Part shown: positions 1 to 64,000 of the stretch, one piece after another
Layout: each line of letters starts with the position of its first letter
Numbering within the stretch: position 1 is the stretch's first letter
Origin: an uncultured virus (IMG/VR IMGVR_UViG_3300016471_000568)
Lineage: Duplodnaviria; Heunggongvirae; Uroviricota; Caudoviricetes
Strand: one strand, 5' to 3'
Virus record (IMG/VR): IMGVR_UViG_3300016471_000568
Length of the DNA: 64,000 nucleotides
The notes under the pieces: generated by a model
What the model was told of the DNA's origin: nothing
Databases searched by the model: none
Seen by the model: only the letters and a program-made list of their open reading frames with translations
Translations under genes and position numbers: made by a program

Positions 1-15
1 GTAAAAAGAGAGAAC

Positions 16-243
16 ATGACAAAACAAGCAATGATTAAAGCCATTCAACGATTAGAAGCTGAATTGTATTTAGAAGTCAAACAAGCAGAACAACGCTATG
101 GTGTGGAAAATGACATCACAGCACGACGAACAACCCGATGGGCAAGCGTGCACAATGCAATGCAAGCAATGGGCGTTGCATGTGACTTGACACTACCAGA
201 CAATCAGAAAGCCTTAGCCATAAAGATAGAGATGCTTGCATAG
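16..243 (+). CDS. hypothetical protein (75 aa)
   Basis: ORF preceded by purine-rich AAAAGAGAGAAC and followed by a terminator hairpin. Confidence 0.7.
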   Translation: MTKQAMIKAIQRLEAELYLEVKQAEQRYGVENDITARRTTRWASVHNAMQAMGVACDLTLPDNQKALAIKIEMLA

Positions 244-269
244 GCATAGGGGTCATGGGGTGAGATCAT

Positions 270-295
270 GGGGGGGCAATAGCCCCCCTTTTTTT
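270..295 (+). terminator. intrinsic terminator
   Basis: GGGGGGC-AATA-GCCCCCC followed by T7. Confidence 0.75.
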
Positions 296-297
296 GT

Positions 298-377
298 GGG
301 GTAGGGGGGTGGGGTAACGGGGGGTGATTCGGGGGGTGATTAGGGGGGGTGGGGAGGGTTTCGTTAAAGGGGTAGGG
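298..377 (+). other. G-run tract with G-quadruplex potential
   Basis: ten runs of 3-7 G with short spacers in an otherwise AT-rich genome. Confidence 0.75.
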
Positions 378-588
378 CGCCCCCATCTAGATGAGGGTGG
401 TTATATATGTTTTTCTCGCACGGGTAAATTTTTTGCTATATAGGTGCTCTTTATTGAATATGACGGTGTCATACAATCCTAGCCTAGGCCTCCTTAGACT
501 CTTTCTAGTACACATACTTAGTACACGGCTCATATTCCCTTACACCAAGATGAGGCCTCATCGTTTCCAGGTTTTCCGGGAAACCATA

Positions 589-596
589 TATTTATT
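589..596 (+). promoter_or_regulatory. TATTTAT(A/T) late-type promoter box
   Basis: motif recurring just upstream of more than 20 gene starts. Confidence 0.55.
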
Positions 597-622
597 ATTA
601 GTAATATATACAAAAGGATATC

Positions 623-997
623 ATGCAAAGAACATGGCTAACACTTTGGAAACAATATTTAACAGAATCTCGCATTGCTCTCAATGAAGGACCTATAGTT
701 ATTGGAGGATTATTTACGTTAACTCCATCCGATGGCAATGTATACATCAGAAACAACAAAACAAAAAAGCATTATACGTATCAAGTACTTGGAAAATCAA
801 GTTTTGGATATGTAAGAGTCGCCGTAAAGGATTTCCCTAGCAATTCAAGCATAGAAGTACGCGTACCGGTGGTTGGTACCGACACATACAAATTTGACCC
901 AAAGGTATTACTTGGATTATTGAACACAAAATTTGGATCCGATGATATCTACATGACCACAAAAGAAGGATCAAAAATTAAATTTGAACTAGTTTAA
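623..997 (+). CDS. hypothetical protein (124 aa)
   Basis: ORF with AAAGGA RBS and upstream TATTTATT box. Confidence 0.75.
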   Translation: MQRTWLTLWKQYLTESRIALNEGPIVIGGLFTLTPSDGNVYIRNNKTKKHYTYQVLGKSSFGYVRVAVKDFPSNSSIEVRVPVVGTDTYKFDPKVLLGLLNTKFGSDDIYMTTKEGSKIKFELV

Positions 998-1072
998 TTC
1001 CAGTTAAACTGTTTTTGCCCGGCTTCTAGACGGGGACAATCATACTAATACTAACGTACTATATTTATTGAT

Positions 1073-1912
1073 ATGATACAAATGCGCAGCATGCTTTGGG
1101 AAATTACGTTGGGTGGTGTTACTCCGTATGCAACTCAGTTTGTGTGGTATCAACATGGTGAAAATTTTGAAGCAGACATCACAGCAGACGGACAGCCTAT
1201 TCAATTTGTATTTACCAGAGCACATCGCAATGACTGGGTGTTTGCTATGGTTGCTCCAGATCGGGTTGATCCTGGGAAATGGACTGTAAGCCATGACAAA
1301 TCTGCGGCTACTGGACAAGTCAATTATCTTCGTCTTATGCGTACGGCGGCTGATGCTATACGCGATTTTGCCGAAGAGCATCGTCCCGAAGCTATAGATG
1401 TAACCGGATCTGATACTTCCTCTGATGCTAAGGATCTTCAAAAGACTCGTATATACAAGGAGTTACTTGCTGCTAACACTGCGGAGCTTGATGCTATAGG
1501 ATATCGCATGCGTTGGAACATGGGTAAACTGTGGTTGGTACGCAAACAAGACTTTGATGCGACGGGCATACAAGACAAATTGGATATGTCTCAAGTCAAA
1601 ATTAAACGTGCCGTAGTTAACGGATTGTTAGTGTTTATTCCGCATTACAATGGAGAGCGTATGGGAGCATTTAGATTGCGGCCAGTTGCAGGAGGATATC
1701 GCATCAAAGAAACCGTGTTGTATGATCGTTATCGCAGTCAAGGTGTTGGCAAAGCCATGTATCGATACATGATTCGCAAATTGAAAGAACAAGGCGATCG
1801 TTTGTATTCGGATTCTTATCAATCTGCAGAAGCCGCAGGGGTATGGGATGCATTGGTTCGAGATGGTGTTGCAGTAAAATTGCCAGATGGTACGTATGCT
1901 GCGGCAGAATAA
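1073..1912 (+). CDS. two-domain protein with C-terminal GNAT acetyltransferase
   Basis: YRSQGVGKAMY acetyl-CoA binding motif followed by QSAEAAGVWDAL. Confidence 0.7.
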   Translation: MIQMRSMLWEITLGGVTPYATQFVWYQHGENFEADITADGQPIQFVFTRAHRNDWVFAMVAPDRVDPGKWTVSHDKSAATGQVNYLRLMRTAADAIRDFAEEHRPEAIDVTGSDTSSDAKDLQKTRIYKELLAANTAELDAIGYRMRWNMGKLWLVRKQDFDATGIQDKLDMSQVKIKRAVVNGLLVFIPHYNGERMGAFRLRPVAGGYRIKETVLYDRYRSQGVGKAMYRYMIRKLKEQGDRLYSDSYQSAEAAGVWDALVRDGVAVKLPDGTYAAAE

Positions 1913-1949
1913 ACAACTACATGATATTTATTAATAAAATTGGATAACA

Positions 1950-2546
1950 ATGAAATTAAAAACACTTTTAGAGGGATATGCTTGGGAACGTAAACCAGGT
2001 AAAGGATTGCCAACGTTGGCTGAAGTTCAAGCTGAATATGAAAAAAATGAAGCGGCAGATCCGTTAAAGGCCAAGATTGCTAAATTGGAAAAAGAAATTG
2101 CCGACATCAAACATCAATATTATTCAGTGTCCAATTTAAGTCCAGAACGCGAATCACAACTTAGAAAGCAATGGGGTGAAAAAGACCGAGAATTGAAACG
2201 AGCAAAACGAGAAGATAGAACCGGGTCTCCAGGATATAATCCAAATCCAGAACGAAGAAAACCAACATCGCCGAGTTCGAAACCTAAACCAGATTTTTTA
2301 GATCTAGATAAAGATGGCAATAAAGAAGAACCAATGAAATCTGCAGCTCGTAGTATGAATGAAGCTCATGATCATGATAACATATTAAATTTAGTTGAAA
2401 AAGCTGAAGATATGGTGCAAAATCTTCGTAAAAACATGGCTACTAACAGCGTATTGCGACGTGATGAAAAAATGGGATATCTTCGAGCATATGATGAATT
2501 GCTAGACGTATTAAGCGATATAGGCTATCAAGCCGAAATGGATTAA
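1950..2546 (+). CDS. putative internal head protein with DxDxDG loop
   Basis: MKLKTLLE leader, coiled coil, KPDFLDLDKDGNKEEPMK. Confidence 0.6.
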   Translation: MKLKTLLEGYAWERKPGKGLPTLAEVQAEYEKNEAADPLKAKIAKLEKEIADIKHQYYSVSNLSPERESQLRKQWGEKDRELKRAKREDRTGSPGYNPNPERRKPTSPSSKPKPDFLDLDKDGNKEEPMKSAARSMNEAHDHDNILNLVEKAEDMVQNLRKNMATNSVLRRDEKMGYLRAYDELLDVLSDIGYQAEMD

Positions 2547-2586
2547 ACGAGCCTGCTACCTTAGGCAAAACATTGAATCAATGTTG

Positions 2587-2618
2587 AAAGAGTGCGGCAG
2601 AAATGTTGCACTTTTTTT
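2587..2618 (+). terminator. intrinsic terminator, GAAA tetraloop
   Basis: AAAGAGTGCGGCA-GAAA-TGTTGCACTTTTT plus T tract. Confidence 0.8.
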
Positions 2619-2681
2619 ATGTTTGTATATTTATTAATATATTAAATAAAATATAGTTTTTAACTAAAATATGGCTGATAT

Positions 2682-4619
2682 ATGAAATTATTAAAACAAC
2701 TATTATTAGAACAACCAAATAATAAAGACTATGATGTATTATCAAATCCAAAAACACAGTTAAACGTTTTATTTTTAGGTGAGCAATTAAAAAATAACAA
2801 TAGTTTTGCAAAACAACTTTTGAATTCAGGCAAAATTACAGGAAATATAGTATCTAAAGAATTTATTTCAATTGAAACTGCATTGAGACTATTAGAAACA
2901 AATTTAACTAAACAGTTTAATGTAGTTGTCATTATGATTGGAAGTAAAGATTCAAAAGAAAAATCTTCAGCTTCAGCCGAACAAAAATTAGATATGTTAT
3001 ATAAACAAGCTCGTCGATCTGGCGCCAAAGTAGTTGCTGTATCAAATCCTACTAAAAAATTTGCATATGGATATGAAACGAGATTTCCATCGAATGATGC
3101 AATTGCAGCATGGATTGAATCAAATGATTCTGCAGATTATATAGTAAAAGCAAATACAATTACTAGTAATGAAATATTTTTTGAAAAAAACGGAATATCG
3201 TTAAATGAACAAGGACATCTTGTTATTGCAAAAGAATTGTTAGATGTATTACAGGATCTTGGATCGGATATCAATATTGATGATATTGAAAATACTGTTG
3301 CAGGAGATAAAAAAAATAAATTAGATCAAAACGTAAAAAACCCAAGTCAAAGTCAATCAACAATTGTTGATATAAATAAATTACAAACTCGTTTACAATT
3401 TTTAAATTATGATATAGATGATAAAAGTGAAATAACATCAAAAAAAATAGGTCCTGCAACAAAAAAAGCAATACAAGATTTTCAATTAATTAACGGTTTA
3501 GATGTTACGGGTGAGTTAGATATAGCTACTACTCGAGTATTGTACTCTAGTTCAGCCATATCATATAGTTTTTTTACATATACATCTGCATCATTATTTG
3601 GTGTCAAACCGAATCCCGAACAAAAGAAAAAAGATAATGAAACATTGGCGGCACGAGAACCATATGTAACGCCAAGTAAAAACGTTAGTAATTTTTTCAA
3701 TAGCGTCGAATCTTTAGCTAAAAATCAAGAAGCTAAACATGGAATACCTGCAAGTATAACAATGGCTCAAGCAGCATTAGAAAGTGGATGGGGTACATCT
3801 CAATTAGCAACTAAATACAAAAATTATTTTGGAATAAAATGTAGAAGTAATAATTGTGTTAAACTTTTAGCGTCCGATGGCAAAATGGCTAACTGGCAAG
3901 CATATTCCAGTATTGAACAAGGATTTGAAGATCATTCAAAAGTTTTAAAAGCTAATAGATATTCAAAAGCATTTACGTTTCCAATAAGTGATTATAAAAA
4001 TTGGGCGATAGCTATTCAAGATGGAGGTTATGCCGGGGTATCTAGTACTTATGCAAATACACTTATTTCATTAATTGAAAAATATAATTTAGATAAATAT
4101 GTTTCAAGCTCCGGTACAGTTGATGGTTCAATAGAAAAAACGGCAGATTTAGAAGCTTTTGAAAAACTTCCATTTAGTTATAAAGATATATCATCGCAAT
4201 CTACATACCCACGGCGGAATCAAAAATTACCAAATGATGATTATTTTATAGTGCATCATACCGCTGGCCGCGGTACTCCCCAAAGTGTCGTAGGAACTTT
4301 AAATCAAAGAAAATTAGGTATACAATGGGTTGTAGATCGAGAAGGTAATATTTATCAAACATTGCCGCGTGGCGCGCGCGGTGCACACATATTAAATTCT
4401 GATTTAGGTCCGAATAATAGTAATTCTCAAGGCGTAGAAGTTATTGCAAAAAACGATGCCGACATATTACCAATTCAAGCAGTAGCTGTTTTAAAATTAG
4501 TTAAAGCATTAGGATTTTCTCCAAATCAAATATATGGACATGGTCAAGTTAATCCTGGACACAAAGCAGCGACGGAAGGAAAAACTATCGTTGATTATAT
4601 AAAAGCTAATTATGGATAA
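2682..4619 (+). CDS. multidomain peptidoglycan hydrolase: SGNH-like + PG-binding + GH73 glucosaminidase + amidase_2
   Basis: GPATKKAIQDFQLINGLDVTG (PG-binding); AQAALESGWG and NYFGIK (GH73); IVHHTAG, GAH, GVEV, IYGH (Zn amidase). Confidence 0.85.
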   Translation: MKLLKQLLLEQPNNKDYDVLSNPKTQLNVLFLGEQLKNNNSFAKQLLNSGKITGNIVSKEFISIETALRLLETNLTKQFNVVVIMIGSKDSKEKSSASAEQKLDMLYKQARRSGAKVVAVSNPTKKFAYGYETRFPSNDAIAAWIESNDSADYIVKANTITSNEIFFEKNGISLNEQGHLVIAKELLDVLQDLGSDINIDDIENTVAGDKKNKLDQNVKNPSQSQSTIVDINKLQTRLQFLNYDIDDKSEITSKKIGPATKKAIQDFQLINGLDVTGELDIATTRVLYSSSAISYSFFTYTSASLFGVKPNPEQKKKDNETLAAREPYVTPSKNVSNFFNSVESLAKNQEAKHGIPASITMAQAALESGWGTSQLATKYKNYFGIKCRSNNCVKLLASDGKMANWQAYSSIEQGFEDHSKVLKANRYSKAFTFPISDYKNWAIAIQDGGYAGVSSTYANTLISLIEKYNLDKYVSSSGTVDGSIEKTADLEAFEKLPFSYKDISSQSTYPRRNQKLPNDDYFIVHHTAGRGTPQSVVGTLNQRKLGIQWVVDREGNIYQTLPRGARGAHILNSDLGPNNSNSQGVEVIAKNDADILPIQAVAVLKLVKALGFSPNQIYGHGQVNPGHKAATEGKTIVDYIKANYG

Positions 4620-4641
4620 TATTTATATAAAAAAGTAAAAT

Positions 4642-5016
4642 ATGTTTGAAAAATTAATTTCTACGTTAATGACGTCTCGAGATCAAGCTCATATATTTCA
4701 TTGGCAAACAGTTGGCCCAGGTTCATATGCTGCACATAAAGCGTTAGGTAAATATTATGAAGCAGTTCCCGATATGTTGGATGCGTTAGTAGAATCATAT
4801 CAAGGAAAACATGGGATAATAATGGGATATGAACCAGCAGAACGTTTTGATGAATATTCAAAAGATAATGCAATAAAATATTTTAAAGCATTATCTATAT
4901 TTTTAGAACGCGTATATACGAAATTTCCAAAAGAAGATACCAACATTATCAATCAATTGGATGCATTTAAAGATTTAATTTATACAACATTATATAAACT
5001 AGAAAACTTGGAGTAA
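4642..5016 (+). CDS. Dps/ferritin-like protein (DUF5856-like)
   Basis: HIFHWQT...YAAHKALGKYYE...DALVESYQG ferritin/Dps-type pattern. Confidence 0.7.
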   Translation: MFEKLISTLMTSRDQAHIFHWQTVGPGSYAAHKALGKYYEAVPDMLDALVESYQGKHGIIMGYEPAERFDEYSKDNAIKYFKALSIFLERVYTKFPKEDTNIINQLDAFKDLIYTTLYKLENLE

Positions 5017-5017
5017 T

Positions 5018-5584
5018 ATGAATTTATTAAACAATAAAACATACAAACGAATACTTAAAGAAGAATTACATAGAGCTCGACGCATTCTGCGCGAATACAA
5101 CGAAGCTGAAATTTGGAAACGTTTAAGGGTGCAACAGCGAAAAGAATTATTAAGTTCTGTAGACGACGATATGGGTCCGGATTTTGCAGATGAATATGCA
5201 GAAACAGATTGGTTGCAAATTCCAGATGCTGTTACTAATCGCATCGATATATCTCGATATACTGCAGATTATGCAAAAAGTGTTGACAAAAGCGCTTTGA
5301 TGTATGCACGCGGTATTTTTGATATCATATATGATAACAAACGATTTAAAAACACCAAACAACTTCAAGATTTTATAGCAAAAGAAATTAGAACACAATC
5401 TACGGATCAAGATTCCATGAAAATGGCTTTAATGCAATATGCACGAGACAATTCCGCTAAAATGATGGATTTAAATATTAAAACACAGCGTATGGCAGGA
5501 ATTCTACCGGCAGCTGGTAGTGGTTTTAGTGGAGCAACAACTCCTAGCACTAACCCATTTAATTTTGGATGGACAGGAGATTAA
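5018..5584 (+). CDS. hypothetical protein (188 aa)
   Basis: ORF tightly packed in operon; ILKEE/ILRE leader. Confidence 0.75.
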   Translation: MNLLNNKTYKRILKEELHRARRILREYNEAEIWKRLRVQQRKELLSSVDDDMGPDFADEYAETDWLQIPDAVTNRIDISRYTADYAKSVDKSALMYARGIFDIIYDNKRFKNTKQLQDFIAKEIRTQSTDQDSMKMALMQYARDNSAKMMDLNIKTQRMAGILPAAGSGFSGATTPSTNPFNFGWTGD

Positions 5585-5793
5585 TGCAACATAAAACGGA
5601 ATTTTTGGCATTGCATGTTGTTAAAATGCATGGTAAATGTGAAAATACTGAATCCGAATTACGTTTTATTAATAGAAATCATATAATGCAAATTCGACAA
5701 GATGGGGATGATGTGATCATAGAATTATCAGATTATGAAAAATTAAAAATACGCAACGAGAACATTCACGTTTTAATGGATCGTTTTATATAA
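5584..5793 (+). CDS. hypothetical protein
   Basis: TAATG overlap with upstream stop and AGGAG RBS favour the start at 5584. Confidence 0.65.
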   Translation: MQHKTEFLALHVVKMHGKCENTESELRFINRNHIMQIRQDGDDVIIELSDYEKLKIRNENIHVLMDRFI

Positions 5794-5829
5794 CATGATA
5801 TTTATATAAAATAAAAAAAAAAGGTTAAC

Positions 5830-6015
5830 ATGACATCGCAAGAAATTTTTGAGCAAATTGAACAACATTGGTTAGTATTTAAAGAAAATCACGAGCGTTT
5901 TACGGATAAAAAAGTTAAAGCTGCTGGAGTTAGAGCTCGCAAATCAATCAATGAAATTAAAAAGTTAGCAAGTAAGTATCGTTCAACACAATTGGCAGAA
6001 TCCAAATCAGAATAA
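5830..6015 (+). CDS. short histone H1-like (Hc1 family) protein
   Basis: KAAGVRARKSINEIKKLASKYR matches the KAAGxRARK core of short Bacteroidota Hc1-type proteins. Confidence 0.7.
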   Translation: MTSQEIFEQIEQHWLVFKENHERFTDKKVKAAGVRARKSINEIKKLASKYRSTQLAESKSE

Positions 6016-6827
6016 TGCACAAAAAACAAGAAATATTAGTATATCACACGCTTCGAAGTATTATACAGGAGCAAGCTGATTCTTCTGCTCCGGCAGATGA
6101 TAGTAAATCGGCGTCTGCTATTGAAACAGACAATTCTGATATATCTGCAAAAGATTCTCCATTTACGCCTGCAGAAGAACGATTTTTAGGTAAATTTGAT
6201 GCATATGGATCTAATCATTTAGGAATCATATATTCACTTTCAGACATTGGTATTCGCGAATTCATTATGCGAAGCGGTAAAGATTTAAACTGCACTCCAT
6301 CAATTTTATTAAAACTATTACGAGATAAAATTGTTAAAATTGTACCATATACGGGTTGGGGGCGTGACAATTCGTATACAATTGAATTACAATTATCATT
6401 AGATGACGTCAAAGGATTGGGTGCTACTGATAAAGAAAAAGCTGAAAAGGGTTCTACAGCATCTGGAGCTGCTGGCGCTGGCGCCGGTCCGAGTGCTGAA
6501 GTTGCTTGGGTTGTACGATATGGAGATTTGTTATCGGAATCTGCAAACATTGCGCAACAATTTATAGTTAAAAATAAAAATAACAGCATTTATTTGACTG
6601 AATCTTATATATCCAACGAAATTCCAAAGCAATACGTTAAACATATGGAATATTTGATTGCATCAATTGGTGATAAAAAATATTCAACTGCTGAAAATCA
6701 ACATTTAATTTCAAATATTTTAAAAAAGCTTCATGAAAATTTTAAATTAACTAGCAAACAAATTTCCGAATCTTATAAAATGCATAAAAAACAAAAACGT
6801 TACGAAAAATTTGCAAACAAAAAATAA
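6015..6827 (+). CDS. hypothetical protein (270 aa)
   Basis: ORF with TAATG coupling and low-complexity Ala/Gly linker. Confidence 0.75.
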   Translation: MHKKQEILVYHTLRSIIQEQADSSAPADDSKSASAIETDNSDISAKDSPFTPAEERFLGKFDAYGSNHLGIIYSLSDIGIREFIMRSGKDLNCTPSILLKLLRDKIVKIVPYTGWGRDNSYTIELQLSLDDVKGLGATDKEKAEKGSTASGAAGAGAGPSAEVAWVVRYGDLLSESANIAQQFIVKNKNNSIYLTESYISNEIPKQYVKHMEYLIASIGDKKYSTAENQHLISNILKKLHENFKLTSKQISESYKMHKKQKRYEKFANKK

Positions 6828-6830
6828 AAT

Positions 6831-6859
6831 TTGGATAAATCAATCAATTTTATTATATT
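6831..6859 (+). promoter_or_regulatory. sigma70-type promoter TTGGAT-N17-TATATT
   Basis: one of six intergenic copies with exact 17-nt spacing. Confidence 0.6.
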
Positions 6860-6891
6860 AATAGTAAGTTATAAATTTTAAAAACAATAAA

Positions 6892-7101
6892 ATGTCGTAT
6901 TACACAGCAAAAATTCAACTAATTGACATGGTTGATACACCAAAAGGCCCAAAAGAAAAACGAACCACTGAAACTTATTTGGTAGAAGCACTTTCAGTAA
7001 CCGAAGCAGAAGCTAAAGTTGTTGAAGATTTTAAAGGTTACACGTTTGATTTTGAAGTTAAATCAGTTTCTGCAAGTAAAATCATTAAAATTATCAAATA
7101 A
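6892..7101 (+). CDS. DUF4494-like protein
   Basis: EKRTTETYLVEALSVTEAEAKVVE resembles the Bacteroidota DUF4494 motif. Confidence 0.65.
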   Translation: MSYYTAKIQLIDMVDTPKGPKEKRTTETYLVEALSVTEAEAKVVEDFKGYTFDFEVKSVSASKIIKIIK

Positions 7102-7385
7102 TGGCAATTTACAAAGAAGGACAAACCGTTGTTGTTACACAAGATGGTGTGAATCGCGTAGGGGTAATATTGGATCGCTATTTGCTAGGCAACAGCAAGA
7201 TGATCGTGTATGATATTTTGTTAGAAAATCGTTCTGCAATCATCATGATCAATACTAATACAAAAGCTAATACTTACATCAATAAAAATTTAACTGCCAT
7301 GTTGTGTGATACTGGAATTATTCAAACTACAATTCCTTACAAACAATTGGTAGCAGACGATGCATTGCCAATCACTAAATCATAA
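7101..7385 (+). CDS. hypothetical protein (94 aa)
   Basis: ORF with TAATG coupling. Confidence 0.7.
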   Translation: MAIYKEGQTVVVTQDGVNRVGVILDRYLLGNSKMIVYDILLENRSAIIMINTNTKANTYINKNLTAMLCDTGIIQTTIPYKQLVADDALPITKS

Positions 7386-7387
7386 TT

Positions 7388-7672
7388 ATGCAACTTGCAA
7401 GTTTAATCAAACGAGTTCAACAACGATATCCTGGTAGTACGTGTATGCAAATTCATGATGAATATCACGTAATATATGCAGATGAAAGTTTAAATGACGC
7501 GTTTTTACTACCAGGTTTTGAAACAGAACAAGAAGCATGGCAACAAATATCACAATTTGTAAAAATGGAACAAAGCATCAACCGTACACATCCGTTAAAA
7601 CAAATGATATCTGAACAAAAGAAGCGAGAAAGTCAAGAACGAATTGCAAATAGAATACAAAGATATGGATAA
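7388..7672 (+). CDS. hypothetical protein (94 aa)
   Basis: ORF in tightly packed operon. Confidence 0.7.
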   Translation: MQLASLIKRVQQRYPGSTCMQIHDEYHVIYADESLNDAFLLPGFETEQEAWQQISQFVKMEQSINRTHPLKQMISEQKKRESQERIANRIQRYG

Positions 7673-8318
7673 AGAAATTATAACAAATAAAATTTTAAAA
7701 AATTTATCATCTAAAGATGATACATGGAATCAATGGGACTTATTACAGCCAACGGATGCAAATTACATGTTGTATAGTCCAAATGCAGTTGGATACAATA
7801 CTACAGCAGAACATCAATTTTTAATGCAAAATTTATTAGTTGGGTATTCTGCAGATCGTTCTATATTAGACATTGGTTGTGGCCGTACGGATTTAGCAAA
7901 CTTTATTGAAGATTTTTATGAACAATCACCTGTATATACGGGAATTGATCACAATCCCGTAATGTCCGATATTGCAAAGAAAAAATACAAACGAGATATT
8001 ATATTAGGTGCATTTGAAACTACAAAATTAACAAAACATGATTGGGTAATCGCATCAGGAGTATTTACGCAGCGTAGATGCGAAACTGAAAATGATGATT
8101 TAAAAAAACTTTTCAATGATATTGACATATTATATAATTTATGTAATGAAGTTGTATCATTTAATTTATTGAGTCCAATAAATACAAAACATCATGAAGG
8201 ATTTCTTTACATACATCCAGGCATCGTAATTGATTTATTGATTGAAAAATATCAGTATGTTATAACTAGATGTAATTATTCAAAAGATGTATATACCGTA
8301 TTAATTAATAAAATATAA
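7665..8318 (+). CDS. class I SAM-dependent methyltransferase
   Basis: SILDIGCG motif I, YTGID, DWVIASGVF; start placed at first ATG. Confidence 0.8.
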   Translation: MDKEIITNKILKNLSSKDDTWNQWDLLQPTDANYMLYSPNAVGYNTTAEHQFLMQNLLVGYSADRSILDIGCGRTDLANFIEDFYEQSPVYTGIDHNPVMSDIAKKKYKRDIILGAFETTKLTKHDWVIASGVFTQRRCETENDDLKKLFNDIDILYNLCNEVVSFNLLSPINTKHHEGFLYIHPGIVIDLLIEKYQYVITRCNYSKDVYTVLINKI

Positions 8319-8320
8319 AT

Positions 8321-8713
8321 ATGACACACAGCATTAATCAGCCATGGGCAATTTCAGAAAAACACGTTACTAGATATGGAGAAACGTGGGCCAACATGGA
8401 TTTTGAATTTGATTCAAAAATATCTGAAAAAAATTTTAAAACAGAACCAATGGAATGTTTTATTGGACATTTGTTAATTTTCAATCAACGTATTGGTATG
8501 CGATATAAAGATTTAATTGCATACTCAAAAAGTATTGATACGTTAGCTAACAATGTTTATGCCAATAAAGCTAAAAAACAAGATGCGTTTGCAGCTGATA
8601 TCAAAGGTAGAACATTAATGTTACGCAAACATGAAATTGGAAAATTAGCACAAACTTTATCAGATGCGTTGGATTGTGCTATGCGCAAATATGAGTTAGG
8701 TTTATATTTATAG
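8321..8713 (+). CDS. hypothetical protein (130 aa)
   Basis: ORF in operon. Confidence 0.7.
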   Translation: MTHSINQPWAISEKHVTRYGETWANMDFEFDSKISEKNFKTEPMECFIGHLLIFNQRIGMRYKDLIAYSKSIDTLANNVYANKAKKQDAFAADIKGRTLMLRKHEIGKLAQTLSDALDCAMRKYELGLYL

Positions 8714-8724
8714 TAAAAATAATC

Positions 8725-8916
8725 ATGCATCGCGAAGCAACGTTTGTATATTTTTTTAAAACAGATAAAAAACAAGAAACCATTGGTAGTGTTATGGCTT
8801 TTTCAAAAAAAGAAGCTATAACTAAAATAGCAATAATCAAACAGTTGCCAGAAGTTGAAATTGATCGATTATTCATTGTTAAATTAAAACGAGGTAAATA
8901 TGAAAACGATCTTTAA
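8725..8916 (+). CDS. hypothetical protein (63 aa)
   Basis: ORF in operon. Confidence 0.6.
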   Translation: MHREATFVYFFKTDKKQETIGSVMAFSKKEAITKIAIIKQLPEVEIDRLFIVKLKRGKYENDL

Positions 8917-9364
8917 TAAAATATATGTATCAAAATCTGAATATTCAATGTTTAAAATAATGCGTACATCTGATCAGTTACGATGGTTGTTTGAAACATA
9001 TGATGCAGCAATTACACAAACAAATACACTCGATTTATCTAAGTTTTTTAATGATATTAAAGAAAATCTAGAACAATATAATACATCTTTATTAGAGTAT
9101 GATAACAATACTCATATGATTCAAAATGATTTACCTGCAGATAATAGTATAGATTTTGTTGATGTATTAGTTGATGATAAAAATATATTACTAGAATCAA
9201 ACAGCCTTAAGGCATTGCGATACGTTAAAAACAAATTTTTTGAATCTGGATACATGTTGCAACGAGATTTGGCAACAGAAAAACTGTTTCGAAAAGATAA
9301 AACAACTCGTTACATTCGTGTATTTCGTATTATTAATCACGTAAATTCAATGTGTCTTAATTAA
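8900..9364 (+). CDS. hypothetical protein (154 aa)
   Basis: ORF with GAGGT RBS. Confidence 0.7.
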   Translation: MKTIFNKIYVSKSEYSMFKIMRTSDQLRWLFETYDAAITQTNTLDLSKFFNDIKENLEQYNTSLLEYDNNTHMIQNDLPADNSIDFVDVLVDDKNILLESNSLKALRYVKNKFFESGYMLQRDLATEKLFRKDKTTRYIRVFRIINHVNSMCLN

Positions 9365-9924
9365 TGGCAAAAAAACAACAAACACCCGACGATATCATCA
9401 AACAGTTTGAAAAACCACAATTTTCAATTGCAGATGCGGTATTTTTTACTTGGTTAGGTTCAAAAAAATATGGTTATATTACAAAAATTAAAAAAACTAC
9501 ATGGGGTGTTATGTACACGGTTGAATCGAATAATACGCGTTATCCGTGCGGTGTTTCGATTAAAGGGTATAAAACAGCGTATACAACGGGATGCATCGAC
9601 GTCGATGAAACTAGATCCATTGAACGAGATACATTCAAGACACGCATCCAAAACGGACATACAAGCACATATACAGAGCTTTTTACAGACACCGGAAGGA
9701 CGACGCATGAAAGCAGAAGCAAGTCTAACGTTAGCGAATACATATCTGTATCAAATCATAAATCAGTTAAATCGACCCGAATTAACAATACGAGAAAAAA
9801 TGCTGTTAAATCTAGCTCTAATGGAAATAATGCAGGAACTAAAAAAGAACGAAAAAATATTGAACTCGATGCCGCAATACAACGACAACGAAATTTTTTG
9901 AATGGATTTGTATCAAATGATTGA
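9364..9924 (+). CDS. hypothetical protein (186 aa)
   Basis: TAATG coupling; beta-rich N-terminus and basic, disordered C-terminus. Confidence 0.7.
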   Translation: MAKKQQTPDDIIKQFEKPQFSIADAVFFTWLGSKKYGYITKIKKTTWGVMYTVESNNTRYPCGVSIKGYKTAYTTGCIDVDETRSIERDTFKTRIQNGHTSTYTELFTDTGRTTHESRSKSNVSEYISVSNHKSVKSTRINNTRKNAVKSSSNGNNAGTKKERKNIELDAAIQRQRNFLNGFVSND

Positions 9925-9930
9925 TGTTGG

Positions 9931-9959
9931 TTGGAAATTATAAATTTATTTTTTATTTT
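9931..9959 (+). promoter_or_regulatory. sigma70-type promoter TTGGAA-N17-TATTTT
   Basis: same class as 6831, 13200, 14673, 39623, 56915. Confidence 0.5.
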
Positions 9960-9985
9960 AAAAAAAACAAATAATTAATAAATTT

Positions 9986-10543
9986 ATGAAAACAATTGCA
10001 ATTATATTTACATTATTAACATTCTACGGATTTAGTCAGGATATCGATTATCAAAAATATACCAATGGGTATAAAACAGATTCATTTCCGTTAACGGGTA
10101 GCTATTTGACACAATGGAAACTAGATAGTGCAAAATTTGATAAATTGATTAGTACTGATTCAATTGAATACTATCTTTTAATTAAGTTTAATGAACTACG
10201 CAAATCACAAAAATTAACATCATTATCATTGTATGTCAATGATTCTGCTTATGTAAAATGTAATAATTGGGCAAACTATTTATTAGCAACGAAAAAAATG
10301 GGACACAATGGCGAAGCATATGAAATTGCAGCTGGTATTATATTTGATTTTAAACGATCTGCAGCCATTAATAAATACATTGCTGAAGAACTTTATAATA
10401 AATGGATAAATTCGCCTAGTCACAAACTTGCTATATTGAATCCAAATAAAAAATATATGATATCTTGCAATCAATGTAAATATTATTATGGAACTCCATT
10501 TTTTAGTAAAAAATTAGTAGGATTGGTAAGATTTTTTGAATAG
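9986..10543 (+). CDS. exported CAP/SCP-domain protein
   Basis: Sec signal peptide MKTIAIIFTLLTFYGFSQ; FNELRK...LTSL; KWINSPSHKLAIL (WxxSPxH CAP motif). Confidence 0.75.
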   Translation: MKTIAIIFTLLTFYGFSQDIDYQKYTNGYKTDSFPLTGSYLTQWKLDSAKFDKLISTDSIEYYLLIKFNELRKSQKLTSLSLYVNDSAYVKCNNWANYLLATKKMGHNGEAYEIAAGIIFDFKRSAAINKYIAEELYNKWINSPSHKLAILNPNKKYMISCNQCKYYYGTPFFSKKLVGLVRFFE

Positions 10544-10544
10544 T

Positions 10545-10574
10545 AAAAAAGGTTGCAGAAATGCAACCTTCTTT
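10545..10574. terminator. bidirectional terminator between convergent genes
   Basis: AAAAAAGGTTGCA-GAAA-TGCAACCTTCTTT. Confidence 0.8.
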
Positions 10575-10589
10575 ATGTTATTTTAATTA

Positions 10590-12707
10590 TTAATTATATG
10601 CATCACATATATGTACTAAATTTTCTGCAACACCGCCACCGGATAATAGTCCCAATCTAGGCAATTTAAATCGTTTAATTTTTCTTTTAAATCGTTTCCA
10701 TCTAGATTTAATTGAATATTTAAAATCACCGAATGAAACATAAGTATAATCTAAACTAAAAAACCATTTACCGGCAGTTTCAATTTTAGCATCAATTTCT
10801 TCTGTTGGAGGAGTTGGTGGTATCTCTGGTTTTTTTGTATAAAATAATACATATCCTGCATACGTACCTCGATGTGGCCCAAATATAGTTTCATATTCTT
10901 GTTGAAGCATTGCTGGTGTCGGTATTGGCTCATCTTGATACTTGTACATAAATGTACGTTTAAACGTTTCATAAGCCGTACTATTATTACGACCTGCATA
11001 AAAATATCTAGGTGTTACTTTGTCGACGTTATCGTCTTTTTCTTCTTGTTTAAATCCTTTATAGTATTTATTGTATAACGGCCCATATCCATTGCCATAT
11101 GTTTTTCCACTAGCATCGGCGGTTCCAGTTGGATCATACTCATACCAACCTGGACCTCGATTCGGATGTAAATTTGGGTCTTTTAATGCTTTAGCGCCCT
11201 CTGCTAGCGCTGGTAGCAATTTATCAATCACCGGTTTCATTCCCGTCGTAATACCCTCCGCACGTGCTTTACATAATTGTATGTTTCCTTGTGTTTTTTC
11301 AGCTGAAGATGGATTTTTGGATTTTGAATACTTAAACGTACCCACGGTACTAGATCTAGCACCTGCATTATATTCAATTCGATAAATTTCGCCACCATTG
11401 TTAACAATTGCATCAATGCGACGTTTCATTTCTGCCTCGAACGCAGTAGTATTCGACCATGTTGTTTCATCATCTCCGTTTCCATATATAACATTCTGCG
11501 ATGCTGGATCGTTTGGATTATCTGGATATGAATAATATGATGCGTATGCTTCTATTTGACTGCCATCTGCTTGTTTTTTTTGTACTTTTAGTAAATTAGC
11601 TTTGATTTCAGCTGCACCCGGAGCTATATAAAATGATGTATAATCTTGCCATGTTAATGACGGAACCGCTTCTACATTTTTACGATGTTGTTCTAGAATT
11701 CTAGGGAGCATATCGATTTTATCTTGAGGAGTCATTTCTACGGAATATGTTGAAGACCCCCCTTCTTCACCACCGGCGCCTGCGGCTCCTAAAACTAATT
11801 TAGTAGCAAAATTTTGCAACCTAGCTAAGTCTCGTTTCATATCATTATAAAAAAGATTCGGGTCTGGGTTTTCTTCGTCTCCCATTTTATTGTATTCAGC
11901 AGCTAACTTCGTAAGAAATGTATTATCAATTGTATATGTAACTCCATTTGGATCTTTTCCTGTAGCAACTGCAGTAAATAACCAATTTAAAGCTGATGAT
12001 GCATCATCAGAAAATATTTCCATTAAATCTTCGCCAGATAAGAAAATATTTTGTTTCTGCATTTCTTGTAATTTTTCTATGAAACTAGATATATTTAAAG
12101 TATATGATTCGGCTGTTGTGCTTGCAATTGGTAGATCATTAATTGCGCTCAATGTTTGTATTACAGTTGACATTTGATTTTCGGCAGCCGGATCTGCCTC
12201 CCCACCTAAAACTTTAGCACCATACCAATACATTATGGTACCTTCATCTCGTGTACGTTTAGTATACATTAAATCAAGAACTTCTTTATATCCACCTGTA
12301 TTTTTTACTTCATCGGTGTCTTTTGCTTCTAATTCTGCGCGTGACGGCAAACCTTTCTTTTTTAACCACCTTTTAGTTCTCCATTGTGCCCATTTTACCA
12401 TTAATGGCATTGATTGTATTTTTCTTCGTACTCTACTTTTTAATCTTCGAAGCCCCCTTTGACCATAAACCGTACTTTGGTCAGCGTCTAAAGTTTGATC
12501 TGGGTCTGGGGTTGGTGGGTCGGTTGGTTTTTCTAAAAGTAATTTTAGGTTTGTAGATTCAACTAATTCACCATATTCATTAATGTATGTGTAATCAGAA
12601 TAAAAATCTTTTTTCGATTTATTTTGAAGTAAAATTAATTCATTTTCATTTAAATTTTTTACTCCAAATCTTAGCATATTTTCTGCTAGAATATTATGTA
12701 AACTCAT
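10590..12707 (-). CDS. large ENMLRF-leader protein with possible OmpA-like C-terminal domain
   Basis: start moved to MSLHNILAENMLRFG (AAAGGAA RBS); GNIQLCKARAEGI resembles the OmpA N-x-x-LS-x-x-RA motif. Confidence 0.75.
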   Translation of the reverse strand: MSLHNILAENMLRFGVKNLNENELILLQNKSKKDFYSDYTYINEYGELVESTNLKLLLEKPTDPPTPDPDQTLDADQSTVYGQRGLRRLKSRVRRKIQSMPLMVKWAQWRTKRWLKKKGLPSRAELEAKDTDEVKNTGGYKEVLDLMYTKRTRDEGTIMYWYGAKVLGGEADPAAENQMSTVIQTLSAINDLPIASTTAESYTLNISSFIEKLQEMQKQNIFLSGEDLMEIFSDDASSALNWLFTAVATGKDPNGVTYTIDNTFLTKLAAEYNKMGDEENPDPNLFYNDMKRDLARLQNFATKLVLGAAGAGGEEGGSSTYSVEMTPQDKIDMLPRILEQHRKNVEAVPSLTWQDYTSFYIAPGAAEIKANLLKVQKKQADGSQIEAYASYYSYPDNPNDPASQNVIYGNGDDETTWSNTTAFEAEMKRRIDAIVNNGGEIYRIEYNAGARSSTVGTFKYSKSKNPSSAEKTQGNIQLCKARAEGITTGMKPVIDKLLPALAEGAKALKDPNLHPNRGPGWYEYDPTGTADASGKTYGNGYGPLYNKYYKGFKQEEKDDNVDKVTPRYFYAGRNNSTAYETFKRTFMYKYQDEPIPTPAMLQQEYETIFGPHRGTYAGYVLFYTKKPEIPPTPPTEEIDAKIETAGKWFFSLDYTYVSFGDFKYSIKSRWKRFKRKIKRFKLPRLGLLSGGGVAENLVHICDAYN

Positions 12708-12727
12708 GTATTCCTTTAAATATAATT

Positions 12728-13138
12728 TTACAACTGCTGCCAACTATCGCCATCAAGATCTAAAGAATCTGAAGCAACACCGTGCTTTTTAAATATGTTT
12801 AAATTTCTATTGAATTTCTGAAGCGCTCGTTTAAACGTTTGTGGGTTATGTATTTTTTTCCTATTATGTCTTCGTTTAAGTCTTCGAATATATCGAGATA
12901 AATTCATTCCTTTTCGTTTTAATAGTTTAGCTAATCGATCGAATGGCCCTGGGTCAGTTTCGTCTGCATTAACTAATTCCATTTCCAATGAATCCAATTC
13001 TGTATCATCAACGTCGTCGTTAGTATTATCAACTTGTATATCTTGATCAAGATCTTGTTCAAGAATTAGTCGATCTAATGTTGTTAAGTTTTTTGCTTTA
13101 AATCTTAGCATATTTTCTGCTAAATTTATTTTTTTCAT
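12728..13138 (-). CDS. ENMLRF-leader protein (136 aa), acidic then highly basic
   Basis: MKKINLAENMLRFKAKNL; AAAGGA RBS; late box upstream. Confidence 0.8.
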   Translation of the reverse strand: MKKINLAENMLRFKAKNLTTLDRLILEQDLDQDIQVDNTNDDVDDTELDSLEMELVNADETDPGPFDRLAKLLKRKGMNLSRYIRRLKRRHNRKKIHNPQTFKRALQKFNRNLNIFKKHGVASDSLDLDGDSWQQL

Positions 13139-13158
13139 ATATCCTTTATTTGTTTCAT

Positions 13159-13207
13159 ATAAATATTACGCAAAAAAAAAAATACAAAAAAAAAACGATT
13201 TGGATTT
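13159..13207. repeat. 49-bp direct repeat copy 1 (divergent promoter unit)
   Basis: ATAAATATTACGC-A11-TAC-A10-CGATTTGGATTT, identical to 14632-14680. Confidence 0.9.
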
Positions 13208-13228
13208 ATGAAACTAATTTCATATTAT
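13200..13228 (+). promoter_or_regulatory. sigma70-type promoter TTGGAT-N17-TATTAT
   Basis: exact 17-nt spacer. Confidence 0.6.
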
Positions 13229-13262
13229 CATAATATAATTAACCAGTTAAAAAATTAAAGTC

Positions 13263-13826
13263 ATGAAAAAGTTATTGTTTGTATTCATATTAGTTTCTAA
13301 CATAGTTGTTGCACAACAACAAACCGTTGTAGGAACAAATATTCCATGGTATTCTGATATCATAAAATATACATTGCCAGATCCAGATGCTAAAGATTTG
13401 TTATCTTCTTTAATTGAAGTAGTTGCAATAAATGAAATTGATTATTCTAAAAGATTGGTTTTCTTAAACGAAGATTCTGTTTTAGTAAATTTTGAAAAGT
13501 CGTTAAATGAAATGCGAGCTCAATATCATCAACCTCCATTAAAACATAATGACTCAATATCAAAAAGCATAAAATACACTTATGAAAATGGATTACCAGC
13601 CGAATTTTCAGATACTTATTACCTTTTAGAACCCGTACTATATCAAAATATCGTAATAAATTTTGATAATAAAGAAAAAGCTTATTGTGATTATATTATT
13701 GATTTAGCAACTATGACCGATATGGATTTTTTTGAAATGACAGACTCAACTGCTTTAGAATATGGATTCTACTTTGATGATACGGTATATGAAGGTGTGT
13801 ATGCTGTGATTATTGTCGTAAAATAA
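13263..13826 (+). CDS. exported protein with degenerate CAP-like domain
   Basis: signal peptide MKKLLFVFILVSNIVVAQ; LNEMRAQYHQPPLKHNDSIS resembles the CAP N-terminal motif. Confidence 0.65.
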   Translation: MKKLLFVFILVSNIVVAQQQTVVGTNIPWYSDIIKYTLPDPDAKDLLSSLIEVVAINEIDYSKRLVFLNEDSVLVNFEKSLNEMRAQYHQPPLKHNDSISKSIKYTYENGLPAEFSDTYYLLEPVLYQNIVINFDNKEKAYCDYIIDLATMTDMDFFEMTDSTALEYGFYFDDTVYEGVYAVIIVVK

Positions 13827-13839
13827 AATGATTTATTGT

Positions 13840-13886
13840 TTTAATAATAAAATTAGGACGCCGGACGCCCTAATTTTATTATTAAA
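13840..13886. terminator. long inverted repeat / bidirectional terminator between convergent genes
   Basis: TTTAATAATAAAATTAGG ... CCTAATTTTATTATTAAA, 18-bp perfect arms. Confidence 0.75.
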
Positions 13887-13896
13887 CATTTTCTAT

Positions 13897-14580
13897 CTAT
13901 TCAGGTGTATATGTGCCTGCTACACCCGGTGCTTTTAGCATAGATGCGTTAGCTAATAATGTTGTTCTCATATCCATCCCATATGGATCGATTCTATACA
14001 ATTTACCGCCGCCGGATGCAACTAAATTTGATAAACTTGGATAATAAAATACATTAGTTAGTTGCCCTCTTTTGATGATTTTTCCATTATAACTATATTT
14101 TCCATCTAAAAGTTGTTGTAATTTTGTTTGGTCCCATTCGGTTTCTGATTTTTGTAGTGACATTAACATACTCGAATCGTCAAAATACATCGATGGACAA
14201 AATGCTACTGTGTGGCTTGGACTTGGCACAAATTTTGAACCTTTTGCTAAAACATGAAATCCGCTTCGGCCCGCAATACCACTGCATACTATAATTTCTG
14301 GATTAACAAATGATGAATTTTTCTTTATTATTCCAATTGCTAATCCATTTCGTATAGCTTCGTTTTCTCCAGCTAATGCATTTTTTGCCGTCTTCATCCA
14401 GTCTGGGTCTTTTGGAAAAGCTCCCTCGGGCTCTTCCATTAATCGATATTTAACATGTTCATGCAAACCATGTTGGTTGATGGTTTCCATGATTGATTTA
14501 AGTATTAATTCTCTTTGTGCTGCTTCGGATAAATTTTTGGTGCCAAAACGAAGCATGTTTTCTGAAAGTAAATTTTTCAT
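13897..14580 (-). CDS. ENMLRF-leader protein (227 aa)
   Basis: MKNLLSENMLRFGTKNLSE; AAAGGA RBS; late box upstream. Confidence 0.8.
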   Translation of the reverse strand: MKNLLSENMLRFGTKNLSEAAQRELILKSIMETINQHGLHEHVKYRLMEEPEGAFPKDPDWMKTAKNALAGENEAIRNGLAIGIIKKNSSFVNPEIIVCSGIAGRSGFHVLAKGSKFVPSPSHTVAFCPSMYFDDSSMLMSLQKSETEWDQTKLQQLLDGKYSYNGKIIKRGQLTNVFYYPSLSNLVASGGGKLYRIDPYGMDMRTTLLANASMLKAPGVAGTYTPE

Positions 14581-14631
14581 TTATTATTTTTCCTTTATGA
14601 TTTTTAATATATATGTTTCAATGTTACAATA

Positions 14632-14680
14632 ATAAATATTACGCAAAAAAAAAAATACAAAAAAAAAACGATTTGGATTT
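14632..14680. repeat. 49-bp direct repeat copy 2 (divergent promoter unit)
   Basis: identical to 13159-13207, including the A11 and A10 tracts. Confidence 0.9.
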
Positions 14681-14701
14681 TACATTTTTTTTACATAATA
14701 T
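14673..14701 (+). promoter_or_regulatory. sigma70-type promoter TTGGAT-N17-TAATAT
   Basis: exact 17-nt spacer upstream of uvsE. Confidence 0.55.
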
Positions 14702-14715
14702 AAAATAAAACATAT

Positions 14716-15741
14716 ATGATTCGTTTTGGTTATGCTTGTATCAACATGGAGTTATCTGCGCACGGCATTCGCACCGGCCGTGCCATGATTGATCGCAAAT
14801 TCAAGCTTGGTGGCTTACGGCTTGCAGCTGACATTGCACTTGCCAATGCCCGTGATTTACTTGCTATTCTGCAATGGAATGAAGCACATGGTATACGATT
14901 GTTTCGGTTAGGTTCCGAGCTCTTTCCACGTTGGAATCATTACGAACTTGCTGATTTGCCTGACATTGATCTTATTGTGCAGCATTTACGTTCTGCAGGT
15001 GATTATGCTCGCGCACATGGGCATCGCATCACAACACATCCTGGTCCATTTCATATTCTTGGTAGTCCCGATGCTGTTGTTGTTGATAATTCTATCGTTG
15101 GTCTTGAACGACATTCTGAGCTCTTCGATATGATGGGTTTTGCACCTAGCTTTGAGAACAAGATCAATATTCACGTTGGTGCTACTTACAATGATAAGCC
15201 TGGTACTATTATGCGATGGTTGCATAACTATGATCGTTTATCAGATTCTTGCAAGGCGCGTTTGGTTATTGAGAATGATGACAAGGCATCTATGTATTCG
15301 GTGCGCGAGTTGTATGAAATGTTGCATGCTGAGATTGCCATACCCATTACATTTGACTATTGGCATCACACTTTCAATACTGGTGACTTGTCCGAACAAG
15401 AAGCATTCTTTATGGCTCGCGAGACATGGCAGCGTCATGGTGTTACTCAATGCACTCATTACAGTGAATCTCGACGACGCGAAGCACAAATTCTTATTGA
15501 GCGTATGTTTGCTCATCACAACATTGACATTGCTGATTTACCCAAATGGCCTACCTTTCACAAACAATACAAAGAGTTTACCAAGATCAAGGAGCAGGCT
15601 CATGCTGATTATATTACACGGCTTCCAGACACGTACGGCGTAGCTGATCTTGATGTTATGGTTGAAGCAAAAGCAAAAGAACAAGCATTGCTCAATTTAA
15701 ACGTTGAATGTTGTAAAAATACGCAATTAATTTTAGAATAG
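14716..15741 (+). CDS. uvsE: UV DNA damage endonuclease
   Basis: RFGYACIN, GIRLFRLGSELFP, ITTHPG, INIHVG, LVIENDD, TFDYWHH, HYSES, AHADYI, VMVEAKAKE. Confidence 0.95.
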   Translation: MIRFGYACINMELSAHGIRTGRAMIDRKFKLGGLRLAADIALANARDLLAILQWNEAHGIRLFRLGSELFPRWNHYELADLPDIDLIVQHLRSAGDYARAHGHRITTHPGPFHILGSPDAVVVDNSIVGLERHSELFDMMGFAPSFENKINIHVGATYNDKPGTIMRWLHNYDRLSDSCKARLVIENDDKASMYSVRELYEMLHAEIAIPITFDYWHHTFNTGDLSEQEAFFMARETWQRHGVTQCTHYSESRRREAQILIERMFAHHNIDIADLPKWPTFHKQYKEFTKIKEQAHADYITRLPDTYGVADLDVMVEAKAKEQALLNLNVECCKNTQLILE

Positions 15742-15785
15742 TATATTTATATATAAATAATATTAATAATATAAAAAGGTTATTT

Positions 15786-15968
15786 ATGAAAGCAGATTAT
15801 CGCTATAAAGCAAAAATTACGGATGATATTGCAGATGCACATGAAACAATTCGCGTAACAGCTAAGGCTTTAAATGAAGGAAAACTTGATAAAGCATCTG
15901 CACTTGACAATTTGGCTCGTGCAATGAAAAAATTAGAAGCAGCAAAATACTATATTGACCGAGGATAA
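15786..15968 (+). CDS. hypothetical protein (60 aa)
   Basis: ORF with AAAGGT RBS and TATTTATA box. Confidence 0.65.
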   Translation: MKADYRYKAKITDDIADAHETIRVTAKALNEGKLDKASALDNLARAMKKLEAAKYYIDRG

Positions 15969-17005
15969 TGGCAAAACGATTTCCGTATCTTGTATTAGCA
16001 GCAGCATTCGGTTTGGCTGCAAGTGCAGCATATTATAGCGTATTTGGTTTAAGCAAATTGTTTGCATCGCAAGCAACTTCCGTAATTATACTTGCATCTA
16101 CATTGGAAATTTCCAAACTCGTAACTGCATCATATTTGCATCGTTATTGGTCTGAAATAAACAAATCAATGAAAGTTTATTTAACTAGTGCCGTTGTGAT
16201 TTTAATGATGATTACGTCATTAGGAATTTATGGATTTTTAGCATCATCATACCAAGACACGGCATATCGATTGCAAAATCTAGAAACTATTGTTGACAAT
16301 CAACAAAACAAACAACACAGATTTCAAACACAATTGGATGCAGTAACTCAAGAAAAACAAACGGTTGATAAAAATGTAACACAACTAACTCAAGCATTAT
16401 CTAGCAATCAAAATCGTTATGTAGATGCTAAGGGCAACCAAATCGTAAAAACTGATGCTGCAAATCGCAAGACATATGAAAAACAATTGGATATTTCCAT
16501 GCAGCGTTTGCATGAATTAACTAAGCGAGAATCGGCATTATCGGATTCGGTAACTGCGATAGATTTAAAAATTGCAGATCTGCAAACAACGTCCGATGTT
16601 GCAGCAGAAATAGGACCATTAAAATACATTGCAAAGATAACCGGAAAATCTATGGATTCAGTAGTCAATTGGTTGATTATCATGCTCATCTTAGTATTTG
16701 ATCCATTAGCTATCATATTGCTAGTTTCTGCTAATAGAATTTTACAACATAACACTCAAAATATCATTAACAACATCAATCCTACGCAGGATAAACAATC
16801 TCTGCAGGCGGAGCGGTCGGAAGCAACCGAGGAGAGACCAGCCGAGAGGGTTAAAGCCCCAACTCATGCTTCCGACACTGAAATTGAACATCAACCAATT
16901 TATAAACACGGATTTCAAGTAAAACAAGAAACTCCAGCAACTCCGCAAATATTATCATATTGGAATAAAACAAGAAGCGATCGTGAAAAGAAACGTAAAA
17001 AGTAG
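15968..17005 (+). CDS. membrane protein with long coiled coil
   Basis: about three N-terminal hydrophobic segments, coiled coil, C-terminal TM (WLIIMLILVFDPLAIILL). Confidence 0.8.
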   Translation: MAKRFPYLVLAAAFGLAASAAYYSVFGLSKLFASQATSVIILASTLEISKLVTASYLHRYWSEINKSMKVYLTSAVVILMMITSLGIYGFLASSYQDTAYRLQNLETIVDNQQNKQHRFQTQLDAVTQEKQTVDKNVTQLTQALSSNQNRYVDAKGNQIVKTDAANRKTYEKQLDISMQRLHELTKRESALSDSVTAIDLKIADLQTTSDVAAEIGPLKYIAKITGKSMDSVVNWLIIMLILVFDPLAIILLVSANRILQHNTQNIINNINPTQDKQSLQAERSEATEERPAERVKAPTHASDTEIEHQPIYKHGFQVKQETPATPQILSYWNKTRSDREKKRKK

Positions 17006-17006
17006 T

Positions 17007-17150
17007 ATGGTCCCTAGGGGCTTTAAAAAGTTACAATGCAAATATTGCAATGAAATTTGTCAAAAAGTAGATGTAAATGCAACTGCAGTTACATGTTATA
17101 AGTGTGTATCTAAATTAGTTAACGGCAACCAATTGGAAATACGAAAATAA
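17007..17150 (+). CDS. small zinc-ribbon protein (47 aa; not in ORF track)
   Basis: MVPRGFKKLQCKYCNEICQKVDVNATAVTCYKCVSKLVNGNQLEIRK, two CxxC pairs; in-frame GTG at 16983 is an alternative start. Confidence 0.7.
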   Translation: MVPRGFKKLQCKYCNEICQKVDVNATAVTCYKCVSKLVNGNQLEIRK

Positions 17151-17166
17151 ATCAATATAATAAGTT

Positions 17167-17943
17167 ATGTTACAAGCAGAAAAAATCAAATCAAACTGGG
17201 AAAGATATCGTGGATTAGTTGATCAGTTCTTCCCTACCCGGAAAGATGCATTAAATCGAATGTATGATGCATTTGAAGACCGTATGGTAATGATGCCAGC
17301 ATCTTCCGTTGCACATTATCACAATGCATTTGCCGGAGGTTATGTGGATCATGTACTTCGCGTAATGGATTGTGCGTTAACTTTGCATAATACATGGATG
17401 GTGTGTGGAGCTGATATGTCTGGTTATACTGAAGAAGAATTGTTGTTTGCAGCAATGCATCATGATTTAGGCAAAGTAGGTTTTCCAGGAGATGGTAATG
17501 AAGTATATCAAGTAGAAACTTCGGATTGGCATCGCAAGAATCAAAACAAAATGTATCGACACAATGAAAACATTCCATTTACCATGGTACCGGATCTTTC
17601 AATTTGGTTGCTGCAGGAATATAATGTTAAAATGTCTTGGACGGAATATCAAGCAATTAAAATTCATGATGGAATGTATGATGATGCAAATAAACCGTAT
17701 TTTGTTGCTCGATCAGCACAAGCCAAATTAAAAACAAATCTTCCTATCATTTTGCATCACGCAGATCATATGGCAGCACAAATTGAATATGAACGTTGGA
17801 GAAATCGAAATAACGAATCACCTAAACCGGTTTCTGAAAAAAATAAAATACAAAAATCTGCAGTATTAAAAAATCTTGCAGAAAATAACCCAGATGTAGA
17901 ACAAGCAATAACAGATATTTTTAAAGCATTTAACGGAGAATAA
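17167..17943 (+). CDS. HD-domain phosphohydrolase (YhaM-like HD)
   Basis: PAS..YHNAFAGGYVDH, HHDLGKVG, IHDG, LHHAD. Confidence 0.85.
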   Translation: MLQAEKIKSNWERYRGLVDQFFPTRKDALNRMYDAFEDRMVMMPASSVAHYHNAFAGGYVDHVLRVMDCALTLHNTWMVCGADMSGYTEEELLFAAMHHDLGKVGFPGDGNEVYQVETSDWHRKNQNKMYRHNENIPFTMVPDLSIWLLQEYNVKMSWTEYQAIKIHDGMYDDANKPYFVARSAQAKLKTNLPIILHHADHMAAQIEYERWRNRNNESPKPVSEKNKIQKSAVLKNLAENNPDVEQAITDIFKAFNGE

Positions 17944-17944
17944 C

Positions 17945-18250
17945 ATGATATTTTTGATTGTAACAAGTATACTTTTACTAGGAATTAGTACGTATTTAGG
18001 ATATCGAGCTTGGTATCTTGCGGGTGTATTGGGTGATATTCAAGAACAATCTGATGAATACATTAAAAAATTAGAATTTACTAACAAATATATGTATTCG
18101 CAAATTGTACAATCATATGAAAATATGAAACGCATCGATCATTTAGGAGCGTTTAAATCTGAAGATGAGGCGGGAACTACATTTCATATATTATTTGAAA
18201 CTATAACCAATTTAAAGGAAGAATTTGATGTCGAAGATCAAGAAAAATAA
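17945..18250 (+). CDS. membrane-anchored hypothetical protein
   Basis: N-terminal hydrophobic helix; GGAG RBS. Confidence 0.7.
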   Translation: MIFLIVTSILLLGISTYLGYRAWYLAGVLGDIQEQSDEYIKKLEFTNKYMYSQIVQSYENMKRIDHLGAFKSEDEAGTTFHILFETITNLKEEFDVEDQEK

Positions 18251-18923
18251 ATCATATTTTACTAAAATAACAGATTTAGCAATTTCATCATATAATAAAA
18301 GTACGGATCTAGCATTGCGAGAAAAAATTTATCGAAGATTTATTTATCCAGCGTTCATGAAACTTACTGAAAATATTATTAATAAAGTTAAACCCGATTA
18401 TATTGATTCTTCATTTCAGGATTTACAAACCGATCTAGTTACGTATTTAACAGCTCGATTAGATAAATTTAATCCAGAAGCAGGAAAGGCATATTCATAT
18501 TATACAAGAACATCATTTAATTATTTAATTGCAGAAAATCAAAAAGGTTATGCAAAAATAAAATCTGATATGTTAGAAATTAATATTGATGAACAACGAA
18601 ATGTTGTTACTGAATTACATAACGATGAAATGCAAGAAACGTTACGAGAATTCATGGATGCATATGTTGAATATTGTTATAAAAACATTAATTACATTTT
18701 TACAAATCCTACAGATATACATGTAGCAGATTCAGTATTACATGTTTTTCAGTTTCGAGATCAAATTGACGATTACAATAAAAAATCATTGTATTTACTT
18801 ATACGAGAGCGTACTGGATTAGAAACTACAAATATTACGCGTGTTGTTAAAACATTAAAAACAATATATGATAAAAAATTTTACGAATACGAACAAACAG
18901 ATTTCATAAAATTGCCTTTTTGA
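18228..18923 (+). CDS. phage sigma factor (T4 gp55-like late sigma)
   Basis: LDKFNPEAGKAYSYYTRTSFNYLI resembles sigma region 2.3-2.4; C-terminal helix-turn-helix-like segment. Confidence 0.65.
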   Translation: MSKIKKNKSYFTKITDLAISSYNKSTDLALREKIYRRFIYPAFMKLTENIINKVKPDYIDSSFQDLQTDLVTYLTARLDKFNPEAGKAYSYYTRTSFNYLIAENQKGYAKIKSDMLEINIDEQRNVVTELHNDEMQETLREFMDAYVEYCYKNINYIFTNPTDIHVADSVLHVFQFRDQIDDYNKKSLYLLIRERTGLETTNITRVVKTLKTIYDKKFYEYEQTDFIKLPF

Positions 18924-18946
18924 TATTTATTTTAAAGGTCTCATGC

Positions 18947-19381
18947 ATGGATAAAAATGATGAAATATTTAAAGGAACAACTTTTTCAGATTTAATGTCC
19001 GATGTTTATCACAATTCAAAAAAGAAAGACCGACAAATTAATCAACTTATTGCACAACTTCAACCATTGATTAAGAATGCATCTGATGCTACCATTATTG
19101 TTCCTTTAATTAAAGAATATTTAGATGTTGCAGTTAAAAATGATGATCATTTAGTTAAATTAACTGCAATTGTTCAACGCTATATTTCAACCAAGCAAAC
19201 AATATCTGGAGCAGATGGATTACTTAGTGACGAAGAAAAACAACAACTGCTTCGCGTTGCCGAACAAACATTGTCTGCAGAATTAACAGATGAATTAGAT
19301 TCAATTGAACAAGAATCTGATGCATTGAAACGGCGCATTGAAAACTCAATGAATAAAACTAAAAAGGATGTAAATGAATAA
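18947..19381 (+). CDS. helical hypothetical protein
   Basis: ATG downstream of TATTTATT box and AAAGGT. Confidence 0.7.
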   Translation: MDKNDEIFKGTTFSDLMSDVYHNSKKKDRQINQLIAQLQPLIKNASDATIIVPLIKEYLDVAVKNDDHLVKLTAIVQRYISTKQTISGADGLLSDEEKQQLLRVAEQTLSAELTDELDSIEQESDALKRRIENSMNKTKKDVNE

Positions 19382-20393
19382 TTTTTCAGAAATTAAATAT
19401 TCAAATCCAATTCGAATGTATATAGGTGAAGTAATAGCTGAACCATCTACATTAACATATAAACAAAATATTAACAATACAAAAAAAAATAAAATTTATG
19501 AAATACGTTGTAATTTAATTTCAAATGATGTTACTAAAAATCCATGTACTGCATATCCTGCTAATATCAATATACAAAAAATTCCACTAATTGGAGAGTA
19601 TGTTTTATTATTTCAAGCATATTCTGATGATTCTAGATATACATCTAAAAAACCAAATTGGTATTATTTATCTGACATTTCTATCTTAACAAATTTAAAT
19701 AACAATTCAGTCCCAGGAATATCAGGAGAATCGTTTGAAAATTCTAGTATTGGGGCAACATTTGAAGAACAATCGATTAATTCATTACAACCATATGAAG
19801 GTGATATATTAATTCAGGGTCGTTTTGGTAATAATATACGAATAGGCAGTACCGTAACTAATTCAAATACGTATGATCGACAACCAACTTGGACATCTAA
19901 TAATAACGGAGATCCTATTATAATTTTATCAACTAATAAAAATAGAAACAATACATCATTTTCTATAGAACATGTTGAAACAGATTTAGCATCATTATAT
20001 TTAACAAGTACGCAACATTTAAATGAACTAAAAATTACTAAACCATTAACGATACATAATGTTTTTAATGGGTCGCAGATGGTTGGGATTGCAGATCGTA
20101 TTATACTTCGAGCTAAAACGGATATTGCTGTTATAGATTCTCAAGAAGGAATTGTATTAAATACTCCAAACAACATTTATATCGGAGGAGAAGAAGCAAA
20201 TCAACCATTAGTACATGGCGACGTACTATTGGATATATTAAATAAAATAATAGATCATATTGAATTTGTACAAATTGAATGTGGAGAATTAATAGGCGGA
20301 TTTAAATCAAAAGATTCAATAAAAACTGCAAGAGAAAAATTATCTGATTTACTTAGTTCAAAATATCGAATGGAATTTAATCCACGTAAATAA
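19374..20393 (+). CDS. baseplate hub/central spike protein (gp5-like)
   Basis: IPLIGEYV OB-fold motif, EGDILIQGRFGNNIRIG, QPLVHGD; located before gp25/gp6. Confidence 0.55.
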   Translation: MNNFSEIKYSNPIRMYIGEVIAEPSTLTYKQNINNTKKNKIYEIRCNLISNDVTKNPCTAYPANINIQKIPLIGEYVLLFQAYSDDSRYTSKKPNWYYLSDISILTNLNNNSVPGISGESFENSSIGATFEEQSINSLQPYEGDILIQGRFGNNIRIGSTVTNSNTYDRQPTWTSNNNGDPIIILSTNKNRNNTSFSIEHVETDLASLYLTSTQHLNELKITKPLTIHNVFNGSQMVGIADRIILRAKTDIAVIDSQEGIVLNTPNNIYIGGEEANQPLVHGDVLLDILNKIIDHIEFVQIECGELIGGFKSKDSIKTAREKLSDLLSSKYRMEFNPRK

Positions 20394-20402
20394 AAGAAAA
20401 AT

Positions 20403-21248
20403 ATGGCAATAGTACCACCATTAGATGAAATACCAAAATTAGCAGGAAAACTTACAGATCGATTAATAAAATTAGGATTAAAAGAAACAGATAAACTAGT
20501 AGATAAATCATTGAAATTAGCACAAGATTCCGTTAAACTACCGATAAAATGTAAGTGCGATGATCCTAGAATTAAAAAACTTAAAAAAGATTTAGAAGTC
20601 GTACAAAAACAAATTCAACAAGTACAGGCTTTAGTTCCTAAAGTACAACAAGTTGTTAATACTACAAAAACCGTAATCAATATTGCACAAGGAATAAAAA
20701 CTGCAATAACGGTTGCGCAACTTTCTAATCCTGCTACTGCACCACTATTTATTGCACAACAACTTCAAGAAATACAAAATGCTACAATTACTAATGCATT
20801 AACTTGTGTTAATCAATTGGCTGATTATCCAATTTCTTTAATAAACAAATTGCCACCATTAATAATGCCCCCTATACAAGAAGCATTATCTAAATTAAAT
20901 AGTTCGTGCAACGGAGATATACCGGATATTGTTATACCTAAAATTGGAGAAGTAGATACAAACAACATAACAAATTACAATGATTTATTTCCATCTGAAT
21001 TTTATCGAGATATTAATGTATCAGAACAAGATTTGATTGATAGAGCAAATACTATACAAAATTTAATACAACAACAATTGGATGTATTATCTAATATACG
21101 AGAAGCTCCTAGCACAGTAATACAGCAACAAGGGTCGCCAACTGATGACATTGGAAAACAAGGTGATTATTATGTTGATACACAAAATTTAATATTTTAT
21201 GGTCCAAAATTAACAGATGATAAATGGCCTCCGGGCATAAATTATTAA
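20403..21248 (+). CDS. hypothetical structural-module protein
   Basis: coiled coil; C-terminal P...GKQGDYYVD...FYGPK motif seen in tail-fibre-type proteins. Confidence 0.65.
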   Translation: MAIVPPLDEIPKLAGKLTDRLIKLGLKETDKLVDKSLKLAQDSVKLPIKCKCDDPRIKKLKKDLEVVQKQIQQVQALVPKVQQVVNTTKTVINIAQGIKTAITVAQLSNPATAPLFIAQQLQEIQNATITNALTCVNQLADYPISLINKLPPLIMPPIQEALSKLNSSCNGDIPDIVIPKIGEVDTNNITNYNDLFPSEFYRDINVSEQDLIDRANTIQNLIQQQLDVLSNIREAPSTVIQQQGSPTDDIGKQGDYYVDTQNLIFYGPKLTDDKWPPGINY

Positions 21249-21275
21249 TGCTAATATTTATTTAAAAGTAGTCAT

Positions 21276-21779
21276 ATGGATACATCAACATTAGTAAAAG
21301 CACTAAAAACGGCTGTAAGGCAAGTTATAAAAGAAGAATTAACTGAAATTTTACGTGAAGGTTTACAATCTACAATTACGGAAATACACCAAGAACAACA
21401 AAAAACAAAACCTATACGAAATAATTCTAAAACAGTACAACAATCTAAAAATAAAGTACAATTTTTGGATAATAAATGGGCTTCTGTTTTAAATGAAACG
21501 GAAAGTTTACATGAACAAGAACCGGTATCAATAAATAGTTTTCGAGATTTAATGAATGAAAACATGGAAGAAATTCGAATGACATCTCAGGATGCTATTA
21601 ATTTTGGTGCAATGCGACAAAATATGCGAGATTCAATAACTAATACGACACCATCACCAAAAATTATGGAAGACCCGGAAACGGGAAAAATGTTTGAAAT
21701 TCCACAAGAAGTACAACAAGCAATGACTCGAGATTATTCTTCGTTAATGAAAGCAATTAACAAGAAAAAAGGAATTTAA
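21276..21779 (+). CDS. hypothetical protein (167 aa)
   Basis: late box upstream; IKEELTEILRE. Confidence 0.7.
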   Translation: MDTSTLVKALKTAVRQVIKEELTEILREGLQSTITEIHQEQQKTKPIRNNSKTVQQSKNKVQFLDNKWASVLNETESLHEQEPVSINSFRDLMNENMEEIRMTSQDAINFGAMRQNMRDSITNTTPSPKIMEDPETGKMFEIPQEVQQAMTRDYSSLMKAINKKKGI

Positions 21780-22231
21780 TGCCATATATTATTGTACAAT
21801 CTGGATTAATAAATACGGGTTCATTTGACGCATTAGGTATTGATTTATACTTTAGTTCTCCGCAGTTGTTTAATTCTTTGTACACTAATGAAAAACAAGC
21901 TTCTGCAAATTTAAAAACATTATTGTTAACGCAAAAAGGGGAAACAATTAATGAAGTAAATTTTGGTACTGATTTATTAAAATATATTTTCGAACCAGTT
22001 AGTGATCAATTAAAACAAGATATACGAGAATCTATTATAGATGCAATAACCGTATGGTTACCGTATATCAATATTATTGACATTGAAATATTAACATCAG
22101 AAGATGATGCATCTATAGATGACTTAACTATTGTAGTAGTATTAACATTTAATGTTGATAATAATACTAGTATAAATTCAATAACATTAACTGCAAATCA
22201 ACAAGGACAGTTAAGCGTATCGGGAGTATAA
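21779..22231 (+). CDS. baseplate wedge protein, gp25/GPW family
   Basis: NLKTLLLTQKGE...NFGTDLLKYIFEP...AITVWLPYI. Confidence 0.85.
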   Translation: MPYIIVQSGLINTGSFDALGIDLYFSSPQLFNSLYTNEKQASANLKTLLLTQKGETINEVNFGTDLLKYIFEPVSDQLKQDIRESIIDAITVWLPYINIIDIEILTSEDDASIDDLTIVVVLTFNVDNNTSINSITLTANQQGQLSVSGV

Positions 22232-22232
22232 A

Positions 22233-24113
22233 ATGGAAACAAAAAAAGATGTAGTATATACCGGTAAAGATTTTAGGCAATTAAAAAGCAATTTAATTAA
22301 TTTTGCTAAACAATATTTTCCAAATGTATATACAAATTTTGAACAAGCATCTCCAGGAACTTTATTTATCGATTTAGCTGCATATGTTGGAGATGTTTTA
22401 AGTTTTTATGCAGATTCTAATTTAAAAGAATCGTTGTTGGAACAAGCAACAGAACGTACGAATATATATGATTTAGCTAAAGCTTTAGGTTATAAACCAA
22501 ATAATTCAGTTGCTGCACAAGTTATATTAGATATATTTCAATTATTACCAGCATCAGGATCTGGATTAAATGTTAAGCCAGATTTTAATTATGCACTTTC
22601 AGTTAAACCAAATTTGATAGCACAAAGCTCCGATGGAGCTGCATCTTTTAGAACTTTAGATTCTATTAATTTTTTATATTCATCTTCATATGATCCAACT
22701 GATATAACAATATATGAAGTTGATCCTGTAACTAAAAGTCCTACATATTATCTTTTAAAAAAACAAGTTAAAGCAGTTTCGGGAGAATTAAAAACAAAAA
22801 CATTTACATTTACAAATCCAATACCATATGATAAAATTGTATTAACAGATACAAATGTTATTGAAATTATTTCTGTAACAGAAACTGATGGGGATAATTG
22901 GTATGAAGTTCCGTATTTAGCACAGGACACTATTTTTGAAGAAGTACCAAATTTGGCAGAAAATGATCCGGAATTATCGATATATCGATCTTCATCTCCT
23001 TGTTTATTAAAATTAAGAAAAACTGCAAAACGATTTATAACTAGAACTAGAAGTGATGGTCGCACAGAATTGCAGTTTGGTGCAGGTATATCTGATGATA
23101 ATGATGAAGAAATTATTCCTAATCCGTCTAATGTCGGAAATGGTTTAGATGCATTTAGAAAATCAGTTAATATAGATTTAGATCCAGCAAATTTTTTATA
23201 TACTAGAACATATGGACAAGCTCCAAATAATACTACACTTACCGTAGTGTATACCGTCGGTCGAGGTATTACAGATAACGTTGCTGCAGATACTTTAACA
23301 AAACTTGCATCAATATCATTTGATGATGATATTAATTCAAATTTAAATACTAATTTATCTAATTTTATAAAATCTTCATTAACTGTTAATAATTCAACGC
23401 CAGCATCTGGAGGGAAATCTGCAGATACTATACAAGAAATAAAAAATAATGCTATGGCTAGTTTTGCTGCACAAAATCGTTTAGTAACTAGAGAAGATTA
23501 TATAATTAGATGTTATTCGATGCCTAGTAGATTTGGAAGTGTTGCAAAAGCATATATAGTCCCCGATGATCAAATTTCACAAAAAGATTTTGAAAAAAAT
23601 CGTATCATGAATCCGTTAGCAATGAATATGTATGTTTTGGGTTATAATAATTTAAAACAACTAGTAACATTAAATCAAGCAGTTAAAGAAAATTTAAAAA
23701 CATATTTAGGATATTATCGTATACTAACAGATGCTATAAATATTAAAGATGCATTTATTATTAATATAGGTATAGATTTTGAAATTTCAGTATTATCAAA
23801 TTACAATAGTAATGAAGTTTTATTAAAATGTATCAATCAATTGAAATCATTTTTTGATGTTGATCGTTTACAAATCAATCAACCTATAATTAAATCAGAC
23901 ATATTAACTACTATTGCCAATGTTAAAGGAGTACAATCAGTTATTGCTATGCGATTGTTAAATTTATATGATTCGGATTTTGGATATTCTGGAAATATTT
24001 ATGATTTAGAACGAGCTACTAAAAATGGTGTTATTTATCCATCATTGGATCCTAGTATTTTTGAATTAAAATTTCCAAATAAAGATATACGCGGACGAGT
24101 GGTTAATTATTAA
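22233..24113 (+). CDS. baseplate wedge subunit, T4 gp6-like
   Basis: DF..LK..L, AYVGDVLSFY, AKALGYKP, QFGAG, ASGG, QNRLVTREDY. Confidence 0.9.
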   Translation: METKKDVVYTGKDFRQLKSNLINFAKQYFPNVYTNFEQASPGTLFIDLAAYVGDVLSFYADSNLKESLLEQATERTNIYDLAKALGYKPNNSVAAQVILDIFQLLPASGSGLNVKPDFNYALSVKPNLIAQSSDGAASFRTLDSINFLYSSSYDPTDITIYEVDPVTKSPTYYLLKKQVKAVSGELKTKTFTFTNPIPYDKIVLTDTNVIEIISVTETDGDNWYEVPYLAQDTIFEEVPNLAENDPELSIYRSSSPCLLKLRKTAKRFITRTRSDGRTELQFGAGISDDNDEEIIPNPSNVGNGLDAFRKSVNIDLDPANFLYTRTYGQAPNNTTLTVVYTVGRGITDNVAADTLTKLASISFDDDINSNLNTNLSNFIKSSLTVNNSTPASGGKSADTIQEIKNNAMASFAAQNRLVTREDYIIRCYSMPSRFGSVAKAYIVPDDQISQKDFEKNRIMNPLAMNMYVLGYNNLKQLVTLNQAVKENLKTYLGYYRILTDAINIKDAFIINIGIDFEISVLSNYNSNEVLLKCINQLKSFFDVDRLQINQPIIKSDILTTIANVKGVQSVIAMRLLNLYDSDFGYSGNIYDLERATKNGVIYPSLDPSIFELKFPNKDIRGRVVNY

Positions 24114-24149
24114 AATTCTATATTTATACAAAAAAAGGATAAACTCACC

Positions 24150-27100
24150 ATGGGCGTATTATCAAATAACCGTGCTCAAATTGTTGCTGGCGGATTAATA
24201 TCGGCCAGTTTCGTATCAGATTTATATGATGTATTTACTGGAGCTATTAGTGAATCAATTGTAATTTCTGGTTCTTCTATCGTAACGGGTTCGGTAAAAA
24301 TATCAGGATCATTAAATGTAAATTTTGGAATTACTGGCTCATTATTGGGATCAGCTTCGTGGTCTAGTAATTCTATAACTGCTTCGTATGTTAATTTAGT
24401 TGCCGGTCCAAATATTATTATTAATACGGTTGGTACTAGTTATGAAATAACAGGAAGTCCATATACATATTTAGCCGATTCAGCATCATTTTCATCAAGC
24501 ATAGCTAGTAATTATCAAAAGTTTTTATTCGATTCGGCATCATTTAGTTCTAGTATAGTAACAAATTTGAATAATTACTTAGCTGACTCGGCATCTTTTA
24601 GTTCTAGTATAGTAACAAATTTGAATAATTATTTGTTTGATTCTGCTTCTTTTAGTGCAAGCATTGCAAACAACCTAAACAAATATTTGTTTGATTCTGC
24701 TTCTTTTAGTTCTAGTATAGTAACAAATTTGAATAATTATTTGTTTGATTCTGCTTCTTTTAGTTCTAGTATAGTAACAAATTTGAATAATTATTTGTTT
24801 GATTCTGCTTCTTTTAATTTAAATACAAACTTATTAAGTAGTAGTTTTCTTACAAATTCTAGTTCAAATTCTAGTAGAATTTCTGCATTAGAATTTTTTA
24901 GTTCTAGTTTAGATTTGTCATATGCAAGTGAAACGCAATTTACATTATTTACGGCATCATATCAAAATGATTCTGCATCAATTATTTCTAAAATTATTTC
25001 AGCTGCAACAACTAGTTCTAATACATTTAACGGTCAACAAAATATTGTAGGTAATGTTATAATTGATCCTGCATATAAATTATATATCAATGCAATTGAA
25101 GAGGAAGCTACAAATGCTGGAATTTCATATGTTGCTGGTACAGCAGGACATCGATTTGAATCTGGCGATGTATATATTACTGGGTCTGTTAATGTAGCCG
25201 GAAATCAATATTATAACGGTGATCAAATAACTATAGGAAATCAAACTAATACAGGAAATCAATTAAATATCGGAAATCAAACTATTTCTGGTAGTTTAAT
25301 TGTCACTAATAGTTTATTTATTCCTGCAACATCACAACAAAATTTAAATAATGTAGTTGTAATTGATACTAGCACTGGACAATTATATTATACGGCATCT
25401 GCCGCGTTATATGGAAATGTATCGGGATCGGGTGTATATTCGGGTAGTTCGTTTACGACATTTGCAATTTCCGGACAAAGTAGTATAGTTGCTAATAATG
25501 CAACGGATACTATAACAATTACCGGAGGAAATAAAATTGCATTAAATTCCAATGTAATATCAAAAACATTAACAATATCAGTTTCTCCAGATTTAGTTAC
25601 AACCGCATCATTTAATAATTGGACAAGCAGTATTTTTGAAACAATAAGTGGAAGTTATTTAGCTTTAAGTAGTAGTTATTTAGCTTTAAGTAGTAGTTAT
25701 TTAGCTTTAAGTAGTAGTTATTTAGCTTTAAGTAGTAGTTATTTAGCTTTAAGTAGTAGTTATTTAATTAGTTCAGCATCATTTTCATCTAGTATTGCAA
25801 ACAACTTAAACAATTATTTAGCCAACTCAGCATCATTTTCATCTAGTATTGCAAACAACTTAAACAATTATTTAGCCAACTCAGCATCATTTTCATCAAG
25901 CATAGCTAGTAATTATCAAAAGTTTTTATTCGATTCAGCATCATTTAGTTCTAGTATTGCAAACAACCTAAACAATTATTTAGCCAACTCAGCATCATTT
26001 TCATCAAGCATTGCAAACAACCTAAACAAATATTTGTTTGATTCTGCTTCTTTTAGTTCTAGTATAGTAACAAATTTGAATAATTATTTGTTTGATTCTG
26101 CTTCTTTTAGTGCAAGCATTGCAAACAACCTAAACAAATATTTGTTTGATTCAGCATCATTTTCATCTAGTATTGCAAACAACTTAAACAATTATTTATT
26201 CGATTCTGCTTCTTTTAGTGCAAGCATTGCAAACAATTTGAATAATTATTTGTTTGATTCGGCATCATTTTCATCTAGTATTGCAAACAATTTGAATAAT
26301 TATTTGTTTGATTCGGCATCATTTTCATCTAGTATTGCAAACAACTTAAACAATTATTTGTTTAATTCAGCATCATTTTCATCTAGTATTGCAAACAACT
26401 TAAACAATTATTTGTTTGATTCGGCATCATTTAGTTCTAGTATAGTAACAAATTTGAATAATTACTTAGCTGACTCAGCATCATTTTCATCTAGTATTGC
26501 AGCACATCAAAATTATATAACTACTACGCCGTTATCTTTTACTGGATCATTTACTGGATCGTTATCTGGTTCGTTATTTGGTACATCATCATATGCATTA
26601 ACATCTGTAAATGTATTAGTTATAGGTGGCGATACTACAAATGCGAATCGTGTTGTATTATTTGCTGATAATGTTGGTGAAAATCCAATTAAATCGGATT
26701 CTGGATTTGAATATAATCCTAATACTAATACGTTATCTGTTCCTAATATTTCTGCAACTTCAGTTGTGGGTAATTTAACTGGAAATGTTACCGGTAACAT
26801 AGTAGGAACAACGGCAGTATTTACTTCTATAACCGGTTCTATTCAAGGAACTACATCAGGTATACATACGGGTAGCGTACAAGGAGATGTTTCTGGCAGT
26901 ATAACCGGATCATATGCAATTTTAACAAATATTACTGCATCTAATATATCTTCTAGTAATAATATTACTTCAATTTATATTACCGGTAGTAATTTATTAA
27001 TTAATAATAATTCTAATATAACATCATTAACTGCGTCATATGCAAATATATCATCATTAACTGCGTCATTATATGGTACTTCATCTGTTTCTGTTACTAG

Positions 27101-27596
27101 TTCATATGCAATAACCGCATCATATTATCAAATTCCGGTTGCTAGATTTTCCGATACTAACAATGGATTTTCATTGGCAAATAGTGTTGATAATACAATT
27201 AGATTTGATACAACAGATTTCAATATGTCAACTGCAATATTTGAATTATTAGATTCAAATCAATCAACAGCCGTTATTTATATTAAACAACCAGGATATT
27301 ATGAATTTATTTCACAAATTTATATTTCCGGTTTAGGTAGCGATGTAGATGTGTTAGTTAAATTATTAGAATTATCGCCATCTGGTAGTACGAGTGGCGC
27401 TACAGGACAAGTTACATTGTTTAATGATTTTAAATCAATTGAAGGAACTAACGATCAAACAATCTCTGGAACATATGTACATTATGTTACAAATCCAACC
27501 TATTATCGAGTAGTAGTTAATCCATCAAATGGGGCAACGTCTTTAATAACCACATATAATACGCCATCTAGAATAACAATTAAAAAATTAGGATAA
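24150..27596 (+). CDS. long tail fibre/adhesin-like protein with tandem repeats and C1q/BclA-like C-terminus
   Basis: 18-aa and 7-aa repeats; C-terminal IRFD..DFN...IYIKQPGYYEF. Confidence 0.75.
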   Translation: MGVLSNNRAQIVAGGLISASFVSDLYDVFTGAISESIVISGSSIVTGSVKISGSLNVNFGITGSLLGSASWSSNSITASYVNLVAGPNIIINTVGTSYEITGSPYTYLADSASFSSSIASNYQKFLFDSASFSSSIVTNLNNYLADSASFSSSIVTNLNNYLFDSASFSASIANNLNKYLFDSASFSSSIVTNLNNYLFDSASFSSSIVTNLNNYLFDSASFNLNTNLLSSSFLTNSSSNSSRISALEFFSSSLDLSYASETQFTLFTASYQNDSASIISKIISAATTSSNTFNGQQNIVGNVIIDPAYKLYINAIEEEATNAGISYVAGTAGHRFESGDVYITGSVNVAGNQYYNGDQITIGNQTNTGNQLNIGNQTISGSLIVTNSLFIPATSQQNLNNVVVIDTSTGQLYYTASAALYGNVSGSGVYSGSSFTTFAISGQSSIVANNATDTITITGGNKIALNSNVISKTLTISVSPDLVTTASFNNWTSSIFETISGSYLALSSSYLALSSSYLALSSSYLALSSSYLALSSSYLISSASFSSSIANNLNNYLANSASFSSSIANNLNNYLANSASFSSSIASNYQKFLFDSASFSSSIANNLNNYLANSASFSSSIANNLNKYLFDSASFSSSIVTNLNNYLFDSASFSASIANNLNKYLFDSASFSSSIANNLNNYLFDSASFSASIANNLNNYLFDSASFSSSIANNLNNYLFDSASFSSSIANNLNNYLFNSASFSSSIANNLNNYLFDSASFSSSIVTNLNNYLADSASFSSSIAAHQNYITTTPLSFTGSFTGSLSGSLFGTSSYALTSVNVLVIGGDTTNANRVVLFADNVGENPIKSDSGFEYNPNTNTLSVPNISATSVVGNLTGNVTGNIVGTTAVFTSITGSIQGTTSGIHTGSVQGDVSGSITGSYAILTNITASNISSSNNITSIYITGSNLLINNNSNITSLTASYANISSLTASLYGTSSVSVTSSYAITASYYQIPVARFSDTNNGFSLANSVDNTIRFDTTDFNMSTAIFELLDSNQSTAVIYIKQPGYYEFISQIYISGLGSDVDVLVKLLELSPSGSTSGATGQVTLFNDFKSIEGTNDQTISGTYVHYVTNPTYYRVVVNPSNGATSLITTYNTPSRITIKKLG
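24468..24815 (+). repeat. 54-bp tandem repeat block 1 (about 7 units)
   Basis: YLFDSASFSSSIVTNLNN-type units. Confidence 0.9.
25653..25766 (+). repeat. 21-bp perfect tandem repeat x5
   Basis: AGTTATTTAGCTTTAAGTAGT encoding SYLALSS. Confidence 0.95.
25772..26500 (+). repeat. 54-bp tandem repeat block 2 (about 14 units)
   Basis: SASFSSSIANNLNNYLFD-type units. Confidence 0.9.
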
Positions 27597-27597
27597 T

Positions 27598-28776
27598 ATG
27601 TTTAGAATATTTTATGCCGAAAAAGATGCAACATTATATGAATCAGCCGAATTTTACAATACTGGTTTAGATGAGATATTAGAAATTGGAAAACGTTTAG
27701 GAACTGATGGTTCTACTTTATATAAATCAAGAGCGATTATAAAATTTGATTTAAATGAAATAATATCTGCATGTGACAAATATTCAATTAGTGTAAATAA
27801 CTGTAAATTTATGTTACAATTATTTACTACTGATGCAAAAAATTTACCAGCAGATTATTCAATTGATGCTAAAATTTTAGCACAACCATGGGTTAATGGT
27901 ACGGGTTTTTTGTCATCAACCACTGCAACTACTAATGGTGCAAGTTGGGCAACACCATATCATAGTTGGTCATATGGTGCGCAGAGTGGAAATAGTTGGA
28001 TATCATCATCACAACAAATAAACATTCCTCATACATCTTTATATATTTCTGGTTCAGGAAAAGGTGGTAGTTGGTATTGGCAAAGTGGTAGTAGTATATT
28101 TAATTCTGGATTTTTTAATCAAACATTTTTTTATCAACCGGGGTTACAAGAAGCTGAAGATTTTTCATATAGACCTACAGATATCAATATGGACGTTTCA
28201 GATGCGGTACGACTATGGATAAGCGGTTCTGGAAATCATGAAGTGTCAAATCACGGATTTCTTTTAAAATTTTCAGATGTAGATGAATCTAATACAACTA
28301 CTACTGGATATGTAAGATTTTTTAGTAGAGAGACTCATACCATATATGTTCCTAGATTATTGATGTTATTTGATAATTCCGAATATAGTTCTTCATTAAA
28401 TGAAATTGATACCGAATCATTTGTTATACATACTAATACTAAACCTTCATACAAAGATACTGAAATTACGAAGTTAAGAATATATGCTCGAGATAGATAT
28501 CCGCAAAAATCTCCTACTAATTTATTTCCAATAATTACAAATAAACGTTTGCCCGAAAATACCTATTATACTATTAAAGATGCTGCAACGGATGAAACTA
28601 TAATTCCATATGACGATATTTATAATAAAGTAAGTTGCGATAACGTTAGTAATTACATCTATATAGACATGAATGGGTTTATGCCCGAACGATATTATCG
28701 TTTAGAATTTAAACTTATAGATGGATTTACAGAACATTATATCGATGACCAAATTTATTTTAAAGTAGTTAGATAA
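27598..28776 (+). CDS. virion structural protein (DNRLRE-like N-terminal domain)
   Basis: AEKDATLYE...NTGLDEILEIG...SRAIIKFD, NHGFLLK, FFSRE..PRL. Confidence 0.65.
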   Translation: MFRIFYAEKDATLYESAEFYNTGLDEILEIGKRLGTDGSTLYKSRAIIKFDLNEIISACDKYSISVNNCKFMLQLFTTDAKNLPADYSIDAKILAQPWVNGTGFLSSTTATTNGASWATPYHSWSYGAQSGNSWISSSQQINIPHTSLYISGSGKGGSWYWQSGSSIFNSGFFNQTFFYQPGLQEAEDFSYRPTDINMDVSDAVRLWISGSGNHEVSNHGFLLKFSDVDESNTTTTGYVRFFSRETHTIYVPRLLMLFDNSEYSSSLNEIDTESFVIHTNTKPSYKDTEITKLRIYARDRYPQKSPTNLFPIITNKRLPENTYYTIKDAATDETIIPYDDIYNKVSCDNVSNYIYIDMNGFMPERYYRLEFKLIDGFTEHYIDDQIYFKVVR

Positions 28777-29651
28777 TGGCAACAATAAAAACTAATATAC
28801 TAAACATAGAAGAACAACTTAAATATAAAAATTTAGGTATTACATATGTATCTAATAATCCAGATATAATTTCTAGAGATTATTCGGGTAATATTTTAAT
28901 TGCAAATAGTTCATCTAAATTGTTAACAATTGAACCAATATCTGAAAATATTTCTTTAGATTCAGTGTTACGCGTTATAGACACTCAATTTACATTTTAT
29001 AGTTTTCCAGTTAGTATTAAAACAGTCGATGAATCAATAGATTTAGATTTAGATTTAAATTTACAAGATACTGTATTTGCAAGATATCGTCCATCGGCCG
29101 ATCAACGTATACCACAAGAATCATTTTCTGCAGATGAAATTCGTTCTGGCGGTGATATAACAAACATAACCTTTAACGATTATTCCGGAATTGAATTTGG
29201 TGAAGTTTTAGATGGCATATCGCAAAGATTTCCAAATTCATATACTATTTCAAAAGAACTTAAGAATTCTGGTGTAGATTTACGATTTAGAATTAAACTG
29301 CAACATCGATATGATGCACCCGATGCATCCAATGCCGGCGTAGCATTTTTTTCTATAATACGTGCATCAGAACAAGGATTGAATAGAACGTTTCGAACTT
29401 TTGAAAACACTTCGGCTGTATACCCCACTATACCTGGATCAATAAATCAATATGAAGTTCAAAATTTAGAAATTGACATTGTTATTCTTAATTCAGAATT
29501 TGAAATTGGAGATCAATTCAATATTGGTGCAACAAGTTTTCCTGGATCTGACACGAGGTATCATACCATCAATGCATTGCAATCATATTGGGTGATAACT
29601 GATGCAAGTAAAAATGTAGATCTTTGGAATCAGGAAATTTCTGTAGAATAA
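28776..29651 (+). CDS. putative structural protein
   Basis: TAATG-coupled ORF within baseplate module. Confidence 0.7.
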   Translation: MATIKTNILNIEEQLKYKNLGITYVSNNPDIISRDYSGNILIANSSSKLLTIEPISENISLDSVLRVIDTQFTFYSFPVSIKTVDESIDLDLDLNLQDTVFARYRPSADQRIPQESFSADEIRSGGDITNITFNDYSGIEFGEVLDGISQRFPNSYTISKELKNSGVDLRFRIKLQHRYDAPDASNAGVAFFSIIRASEQGLNRTFRTFENTSAVYPTIPGSINQYEVQNLEIDIVILNSEFEIGDQFNIGATSFPGSDTRYHTINALQSYWVITDASKNVDLWNQEISVE

Positions 29652-29677
29652 GAATTAGTTAGAAATAAGACAAATTA

Positions 29678-32600
29678 ATGTTAACACAATATAAAAATAT
29701 AGAACAAATTAAATCTGCAACGAAATCGGTATCTGCAGAACGATTTGAACGTAAAAAATTAGATTTATTTTCAAAAGATTTATATTCTGGTTATTATTTA
29801 AATAATGAAATAACTAATTCTATTAAAAATTCTATTATAGAAATGCATGTATATATAAATGATACATGGATAACTGGAAATCACGCCGTTCAAAATATAC
29901 GAACATCATTACGATCAAAAAATTCTAAAACTTCATCAATTACAGAACGTTCAAAAAATATTGTCATCGATGTATCAAAAGAATTTCAATTATTAAATAT
30001 AACAAATGGATCATTTAAATTCGTATTGAATTTTTTTAAAAATTTAATTGGAAATTATAATGAACAATATTTACGAATTGATGAAATTTCTCCAGATCGT
30101 ACAGAAATTCGACTACGTGCAATTGATATTAATTCAAATTTTTTACAACAAATAACAAATTATATACAAAATGTTAAACAAACATCTGCAACATTTTATA
30201 AATCATATTTATTAAATTTTAGTAGAAATCAATGCGTATTGTTTGTAAATAGCGTAGTAATAGATGATTATTTATATGTTAAATTATTAGATCCATTACC
30301 AGATAATATCGAAGTAGATTTTAAATGTTGGATTGTTGAAGAACAAAAATCTCCATATATTGATAATGTTTTTATATCTCCAAAACAAATAAAAAAACAA
30401 TATAATAAATTAGCTAATCCAAATTGGCAAGCATTTTCTAAACAAGATTTTTCAGCCGAAACTGGATTAAGAACTTGGACAGACTTACTTGGTTCATCTG
30501 TATCTACGTCACAACAAATTGTAGATTCATATTTTTCTTCAAGTTTATCTACCGCTGATTTAAATATTGATTATTCAGATTTTAATAATTTTATTTTTTA
30601 TAGTACTGCAACAGAACGTTTAGCAAATTTTAAATATAAATTAGAATTATTAGAATATTATTCATCTCAAAGTTTAATTTTATCTAGTATTTCAGGAAGT
30701 ACAGCTGTTACAAATATACAAGATTATAGTAATCAAATATCTAATTTAATCAGTGGATTCGATGGTTTTGAAAAGTGGATGTATTATGATTCATCTTCAA
30801 AAATATCTACGTTTTTATTGCCACATGAAGCTCCAATTGTAGATGAACTTACCGGAAGTTATTTATCACCAGTGCCTAAATTAAATTCAACTATACCATA
30901 TAATTTATATTCGGTTTCTAGTAGTCAATTTATAAATTGGTATTCCGGTGTATACAGTTCAGCATCATTATATGATAGTTTGAACTATAATCGATTAGTA
31001 AATTTAGTTCCTGAGTTTATACGATTCGATAATAATAATGTGCAGCTATTAACATTTATCAACATGTTAGCACAACATTATGATATATTTTATGTTTATG
31101 TAAATCATATGCAACGAATTCATAAACGAGATGAAAATCCAAAATTAAGTATGCCGAATGAATTATTATTTTCTGTTGCAAAACAATTTGGATGGACATT
31201 ATCTAATGGAACTCAACATGAAGAATTATGGTCATATATTTTAGGTACTTCTGAAACGGGTGTACCATTAACTGGTTCTAATTCTATTAATAATACTTCA
31301 ATGTCCGGTAAAGAACGTACATATATGATATGGAGGCGTATTGTTAATAATTTACCACTATTACTTAAATCAAAAGGAACAAAACGAAGTATACAAGCAT
31401 TATTATCTTGTTATGGAATTCCGCAATCATTTATTAGCATTAATGAATATGGCGGTCCAAGATTAGATAGAGCACCAGTTTATGAAAAATATAGTTTTAA
31501 TTATGCATTAGATTTAAGTAGTAGTGTTTCGGGTACTGTTGATATAAATTATTCACAATCAATTAATACAGTTGAATTACGATTTCGACCAGATAATGTA
31601 GAAACAAATCCGCTGATACCTAATAATATGAATTTATTTAATATTGGTTCAAATTCGGTTACATTAGAATTTAATAGTGGTAATAAAGGCGTATTACAAA
31701 TTAACGGTACCGGATCTGGATTAATTGAGTTATATAACGATGAATGGCTTTCGGCTATGTTAAAAACAAATGGATCTAATTTAGATTTAATTGTTAAAAA
31801 ATCTAAGTATGGAAAGATAGTGTCTGCAGTTTCTGCTTCTGCAACTGCATCATTTTCCAGTACTGGAACGTTAACACTAGGTGGTACATCATCTGGTACT
31901 AGTAGATTTGTAGGTCAATTACAAGAATTGCGGTTATGGTCTTCATCATTGTTAGAATCAGTATTTGATAATCATGTAAAAGCGGCTGGCGCGTATAATG
32001 CAAATTTAGATGCATATCAAGAATTAATTTTTCGTTTACCACTTAATGAAAAAATCAATCATTCTTTAACTTCAAGTTTAAATGGATATCAACCCAAACA
32101 ATCTGCAATTTCTGCATCATTTGTTAGTTGGTCATTAAATACTCCATATGATTCATATGAAGAAACTCAATACTATGATGCAGTTTCTTTAGCAGTAGGT
32201 ACATATGATGATAATAAAATTCGGTTAGAAACTAATTCTTTAATCGGATCATTAGATATAAAAACTAGAGCCGAACGAAGTCAATATGATACTGCACCTT
32301 TAGATAGTAAAAAATTAGGAGTTTATTTTTCACCACAAACCATGATTGATGAAGATATTATTGCTCAATTAGGTTTTATTAAACTAGATGATTATATTGG
32401 AGATCCTGGAGAAACAGAATCAAAATCATATCCTAAATTAATACAAATTGCACAATCATATTGGAAAAAATATGCAGACCGCAATGACATTAATTCATAT
32501 ATAAAAATGTTTACGTTATTTGATTTATCATTTTTTAGGCAGTTAGAACAATTACTTCCTGCTCGTGTTGATAAATTAACTGGTATTTTAATTCAACCAA

Positions 32601-33250
32601 ATATTTTAGAACGAAATAAAGATAAAATATTACCTACAATCAAAAAATTTGATTCTACATATGAATTGGTAATTTCAGCATCTTCTATAAATACGACTGC
32701 AGATTATTTACAGTATTTAGGACAAATAAATGAATCAATTGTATCGATATCTGCAAATGATGATGATCAATTGCAACTATTTTTAACTGCATCAGATAAA
32801 AAAAAATATTCCGGAGTTACATATTCGCATGAATATTTAATTAAATCTGGAAGTACTTTTATAACAGCATCTAGTCCATATTGGTTAAGTGATGCAATTC
32901 TTCCAACTTATATTGATAGTACGTATTCTGAATTTAAATTAATTAATGCAGTACCGATAACATCATCATTTGCAATTGGTTATTATGGATCTAGTTTATA
33001 TGGGTCTAGTTCATATTATACGTCTAATAATAAAAAATTTACCGGAAGTATTGCCCGGGTACAAGATTATTTACCAAAAGGTATTAATAATCAAAGATAT
33101 TCTGGAGCAAAAATAATATCTGCAGATTTTAATATAAATTCTAGAAATACAATTGATGGCGGACCGGTAGTAGAATTTAGAATAGCAAATCCAAATCAAT
33201 TAATATATCAAAATCAAGATAATGCACAAGGAAGTTTTAGATTAGTTTAA
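29678..33250 (+). CDS. large baseplate protein with LamG-like domain
   Basis: LLKSKGTKRSIQALLSCYG wedge-type motif; LTLGG...FVGQLQELRLW LamG-like. Confidence 0.7.
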   Translation: MLTQYKNIEQIKSATKSVSAERFERKKLDLFSKDLYSGYYLNNEITNSIKNSIIEMHVYINDTWITGNHAVQNIRTSLRSKNSKTSSITERSKNIVIDVSKEFQLLNITNGSFKFVLNFFKNLIGNYNEQYLRIDEISPDRTEIRLRAIDINSNFLQQITNYIQNVKQTSATFYKSYLLNFSRNQCVLFVNSVVIDDYLYVKLLDPLPDNIEVDFKCWIVEEQKSPYIDNVFISPKQIKKQYNKLANPNWQAFSKQDFSAETGLRTWTDLLGSSVSTSQQIVDSYFSSSLSTADLNIDYSDFNNFIFYSTATERLANFKYKLELLEYYSSQSLILSSISGSTAVTNIQDYSNQISNLISGFDGFEKWMYYDSSSKISTFLLPHEAPIVDELTGSYLSPVPKLNSTIPYNLYSVSSSQFINWYSGVYSSASLYDSLNYNRLVNLVPEFIRFDNNNVQLLTFINMLAQHYDIFYVYVNHMQRIHKRDENPKLSMPNELLFSVAKQFGWTLSNGTQHEELWSYILGTSETGVPLTGSNSINNTSMSGKERTYMIWRRIVNNLPLLLKSKGTKRSIQALLSCYGIPQSFISINEYGGPRLDRAPVYEKYSFNYALDLSSSVSGTVDINYSQSINTVELRFRPDNVETNPLIPNNMNLFNIGSNSVTLEFNSGNKGVLQINGTGSGLIELYNDEWLSAMLKTNGSNLDLIVKKSKYGKIVSAVSASATASFSSTGTLTLGGTSSGTSRFVGQLQELRLWSSSLLESVFDNHVKAAGAYNANLDAYQELIFRLPLNEKINHSLTSSLNGYQPKQSAISASFVSWSLNTPYDSYEETQYYDAVSLAVGTYDDNKIRLETNSLIGSLDIKTRAERSQYDTAPLDSKKLGVYFSPQTMIDEDIIAQLGFIKLDDYIGDPGETESKSYPKLIQIAQSYWKKYADRNDINSYIKMFTLFDLSFFRQLEQLLPARVDKLTGILIQPNILERNKDKILPTIKKFDSTYELVISASSINTTADYLQYLGQINESIVSISANDDDQLQLFLTASDKKKYSGVTYSHEYLIKSGSTFITASSPYWLSDAILPTYIDSTYSEFKLINAVPITSSFAIGYYGSSLYGSSSYYTSNNKKFTGSIARVQDYLPKGINNQRYSGAKIISADFNINSRNTIDGGPVVEFRIANPNQLIYQNQDNAQGSFRLV

Positions 33251-33298
33251 CCATAAAAACTACAACATGTATATTTATATTAAATAAGGTAAAAACAT

Positions 33299-33949
33299 AT
33301 GGGATATTTAGATAATTCAAGCGTAACAGTAGACGCAATTTTAACATTAAAAGGTCGAGAACTTTTAGCTAAAGGTGGTGATTCATTTAGTATTACTCAA
33401 TTTGCTTTAGGAGATGATGAGGTTGATTATTCGTTATGGAACCCAGATCATCCTTTAGGAACTGCATATTATGGAACAATTATTGAAAATATGCCAATTG
33501 TAGAAGCAGTTCCTGATGAAACTCAAGCATTAAAATATAAATTAATTACATTGCCTAAGCAAACAACAAATATACCGGTTGTTACAGTTGGTAATAAATC
33601 AATTACATTAAGTGCTCCTGGTGATAGTACTATTATTGCACCAAATACGAGTAATTTCAAAGGCGGTAATGCTACATTAGGATATACTGCAATTTTATCT
33701 GATTCGTCTGTTGCCGATATACAAGTTACTAGAGCCTTACAAAATTCAGTACTTCCAACTACACCTCGTTTTATTGGAGACAACGAAGATGCACAAAGTG
33801 TTGCAGTTGCTGGATTTGAATTCCGGGTTGTTGCTAAAACACAATTAATTGAAGATAAAACAGCTACTATTACAGTAATAGCAAATGAAACAGGTGGTAG
33901 TATTACTGTTAATTTAACAGTTAAAAAAGCAACAACTGCAACATTATAA
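33299..33949 (+). CDS. virion structural protein
   Basis: ILTLKGRELLA...ITQFALGD motif typical of fibre-attachment/baseplate proteins; late box. Confidence 0.65.
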   Translation: MGYLDNSSVTVDAILTLKGRELLAKGGDSFSITQFALGDDEVDYSLWNPDHPLGTAYYGTIIENMPIVEAVPDETQALKYKLITLPKQTTNIPVVTVGNKSITLSAPGDSTIIAPNTSNFKGGNATLGYTAILSDSSVADIQVTRALQNSVLPTTPRFIGDNEDAQSVAVAGFEFRVVAKTQLIEDKTATITVIANETGGSITVNLTVKKATTATL

Positions 33950-33952
33950 AAA

Positions 33953-35233
33953 ATGGAAAATAATATGAAAATGAATAAATTCATTAAACATTTAAAACAA
34001 CAACCTAAATTAGGTGGCACTCCATCTAGTACTAGAAATGAATCAACACAAACTTCTCCGGCTGGTTTATTAGCAGCAACATCAAATGATGCAATTAATT
34101 CTTTAGCAAGGCGACTTGCAAATCAAATTATTGCAGAACGAGATCAAGCACAAATTTTAGCTAGAAATGGTCGTACATATACAAAATTTGACCCCGTAAA
34201 TGATGTTGTTTCAAATCAAACTGAAATTGTAACAGCTGGATTGTGGAGTGATAATTTAGCAAGTTTAACTACATATTACACTGCATCGAGTCAAACTACG
34301 TCGCAACGTAGATATTATACAGATATATATCAAGATACACCTACTGCTGACGGCGCAGCGGTACAATTTTCATTAGCATTCGGTCATGCATTGGGTAGTG
34401 GATCGGATTCTCAAGGACAACTTAATGATTCTCCTAGTAGAGCAATATATTCACAATATCGACAATTATTGTTAGCTCCAACTGATACGCGTTTTACGAC
34501 AGCCGGATCCGGCAGTACTGATTATATTTATGTTATTAACTTTAAACGAAACAGATTAAAAGAACGCTTAGACCCAGGAAATTGGGAACTTCCATTGATT
34601 AATATTAGTTCTCACACAGCAAATGCCACTGGATCTGTTGTTGTTTCTGGTACTACTATAGTTACACTTATTGATGATTCTTCGTTAGCATCTCCTAAAA
34701 TTGGCGAATCTGGAAAAGTTTATAATATTGTTTCTGGTTCTATTAATTCAGGTGTTTATAATTCATCGGCACCTGTATATTATGGATTGGCATATCCAGA
34801 TTATGGTACATTAATATTAGATGGTAAAATGTTAGATCAACAGTTGAGTTTTGCAACAAATGTTTCTTCTAGCTCTGAAGGAAATAATCATTTTTTATTA
34901 TATCATTCAATATCTGGATCTGCAACATTTACAAATCCATTGACGTCTGACCCATATGGATTTTTAGCTCGAAATTCAGAAAAAATAACAAGTACACATT
35001 ATTTTGTTAGAATTAAAAATGCTGAATATAATTTTTCTAATAATCCATCGTATGTCACTGGTAGTGTTGGTCAAATTTCTCAAACAACATTTATTGGTGA
35101 TCCTAAAACATATGTTACAACGGTTGGTTTATATAATGATAGACAAGAATTATTAGCAGTAGCAAAACTTTCAAAACCATTATTAAAATCATTTCAACGA
35201 GAAGCACTTATACGAGTTAAATTAGATTTTTAA
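33953..35233 (+). CDS. baseplate/fibre-attachment structural protein
   Basis: C-terminal YVTTVGLYNDRQELLAVAKLSKP. Confidence 0.65.
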   Translation: MENNMKMNKFIKHLKQQPKLGGTPSSTRNESTQTSPAGLLAATSNDAINSLARRLANQIIAERDQAQILARNGRTYTKFDPVNDVVSNQTEIVTAGLWSDNLASLTTYYTASSQTTSQRRYYTDIYQDTPTADGAAVQFSLAFGHALGSGSDSQGQLNDSPSRAIYSQYRQLLLAPTDTRFTTAGSGSTDYIYVINFKRNRLKERLDPGNWELPLINISSHTANATGSVVVSGTTIVTLIDDSSLASPKIGESGKVYNIVSGSINSGVYNSSAPVYYGLAYPDYGTLILDGKMLDQQLSFATNVSSSSEGNNHFLLYHSISGSATFTNPLTSDPYGFLARNSEKITSTHYFVRIKNAEYNFSNNPSYVTGSVGQISQTTFIGDPKTYVTTVGLYNDRQELLAVAKLSKPLLKSFQREALIRVKLDF

Positions 35234-35246
35234 ATATTCGGAATCT

Positions 35247-35284
35247 AACCCTGTTATATTTATATTAAATGTAGCAGGGTTTTT
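35247..35284 (+). promoter_or_regulatory. hairpin enclosing late box and putative RBS
   Basis: AACCCTGTTATATTT-ATATT-AAATGTAGCAGGGTT, 15-bp stem with two G-U pairs. Confidence 0.65.
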
Positions 35285-35289
35285 ACTAT

Positions 35290-36870
35290 ATGGCACAATC
35301 TAAAATACAAGAATCGACGGAAAATTTTAACGGATTGTATCCTACAGTATTTAAGAAAATTGATCAATCAGATATCAAAATTAATCCGTTTCAAGTATAT
35401 AAATCTTGGAGAATAATTTCTGGAAGTATTTCTTCAAGTGTATTACCATTAAATGGAATTTATACTAATATTAATAGTTTACCTGCTTTGGGTAGTGAAT
35501 TAATATATAATGATGCGTCTAATATCGATGGCAGTTTGCAAAGTATTACGTATTTTTCTATAAATCATTTGTATTATAAAAATAAATCAGAACCACAGAA
35601 AACATATGGACCAACTGATTTAAATCGTACGAAAAAAATATTGTTTCAATCTGCATCAATATTTTCTATTCCGCAAAATAAAATAGGAGAAGGAATACAA
35701 CCAACTTCATTTACATTTACATCATCAGTTTCTGGATCATTTGCAAGCGATCGTTATGGAAATATATATGATACATCATATAATACCGCATCAATAATAA
35801 GTAATGTAAAATGGTATGAAGGATTTAATGAATATTTTGATATTTCTAGAATTTCAAATCAAACAAAAAATGTAACATATGTTCCTGGTATTACTACAAC
35901 AACTGGACAACAACGTGCGTTAGGAATGGCTGCATATTTTTCCGGATCAGGATATATTGAATCTACATTAGATGGGTTGTATGATCGAGATCATGATTAT
36001 GCTATATCATTTTTTATTAGCGGAGGAAATACTACTTCTGAAAATCAAATAATTGCAACAAAAGCATCACAAAGCACAACACCTACATATCCGTTTCGCA
36101 TTGAATTAAGTGGCAGTAATCAATTGATTTTTTCCGCGGCAGGTAGTACTATATATAAAACTCAAATAACTTCTTCACTTAATGTTTCATCTTCTTGGTC
36201 ACATGTAGTTTGTCAAAAAACTGGAAGTACTTTACAAATGTATATTAATAATATATTACATTCTTCTATTTCTGATAATTTATTATCTGTACAGAATTCA
36301 CCATTTACTGCTTCTTCTAGAATTGATAATAAAGACACATTAAAAATTGGTGGTTTTAGCACCAATAGTTCTAATTTACAAGGATATTTAGATGAAATTA
36401 GAATATTTAATAAGTCACTTAACGCTTCGCAAATAAGTTCATTATCCGATCGTAATGAAGGCGGTACGGCGTTGCAAACATCACATGTAGGAAATATATT
36501 TTCTAAACATGGTATAATTGTATTTTCATCTGCAGATTACAGAATTAATGATCTAATAAAAACTCCGTATACGGCATCATATCGAAGTACTGTAACAATT
36601 AATGAATTGTCAATAATTACAAGATTAGATGCAGGAGATTTCAATATGTCTACTAATTTAAGTTTAACAGCTGATGATGATTCTACATATCGTTCATTTG
36701 TTACTAGCAGTAATTTTACTCCATATATTACAACTATTGGTTTGTATAACGGTTACGGTCAACTATTAGCAATTGGAAAATTAGCTCAACCGATACGTAA
36801 ACGAAATGATGTTGATATGAATTTTTTAATACGTTTAGATTTAGATAAAACTATATCAGTTAAAGGATAA
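35290..36870 (+). CDS. LamG (concanavalin-like) domain structural protein
   Basis: WSHVVC, LQMYIN, LKIGG, GYLDEIRIFNKSL; C-terminus paralogous to the upstream gene. Confidence 0.75.
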   Translation: MAQSKIQESTENFNGLYPTVFKKIDQSDIKINPFQVYKSWRIISGSISSSVLPLNGIYTNINSLPALGSELIYNDASNIDGSLQSITYFSINHLYYKNKSEPQKTYGPTDLNRTKKILFQSASIFSIPQNKIGEGIQPTSFTFTSSVSGSFASDRYGNIYDTSYNTASIISNVKWYEGFNEYFDISRISNQTKNVTYVPGITTTTGQQRALGMAAYFSGSGYIESTLDGLYDRDHDYAISFFISGGNTTSENQIIATKASQSTTPTYPFRIELSGSNQLIFSAAGSTIYKTQITSSLNVSSSWSHVVCQKTGSTLQMYINNILHSSISDNLLSVQNSPFTASSRIDNKDTLKIGGFSTNSSNLQGYLDEIRIFNKSLNASQISSLSDRNEGGTALQTSHVGNIFSKHGIIVFSSADYRINDLIKTPYTASYRSTVTINELSIITRLDAGDFNMSTNLSLTADDDSTYRSFVTSSNFTPYITTIGLYNGYGQLLAIGKLAQPIRKRNDVDMNFLIRLDLDKTISVKG

Positions 36871-36871
36871 T

Positions 36872-37426
36872 GTGATACGATTAAAACAACTTCTTTTTGA
36901 AATGACTGATTCGGAAATTCGAAGAATTGAAAAAAAAATTGATAATTCTGAATTTCGATACATCGGTCATGGAGATAATGGACGTGTTTATAAAATAAAC
37001 AATGAAGATTTGGTTTTTAAAATTACAACTAGTACGGATGAAATTGAAGTTGCTCAGCGTATACAAAATAAAATATCTGAATATTCAACATTTATACCTG
37101 TTTTTTATGTTGGAAATTTATCTAAATATCAAAATGTTATTGTCATGTCTAATGCTGAAAAATTAACTTATAAATTAAAACAAAATATAGATCAATTAGT
37201 TGATGAGTTTAAAACATATTCGTATGAACAAGGTGGAGAAGTTTCTTTATTTGATTTTATACAAACTATTGAACCAAATCGGTTTAATGATGTAGTTATA
37301 AATTTTATTAATGCATTACAAACAGATATTAATAAATTAAATATTTTAGACATAGAATTAGATTTAGATTTTAAATCAGATAACATAATGTTATGGAACG
37401 GAAAACTAGTAATGATTGATTGGTAA
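36872..37426 (+). CDS. minimal protein-kinase-like enzyme
   Basis: GHGDNGRVY Gly loop, VFKIT, DFKSDNIM catalytic loop, MIDW. Confidence 0.75.
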   Translation: MIRLKQLLFEMTDSEIRRIEKKIDNSEFRYIGHGDNGRVYKINNEDLVFKITTSTDEIEVAQRIQNKISEYSTFIPVFYVGNLSKYQNVIVMSNAEKLTYKLKQNIDQLVDEFKTYSYEQGGEVSLFDFIQTIEPNRFNDVVINFINALQTDINKLNILDIELDLDFKSDNIMLWNGKLVMIDW

Positions 37427-37451
37427 TATTTATTAAAAAAAGAATTAAAAC

Positions 37452-38996
37452 ATGTTTAGATTAAAATATATACTAGATGAACAGCGTAATGTTACTAAAA
37501 TTAATTTTGGAAATGTACCAAAAAAAATTTTTAATTTTGCGTATACTAATGGAGGAAGAGCGTTTACTATAAAAACAATACGACCCGGTATTCCTAATCT
37601 TTCAATTGACATAATAAAAACTATTAGTAATAGCAATTCTATAGGAGCAACATCGTCTTATGGTAAAGATCACGTGTTTATTATAAGTGCAGATTTAGCA
37701 TCGAATACAAGTAAAGATATTCGAAATGTAATAATATTACCATTATCTAGATTTGAATTATTTACAAAAATATCAACAGATGCAGCTGGTAACCCATTAG
37801 AAATATATCCAGAATATGATGTTTTAAAGAGTCCAATTGGTACAATTGGATCATCTCCGATTATTATGGAAGATGATTTTAATAAAGCAATGGCAAAGTT
37901 TCAAACATGGATAGGCGATTCAGCTGAAACTCGTAGTTTAAAACAACAACTAGCTGCAGCTCAACAAACAATAGATCAAATGAATACTAAACCAATAGAT
38001 ACTGATGATAAAGATAAAATAAATAATAAAACCGATGATAAAACTGATGATAAAATAAATAATAAAACCGATGATAAAACTGATGATAAAATAAATAACA
38101 ATAATAAAATTGATGATAAACAAGGTTTAAAGCCGACACTTTGGCGATCACCGAATAATATTCGATGGGATCGATATGATATTGATGGGGTTACGTATTT
38201 AAATCGTTCTGATAGCAAAAATTTTGAAAATAATTGGTATAAAGCTAATACTGTTGATTTTGATAATGCAAACAAAGCTGAAAATTGGGAATGGTTTAAT
38301 AATGATGCTAATATGTCTCTTTTAACTGCCGATGAAGTTACAAAAGTAAAAGAACTAATACGTACAGGAAACAAACAAAATAATAACAATAATAATTCAT
38401 CATTGGATATTAAATTACCAATAGATTATACATATAATGATTTATCTGAGATACCTATTGGAACTAGCTATATTTCTGCAAACAAAATGTGGAAGAAATA
38501 TAGCAATGATCAAGGAAAAACAATATTGGTAAATTATATATCAGTATCTTATTTTGTTGTTTTAGTTCAACAAAAAGGAAATGACCCGGCATCTTGGGAC
38601 AAGGATGAAGTTTGGAATTTGCAACGATTATGGGCTGAAACTATATTTAAAAACGATAATTTAAAACCAGCTGATTTTTGCGCGTGGGGGTTTGAAAAAG
38701 ATTCTTGGAAAAACTATTCAATACGAAATTTATTAAAACTGGAAGATTCGAAAAAGAGAACAAAAGTTGTTGTTGATGGGGACTGGGGGCCTCATAGTAA
38801 AATGATTGCACGAGTATTAAATGCATGTTTTACTAGGGAAGCTCAAGCGGCCGATGTAAAAACATTTGACGATATAAAAACAACTATTGATATCGATACA
38901 ATTGTAGATAAAATATTTCCTTTAGCTAGTAAAGAAAAAACCGCATCCGAAGCAAATGAATCTTATTTTAAATTAAAATCATTATTAAAAATATAA
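37452..38996 (+). CDS. hypothetical protein with K/D/N repeats and possible PG-binding motif
   Basis: KTDDKINN repeats; VDGDWGPHS resembles the PG-binding VDG-x-x-G-P-x-T motif. Confidence 0.7.
   Translation: MFRLKYILDEQRNVTKINFGNVPKKIFNFAYTNGGRAFTIKTIRPGIPNLSIDIIKTISNSNSIGATSSYGKDHVFIISADLASNTSKDIRNVIILPLSRFELFTKISTDAAGNPLEIYPEYDVLKSPIGTIGSSPIIMEDDFNKAMAKFQTWIGDSAETRSLKQQLAAAQQTIDQMNTKPIDTDDKDKINNKTDDKTDDKINNKTDDKTDDKINNNNKIDDKQGLKPTLWRSPNNIRWDRYDIDGVTYLNRSDSKNFENNWYKANTVDFDNANKAENWEWFNNDANMSLLTADEVTKVKELIRTGNKQNNNNNNSSLDIKLPIDYTYNDLSEIPIGTSYISANKMWKKYSNDQGKTILVNYISVSYFVVLVQQKGNDPASWDKDEVWNLQRLWAETIFKNDNLKPADFCAWGFEKDSWKNYSIRNLLKLEDSKKRTKVVVDGDWGPHSKMIARVLNACFTREAQAADVKTFDDIKTTIDIDTIVDKIFPLASKEKTASEANESYFKLKSLLKI
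37999..38120 (+). repeat. low-complexity tandem repeat (36-bp unit x2 plus partials)
   Basis: GATAAAATAAATAATAAAACCGATGATAAAACTGAT repeated. Confidence 0.8.
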
Positions 38997-39481
38997 TGAA
39001 TAAAAAAAATTATTTTCATAGCACAGGAAATTCTAAACGAGCTAATGCACTTAAACATGGTTACAAGTCTGGATTAGAACTTGAAATATCTGAACAAATA
39101 AAAAAATCTGAATACGAACTTCGTTATGAAACCGAAACATTAACATACACGGTACCGGAACGCAAAGCAAAATATACACCAGATTTTGTGTTCGTAAAAC
39201 GCAATGGAGCAACCATGTATATTGAAACAAAAGGCCGTTGGACAACTGCAGATCGCACTAAAATGAAACATGTATTGCAATCAAATCCGGGTATTGATAT
39301 AAGAATGATATTTCAGAATCCAAATCAAAAACTATCAAAAACGTCACTAACAACATATGAAACGTATGCTCGTAAATTGGGTATTGTGCATGTTGCAAAA
39401 AAAGATATACCTGCAGAGTGGATGTCGGAATGTGTTAAATTTGGAGAACATCCAGCAGATCCAAAACGTTTCTTCGGTTAA
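38996..39481 (+). CDS. Holliday junction resolvase, T7 endonuclease I family
   Basis: YKSGLE, YTPDF, IETKGRW, DIRMIF. Confidence 0.9.
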   Translation: MNKKNYFHSTGNSKRANALKHGYKSGLELEISEQIKKSEYELRYETETLTYTVPERKAKYTPDFVFVKRNGATMYIETKGRWTTADRTKMKHVLQSNPGIDIRMIFQNPNQKLSKTSLTTYETYARKLGIVHVAKKDIPAEWMSECVKFGEHPADPKRFFG

Positions 39482-39622
39482 GGTTTGTTTTTTAAAAAAA
39501 ATTTAATATATTCATGAAAATTAATGAAATTTATTTTATTAATAGATTGAAGAATTTATTGATTCGATCGTTAAGCCAGTAATGAAATGTATGTGCTTAA
39601 CATATATTATTTATTAATATAA

Positions 39623-39651
39623 TTGGATTACTTACAGAATTTCTTTATATT
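39623..39651 (+). promoter_or_regulatory. sigma70-type promoter TTGGAT-N17-TATATT
   Basis: exact 17-nt spacer; predicted +1 coincides with the primase GTG. Confidence 0.6.
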
Positions 39652-39657
39652 ATAATT

Positions 39658-40599
39658 GTGAAGAACCTTAAACTGATACAATTATTAGAATCTGTTTTAG
39701 GTAAAGGTAAATCTACTTCCGGTAATAATATTGCATTCTTTTCTCCATTTACTTCACATCATAAACCTAAATTAGAAATTGATATCAATACCAATACAGC
39801 TGGAGAAAACCCATGGCATTGTTGGATTTCTGATAAAAAAGGTCGTACTATATCTAGTTTGTTTAAACAAATGGGATTGCCTAAAGAACGATTTGAACAA
39901 TTAGCAAAGATAATTGAATCATTGCGATATCGAAATAACGTAGAAACAAAAACAGTAACTGCAATTACATTGCCGGAACATTATGCACCTTTGTGGCATA
40001 AAAAATCGACACCCGATTATCGCAATGCAATGCATTATCTAAAACAACGCAGAGTCACCATGTTAGATATTTTAAAGTATCGAATTGGTTATTGTGAACG
40101 AGGTGAATATGCTGGCAAAATAATTATTCCTAGTTACGATGATACGGGACAATTAAATTATTTTGTATCGCGAGCATTTTATAAATCTGACAAACAAAAA
40201 CATAAGAATCCTAAAATTTCAAAAGACATCGTTGGATTTGATTTAACAATAAATTGGTCACAGCCAATCATTCTGTGTGAAGGTGCATTTGATGCAATTG
40301 CAATCAAACGCAATGCAATTCCATTGTTTGGTAAAATCATTCAACCGGCATTGCAAAAAAAAATCATTGAAAAACGCGTACGCGATATCTATATTTGCCT
40401 GGATGCTGATGCACTTCGAAATGCCATACAAATTGCAGAACGATTCATGGCAGAAGGATTAAATGTTTATTTTATACAACTTCAAGATGCCGATGCATCA
40501 GAATTAGGTTTTGAACAAATTACAGAAATTATCAACAATACTGATATATTAACTTTTGAAGGCATTATGGCACTCAAAATGGACATGTTATGGACATAA
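39658..40599 (+). CDS. DNA primase (DnaG-like, TOPRIM)
   Basis: YLKQR, IIIP, ILCEGAFDAI, CLDADA. Confidence 0.85.
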   Translation: MKNLKLIQLLESVLGKGKSTSGNNIAFFSPFTSHHKPKLEIDINTNTAGENPWHCWISDKKGRTISSLFKQMGLPKERFEQLAKIIESLRYRNNVETKTVTAITLPEHYAPLWHKKSTPDYRNAMHYLKQRRVTMLDILKYRIGYCERGEYAGKIIIPSYDDTGQLNYFVSRAFYKSDKQKHKNPKISKDIVGFDLTINWSQPIILCEGAFDAIAIKRNAIPLFGKIIQPALQKKIIEKRVRDIYICLDADALRNAIQIAERFMAEGLNVYFIQLQDADASELGFEQITEIINNTDILTFEGIMALKMDMLWT

Positions 40600-43500
40600 A
40601 ACAAATAGATTCTCCTTTAGAAAAAATTGACAAAATTTTTCATATATCTGATGTACATATACGTACATTGAAACGGCATCGAGAATATCGACAAGTATTT
40701 GAAACGCTGTTTGATCATATTGAAACTCATGCAACTGCAAATAGTGTTGCCGTAGTTACTGGCGATATCGTGCACAGCAAATTAGATATGTCTCCGGAAC
40801 TAGTTCAAATGCTTGTAGATTTTTTTAATGGATTCACAATTCCTACAATTGTTATTTTAGGCAATCATGACATGAATCTAAATAACACGCATCGTATTGA
40901 TGCAATATCTCCAGTATTAGATGTTATCAAGAATCCAAACATTTATTTTATTAAAGACAACGGATTGTTTGAATTTGGCGGCATAACATGGAATCATATG
41001 GCAGTTGATAAAACTCCTGCTGATTACATTCGAGCAAAAGATTTTACGGCTTCGTATAAAATTGCATTGCATCATGGTGCCGTTAATACTGCTAAAACGG
41101 ATATTGGTTATCAAATATCAAATGAACATGTAGGTGTCGATTTGTTTGAAGGCCATGACATTACGTTGTTAGGTGATATTCATAAGCCAGCTCAATTTTT
41201 AGATGATGCCAAGACAGTTGCATATGCAGGTTCTTTGATTCAACAAAATCATGGTGAAGCATTGATTCATGGAATATTGGTTTGGGATGTAGAACAACGC
41301 AGTGCAAAGTTTCATGAAATACACAATGAATATGGTTATGTAACTATAGAAACGCAAGGAGCTACAATTGTTTCTGCACCAGCTCAAATGCCAAAACGAC
41401 CTCGAGTTCGTATTAAATTTAATGAAACTAGTGCAGCAGATATGAAAAAACTTATTGCTGCAATTCGCAAAAAATATGATGTAGAAGACATTACAATTCA
41501 ACGAACGATCGGTAGTGCTGCAACTGCAACATCATCTAGTTTAGCCGTTGGAAATGTACGCGATGTTGAATATCAAAATACTTTATTAACAGAATATATT
41601 GATTCAAATTTTCCACAAGCAACTGCAGAAGAAGTTGATGCAATTCGTTATATTAATCGCACAATCAATTCAAAATTACCTGCAGTAGAATCAATTCGTC
41701 ACACAACATGGCATCCTGTATCTTTTGAATTTGACAACATGTTTTCATATGGTGAAGGCAACGTTTTAAACTTTAATAATTTGTCCGACGTATGTGGGTT
41801 ATTTGCTGCAAATACATCTGGAAAATCTAGTTTGCTTGATGCAATTACTTATACAATATTTGATAAGTGTAGCAAAACAAGCAAAGCAAATGAAGTTTTA
41901 AACAATAAAAAAACTTGGTTCCGCGGTGTATTTCGTTTTGAAATGAATGGCATCATGTATACAATTGAACGACGTGGAACTAAAAATAAAAAGAAAGAAT
42001 CACACGTTAAAGTTGATGTAGATTTTTTTGCTGATTCGGAAAATTTAAACGGAGAAGAGCGTAGCGAAACAAATAAAAACATTCGTCGCTATTTAGGTAC
42101 ATATGATGATTTTATTTTAACTGCATTTTCACTTCAAGCTGACAACAACAATTTTATTGAAAAATCACAAAAAGAACGCAAAGATTTATTATCACAATTT
42201 TTAGATATTACTGTATTTGAACAACTTTATCAGCTTGCAGCAGATGAAATCAAAGAAACATCGGGTCGTTTAAAAGATTATAAGAAAACGGATTTTGCTG
42301 AAATTATCATTCAAGCGGATGCAGTTATTACGGAAAATCAAGACAATATTATTTCTTTAGAACAACAAGAAGATGCACAACAAGAAACAAGAAATGGTTT
42401 GCAAGAACAAATCGTTTCATTGATTGAAACAAAACTTCCAACAACGTATGATGGCCCGAATATCGATGAATTGAAATGGCAAGAACAAGAATTAATTGCT
42501 ACAATTGAATCAATTCAACAAGATATCGAAACGGCAGAACAAGACTTAGAAACATTAACTGCAGAAATTGAAACTCATGAAAAACTTGTAACACAATTTG
42601 ATGTTGATAATATTACATCTAAATTAACACAATACACAAAAATAGAACAATCGGTTAACGCACTTTTACAAAAATATCAACAACAAAAGGAAATCGTAAA
42701 TGCAAAACAAGAAAAAATTACGCATCTCGAATCTCATGAATATGATCCAAACTGCAAATACTGTACATCTAACGTTTTTGTACAAAATGCAATCGAAGCA
42801 CAAAATACAATTGATGCGGATAGAACGATACTAAATGATTTACAACAACACGTTGAAAATCTTAATACAGAATTAAAATTATTGAAACCGGTATTTGAAT
42901 TAGAAACGCAATATAACAAACTTAAAAATACTATTGCAACTAAAAAAATTACATTGGATCGCAATGAATTGCAATTACAAATACTAGAAAGTGATTTGCA
43001 AACTCGCGAGTCTGAATTAGAAACTACCATAGAACGACAAGAATCATTTCGCAAAAATGAAACTGCAATTACACACAATCAACGCGTCGACGTGCAAATC
43101 AATGAATGCAAACAACAAATTGCAACGTGCACGGATCAAATAAAAAACATACAAGAACAAATCAAATTACTGTTTGGGGCAATTGAAGTTGCACGTACAA
43201 ATAAAAGTGTTGCAATAGAACAATTGGAACGATATCGCCAATTGGAAACTGAATATAAAGCATATGGATATTATTTAGATGCAGTTAAACGAGATGGAAT
43301 TCCATATGAATTAATTTCAAAAACTATTCCTAAAATCGAATCTGAAATAAACAATGTACTTAATCAAATTGTTGATTTTAACATGGTATTAAATACTGAT
43401 GGCAAAAATATTAACGGATATATCATATATGATGAAGATAACTATTGGCCATTGGAATTAACATCTGGAATGGAACGTTTTATTTCATCGTTAGCAATTC

Positions 43501-43736
43501 GCATAGCACTTATCAATGTTTCAGCATTGCCTCGTCCTAATTTCATTGCAATAGACGAAGGCTGGGGTTCATTAGATGCAGAGCATATTTCATCAGTAGT
43601 AAACTTATTTGATTACTTTCGAACCAAATTTGATTTTTCAATTATTATCTCACACGTTGATTCTATGCGAGATATGGTAGACAATTTGATTGAAATAAAC
43701 AAAACAAACGGATTCAGCAATATCAATCATGTTTGA
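40590..43736 (+). CDS. fused Mre11/SbcD nuclease - Rad50/SbcC ATPase (gp47-gp46-like)
   Basis: SDVH, TGD, GNHD, GDIH phosphoesterase motifs; NTSGKSS Walker A; CKYC hook; SGMERF signature; IDEGWGSLD; IISH. Confidence 0.9.
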   Translation: MDIKQIDSPLEKIDKIFHISDVHIRTLKRHREYRQVFETLFDHIETHATANSVAVVTGDIVHSKLDMSPELVQMLVDFFNGFTIPTIVILGNHDMNLNNTHRIDAISPVLDVIKNPNIYFIKDNGLFEFGGITWNHMAVDKTPADYIRAKDFTASYKIALHHGAVNTAKTDIGYQISNEHVGVDLFEGHDITLLGDIHKPAQFLDDAKTVAYAGSLIQQNHGEALIHGILVWDVEQRSAKFHEIHNEYGYVTIETQGATIVSAPAQMPKRPRVRIKFNETSAADMKKLIAAIRKKYDVEDITIQRTIGSAATATSSSLAVGNVRDVEYQNTLLTEYIDSNFPQATAEEVDAIRYINRTINSKLPAVESIRHTTWHPVSFEFDNMFSYGEGNVLNFNNLSDVCGLFAANTSGKSSLLDAITYTIFDKCSKTSKANEVLNNKKTWFRGVFRFEMNGIMYTIERRGTKNKKKESHVKVDVDFFADSENLNGEERSETNKNIRRYLGTYDDFILTAFSLQADNNNFIEKSQKERKDLLSQFLDITVFEQLYQLAADEIKETSGRLKDYKKTDFAEIIIQADAVITENQDNIISLEQQEDAQQETRNGLQEQIVSLIETKLPTTYDGPNIDELKWQEQELIATIESIQQDIETAEQDLETLTAEIETHEKLVTQFDVDNITSKLTQYTKIEQSVNALLQKYQQQKEIVNAKQEKITHLESHEYDPNCKYCTSNVFVQNAIEAQNTIDADRTILNDLQQHVENLNTELKLLKPVFELETQYNKLKNTIATKKITLDRNELQLQILESDLQTRESELETTIERQESFRKNETAITHNQRVDVQINECKQQIATCTDQIKNIQEQIKLLFGAIEVARTNKSVAIEQLERYRQLETEYKAYGYYLDAVKRDGIPYELISKTIPKIESEINNVLNQIVDFNMVLNTDGKNINGYIIYDEDNYWPLELTSGMERFISSLAIRIALINVSALPRPNFIAIDEGWGSLDAEHISSVVNLFDYFRTKFDFSIIISHVDSMRDMVDNLIEINKTNGFSNINHV

Positions 43737-43760
43737 TATTTATAATAAAGTATCAAATTC

Positions 43761-46448
43761 ATGAAACGCAAAGAAGCTGTATATAAAGGTTTACAATTTA
43801 CTCCAGTTTATTTTGAAGATACATCACTAACATCCCCTGATTATTTTCAAATATCAGAATTTCCTAACAGATTAACTGCCGGAAAAAATTTGTTTAAATT
43901 GCGAGGAAATGCTCAAAATTTAAAAGTAGGTGGAGTATTAGGAATTGAAATATTGGATTACAACGGCGATCCAATTTATCATGAAGTTGTAGATTATATT
44001 GATGAAGATAAAAGTCGCGTAATTGCAATTTATATTTATAAAGATACATCGCCGGGCGATTGTACTATAACATTGCTTTCGGAAGCAGTTACAATTAACA
44101 ACATATCCGTTCCTGCAGAATGGCAAAATAAACCTAACGTACGATGGACGCGATCGGTTTCTGTTAATCCAAATGTATCAAATGTTTCGGAAATTATTTT
44201 TGAAACCGAACCTGAACTTGTTGTTGAAGAAATAATAGGAGTTCAATTAGATCGAACATATGCAAACGGGCAATTTCCGATATACACTACCGGACAAATA
44301 CGATATTATTTATATAACAATCAACCCGCAATAGAAATTACCGGAGGCACATTTACTTCAGATATGTCCACTGGTACAGTAACGGTTGCAACACCATCTA
44401 ATCCTACACCTACACCTAATTACGTAGTAGCTACAACACCTTACGTATCTACAATTAAAAAGATTCTATCACCAACTACGGCATTGTTAGATACAAATTA
44501 TACGGTTTATAGCAGCCAAAGTATTTCATCGCATACGTATAATGCATTTGAATATTCTGCATTTTCATTGTCATATGAAGCTACCCCTACATATACACCA
44601 ACGGAAAATTCACAATCATTTGCATACATACAAGTTAAAGGATTAGATCCAGCAACTGGAGATGTTTCAAGAATCAAAGTATTTACTAACAATAATGGTA
44701 CTGTTGGGTCATGGGACTTGGTTAATGATATAGAATTAGAAGAAACAGAAATATTTGTTACAAGCACTGCATCATTATACCCTGATCAGCCCGTTGGAAC
44801 ATTTGTTACGCAGAGCACAATTGATACATATTGGACAGCATCTGCATATAATGGATTTGTTGCAGCTGCGGCTCCAACGTTAACGTGGACAACGGCATCG
44901 TTAAACAATGCAATGAAAATTTCCAGTTCATTGAATTTAAATGCAAATAATTCAGTATTGCTTGTACAAACTACTAGTTCTGGATATTTTATTGCAAATT
45001 CTGCATATAAGATAACTATTGATGCTTTAGCAACAAGAACCGGTTCAGCAGATCCGGTTCTATCAGTATATTTATCTGGAAGTGCATTTTATGCAAATCC
45101 AACTGATTATTTCAATCAAGAATTTCCCGTAAAATTTGGAAAACGCATTGGAGAATTACGTAGCACGGGCAACAATCAACGCTTTGATGACGTTGTGTTA
45201 AATTTTGAATCTGAATATACCGGTAATGGTACGTTGTTATTAATAGTAGAATCTGGTGAATGGCAAGTTGCCGATATACGAGTTACCACGGATAATGATG
45301 CAGGATATTCTCCAAATTATACTAGAATCAAAACGCCAATTGTAACCACACATAAAATAAACAATCAAATTTCTTTTAAAGCAGAATATTATAATGTAGC
45401 AGGAGAAAGAAGCAAACAAATATCATATGTTTATAACAAAGATTGGGAAGGCGGAAATCGATATATTGATGGCAATTTTTCAATGCTTACCGGATCTTTG
45501 TATGTTGCAGATTCATTGAATAGTGGCGTTGCAATAAGTGGATATCCAAATTCTGGATTTGTTAGATCGCTGGGTTATGAAGGATTTACAGCCGGATTTC
45601 CTGGATTTTTACTTTGGTCAGGATCAGCCTTACCGAATAGTGCAGGTACTAAAGGAGGTGCTGCATATAGCGGAGTTGGATTAGAACTTTATGCAGATAC
45701 TTCAAGTTATTTTAGATATTCAACTACAGATTCTGAAATAGATGTTCGTACAAACAAATTCTTTTTTGGAAATCCTGCAACAACATTTATTAGTGGTGCT
45801 AATGGAAACATTGAAATTTCTGCAAGTGGATTTCATTTAACTGCACAAGGAAACGTAACGGCATCATCATTCATTGCACAACAAGGCGGCGTTGTTTTAT
45901 TTGATTCTAACAATGAATTTGTTGATGGAGCTAATGTAGGACGTGTTGTATATTTTAATCAATCGGAAAGTTTATTGGATTTGGCATTAATTGATGGAGG
46001 TGCAACTAATGCACAAACTGCATCTGTATTTCAAACATATATTTTACCAGGAGAAACTAAATGTCAAGTTTCATTTACATATGAAATTGCAAATACAGGA
46101 AGTAGTTCAGTTACATGTAATGCTCGAGCATATATTGCGACTGCAAGTTTAGGACCAACAGTTGGATCTGGATATTATGGTGCATTTCAAGATAATAGTT
46201 CTATAGGAAATCCATTTGCTATTGGAAATGCAGTTTCAGCTGCAACGACGGAATCGGGAGCACAAACAACGGAAGTTACTATAGGAAACGATTTTGCAAA
46301 TCGTCAAGGTATGTATGCACAAATATATTTAGTTGTATATACTAATACAGCTACTGCAGCTGGTACATTAAAAATGAAAAATTTTGTTTGGCGTACTAGT
46401 AGAGTTGTTGGAGGATCGACAACTACACCAGCATTACCAAAGTTGTAA
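43761..46448 (+). CDS. large beta-rich virion/tail protein
   Basis: Ser/Thr/Gly-rich composition like the other tail proteins; late box upstream. Confidence 0.65.
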   Translation: MKRKEAVYKGLQFTPVYFEDTSLTSPDYFQISEFPNRLTAGKNLFKLRGNAQNLKVGGVLGIEILDYNGDPIYHEVVDYIDEDKSRVIAIYIYKDTSPGDCTITLLSEAVTINNISVPAEWQNKPNVRWTRSVSVNPNVSNVSEIIFETEPELVVEEIIGVQLDRTYANGQFPIYTTGQIRYYLYNNQPAIEITGGTFTSDMSTGTVTVATPSNPTPTPNYVVATTPYVSTIKKILSPTTALLDTNYTVYSSQSISSHTYNAFEYSAFSLSYEATPTYTPTENSQSFAYIQVKGLDPATGDVSRIKVFTNNNGTVGSWDLVNDIELEETEIFVTSTASLYPDQPVGTFVTQSTIDTYWTASAYNGFVAAAAPTLTWTTASLNNAMKISSSLNLNANNSVLLVQTTSSGYFIANSAYKITIDALATRTGSADPVLSVYLSGSAFYANPTDYFNQEFPVKFGKRIGELRSTGNNQRFDDVVLNFESEYTGNGTLLLIVESGEWQVADIRVTTDNDAGYSPNYTRIKTPIVTTHKINNQISFKAEYYNVAGERSKQISYVYNKDWEGGNRYIDGNFSMLTGSLYVADSLNSGVAISGYPNSGFVRSLGYEGFTAGFPGFLLWSGSALPNSAGTKGGAAYSGVGLELYADTSSYFRYSTTDSEIDVRTNKFFFGNPATTFISGANGNIEISASGFHLTAQGNVTASSFIAQQGGVVLFDSNNEFVDGANVGRVVYFNQSESLLDLALIDGGATNAQTASVFQTYILPGETKCQVSFTYEIANTGSSSVTCNARAYIATASLGPTVGSGYYGAFQDNSSIGNPFAIGNAVSAATTESGAQTTEVTIGNDFANRQGMYAQIYLVVYTNTATAAGTLKMKNFVWRTSRVVGGSTTTPALPKL

Positions 46449-46470
46449 TATTTATATAAAATGGAACGTG

Positions 46471-48474
46471 ATGAATAAAATAACAGTTTTATTTCCTGGA
46501 GGATTTAAACCATTAACGGGAGCTCATTTAGCATTAGCACAACGATATGCTGAATCTCCGCAAGTAGGTCAAGTTATATTGCTAATAGGTCCCAACTCGC
46601 GCGATGGCATTACTCGAGATCAAACCATTGAAATATTCAACTTGCTCAATGATAATCCTGACATCATTATTCAACCTACACAACACAATTCACCAATTGT
46701 AGCTGCATATGAATATTTGTTTGATTTGTCATCTGATGCCACCGGTCGATATGCAATGGCAGCTTCTGCTAAAGGTGATGATTACGTTAGAGCAAAAACG
46801 TTTGTTCCAAATGTAGACAAATATGCAACGATTGGTGATAAAACAGGCCGTAAAATTCCTCCCGGAATTGATGCAACGGAATTAAGTATCGATGTAGATC
46901 CAGAAACATATGCAGATGGTACGCCCATTTCAGCTACTACGGTACGACGAGCAATTGCAAATCGAGATTACGAAACGTTTCGTGCATCATATCCACAATT
47001 TAAAGATGCCGTAGTTAAAAATGCATGGCAAATTGCAACCGGTTTGCAAGAAGCATTGTTTACTAAAGAATGGTGGACAAAAAATTTACAAGAAGATATT
47101 GATGAAGTATTTGCTGCTACAATGAATAATGCTGAAACTCGACGACATAAAAATAAAATCAACAAATTAAGTAACTATTTAGATAAACAAGGTGATCAAT
47201 CATTTACGTATGATTTTGATAAATTTCCAAAAACAGTTTATGGTGCACGACTAATGGAAGGTGGTGCAGCCGGACATATGGCGCATCCATGGGACGATCA
47301 CGGATTAACTTTCAATGATATGAAAGAAATTGTTAGCAGAGCATTAGAAGGACGGTTGGATATTGAACAAGCAGTAACTGAAAAAACTGATGGACAAAAT
47401 ATTCAAGTAACTTGGAAAAACGGGCAAATTGGTTTTGCTCGTAATAAAGGTACCATAATCAATCCAATGTCGGTACAAGAATTGCAAGATAAATTTGGAG
47501 GTAGAGGACCAATATCAGATGCATTTGGAAATGCTGCAGAAGATTTAGCAGAAGCATTTAGTCGCATACCACAAGACCAAATCAATCAAATATTTAAAAA
47601 TGGTCGCGTATTTGCAAACATGGAAATTATTTATCCAGCAACGCGCAATGTTATTGCATATGAAGTTGCCGTATTGCAGTTTCATAATTTAATAGAATAT
47701 GATGAACAAGGCAATCAAATTGAAACAGATTTATCGGGTGGAGCTACATTGCAAGGCATCATACAAGATGCTAATGCACATCTTCAAAAAACATTTTCAT
47801 TTATTCCTCCGCAACGAATCAAAATAGGACGAATATCTGATTTTGAAGATCAACAAGCAGCATTTTTCAATGAAATTGCACAATTACAAAATCGTTACGG
47901 ACTAAAAGATACGGATCGTGTTACCGAATATCATCGTGCATGGTGGCGTGATGTTATTAAAACACAAGCTCAAAAAATGGGATATGAAATTCCAGACGCC
48001 GTATTAAATGCATTGATATATCGATGGGCATTCTTTGATAAATCAGAAAGCATGACGTCACTTAAAAAACAAATTGCGAATCCAGAATTTTTAAATTGGG
48101 TAATGGAATTTGATAAAAATGAATTCAAACAATATTACAAACAAAACATGGAACCGTTTGAAACTTTATTTTTACGGTTAGGTGCAGTAGCATTGAAAAA
48201 TGCTGAAAATTTCTTGGCAGCAAATCCATCTAAAACGGTACAACAAATTAAATCTGAACTAGCACAACTTGTACAAGAATTACAAAATAATCCAAATCCT
48301 GCTACAATTTCTAAATTGGAATTAGAACTTAAACGAATTGATCGTTTAGGAGGATTTGATGCAATAGTTCCAACTGAAGGGGTAGTATTTACATATGGTG
48401 GTAATACTTATAAACTTACAGGAGCATTTGCACCAGTTAATCAGATACTAGGAGTATTGAAATACGCGCGATAA
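46471..48474 (+). CDS. HIGH-type nucleotidyltransferase fused to ligase-like (DUF6267-like) domain
   Basis: FPGGFKPLTGAH and ISATTVRRAI; EGGAAGHMAHP, TEKTDGQN, EGVVF, YKLTG; start set at the ATG after the late box. Confidence 0.7.
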   Translation: MNKITVLFPGGFKPLTGAHLALAQRYAESPQVGQVILLIGPNSRDGITRDQTIEIFNLLNDNPDIIIQPTQHNSPIVAAYEYLFDLSSDATGRYAMAASAKGDDYVRAKTFVPNVDKYATIGDKTGRKIPPGIDATELSIDVDPETYADGTPISATTVRRAIANRDYETFRASYPQFKDAVVKNAWQIATGLQEALFTKEWWTKNLQEDIDEVFAATMNNAETRRHKNKINKLSNYLDKQGDQSFTYDFDKFPKTVYGARLMEGGAAGHMAHPWDDHGLTFNDMKEIVSRALEGRLDIEQAVTEKTDGQNIQVTWKNGQIGFARNKGTIINPMSVQELQDKFGGRGPISDAFGNAAEDLAEAFSRIPQDQINQIFKNGRVFANMEIIYPATRNVIAYEVAVLQFHNLIEYDEQGNQIETDLSGGATLQGIIQDANAHLQKTFSFIPPQRIKIGRISDFEDQQAAFFNEIAQLQNRYGLKDTDRVTEYHRAWWRDVIKTQAQKMGYEIPDAVLNALIYRWAFFDKSESMTSLKKQIANPEFLNWVMEFDKNEFKQYYKQNMEPFETLFLRLGAVALKNAENFLAANPSKTVQQIKSELAQLVQELQNNPNPATISKLELELKRIDRLGGFDAIVPTEGVVFTYGGNTYKLTGAFAPVNQILGVLKYAR

Positions 48475-48503
48475 CATATTTATATTAAAATTGGAATTTA
48501 ATC

Positions 48504-49400
48504 ATGGCCGAACGACATAAAAGCAAGTATAAAAAACCAGAAAACAAAAAACCAACATATCGTAAAGATCTTAAAGATTATACATATGATGATAAAAAAG
48601 GTGGTTTGAATCCAAAATCTACTGGAGATAAACAACTTAATGTTTTACGTAAAAAAGATAAACCGTTACAAGATGACGGAAAAATGTATCCAACATACAA
48701 TGCAGATGATCGACTTTACAAAGATATTGAAGATGGAGAATGGGAACCTAAAACTGCAGCAAAACGGTTAAAAAAACGACAAGATGCAGAAGAAAAAGAA
48801 ACAGCTAATGTTTTGCGAGATAAAATTGAAAATTTAACAAGAGAACAACGAGAACGATTAATACGAGAATATATTCGAAGAAAACTTATTCCTATTATAT
48901 TAGAACAACCAACTAAAACTGATGATACAAAAGCCGCTGATACAAAAGCGCCAACACCAACTAATGCAACACCAACTGATGCCGGTGCTGAGACCGAAGA
49001 ACCAACACCAACTGATGCACCACCAACACCAACTGATGCACCACCAACACCAACTGATGCACCACCAACACCAACTGATGCACCACCAACACCAACTGAT
49101 GCTGAGACTGAAGAAGAACCAACGCCAACTGATGCTGAGACTGAAGAAGAACCAAAACCCGCTGATTCAGATAAACAAGTTGCTCCAGAAACAAAAGAAA
49201 CAATTGATTTAGATCGATTTATTAAATATCTTAAAAAACAAGATGGAATGATTGCTAGAATCAAAGTTTTAATTAAAGCAATGAATTTATCTATGAATGA
49301 AACCGATCCAGCAGATCAAATTAATTTTTATAAAATGTTACGAAGTACTGCAATTAAAAAACTTGGTTCTTTAGATGCATCTAAAAATTCTAATAAATAA
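48504..49400 (+). CDS. hypothetical protein with Pro/Thr repeat linker
   Basis: PTPTDAP repeats; late box upstream. Confidence 0.75.
   Translation: MAERHKSKYKKPENKKPTYRKDLKDYTYDDKKGGLNPKSTGDKQLNVLRKKDKPLQDDGKMYPTYNADDRLYKDIEDGEWEPKTAAKRLKKRQDAEEKETANVLRDKIENLTREQRERLIREYIRRKLIPIILEQPTKTDDTKAADTKAPTPTNATPTDAGAETEEPTPTDAPPTPTDAPPTPTDAPPTPTDAPPTPTDAETEEEPTPTDAETEEEPKPADSDKQVAPETKETIDLDRFIKYLKKQDGMIARIKVLIKAMNLSMNETDPADQINFYKMLRSTAIKKLGSLDASKNSNK
49002..49102 (+). repeat. 21-bp tandem repeat x4 plus partial
   Basis: CCAACACCAACTGATGCACCA. Confidence 0.9.
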
Positions 49401-49408
49401 AAAAAAAT

Positions 49409-50059
49409 ATGTCAAAAAAGTTACAAAACGTTAAAGCTGTTCAACAAATGTTGGATGGAACACATAAATTTCAAACTAAAAAATCTATTGGATTTTCAGA
49501 TGCAAAATCTCAAGCAAAAAATTCTGAGCGACACGATGTTGGGGATATTTGGGAAGAAACAGATTCGGATGGAAATACGTATATTGTAGAACAACGAGAA
49601 GGTTTTCGAATACGTAAAACAAAAAATTCTGACATATTTCAAAGTATTCGAGATGAATTGCAATCATTTCCTAATTGTAGAAAAGACGTATGCACATGTG
49701 TTGGCACGCATCGATTAGATCAAAAAATGCGTAAAATTCATGGAATGTGTTTTGATTGTGTAATCGAAATGGAGCATGAATTAAAAAAAGCTGGAAAATA
49801 TGATGAATATGAACGAAATAAAATTCGAGAAAATGCATTGTCATGGTTACGAGATGCAGAGCGAGATGTTGCAATGTTAAAACAAGCATATACACAAGCA
49901 CAAGAATTTGTTTCAAATTCTGAAGGACGGGTTGAACACTGGACATCAAAAATGACCGCAGACGAATTTGAAAATACCATACAAAAGCAATTTGACGAAT
50001 TTAAAATAAAATTTTTAGCTAATTTAAATAAAAAACAAAAACAAGATGAAAACAATTAA
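49409..50059 (+). CDS. hypothetical protein with Cys cluster
   Basis: CRKDVCTC and CFDC. Confidence 0.7.
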   Translation: MSKKLQNVKAVQQMLDGTHKFQTKKSIGFSDAKSQAKNSERHDVGDIWEETDSDGNTYIVEQREGFRIRKTKNSDIFQSIRDELQSFPNCRKDVCTCVGTHRLDQKMRKIHGMCFDCVIEMEHELKKAGKYDEYERNKIRENALSWLRDAERDVAMLKQAYTQAQEFVSNSEGRVEHWTSKMTADEFENTIQKQFDEFKIKFLANLNKKQKQDENN

Positions 50060-50381
50060 AAAATATTGGGGCATCATAGTTGGTGCAATCGTAACAATTA
50101 TTGCAATTATTTTTGCAACTGACAAATATAACAAAAAGAAAGTTACAAAATTTGATAAAAAAATTGATGATAATAATCAACAAATTGATGTAATTCAAGG
50201 CAAAACCGAAATAATTGATGAACAACGAAACAACATTAAACAACAAATTGATAAAACTAAAACAGATATTGAAACATTGCAAGACGCAAAAGACAATATA
50301 CAAATAACAGAATTGCCAGTTGATCAAGCCAAACAAAACATTTTAAACAAAACACGCCGCGGGCGAAAACCAAAAAAATAA
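50046..50381 (+). CDS. membrane-anchored coiled-coil protein
   Basis: N-terminal TM helix WGIIVGAIVTIIAIIFA followed by coiled coil. Confidence 0.7.
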   Translation: MKTIKKYWGIIVGAIVTIIAIIFATDKYNKKKVTKFDKKIDDNNQQIDVIQGKTEIIDEQRNNIKQQIDKTKTDIETLQDAKDNIQITELPVDQAKQNILNKTRRGRKPKK

Positions 50382-50382
50382 C

Positions 50383-50763
50383 ATGAAACGATTATTAATT
50401 ATACTTTTATTTCCATTGTTTGCATTTACGCAAACTATACCAGATACATGTTTTACGCAGCAAGAAATTGTTGATATCTCATACACAATAGATTCGTTGT
50501 TTGCATTGGATTCAATTAACGCGGCTCTGATTGATAAATACAGTGTGTTGTCAAAACAACATGAAGAATTAATTAAATTAGATTCCATGCAAATACAATA
50601 TAAAAATCAACAAATTGCATTGCTGCAAGAAAACATAGAATTATATGTTCGACGAGAACGTTATTTAAAACCAAAATGGTATGATGCTAAAGGATTATGG
50701 TTTGCTGCTGGTATATTTACAACACTAGGATCTGGTATATTAATTAATGAACTATTAAAATAG
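50383..50763 (+). CDS. exported coiled-coil protein with C-terminal TM
   Basis: signal peptide MKRLLIILLFPLFAFTQ; C-terminal GLWFAAGIFTTLGSGILI. Confidence 0.7.
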   Translation: MKRLLIILLFPLFAFTQTIPDTCFTQQEIVDISYTIDSLFALDSINAALIDKYSVLSKQHEELIKLDSMQIQYKNQQIALLQENIELYVRRERYLKPKWYDAKGLWFAAGIFTTLGSGILINELLK

Positions 50764-50764
50764 T

Positions 50765-52342
50765 ATGTCTCAAAACATAAAACAGATCATTCAACAACAG
50801 TACACAATGTGTGCGAAGGATCCAGTTTTTTTTATGCGACAATATTGTTATATTCAGCATCCAACTCGAGGAAAAATCAAATTTAATTTGTATGATTTTC
50901 AAGAAACTGCATTAACTGAATTGCGAGACAATCGTTACAATGTAATTTTAAAATCACGTCAGTTAGGTATATCAACATTAGCTGCCGGATTTGCTCTGTG
51001 GAGCATGTTGTTTAAAGAAGATTTTAACGTACTAGTTATTGCAACAACGCAAGAAGTAGCAAAAAATTTAGTAACTAAAGTACGGGTAATGCATGATAAT
51101 TTGCCTAGTTGGTTGCGCGGAACAATTGAAGCAGACAATAAGCTTTCTTTAAAATTTAAAAATGGCTCACAAATCAAAGCAGTATCATCTGCAACTACGG
51201 GTGCACGATCAGAAGCATTGTCATTGCTAGTTATTGATGAGGCTGCATTTATACGAAACATTGAAGAAATATGGATAGCATCACAAGCAACATTGTCAAC
51301 CGGTGGCGGCGCAATTGTTTTGTCTACTCCTAATGGCGTTGGAAATTGGTTTCATCAAACATGGGCAGATGCCGAATCAAACATCAACGGGTTTCACACA
51401 ATCAAATTGCATTGGACCGTACACCCGGATCGAGATCAAACGTGGCGCGATGAACAAACACAATTACTAGGAGAACGTGGTGCTGCACAAGAATGTGATT
51501 GTGATTTTATTTCATCCGGACATACTGTAATTGATGGTGCAATATTAATGGATTATGAAAACAAATGCATCGAACCTGTTGAACGTCGTGGATTTGATAA
51601 TGCATATTGGATTTGGGAGTATCCTAACTATGAAAAAAATTACATTGTAGTAGCAGACGTAGCTCGAGGCGACGGAGGCGACTGGTCAACATTTCATGTT
51701 ATTGATGTAGAATCAGTATCACAGGTTGCAGAATACAAAGGAAAATTACCACCTAAGGATTTTGGCAATATGCTTGTATCTGTTGCAACAGAATGGAACA
51801 ATGCGTTGCTAGCAATTGAAAACGCCAATATCGGTTGGGCGGCAATTCAACCAGCACTGGACCGAGGATATGAAAATTTATTTTATACATACAAAGATGA
51901 TGGTTATGTTGATGTAGACGTACAACTTAAAAAAGGTTATGATATGAAGGATAAATCGCAAATGGTTCCTGGCGTATCAACAACCTCACGTACGCGTCCA
52001 TTAATGATATCGGCACTTGAAATGTATATGCGAGAACGGACACCTGTAATCCGTTCTAAAAGATTGATTCAAGAACTTTTTGTTTTTATTTGGTTAAATG
52101 GAAAAGCACAATCGCAAACTGGATATAATGATGACTTAGTTATGTCTTTTTGTATTGGATTGTGGCTGCGCGATACGTCACTTAAACTTCGACAACAAGG
52201 AATTGAATTGCATAAACGTACGTTATCACAATTTCAAAAATCAGAAACAAAAATATATACAGGTCGGCCTTCAAACAATTCCGATGGTTGGACTTGGAAT
52301 AATGGACGAAATGAAGAAGATTTAACGTGGCTGATACGTTAA
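50765..52342 (+). CDS. terL: terminase large subunit
   Basis: LYDFQ, KSRQLGIST, LVIDEAAF, LSTPNG, ADVARG, NDDLVMS. Confidence 0.95.
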   Translation: MSQNIKQIIQQQYTMCAKDPVFFMRQYCYIQHPTRGKIKFNLYDFQETALTELRDNRYNVILKSRQLGISTLAAGFALWSMLFKEDFNVLVIATTQEVAKNLVTKVRVMHDNLPSWLRGTIEADNKLSLKFKNGSQIKAVSSATTGARSEALSLLVIDEAAFIRNIEEIWIASQATLSTGGGAIVLSTPNGVGNWFHQTWADAESNINGFHTIKLHWTVHPDRDQTWRDEQTQLLGERGAAQECDCDFISSGHTVIDGAILMDYENKCIEPVERRGFDNAYWIWEYPNYEKNYIVVADVARGDGGDWSTFHVIDVESVSQVAEYKGKLPPKDFGNMLVSVATEWNNALLAIENANIGWAAIQPALDRGYENLFYTYKDDGYVDVDVQLKKGYDMKDKSQMVPGVSTTSRTRPLMISALEMYMRERTPVIRSKRLIQELFVFIWLNGKAQSQTGYNDDLVMSFCIGLWLRDTSLKLRQQGIELHKRTLSQFQKSETKIYTGRPSNNSDGWTWNNGRNEEDLTWLIR

Positions 52343-52390
52343 TATTATAGATCTAAAACAAGTTATATTTATATTAAAATAGTTAATATT

Positions 52391-54232
52391 ATGCCTACAT
52401 TAAGAACTCGCTTACAAAATTTATTTGCTACTAACGTTATTGTTCGTGCATATGGTAAAGATCAATTAAAAGTTGTTGATACAAATCGATTACAGTCTCG
52501 TGGAAATTTAACACAATCGAAGGTTGCTGATAGATATACGCGCTTACATGGTGCAAACAAACATCGGGTTGGTGGCATGGGCGGATATGATTCTAATTAT
52601 TACATGCATCAAAATCGTATGCAGCTTTATGCAGATTATGAAATGATGGATCGAGATCCAATAATTAGTTCAGCATTAGATATATATTCAGATGAGTCTA
52701 CATTAACAGATCAATTTGGAGATATTTTAACTATTAAAACAAATAATACTCAAATACAAAAAATATTATACAATTTATTTTATGATGTTTTAAACATAGA
52801 ATTTAATCTTTGGACATGGATTCGTAACATGACAAAATATGGAGATTTTTTTTTAAAACTTGATATCACCGAAGAATATGGTGTAACAAATGTACGACCA
52901 TTTTCTAGTTACGAAATGGAACGATGGGAAGAATTCAACGAATTAACTGGACAATATAAAATTGAATTCAAAAACATTGCAAATCAACAAGCAACATATG
53001 ATGTTTTTGAAATAGCACATTTTAGAATGTTGTCAGATTCTAATTTTTTGCCATATGGTAGATCGATGTTGGAAGGGGCTCGCCATGAATTTCAAAAACT
53101 TATGATGATGGAAGATGCAATGTTAATACATCGTATTATGCGAGCTCCAGAAAAACGAATTTTTAAAATAGATATAGGAAATATTCCACCAAATGAAGTT
53201 GATAGTTTTATGGAACAAATTATCAATAAAATGAAAAAAATTCCTCATATTGATCCAAAAACTGGAAGTTACAATTTAAAATTTAATTTATCTAACATGT
53301 TAGAAGATTATTATTTACCGGTTCGAGGAGGACAATCATCTACTGCAATCGAAACATTACCAGGTATGACGTTTACCGGAATGGATGATATAAATTATAT
53401 TAAAGATAAAATGATGGCTGCGTTAAAAATTCCTAAACCATTTTTAGGTTATGCAGAAGCAGTTGAAGGAAAAACTACGTTAGCATCAATGGATATTAGA
53501 TTTGCCAGAACCATTGAACGCATACAAAAAATTGCTATATCAGAACTATATAAAATTGCAATTGTTCATTTATATACACAAGGATATGAAGGAGAAGATT
53601 TAATTGGATTTGAATTAGAATTGACTGCCCCATCGATTATATATGATCAACAAAAAGTTGCATTAATGACTGAAAAAATGACATTGGCAACATCGATGAA
53701 AGATTCAAAATTAGTTTCAGATAAATATATTTACGAATACATATTTAATATGTCTGAAGATCAATGGTTACAACAACGATCTGACGTTATTGAAGATTTA
53801 AAACTTAGATTTCGGCAAAATCAACTTGAACAAGAAGGCAATGATCCTGCTGTGACGGGTGTATCATTTGGTACGCCACACGATTTAGCATCAATACATA
53901 TGTCATCGGGTGAAGTAGAAAATAAAGATCTTGGTGGCCGACCAAAAGAAGGAATAAAATTTGGTCAACATAAAAATGAATTCGGATGGGATCCTACAGG
54001 AAAAAAAGAATTAGATCAAACATTTAATACACAAAATCAAAAATCAGCATTTCAACCAGATACTACATTATCCAAAACAAAAAATATTAATAGTTTAGCA
54101 GCAGAAAGTCATGATATACTAAAATATTTAAAATTAAAAACACCAAAAATGATTTTAGAATCATTAAAAAACAAGAATAAAGATTTTCTTAACGACGTTG
54201 GTACTATGTTAGATGAAGATAACATATTGTAA
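52391..54232 (+). CDS. portal protein (T4 gp20-like)
   Basis: MEDAMLIHRIMRAPEKRIFKIDIGNIP, MLEDYYLPVRGG, IETLPG, ALKIP. Confidence 0.92.
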   Translation: MPTLRTRLQNLFATNVIVRAYGKDQLKVVDTNRLQSRGNLTQSKVADRYTRLHGANKHRVGGMGGYDSNYYMHQNRMQLYADYEMMDRDPIISSALDIYSDESTLTDQFGDILTIKTNNTQIQKILYNLFYDVLNIEFNLWTWIRNMTKYGDFFLKLDITEEYGVTNVRPFSSYEMERWEEFNELTGQYKIEFKNIANQQATYDVFEIAHFRMLSDSNFLPYGRSMLEGARHEFQKLMMMEDAMLIHRIMRAPEKRIFKIDIGNIPPNEVDSFMEQIINKMKKIPHIDPKTGSYNLKFNLSNMLEDYYLPVRGGQSSTAIETLPGMTFTGMDDINYIKDKMMAALKIPKPFLGYAEAVEGKTTLASMDIRFARTIERIQKIAISELYKIAIVHLYTQGYEGEDLIGFELELTAPSIIYDQQKVALMTEKMTLATSMKDSKLVSDKYIYEYIFNMSEDQWLQQRSDVIEDLKLRFRQNQLEQEGNDPAVTGVSFGTPHDLASIHMSSGEVENKDLGGRPKEGIKFGQHKNEFGWDPTGKKELDQTFNTQNQKSAFQPDTTLSKTKNINSLAAESHDILKYLKLKTPKMILESLKNKNKDFLNDVGTMLDEDNIL

Positions 54233-54283
54233 TATTAGATTAAACTATATTTATTAAAAAGATAAATACTGTATAAAGGCGTA

Positions 54284-55135
54284 ATGAAAAAATTAAAACA
54301 TTCAAAATATAAAAATACTGGTATTCTTTTCGAACTGTTAGTAAGAAAACTAACATCGGAAACACTATCTTCGAATAAAACATCTACAATTGATATTATT
54401 AAAAAATATTTCGGTCGAAATACTGAATTGTCTAAAGAATTACAACTATATAATTTATTATTAAAAGAACAAAAATTTTATTCTGAAGCACAAATATTAG
54501 ATTATATTCGAATGATTAAAGAAAGTCATCATAAATTGAATCACGCTATATTAAAACGTCAAAAATATAATTTAGTTAAAGAAATATCTCAAAAATTTAT
54601 ATTTGATGATATTGCAAAAATTCATATACCTAACTATAAAACCTTAGCATCAGCATATATGATTTTTGAATATAATGAAACGGATAATCCAAAACAAATT
54701 TTAGAATGTAAATCTGTAATTGTTAACAATAACTTAATTAAAGAACATACGAATGTTAATAAAGATCCAATAATTGAAAATTTTAAATCACAAACAAAAG
54801 AAGTTCGTTTATTAACATATAAACTTCTTATAGACAAATTTAACAAAAAATATTCAGTGTTAGACGAATCTCAAAAACAATTACTAAATAAATATATTAC
54901 TAATGTTAACGATACTGTTGCATTAAAAGAATATATACAAACAATTATACCAAATATTAAAAAATCATTAATTATAGAAACAAAATTTATTACTGATACT
55001 GCTACTAAAATAAAAGTACAAAAACTATCTGAACTTTTATGTACTGTAGAAAACATGAAATTAATTAAAGAATCGCATATTCTTTCGTTGTTACGATATT
55101 TCGATTTGATTAAAGAATTAAAAGGATTACATTAA
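54284..55135 (+). CDS. head-module hypothetical protein
   Basis: ORF between portal and protease; late box upstream. Confidence 0.75.
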   Translation: MKKLKHSKYKNTGILFELLVRKLTSETLSSNKTSTIDIIKKYFGRNTELSKELQLYNLLLKEQKFYSEAQILDYIRMIKESHHKLNHAILKRQKYNLVKEISQKFIFDDIAKIHIPNYKTLASAYMIFEYNETDNPKQILECKSVIVNNNLIKEHTNVNKDPIIENFKSQTKEVRLLTYKLLIDKFNKKYSVLDESQKQLLNKYITNVNDTVALKEYIQTIIPNIKKSLIIETKFITDTATKIKVQKLSELLCTVENMKLIKESHILSLLRYFDLIKELKGLH

Positions 55136-55914
55136 TGCGATCGTTTTTACAAGAAATAGAACAAAAATTTGTAGTATTAAATGAATCATTAGATTCGGTT
55201 AATCAAGAAGATCATGATATTGATAATGATGGCGATATTGATAATTCAGATAAATATCTCAATAATCAAAGAGCTGTACGAAAAAAAATAATATCAAAAA
55301 ATGATTTGGATTTAGAAGAACAAAATGTTACGGCTGCATTAGATGGGGGGGCTGGTCCTCCGAGGACGCCAGCTGCATTTAGAAAACACGTTAAACGTGT
55401 CGATTATGCATCAGGTGTAGAAGAATCTATAAATAAATCAGCATCTTGGATTTTAGGTTCATATCAACATCCGGAGGACGAACAAGAAGAATATACTGAT
55501 AAATTTCCATTTGCAGAAACTGAGTTACGATGGCAACATAAAAATTACAAATACCCATCTGTAAATTTAACAAATACGCCGGGTATATCTAAAAGAAAAG
55601 ATAAAACTAAAAATTATATGAAACCTTCGGTTGCAGAAGCAATGGATTCAAAATACGAAAAACTTATTGAATCATATAGATCATATGCCACTGGAGATGC
55701 AAAATCGACGCCTGAACAAAAAATAAAACATACTATCAAAGAGGTTGCACGACAATTGCAAGAAATTGAACAAACTGTAAATTATGCATCTCGTTTAAAA
55801 ACAGAATCAGGAGTTGCAAGAAACGGATATGGGTCATCAGTAGATGCTGCATTAACAAAAATTTCGGAACGATTAATTAAAATTTCAGAACGAGTAAGAG
55901 CTTTAGGAGAATAA
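55135..55914 (+). CDS. putative internal head protein with DxDxDG loop
   Basis: MRSFLQE leader; DHDIDNDGDIDNSDKYL. Confidence 0.65.
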   Translation: MRSFLQEIEQKFVVLNESLDSVNQEDHDIDNDGDIDNSDKYLNNQRAVRKKIISKNDLDLEEQNVTAALDGGAGPPRTPAAFRKHVKRVDYASGVEESINKSASWILGSYQHPEDEQEEYTDKFPFAETELRWQHKNYKYPSVNLTNTPGISKRKDKTKNYMKPSVAEAMDSKYEKLIESYRSYATGDAKSTPEQKIKHTIKEVARQLQEIEQTVNYASRLKTESGVARNGYGSSVDAALTKISERLIKISERVRALGE

Positions 55915-55915
55915 A

Positions 55916-56545
55916 ATGTCAAAACAATTAATTGTAGAATACATGCCGTTTAAACCTGTTAATTCATTAACTGAATCAAATGGTGCTGCATATGGAATAC
56001 CTGGCGGAGTTATTGTTCAAGGAGTTTTGCAACGAGCAGGAGCTAAAAATCAAAATGGTCGAGTATATCCAAAACATATATTGGAACGAGAATGTCAACG
56101 ATATCAACAGGAATATATTGATCAACATCGAGCATTAGGTGAATTAGACCATCCAGAATCGTCTGTTGTTAATTTAAACAACGTATCACATAATGTTTTA
56201 AAAATTTGGTGGTCAGGAAATGATTTAAATGGCATTGTACAAATTTTGGATACCCCATCAGGAAAAATTCTTAAAGAATTATTTCGTGCTGGAATTACAC
56301 TGGGTATATCATCTCGAGGAATGGGGTCAGTAAAGGAATTACGAAATGAAGGAACGGTAGAAGTTCAAGAAGATTTTGAATTGATATGTTGGGACTTTGT
56401 ATCAAATCCGTCAACACATGGTGCATTTATGCGGCCATCTCATATGAATGAATCTATAAATAACTCCGTAAACAATAAATATAATAAAGTAAACAACATT
56501 ATTACATCGATATTATGTGATGATGGTAAATGTAGGATAGTATAA
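55916..56545 (+). CDS. prohead core protease (T4 gp21-like)
   Basis: KNQNGRVYP, LGELDHP, DTPSGK, GISSRGMGS, DFVSNPS. Confidence 0.93.
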   Translation: MSKQLIVEYMPFKPVNSLTESNGAAYGIPGGVIVQGVLQRAGAKNQNGRVYPKHILERECQRYQQEYIDQHRALGELDHPESSVVNLNNVSHNVLKIWWSGNDLNGIVQILDTPSGKILKELFRAGITLGISSRGMGSVKELRNEGTVEVQEDFELICWDFVSNPSTHGAFMRPSHMNESINNSVNNKYNKVNNIITSILCDDGKCRIV

Positions 56546-56922
56546 TGAAAACACCAAATTTAAAATTTATTTTAGAAACCATAATGCAAGATCAGCCCAA
56601 ACCATTAAGTATACAAGAAAAACGTGCATTTAAAGAAGCGGTTGCTAATTTTTCTGCAATGGGAGAATCTGTATATGGTAAAGGTGATATTGAAAATATC
56701 GTTGAACGCGTTAAAACTATTGTTGAAGGTGCCGATAAAATCATGACGGAAAGTGATGATTGGATGGCCAACATGGCACTTAAAAAAGAAAATAAAAGAA
56801 TGCATGAAGATTATAAAGATTTTTCAGAAGCTGCAATGCAATTAAAAGAAGCTCAACATCGAATGTCGATTGCATACGAAAATATTGGAAATCATTTGAA
56901 TCGTTTTTTTGAGGTTGGATAA
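56545..56922 (+). CDS. hypothetical head-module protein
   Basis: TAATG coupling; LKFILE leader. Confidence 0.7.
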   Translation: MKTPNLKFILETIMQDQPKPLSIQEKRAFKEAVANFSAMGESVYGKGDIENIVERVKTIVEGADKIMTESDDWMANMALKKENKRMHEDYKDFSEAAMQLKEAQHRMSIAYENIGNHLNRFFEVG

Positions 56923-56943
56923 TACAAAAAAAATTATTATAAT
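56915..56943 (+). promoter_or_regulatory. sigma70-type promoter TTGGAT-N17-TATAAT
   Basis: consensus -10 with exact 17-nt spacer. Confidence 0.65.
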
Positions 56944-56951
56944 ATAGGTAT

Positions 56952-57422
56952 ATGATGGATAAACTTAGAAAAATTTATCGAGATTTTTTTGGATTGCAAG
57001 AACAAACAAAAACAAACTTAGATCCAAAACAAATATCATTATATAACACTCAATTGAAACAAACAATTGATTTAACCAATCAATTAAAAAATAGTATGGC
57101 AGAATCTGATTTAGATGAAGCACAATTAGTTAATAATTTAACAGATTATCAAGGTGGAGTAGAATATGTACTTCGAGATTCCGCTGCTGCTCAGCAAACA
57201 GCAAGCGAAATTCAAGAATGGGCAGAACGAAAAGGATTTACTATAATTAAAAAAACAATATCAAAAACAGGAAAAATAGGATATTTTTATTTTAGATTAG
57301 GACAAGATCCTGCGTTAGAATCACAAAAGCTTCAAGGTTATTTAGCACAAAAACCAGAATTAAAACATTTTAGATTTAACGTACGACAACAAACGCCTAA
57401 AACGTCACAAGAAAAAATTTAA
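56952..57422 (+). CDS. hypothetical protein (156 aa)
   Basis: ORF downstream of promoter. Confidence 0.7.
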   Translation: MMDKLRKIYRDFFGLQEQTKTNLDPKQISLYNTQLKQTIDLTNQLKNSMAESDLDEAQLVNNLTDYQGGVEYVLRDSAAAQQTASEIQEWAERKGFTIIKKTISKTGKIGYFYFRLGQDPALESQKLQGYLAQKPELKHFRFNVRQQTPKTSQEKI

Positions 57423-57431
57423 TAGTTATAT

Positions 57432-57671
57432 ATGAATAAAAAACAAAAACAACATCAAACAATTGTACCAGGTAATGCTGCAGCAGTTAATGTAATTAAT
57501 CAAGATTTAGGATTTGCTTTACGAACTTGGAAACGCAAAGTAAAAGAATCGAGAGTATTAGAATATGTTAAAGAAAATCAAACATATACTAAACCTAGTG
57601 TTAAACGAAAAAATATAATTTCAAAAGCAAGTTATCGACAAAAAATACAAGATCAACAAAATAAATTTTAA
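57432..57671 (+). CDS. rpsU: phage-encoded ribosomal protein bS21-like
   Basis: VNVINQDLGFALRTWKRKV...YTKPSVKRK matches bS21 ALRRFKR...YEKPS. Confidence 0.75.
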   Translation: MNKKQKQHQTIVPGNAAAVNVINQDLGFALRTWKRKVKESRVLEYVKENQTYTKPSVKRKNIISKASYRQKIQDQQNKF

Positions 57672-57679
57672 AAATTTTT

Positions 57680-57709
57680 AAGTCCTAGCAAAAAAGTTAG
57701 GACTTTTTT
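57680..57709 (+). terminator. intrinsic terminator
   Basis: AAGTCCTAGC-AAAAAA-GTTAGGACTT-TTTT. Confidence 0.8.
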
Positions 57710-57851
57710 ACTGTTTTTTCAAATATGTCTATATTTATTGTAGAAATACGCTATTCATTCATTATATAGCGTTTATACGTAATTATTTATATTCTATTAA
57801 GATTTTAAAATAATCTTATTTCCAAAAAAAAACAAATTTAAGGAGAAAAAA

Positions 57852-59000
57852 ATGGCAAAATCAGACTTGTTAAAACAAGCGATTGCAGATGCTAAAACAG
57901 TTAAAGAAACTGCACTTGCAAATGCAAAAATTGCTTTACAAGAAGCATTTGCACCTAGACTCGAAAGAATGTTAGCTAACAAATTGAATTCCGAATTATC
58001 AGAAGAAGATGAAGAGTTAGATGCAGACGCAGAAACGATGGGCAATGATGAAATGGATGAACCTCAAGTTGGTGCTAAAACTACTAATGCGATGGCAATG
58101 GGAAACACAAAAAACTCTAGTAATATGCCTTCTAGTGTAAATGTAGGATTAGATTTCGATGCAGATGGTAATTGGGATTTGCAAGGTACTCTAGATGATG
58201 TAGAATTACCAGATGATGAAGATGATGAAGATGTTGAAACCGATGAAGATATGACCGCAGAATATAATGAAGGTATGAATGTGGGAATGTCAAATGACGA
58301 AGAAATGGGATTGGATGAAATTATTGCGGAATTAGAAGGAGATTTAGAATCAGCTGAAATGGCAAATGCGGATGATATGAATTCAACGGATCCAGTTGAA
58401 GAATCATATAAAAAGTTACGTTCATCGAATATTGGAAAAAAATCTAGAAAATTAACCGAAGCTGATGATGAAATGTATGAAGATGCTATAGCACCAGAAG
58501 ATGATTTAGATCCAGAAATTTCTGAAATTATCGAAGCTATTTTACGAGAAGAAGATGAAGAACTACAAATGCCGGATGCATCAAACATGTCAGAAGAAGA
58601 AAAAGACGAAATAATTGAAGAACTAGAAGATGAATTAACTTCAAAACAACAAGATCTTGCTGAAGCATACCGAACAGTTAAACATCTTCGATCAGTTATT
58701 AATGAAGTAAATCTTCTTAATGCTAAACTTCTTTACACCAACAAATTGTTTCGAAATTTTGAATTATCAGAAACACAAAAAATGAAAGTTATTGAAAATT
58801 TTGATAGAGCAGGTAATACGCGCGAAGCAAAATTAGTTTTTGCTACATTAGCAGAAAGTTTTAAACGACCACAACAGAAACGCGTAGTACGAGAGTCTTA
58901 TGCTTCTAAAGCAATAAGAACAACTGCGCCGACAACACAAGTTTTATCTGAAGGCTTTGAAATGGCTAACAGATGGAAAAAATTAGCAGGATTATTGTAA
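57852..59000 (+). CDS. prohead scaffolding protein
   Basis: highly acidic, many L/I-x-E sites, directly upstream of major capsid; AAGGAG RBS. Confidence 0.8.
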   Translation: MAKSDLLKQAIADAKTVKETALANAKIALQEAFAPRLERMLANKLNSELSEEDEELDADAETMGNDEMDEPQVGAKTTNAMAMGNTKNSSNMPSSVNVGLDFDADGNWDLQGTLDDVELPDDEDDEDVETDEDMTAEYNEGMNVGMSNDEEMGLDEIIAELEGDLESAEMANADDMNSTDPVEESYKKLRSSNIGKKSRKLTEADDEMYEDAIAPEDDLDPEISEIIEAILREEDEELQMPDASNMSEEEKDEIIEELEDELTSKQQDLAEAYRTVKHLRSVINEVNLLNAKLLYTNKLFRNFELSETQKMKVIENFDRAGNTREAKLVFATLAESFKRPQQKRVVRESYASKAIRTTAPTTQVLSEGFEMANRWKKLAGLL

Positions 59001-59024
59001 AACAAAAAAAAAACAAAGGAAATT

Positions 59025-60659
59025 ATGAGTATTTCAAACTTACTTCAAACTAACGACCTTGTTCAAAGAAACAATGCGAAAGCTTTAGCTTCAAAATGGG
59101 AAAGAACAGGTCTTCTAGAAGGTCTTCGAGGCGAGACCGAACGTGCCGGTATGGCTCAATTGCTTGAAAACCAAGCACGTCAATTAGTAAAAGAAGCTTC
59201 ACAAACGGGTACCGCACAAGGATCTGAAGAGTGGGCGGGTGTAGCACTTCCATTGGTACGACGTATCTTTGCTGAATTTGCTGCAAAAGAATTTGTTTCA
59301 GTCCAACCAATGAATTTACCATCAGGTCTTATATTTTATCTAGACTTTAAATATGGTACATCTCAACCTGGATTTGATGATGACAACAACAACAGAACAG
59401 GCGATCCATTTGGAAATCCTAATGCATTAGATTCAATGTTTGGTGTTACCACAACTGGTTCAGATGCAGCTGGTGGTCTTTATGGTGCAGGTCGATTTGG
59501 ATATTCAATTAATAATACCGCATCGGTTGTTAACTGGGGCGCAATTACAATTGGTAATGCAACATCTGCATCATTAAATTATGATAGTCAAGTACTTCCT
59601 TCGGATTATAAATTATTAACCATTCCGGTGCCTACTACTGCCGATTTATATGCAGTTCGTTCATTTACTTTATCTTCTGGTTCAACTGAATATGTACCGG
59701 TGCAACAATATTCATCTATTAATAGTAATTTTACTGCATCATTTATTATTACTTCAGCACAATCAGCTTCATTTGCTGGTACTTCTGGAAGTTTTACCGT
59801 AAACTTTAGCAAACAACCAACCGATATCACGCGTGGAGATTTTGAAGATAATAAAGGTGCATATGCAAATGGATACAATACTGATATTGATATTCCAGAA
59901 ATTAATCTTGAAATGCAATCTGAACCAATTGTTGCTAAAACTCGTAAATTAAAAGCAGTATGGACACCAGAATTTGCTCAAGATTTGAATGCATACCACT
60001 CAATTGATGCCGAAGCTGAATTGACTTCTATGTTATCGGAATATGTGTCAATGGAAATTGACCTTGAAATTCTTGATATGTTGATTGCAGCGGCTCCTAC
60101 AACTGAGTATTGGTCTGCATTAAACAATAACTTTTGGAACGGGTCTGGATTTACACAATCCGGCGCTGGAGCAGCTACTGCGGCAGGAGATGGATTCTAT
60201 AACACCCAAGGTGGTTGGTTCCAAACTTTAGGTACTAAATTGCAAAAAGTATCTAATAAAATTCACCAAAAAACATTGCGTGGCGGCGCTAACTTCTTAG
60301 TAACTTCACCTGCAGTTGCAACTATCCTAGAGTCTATTCCGGGATTTGCTGCCGATACAGATGGTAACAAAATGGAATTCGCTGCCGGCGTTCAAAAAAT
60401 TGGTGCAATCAATAATCGTTATACCGTATACAAAAATCCGTATATGAAAGAGAATGTAATTTTAATGGGCTTTAGAGGAAATCAGTTCCTTGAAACAGGT
60501 GCTGTATTTGCTCCTTATATTCCATTAATTATGACTCCGCTTGTGTACGATCCAGTAAACTTCACTCCGCGTAAAGGTGTCATGACACGTTATGCGAAAA
60601 AAGTAGTTCGTCCAGAATTCTACGGAAAAGTATACGTTCATGGTCTTAATATACTTTAA
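59025..60659 (+). CDS. major capsid protein (T4 gp23-like)
   Basis: LLENQ, PLVRR, VSVQPMNLPSGLIFYL, AKTRKLKAVWTPEFAQDL, FAPYIPL, GVMTRY. Confidence 0.96.
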   Translation: MSISNLLQTNDLVQRNNAKALASKWERTGLLEGLRGETERAGMAQLLENQARQLVKEASQTGTAQGSEEWAGVALPLVRRIFAEFAAKEFVSVQPMNLPSGLIFYLDFKYGTSQPGFDDDNNNRTGDPFGNPNALDSMFGVTTTGSDAAGGLYGAGRFGYSINNTASVVNWGAITIGNATSASLNYDSQVLPSDYKLLTIPVPTTADLYAVRSFTLSSGSTEYVPVQQYSSINSNFTASFIITSAQSASFAGTSGSFTVNFSKQPTDITRGDFEDNKGAYANGYNTDIDIPEINLEMQSEPIVAKTRKLKAVWTPEFAQDLNAYHSIDAEAELTSMLSEYVSMEIDLEILDMLIAAAPTTEYWSALNNNFWNGSGFTQSGAGAATAAGDGFYNTQGGWFQTLGTKLQKVSNKIHQKTLRGGANFLVTSPAVATILESIPGFAADTDGNKMEFAAGVQKIGAINNRYTVYKNPYMKENVILMGFRGNQFLETGAVFAPYIPLIMTPLVYDPVNFTPRKGVMTRYAKKVVRPEFYGKVYVHGLNIL

Positions 60660-60710
60660 TAGTTAACTTCGATTAGAATTAGCAATTAACGAATTAACTG
60701 ATTAAAAAAG

Positions 60711-60738
60711 AAAAGGGTGGCTTTGGTCACCCTTTTTT
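60711..60738 (+). terminator. intrinsic terminator after major capsid gene
   Basis: AAAAGGGTGGC-TTTG-GTCACCCTTTTTT. Confidence 0.85.
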
Positions 60739-60770
60739 ACTGTTTGTATATTTATATTAAAAAAGATATC

Positions 60771-61046
60771 ATGGCAGTAGAAAGAACTAAATACGAAATG
60801 TATGCCGAAATTCGATATGATGGACGGCTTATTGATGTATTAGATCGAATTAGAGCTATACGATTAGTTTTAATGGTTCACATTGAACAAGATCTAGGAC
60901 CAGATAGAGAATTAATTAAAATAAAAATTATGACTCCATATCCTGCACGTAAAACATTTTATGCAATACGTCAATTATGTTTAGGTAAAATTGAAACACT
61001 TAACGCAATGACATATCGCGAATCAACGCTTACTAAATTATCATAA
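60771..61046 (+). CDS. hypothetical protein
   Basis: ATG after late box at 60749; the track's upstream start lies inside the terminator. Confidence 0.7.
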   Translation: MAVERTKYEMYAEIRYDGRLIDVLDRIRAIRLVLMVHIEQDLGPDRELIKIKIMTPYPARKTFYAIRQLCLGKIETLNAMTYRESTLTKLS

Positions 61047-61062
61047 ATTATAAAGGCAAGTT

Positions 61063-61728
61063 ATGGCTACTCAAAATCGAGAAAAAACTCCACCCAAGAC
61101 TGATGTTAAATTTTCAATTACATTATCAGAAGAACAAAAACAAGCAAAAACAAAAATTTTACAAACTCCGTTTAATTTTATTTTAGGTAAAGCTGGATCT
61201 GGTAAAACTTTGTTAGCAGTACAAATTGCACTTGATATGTTTTTTAAACGACAAATTAATAAAATTATCATAACGCGTCCTACAGTTTCAAATGAAGATA
61301 ATGGGTTTTTACCTGGGTCGTTAGCAGAAAAAATGGATCCATGGTTAGTTCCATTACGTAGCAATATGCGAAAAGTATACGATAAACCTGATGTATTAGA
61401 CAAAATGGAACGTGAAGAAAATATTGAATTAGTTTCATTAGCACATTTCCGAGGTCGAACTTTTGATCAAGCAGTATGCATTGTAGATGAATTTCAAAAT
61501 TTAACCAAACAACAATTACAAATGGTGTTATCTCGTCTAGGAAAAGATAGCATCATGATACTAACAGGAGATCGATATCAAATTGATTTAAAATTCGGAA
61601 ATGATTCGGCAATTCATGAAGTACCAAAATTAACTAAATCAAAATATGTTAATGAAATTATATTATTAGATAATCATCGACATATAGCATTAGATGAAAT
61701 CTTAAAACTTCTAAACGAAACGTACTGA
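61063..61728 (+). CDS. phoH: PhoH-family ATPase
   Basis: GKAGSGKT, ITRP, GFLPG, RGRTF, VDEFQN, TGD..QIDL. Confidence 0.92.
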   Translation: MATQNREKTPPKTDVKFSITLSEEQKQAKTKILQTPFNFILGKAGSGKTLLAVQIALDMFFKRQINKIIITRPTVSNEDNGFLPGSLAEKMDPWLVPLRSNMRKVYDKPDVLDKMEREENIELVSLAHFRGRTFDQAVCIVDEFQNLTKQQLQMVLSRLGKDSIMILTGDRYQIDLKFGNDSAIHEVPKLTKSKYVNEIILLDNHRHIALDEILKLLNETY

Positions 61729-61754
61729 TATTTATATGAAAAAGGAATATAACA

Positions 61755-62981
61755 ATGGATTATTCAGAAAATCGCCCAATATGGCCAGGAAGTTCTTCGT
61801 TTATTCCTGGAAACACTCCATTTGGATTTTTTGATTCTGATTTAGTATTTCAACAGCATGTAGATAAATTTGCTAAAATGGCTGCACAAACTTTAGGATA
61901 TCCAATAATGGATGTCGAATTACGAGATGTAAATTTTTATACGGCATTTGAAGCTGCAGTTGTAGAATATTCAAATCAAGTTAATCAAGTTAATATTGTT
62001 AATAATTTATTTAATACTTTAGGAGTTAAAACAGGTTCGGATTTTTTAACGAATACTAGTTTAACTGATGCGTTAGTTGGAAATTCATTTGGATATGTAA
62101 CTAAATTATCAAAAACATATGGTTCGGAAGCAGATAGTGGAGGATCTATATCATGGAAACAAGCTCGTATTGATGTTATTCCAGGACAACAAACATATAA
62201 TATAATAACTGCAATATCAAAATCTTTGGGATTAGTATTAACATCAGGTTCAGTTGAAATTAAACGAGTACTTCATAATGCACCTCCAGCTATTGTGCGT
62301 TATTTTGATCCATTCGTTGGTACCGGATTAGGATCTCAACAACTTTTAGATGCATTTGATTTTGGAGGATTTTCTCCGTCTGTATCGTTTATGATGATGC
62401 CAATTCATGCAGATTTATTTAGATTACAAGCTATTGAATTTAATGATACTGTTAGAAAGTCTCAATATTCTTTTGAATTACATGGAGATGATATAAAATT
62501 ATGGCCAGTGCCAATAAAACCAACCGGGTCATCGGCAGCAACTCCATTTTTTGATAAAGTATACATAGAATTTACGTTGCAAGATGAAAAAACAAACGAA
62601 GGCGTTTTATTTGGCAATTCCGCACTTATGCGCGGCGTTGTAACGGACGCATCAAATATACCATATACATATCAAACATACAGTAGAATCAATGATATGG
62701 GGCGTTCTTGGATTTTTAAATACGGTATTGCTTTAGCTAAAGAGATGTTAGGATATATTCGAGGAAAATATTCTTCTGTTCCAATACCAAATGGAGAAGT
62801 AACACTTAATGGAAGTGATTTAACATCACAAGGACAAACAGAAAAAGGAGAATTAATTACACAACTTCGAGAATTTTTAGATAAAATGACTCGAGAACAA
62901 ATGATCACAAGACAAAATGCAGAGTCAACACAAATGAATGAAATGCTAGCAAAAGTTCCATTAAAAATATATCTAGGATAA
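61755..62981 (+). CDS. neck protein (T4 gp13-like head-tail adaptor)
   Basis: LGYPIMDVEL N-terminus; KY..ALAKEMLG.IRGKY...PNGEVTLNG. Confidence 0.75.
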   Translation: MDYSENRPIWPGSSSFIPGNTPFGFFDSDLVFQQHVDKFAKMAAQTLGYPIMDVELRDVNFYTAFEAAVVEYSNQVNQVNIVNNLFNTLGVKTGSDFLTNTSLTDALVGNSFGYVTKLSKTYGSEADSGGSISWKQARIDVIPGQQTYNIITAISKSLGLVLTSGSVEIKRVLHNAPPAIVRYFDPFVGTGLGSQQLLDAFDFGGFSPSVSFMMMPIHADLFRLQAIEFNDTVRKSQYSFELHGDDIKLWPVPIKPTGSSAATPFFDKVYIEFTLQDEKTNEGVLFGNSALMRGVVTDASNIPYTYQTYSRINDMGRSWIFKYGIALAKEMLGYIRGKYSSVPIPNGEVTLNGSDLTSQGQTEKGELITQLREFLDKMTREQMITRQNAESTQMNEMLAKVPLKIYLG

Positions 62982-62995
62982 AAGGAGAAAATATT

Positions 62996-63517
62996 ATGGC
63001 GCTGTTTGGAGGAATGCGAGATGCAAAATTTTTAGCATCTATTAATAGGGAATTAATAAATGCAATCGTAGATACAGAAATTGAATTTTTTAAATTAATA
63101 ATACAACAAAGTGATTCGAATCTATATGGAGAATCTGAACGAAAAATGTATTATGATTCTATTTTATTACCATGCATGATTACAAAAGAAAATAAAACAT
63201 CAAACATGGATGATTATGGTCATACTTATACAAGAACTGCACAATTTGCATTATCGCGCGACTTATTAGAACGAGCAAATTTTTATCCTGAAGTTGGAGA
63301 TATTATATTTTGGGACAATGAATACTATGAATTAGATAACGTTGATGCAAATCAATATTTTGTAGGAAAAAATCCTGAAACGTGGCCAAATGGTAACAGT
63401 CATGGATATAGTGTATCAATATTATGTGATGCACATGCAACGCATCAAACTGCAACCGGAATAACAAATACTAGAAACGGCGGCAATAATCGCTCTCCAG
63501 TTTACAAAGGATTATAA
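62996..63517 (+). CDS. neck/head-closure protein (gp14-like)
   Basis: NLYGES, PEVGDIIFW; synteny after gp13-like gene. Confidence 0.6.
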   Translation: MALFGGMRDAKFLASINRELINAIVDTEIEFFKLIIQQSDSNLYGESERKMYYDSILLPCMITKENKTSNMDDYGHTYTRTAQFALSRDLLERANFYPEVGDIIFWDNEYYELDNVDANQYFVGKNPETWPNGNSHGYSVSILCDAHATHQTATGITNTRNGGNNRSPVYKGL

Positions 63518-64000
63518 TGGCTAAAATAAATCGCCAAAATATTGATCGTAAAACAAATAAACCAGAACCTGTAAATCGAGAAGGTTTATTTGAAGAACCA
63601 TATTTGCAACGATCTAGTCAAATTCGACAAGATGATGATATTGTTCGATCTGCAAAACGAACTATATATGATATTGATTATGCAATTAAATGGTATATTG
63701 AAAACGAAATTCAACCACAAATAAAAGCAAATGATACGTTAATATCAGTACCAGTAATATTTTCAAATGGTGAAAAATGGGATAACGTTCGTAGACTGGG
63801 ATATCTTCGTGACGAAAAAGGTATGTTACAATCTCCATTAATCATGTTGAAACGAAATTCATTTTCCGAAAACGACGGCCAACGCACATTGAATGTTAAT
63901 AAAGATATTGCCGGAAATCAAATTATTTATCGTAGAAAATACAATAGTAGAAATCGATATGAAGATGAATTATTTCCAATACCATTGGCACAACCTGCAC
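63517..64000 (+). CDS. tail terminator/completion protein (gp15-like), truncated by window end
   Basis: open frame MAKINRQ...IDYAI...VPVIFSNGEKW...PLIMLKR running off the end. Confidence 0.55.
   Translation, partial: MAKINRQNIDRKTNKPEPVNREGLFEEPYLQRSSQIRQDDDIVRSAKRTIYDIDYAIKWYIENEIQPQIKANDTLISVPVIFSNGEKWDNVRRLGYLRDEKGMLQSPLIMLKRNSFSENDGQRTLNVNKDIAGNQIIYRRKYNSRNRYEDELFPIPLAQPA

Follow-up and report, generated by a model that had tools for sequence, protein, structure and literature searches.

What do the two tandem cassettes at positions 9931–14701 of the window (the whole 64,000-nucleotide stretch analysed here) encode, and does anything tie their exported proteins to the proteins encoded opposite them? 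An earlier note proposed a polymorphic, exchangeable module in which a virion-loaded variable protein is linked to an earlier-expressed periplasmic partner. Below, the minus-strand products are called cargos, and the exported or membrane proteins are called partners.

Two convergent cassettes between a conserved gene and UvdE

The gene map, the hairpins and the repeat bear out the observation that 9931–14701 consists of two convergent cassettes. In each of them, a plus-strand gene for an exported protein converges at a stable hairpin on one or two minus-strand genes with an ENMLRF leader. The slot is bordered on the left by a conserved 186-aa gene (9364–9924, plus strand; homologues with MAKKQ..FFTWLG..KYGY), for which Pfam and NCBIfam searches returned no family, and on the right by a UvdE UV-damage endonuclease gene (14716–15741, plus strand; PF03851, Pfam E 5.5e-57). 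Homologues of the 186-aa gene flank the slot in L001, L002, L008, L012, L015, L018, L020 and L024, and UvdE flanks it in most related loci.

Cassette 1 starts with a promoter-like region containing TTGGAA (9931–9985, plus strand), followed by the gene of partner 1, an exported CAP-domain protein of 185 aa (9986–10543, plus strand). Across hairpin 1 (10549–10570) lie the minus-strand genes of a 705-aa cargo (10590–12707), whose true start is an ATG 36 nt within a 717-aa ORF, and of a 136-aa cargo (12728–13138). In cassette 2, the gene of partner 2, an exported 187-aa protein (13263–13826, plus strand), meets the minus-strand gene of a 227-aa cargo (13897–14580) at hairpin 2 (13840–13886; 21-nt arms, 95% complementary). 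Both hairpins are terminator-like on both strands. The folding energies on the two strands are −13.9 and −16.5 kcal/mol for hairpin 1 (z −5.1 and −6.2) and −19.2 and −24.9 kcal/mol for hairpin 2 (z −6.5 and −8.1), and none of 200 shuffles was equally stable in any of these cases. The two copies of the 49-nt repeat are identical, and each cassette has one next to it, in the promoter region. Copy 1 (13159–13207) lies within a two-way promoter region with a late box at one end and TTGGA at the other, and copy 2 (14632–14680) lies 5′ of the 227-aa gene (minus strand) and UvdE (plus strand). The rarity of minus-strand genes was also confirmed: 64 of the 69 non-overlapping ORFs of at least 50 aa are on the plus strand, and the five others are the three leader genes and two doubtful ORFs (60 and 65 aa).

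The two strands of the slot have different promoter types. TATTTATA sits about 15–25 nt 5′ of the portal, scaffold, baseplate and other structural genes and is taken as the late box. An exact copy (13165–13158, minus strand) lies upstream of the 136-aa gene as the late-promoter box of the 136/705 gene pair, and the 227-aa gene has a one-mismatch version, TATTTATT, within the 49-nt repeat. TATTTAT precedes the first leader gene in 35 of 38 cases, and the complete octamer does so in 16 of the 38. TTGGA(A/T) is found 5′ of both plus-strand partner genes, at 9931 and 13200, as first reported; across the dereplicated loci, TTGGA stands before 29 of the 33 partner genes. As for an earlier-expressed periplasmic partner, the signal-peptide-like N-termini and a promoter class other than the late box were found; judging from these promoter sequences, the partner genes may be expressed earlier than the leader genes.

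A shared leader peptide on unrelated proteins

The three minus-strand proteins all begin with ..(A/S)ENMLRF(G/K)xKNL and show no resemblance after the leader, in agreement with the earlier note. The ENMLRF motif is absent from all other frames in the 64 kb, and a leader HMM found no fourth match in the window. We found 221 proteins matching the 227-aa cargo, about 22 of them over the full length; among the 120 matches listed, most of the non-full-length ones match only the first ~50 residues (57–92% identity) and then diverge completely. This cargo consists of a ~50-aa leader, a disordered linker and a compact domain (58–227). In its AF2 model, residues 43–53, exactly at the leader boundary, are disordered and are followed by a confident domain.

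The leader exists in a minimal form of ~20 aa (..LL(S/A)ENMLRFGxKNLxE) and a long form of ~50 aa. It holds three or four L/I-x-E motifs, one of which is at the leader/cargo boundary (5–7, 17–19, 30–32 and 47–49 in the 227-aa cargo). Among the 120 listed proteins, [LIVM]-x-E is present at 5–7 in all 120, at 17–19 in 117, at 30–32 in 109 and, where conservation ends (44–54), again in all 120, with a density of 8.9 per 100 aa in the leader versus 0.41 in the cargo. The low count in the cargo matches what composition predicts, which counts against a capsid-cargo reading: mature cargos contain 38 [LI]xE against 39 expected, while observed exceeds expected in the partners (56 versus 38) and in other genes (895 versus 644). 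That L/I-x-E is a short motif also counts against this reading. Over 12 leader codons in 43 genes, differing codon pairs are synonymous in 3477 cases and non-synonymous in 1463, indicating that the leader is selected as a peptide; Arg is written with four codons and Leu with five. In sequence, the leader resembles neither the T4 capsid targeting sequence (CTS, from the T4 record) nor the N-terminal ends of the head proteins that this phage encodes (leader HMM: major capsid protein E 6.2; scaffold nothing).

Pfam searches found no family in the window's three cargos and 40 cargos of relatives; another 65 proteins, leader-bearing or homologous, yielded sub-threshold matches in three cases and none in the other 62. 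The 705-aa cargo has no Pfam, PHROG, NCBIfam or PDB sequence match, and its family is rare (22 matches among 1.84 billion representatives, some with and some without the leader). A fold search with the 227-aa protein gave no match. The 136-aa protein has an acidic N-terminal half and a very basic C-terminal half. Among 44 mature cargos, none has a hydrophobic stretch of transmembrane grade, 27 have a pI of at least 8 and 17 are not basic; one is just 109 aa long.

The label 'CAP-like', given to both exported proteins, holds for one of them. The 185-aa protein has a hydrophobic, signal-peptide-like N-terminus and passes the threshold of PF00188 (E 4.8e-6; 27.8 bits versus a cut-off of 21.1), the Pfam family of the CAP/SCP/PR-1 superfamily with its bacterial YkwD-like members. 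Its homologues are annotated at source as YkwD or CAP, and G106, H107 and H146, including the conserved His, are invariant in its family. It differs from the superfamily at large in being encoded by a phage and linked to a cargo gene. The assignment is unproven for the 187-aa protein: Pfam gave no match, only two of the 19 family members (54–82% identity) hit CAP with a best E of 0.14, the hhalign probability of 81% spans only columns 1–99 including the signal peptide, and the AF2 model is poor (pLDDT 51). The two exported proteins are indeed diverged from each other, without BLASTP similarity (E 0.81).

Cassettes vary among relatives and travel as pairs

Comparison of the locus across relatives directly shows a polymorphic, exchangeable module. 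The slot between the 186-aa gene and UvdE holds one to four cassettes in about 20 related phage contigs, cassette content differs, and cargo and partner families travel together. Our unit count covers the window plus 24 loci on IMG/VR contigs, among which are near-identical ones. A convergent partner is present in 38 of the 45 units, and six of the remaining seven end at a contig end; with these truncated units set aside, 38 of 39 have a signal-peptide or membrane protein encoded in convergent orientation. The partners include CAP-domain proteins, rhomboid proteases, small transmembrane proteins (65–83 aa) and periplasmic proteins of unknown type.

Among 33 dereplicated units, 18 unit pairs have a common cargo family and 15 of these also have a common partner family. 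Label shuffles gave a mean of 0.89, and none of 5000 reached 15, in a statistic that ignores shared descent. The median identity of same-family partners is 62% if their cargos also belong to one family (15 pairs) and 29% if they do not (11 pairs). The 227-type cargo occurs with the 187-type partner in four of four contigs, at differing slot positions, and the 705-type cargo occurs with the CAP partner in the window, G001 and L036; G001 also has the 136-aa gene (135 aa), and L036 lacks it. Within the same contigs, partners are 58–83% identical, versus 42–52% for cargos. Three points speak against a direct cargo–partner interaction: a single partner family may go with several cargo families (P1 with C5, C10, C11 and C15, CAP with C2 and C26/27), rhomboid intramembrane proteases are paired with cargos lacking transmembrane segments, and the co-occurrence statistic leaves shared descent uncontrolled.

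Cassette 2 is itself an indel. G001 is 99% identical to the window across 129–13207 and 14594–20310 and lacks cassette 2; the alignments on either side share 83 nt at the 49-nt repeat. Contigs from two runs of two other studies (X5 and X6) join 13167 to 14672, likewise without cassette 2. Copy 1 of the 49-nt repeat is the crossover joint of this indel. We are highly confident that the cargo and partner pair is the mobile unit. Leader genes are restricted to the slot, save one additional site in a complete 159.6-kb relative, and are absent among 185,579 species-representative bacterial genomes. Flavobacterium phage immuto, the nearest cultured phage (capsid protein 59% identical), has neither a leader gene nor UvdE. 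A member of the Flavobacteriia is the probable host.

A candidate capsid-cargo hotspot with partners

The earlier note recognised no described system. This stands for the paired exported partners, which are new, but the rest of the locus has a close known counterpart in the T-even internal-protein (CTS) hotspot. T-even internal proteins (IPI, IPII, IPIII, Alt and the variable ip hotspot) are, as far as described, unrelated, mostly small basic proteins with a shared N-terminal leader ending in L/I-x-E, encoded in a hypervariable hotspot in a genome with a gp21-family protease, as here. The CTS is the only part common to them in the accounts of PMC3012670 and PMC12373910, and gp21 is described as cleaving after L/I-X-E to remove CTS propeptides of 10–19 aa (PMC9026906). 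In the window, a prohead protease of the T4 gp21 family (55916–56545, plus strand; PF03420 Peptidase_S77, E 4.3e-32) is encoded between the portal gene (52391–54232) and the scaffold and major capsid genes. A UV-repair gene adjoins both loci, T4 denV next to ipII and ipIII and UvdE here, although the enzymes are non-homologous. On the other hand, the leader described here has no sequence relationship with the T4 CTS, exceeds it in length (20–50 aa) and contains three or four L/I-x-E motifs where the CTS has one; the leader genes oppose nearly all other genes; the units have convergent exported- or membrane-protein genes, which the ip loci lack in the T4 record; and the hosts would be freshwater bacteria of Bacteroidota type, not enterobacteria.

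The boundary L/I-x-E, the S77 protease, the late box and the analogy with the T4 CTS make the claim of virion loading a reasonable one, and the leader proteins are probably capsid-targeted cargo. For the whole locus, we give about even chances that it is the analogue, in an uncultured freshwater T4-like myovirus, of an internal-protein hotspot with paired partners added. We infer packaging, cleavage, ejection, timing and binding, or any other cargo–partner relation, as follows. The minus-strand cargo genes would be transcribed late, and the leader would act like the T4 CTS, carrying the protein into the prohead core, where the gp21-type S77 protease would remove and fragment it at L/I-x-E sites. 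The C-terminal cargo, variable and mostly small and basic, would be retained in the head until it accompanies the DNA into the next host. Cargo genes, singly or in runs of at most three, face a convergent partner gene, which would be read from the TTGGA-type promoter and not from the late box, the two-way hairpin parting the pair. Cargo gene(s) and partner gene together are the unit of gain, loss and shuffling, exchanged through recombination in the two-way promoter region, which is repeated. As the most likely role of the pairing, the partner, produced in the infected cell and sent to the envelope, may block the matching cargo, or its envelope target, upon delivery by a superinfecting phage, which would amount to exclusion or immunity.

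Such a division of labour has models in superinfection exclusion, where one phage encodes an entry-acting virion protein and an envelope protein that blocks later phages at that step: T4 gp5 lysozyme and periplasmic Spackle, T4 Imm, and T5 pb5 and Llp. The 65–83-aa transmembrane partners resemble Imm in size. Unlike those pairs, the ones described here are modular, multiple per genome and polymorphic, and the proposed virion protein would be a variable head cargo and not a tail or baseplate part.

The partners could instead be functionally unrelated accessory genes, for example for receptor masking or exclusion of other phages, beside cargos that are injected and probably anti-defence like T4 Ip1–3. 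Pairs would then persist through joints in shared two-way promoters: because the joints lie in these regions, a cargo gene and the neighbouring plus-strand gene would be exchanged together. The indel joint does fall in the promoter repeat, and the late-box and TTGGA types are conserved at every cassette border. Soluble cargos paired with rhomboid partners agree with this, as does the possibility of several cargo families per partner family; T4 internal proteins, moreover, are described as acting on GmrSD nucleases in the cytoplasm (PMC12373910), for which an envelope partner is unneeded. However, alternation is near-strict in the uncut units, while the architecture does not demand a plus-strand gene between cargos and T4 ipII and ipIII are in tandem. 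Within a partner family, sequence follows cargo type, and the envelope direction of all partners is odd for random accessory genes. We consider this explanation rather unlikely.

Polymorphic toxin/immunity systems, which include T6SS periplasmic effectors with signal-peptide immunity proteins and MuF-type phage-head toxins, share with the cassettes a conserved N-terminal delivery module of trafficking type, a hypervariable C-terminus, a linked partner in the target compartment and cassette exchange, here with polymorphism within populations. In a strict form, the contractile tail would deliver a periplasmic toxin, and the partner would be a periplasmic immunity protein for infected or kin-infected cells. 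This is quite improbable, as no known toxin or enzyme domain was found in the Pfam-searched cargos of the window and its relatives, the linked envelope-protein gene is convergent and separately promoted rather than co-directional downstream, partners are more conserved than cargos, and rhomboid and small transmembrane partners are unlike classic immunity proteins; a CAP domain is among the partner types as well. Phage T5, with its receptor-binding protein pb5 and Llp lipoprotein, is the model for a leader by which variable receptor-binding or envelope-acting proteins attach to the tail or baseplate while the partner blocks the matching receptor. A conserved N-terminus before a variable C-terminus, late expression, an adjacent opposite gene for an exported protein and several cassettes per genome (possibly multiple adhesins) would suit such an adaptor. 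Nevertheless, a ~20-aa minimal leader with a disordered linker offers too little sequence for a stable docking domain, the leader is dense in protease-type motifs, the cargos are mostly small, basic and soluble (109 aa in one case), and the plus strand already has a sizeable block of baseplate and fibre-like genes, which makes this very improbable. A leader unrelated to the virion, serving for example in translation or regulation, as a degron or to direct the protein elsewhere in the cell, would explain why it resembles neither the T4 CTS nor the phage's own head proteins. We regard this as extremely unlikely in view of the selection on the peptide, the L/I-x-E at the end of conservation in all listed proteins, the late boxes, the S77 protease and the occurrence of leader genes in phage contigs only.

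Returning to the capsid-cargo reading, we only tentatively propose that the pair serves a cognate exclusion or immunity function. Exported partners coupled to a hotspot of this kind are new, and such pairing is undescribed for internal-protein loci.

Two convergent cassettes beside UvdE

Every element that the earlier note had listed upstream of UvdE was found in its place, and these elements form two cassettes. In cassette 1, a TTGGAA motif (9931, plus strand) precedes the gene for a predicted exported protein of 185 aa (9986-10543, plus strand; PF00188), which runs towards two minus-strand leader genes, one for a 705-aa protein (10590-12707) and one for a 136-aa protein (12728-13138), with a hairpin on both strands at 10549-10570. 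In cassette 2, the gene for a predicted exported protein of 187 aa (13263-13826, plus strand) and the leader gene for a 227-aa protein (13897-14580, minus strand) converge on a second hairpin with 21-nt arms (13840-13886, both strands). The first copy of a 49-nt repeat lies in a two-way promoter region at 13159-13207, and an identical copy at 14632-14680 is followed by the UvdE gene (14716-15741, plus strand). Both hairpins fold stably on either strand (z -5.1 to -8.1). We named the minus-strand leader proteins cargos and the predicted exported proteins of the convergent genes partners. The motif ENMLRF occurs three times in the six-frame translation of the 64 kb, always at the N-terminus of these three leader genes, and the 705-, 136- and 227-aa proteins have nothing in common except the leader. 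The late box of the window, TATTTATA, precedes many structural genes at a distance of 15-25 nt. It is exact upstream of the 136-aa gene, and a version with one mismatch (TATTTATT) stands upstream of the 227-aa gene, within the 49-nt repeat. With this motif, the leader genes may be expressed late.

Cassette 2 is gained or lost as a unit. G001, a viral contig of 18.7 kb with 99% identity to the window, aligns with window positions 129-13207 and 14594-20310, with an 83-nt overlap at the repeat, indicating that exactly the 187/227 cassette is missing. Contigs of two other studies, from sequencing runs X5 (depth 259) and X6 (depth 21), cover 9000 to 13167 and resume at 14672, and cassette 2 is present in the runs of a study that may be the source of the window. 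The joints in G001, X5 and X6 thus define a gain/loss unit of 1473 nt, consisting of the partner gene, the hairpin, the cargo gene and one repeat copy. The crossover joint is the repeat, a two-way promoter region. In a contig of another run, X7, a joint from 10599 to 14601 skips 4001 nt (all of the cargo/partner block but the CAP gene) but is anchored on one side by only 20 letters; in a second joint of this run, of low depth, 12661 and 14685 are separated by 20 foreign letters. These may be further variants of the locus, too weak to count.

The window derives from a T4-like myovirus with a G+C content of about 30%. Its genes include those for the large terminase, the portal, a Gp23-type major capsid protein, baseplate wedge proteins, a fused SbcCD-like nuclease and a prohead protease of the T4 gp21 family (55916-56545, plus strand; PF03420 Peptidase_S77, E 4.3e-32), and the plus strand holds 64 of the 69 non-overlapping ORFs of at least 50 aa. 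The window's own proteins are recorded in the protein collection on a contig of up to 160,994 bp, and metagenomes from freshwater and lakes contain its DNA. Among cultured phages, Flavobacterium phage vB_FspM_immuto comes closest; the capsid proteins of the two are 59% identical. Several other features of the window were recorded. A single ORF of 1048 aa (40590-43736, plus strand) matches an SbcD-like PHROG at residues 12-345 and an SbcC-like one at residues 373-1046, and it therefore appears to be the fused nuclease. The head block includes, after the prohead protease and before the scaffold gene, a homologue of ribosomal protein bS21 of 79 aa (57432-57671, plus strand; PF01165, E 1.4e-11). 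The G+C content is 42% at positions 1-2000 vs about 30% elsewhere in the window, and a proline-rich ORF of 60 aa (204-386, minus strand) lies within this segment.

A conserved leader on unrelated cargo proteins

The 227-aa protein gave 221 matches, about 22 of them full-length. Most of the 120 other matches listed are alike only in the first ~50 residues (57-92% identity), and the rest of each protein is unrelated. Over 12 core leader codons in 43 genes, differing codon pairs were synonymous in 3477 cases vs non-synonymous in 1463, and the leader is conserved at the peptide level. An [LIVM]-x-E motif recurs along it: among the matches listed, it is present at leader residues 5-7 in 120 of 120, at 17-19 in 117 and at 30-32 in 109, and a sequence-level test found it at the end of conservation in all 120. 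Conservation reaches at least 90% at L47 and E49, and the density of [LI]xE per 100 aa is 8.9 in the leader vs 0.41 in the cargos. Variants with a short leader end alike, for example in ..RRLTE or ..LILE. In the AF2 model of the 227-aa protein (pLDDT 84), the leader helices are of low confidence, residues 43-53 are disordered and residues 58-227 form a confident domain. Two further ideas about the leader and its motif were rejected. Mimicry of the N-terminus of the capsid protein or the C-terminus of the scaffold was sought with a leader HMM against the N-termini and full-length ORFs of the window (best E 0.16; capsid protein E 6.2), and an avoidance of [LI]xE in mature cargos beyond composition was not seen (38 observed, 39 expected). 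Two small head-module proteins (56545-56922 and 56952-57422, plus strand) have a hydrophobic-x-E at residues 9-11 (..FILE) and 15-17 (..GLQE), respectively; they gave no match to the leader HMM, and from their N-termini they could be further protease substrates.

The leader genes are nearly confined to the slot between UvdE and the conserved 186-aa gene; a complete relative of 159.6 kb (G002) has three of them in the slot and one elsewhere. Searches of 185,579 species-representative bacterial genomes and of the cultured phage immuto detected no leader gene, and no cultured carrier of the leader came up when the phage collection was searched at the DNA and protein levels. A search of that collection with UvdE gave only one distant uncultured record. 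The gene outside the slot of G002 encodes 91 aa and lies beside a 130-aa gene (843-1118 and 1148-1540, minus strand, of locus L033, which is G002:C1:60500-62500); the 130-aa product has a short MIKLKNLL..E N-terminus, and an HNH-like gene adjoins. In four related loci (L009, L010, L022 and L025), plus-strand ORFs of 419-761 aa lie just past the last cassette. They lack ENMLRF, form a single protein cluster (c19) and have short N-termini ending in hydrophobic-x-E (..KIIE, ..KLAE, ..LLNE), and they may be cargos with a shorter leader.

Twenty-seven of the 44 mature cargos have a pI of at least 8, and none of the 44 has a membrane-grade hydrophobic stretch. No Pfam family was found in the three window cargos or in 40 cargos of relatives; in an additional set of 65 proteins that bear the leader or are homologous, 62 are likewise without a Pfam family and three gave sub-threshold matches. 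No cassette protein scored above noise in NCBIfam or PHROGs, and the 705-aa protein has no sequence match in the PDB. With the confident model of the 227-aa protein, Foldseek found no match at E ≤0.001 in PDB or BFVD, and a wide VIA search gave Z of at most 3.5, with the leader helices only. The 227-aa cargo might still have a new toxin fold. Structure matches for the cargo from the ESM Atlas were discarded because the Atlas's own model is poor (pLDDT 0.36).

Predicted exported partners and the travel of pairs among relatives

The label "CAP-like", given to both exported proteins in the earlier note, holds for the 185-aa protein, but the 187-aa protein is not demonstrably CAP. The 185-aa partner is a CAP domain by sequence: it scores 27.8 bits vs the curated PF00188 threshold of 21.1, and H107 and H146 are invariant in the nine sequences of its family. 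The 187-aa protein has no Pfam match. A CAP match was obtained for two of the 19 members of its family, and these are weak (best E 0.14); hhalign gave a CAP probability of 81% for the family, only over columns 1-99, which include the signal peptide, and the Atlas gave a CAP lead at 0.92. The 187-aa family has no invariant His, a PDB profile search with its alignment gave 0 matches, and the AF2 model of the 187-aa protein (pLDDT 51) is too poor for a fold search.

The IMG/VR scan gave 26 distinct leader-encoding loci. In the related phages, the interval from UvdE to the 186-aa gene carries one to four units, so the locus varies in cassette number and content, in keeping with the exchangeable module that the earlier note had proposed. 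A unit consists of one to three leader genes and then, tail-to-tail, one gene whose product has a signal-peptide-like or transmembrane start, as judged by inspection and a crude rule on hydrophobicity. Such a convergent partner is found in 38 of the 45 units in the window and 24 loci (two duplicate fetches of the same contigs removed); six of the seven partnerless units stop at a contig end and one runs into UvdE. Besides CAP-like proteins, the partner families in relatives include rhomboid proteases, membrane proteins of 65-83 aa and several uncharacterised secreted families, and all partners are predicted to be envelope-directed. Rhomboid-family intramembrane proteases (PF01694, E 5e-11 to 3e-16) fill the partner place in five units of relatives, including minus-strand genes at L013:8646-9251, L015:4523-5275, L021:4597-5172 and L024:8646-9239. 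The cargos paired with them are soluble and have no TM segment.

The promoter motifs at the borders of the cassettes are likewise shared. Of 38 first leader genes, 35 are preceded by TATTTAT, and of 33 partner genes, 29 are preceded by TTGGA, which is followed by a conserved ATATTAT and an untranslated block. The TTGGA-type composite also precedes other plus-strand genes of the window (7 sites vs about 2 expected), which indicates a general non-late promoter class.

We then compared the families of cargo and partner in 33 partnered units, from which the near-identical loci L004, L007, L014, L016, L026 and L027 had been removed. Eighteen unit pairs have a cargo family in common, and 15 of these also have the partner family in common, vs 0.89 on average and at most 7 in 5000 label shuffles, none of which reached 15; this statistic ignores kinship. 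Within this limit, the two families co-occur, in line with the linkage that the earlier note had inferred. A better argument for co-travel than these statistics is that the same pairs are found at different positions and in different combinations. The 187-type partner always accompanies the 227-type cargo (in the window and in loci L002, L005 and L006), and this pair adjoins UvdE in three of the four contigs and the 186-aa gene in L002. A close CAP homologue accompanies the 705-type cargo in the window, in G001 and in locus L036, and the 136-aa gene is absent from L036. Within a partner family, the median identity is 62% when the cargo family is shared (15 pairs) vs 29% otherwise (11 pairs). 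In the window's 187/227 pair, conservation is higher in the partner than in the cargo: identities to L002, L006 and L005 are 83, 80 and 57% for the partner and 52, 42 and 46% for the cargo.

Relation to T4 internal proteins and possible roles of the pairing

The closest known system is the hotspot of T-even internal proteins and their capsid targeting sequence (CTS). T4 internal proteins carry CTS propeptides of 10-19 aa, with which they enter the prohead core and which are then removed (PMC9026906, PMC3012670, PMC12373910), gp21 of T4 cleaves after L/I-X-E (PMC9026906), and the T-even internal proteins, encoded in a variable hotspot, have only the CTS leader in common (PMC3012670, PMC12373910). 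Like the T4 CTS proteins, the cassette cargos are unrelated proteins with a common short N-terminal leader, which ends in an L/I-X-E prohead-protease motif; a gp21-family protease is encoded in the window genome (55916-56545), as in T4, and the cargos are mostly basic, without a membrane-grade hydrophobic stretch. The position of UvdE directly beside the leader cassettes also echoes that of T4 denV, which lies directly beside ipII and ipIII (locus L034, NC_000866 60000-70000, at 4940-6416), although the two enzymes are not homologous. However, the leader is not homologous to the T-even CTS, and the N-termini of ipII and ipIII share with it only the final hydrophobic-x-E. Thus, the leader would be an analogue and its proteins not members of the T-even internal-protein family. 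The simplest reading of the L/I-x-E features and the S77 protease in the same genome is that the leader would act in the manner of the T4 CTS, as its functional analogue.

The cassettes also differ from polymorphic toxin systems. Their cargos have no recognisable toxin or enzyme domain (by Pfam, and by fold searches for the 227-aa protein), and the partner is convergent, with its own promoter and a hairpin in between, whereas in those systems the immunity gene lies directly downstream in the same operon. A literature search gave no paper on the motif ENMLRF, and we found no description of paired cassettes in the accessible portions of the literature on T4-like internal proteins, hypervariability and superinfection exclusion. 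The leader family, with its length and multiple protease-type motifs, is new, as are the strict coupling to convergent exported partners and the documented cassette indel.

The earlier note had interpreted the pairing as effector/immunity- or exclusion-like; what it observed is confirmed, and this interpretation is partly supported. The main rival of this interpretation is a purely physical link, in which neighbouring genes would be swapped together since the crossover sites lie in shared promoter regions; we regard it as rather unlikely. Partner genes and cargo genes belong to different promoter classes and lie on opposite strands. Within the producing cell, a protein that is made in the cytoplasm and destined for packaging has no access to one in the periplasm, so any matched meeting would have to occur upon injection by a later phage. 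Because such an injection enters an already infected cell, exclusion or immunity is the most economical reading: the partner in the envelope of the infected cell would counter the matching cargo injected by the later phage, and direct binding between the two would not be required. Where the partner is a rhomboid protease and its cargo has no TM segment, a better fit would be that both act on the same host envelope component. We tentatively consider such a cognate relation of cargo and partner a possible one, somewhat more probable than a purely physical link.

A more specific proposal, which we find doubtful, is polymorphic kin discrimination, in which a head-packaged cargo acts on the envelope and the exported protein neutralises that type of cargo or its envelope target. 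The cargo would be ejected ahead of or with the DNA and act at the envelope during entry, and cassette swaps at the repeated promoter would alter both the injected proteins and the phages that are excluded. Such a system would be built like the effector/immunity pairs of T6SS, yet be loaded via the capsid.

Injected internal proteins are the first phage molecules that a cell meets, and those of T4 are anti-restriction factors. To our knowledge, internal proteins are almost unknown beyond the T-even phages. With the ENMLRF leader as a sequence rule, hundreds of proteins from freshwater Bacteroidota phages stand out as candidates for injection, all without an assigned fold or function. The locus is a clear natural case of cassette exchange at a defined repeat, both forms of which occur in nature, and it is consistently coupled to partners of the exported or membrane type, CAP-domain and rhomboid proteins among them, a feature not known from any described internal-protein locus. 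The cognate-pair reading is open to direct test, as natural variants that have cassette 2 and others that lack it exist. If the pairs are cognate, they would represent a new type of exclusion module acting between phages, in which phage-encoded CAP and rhomboid proteins would have a role.
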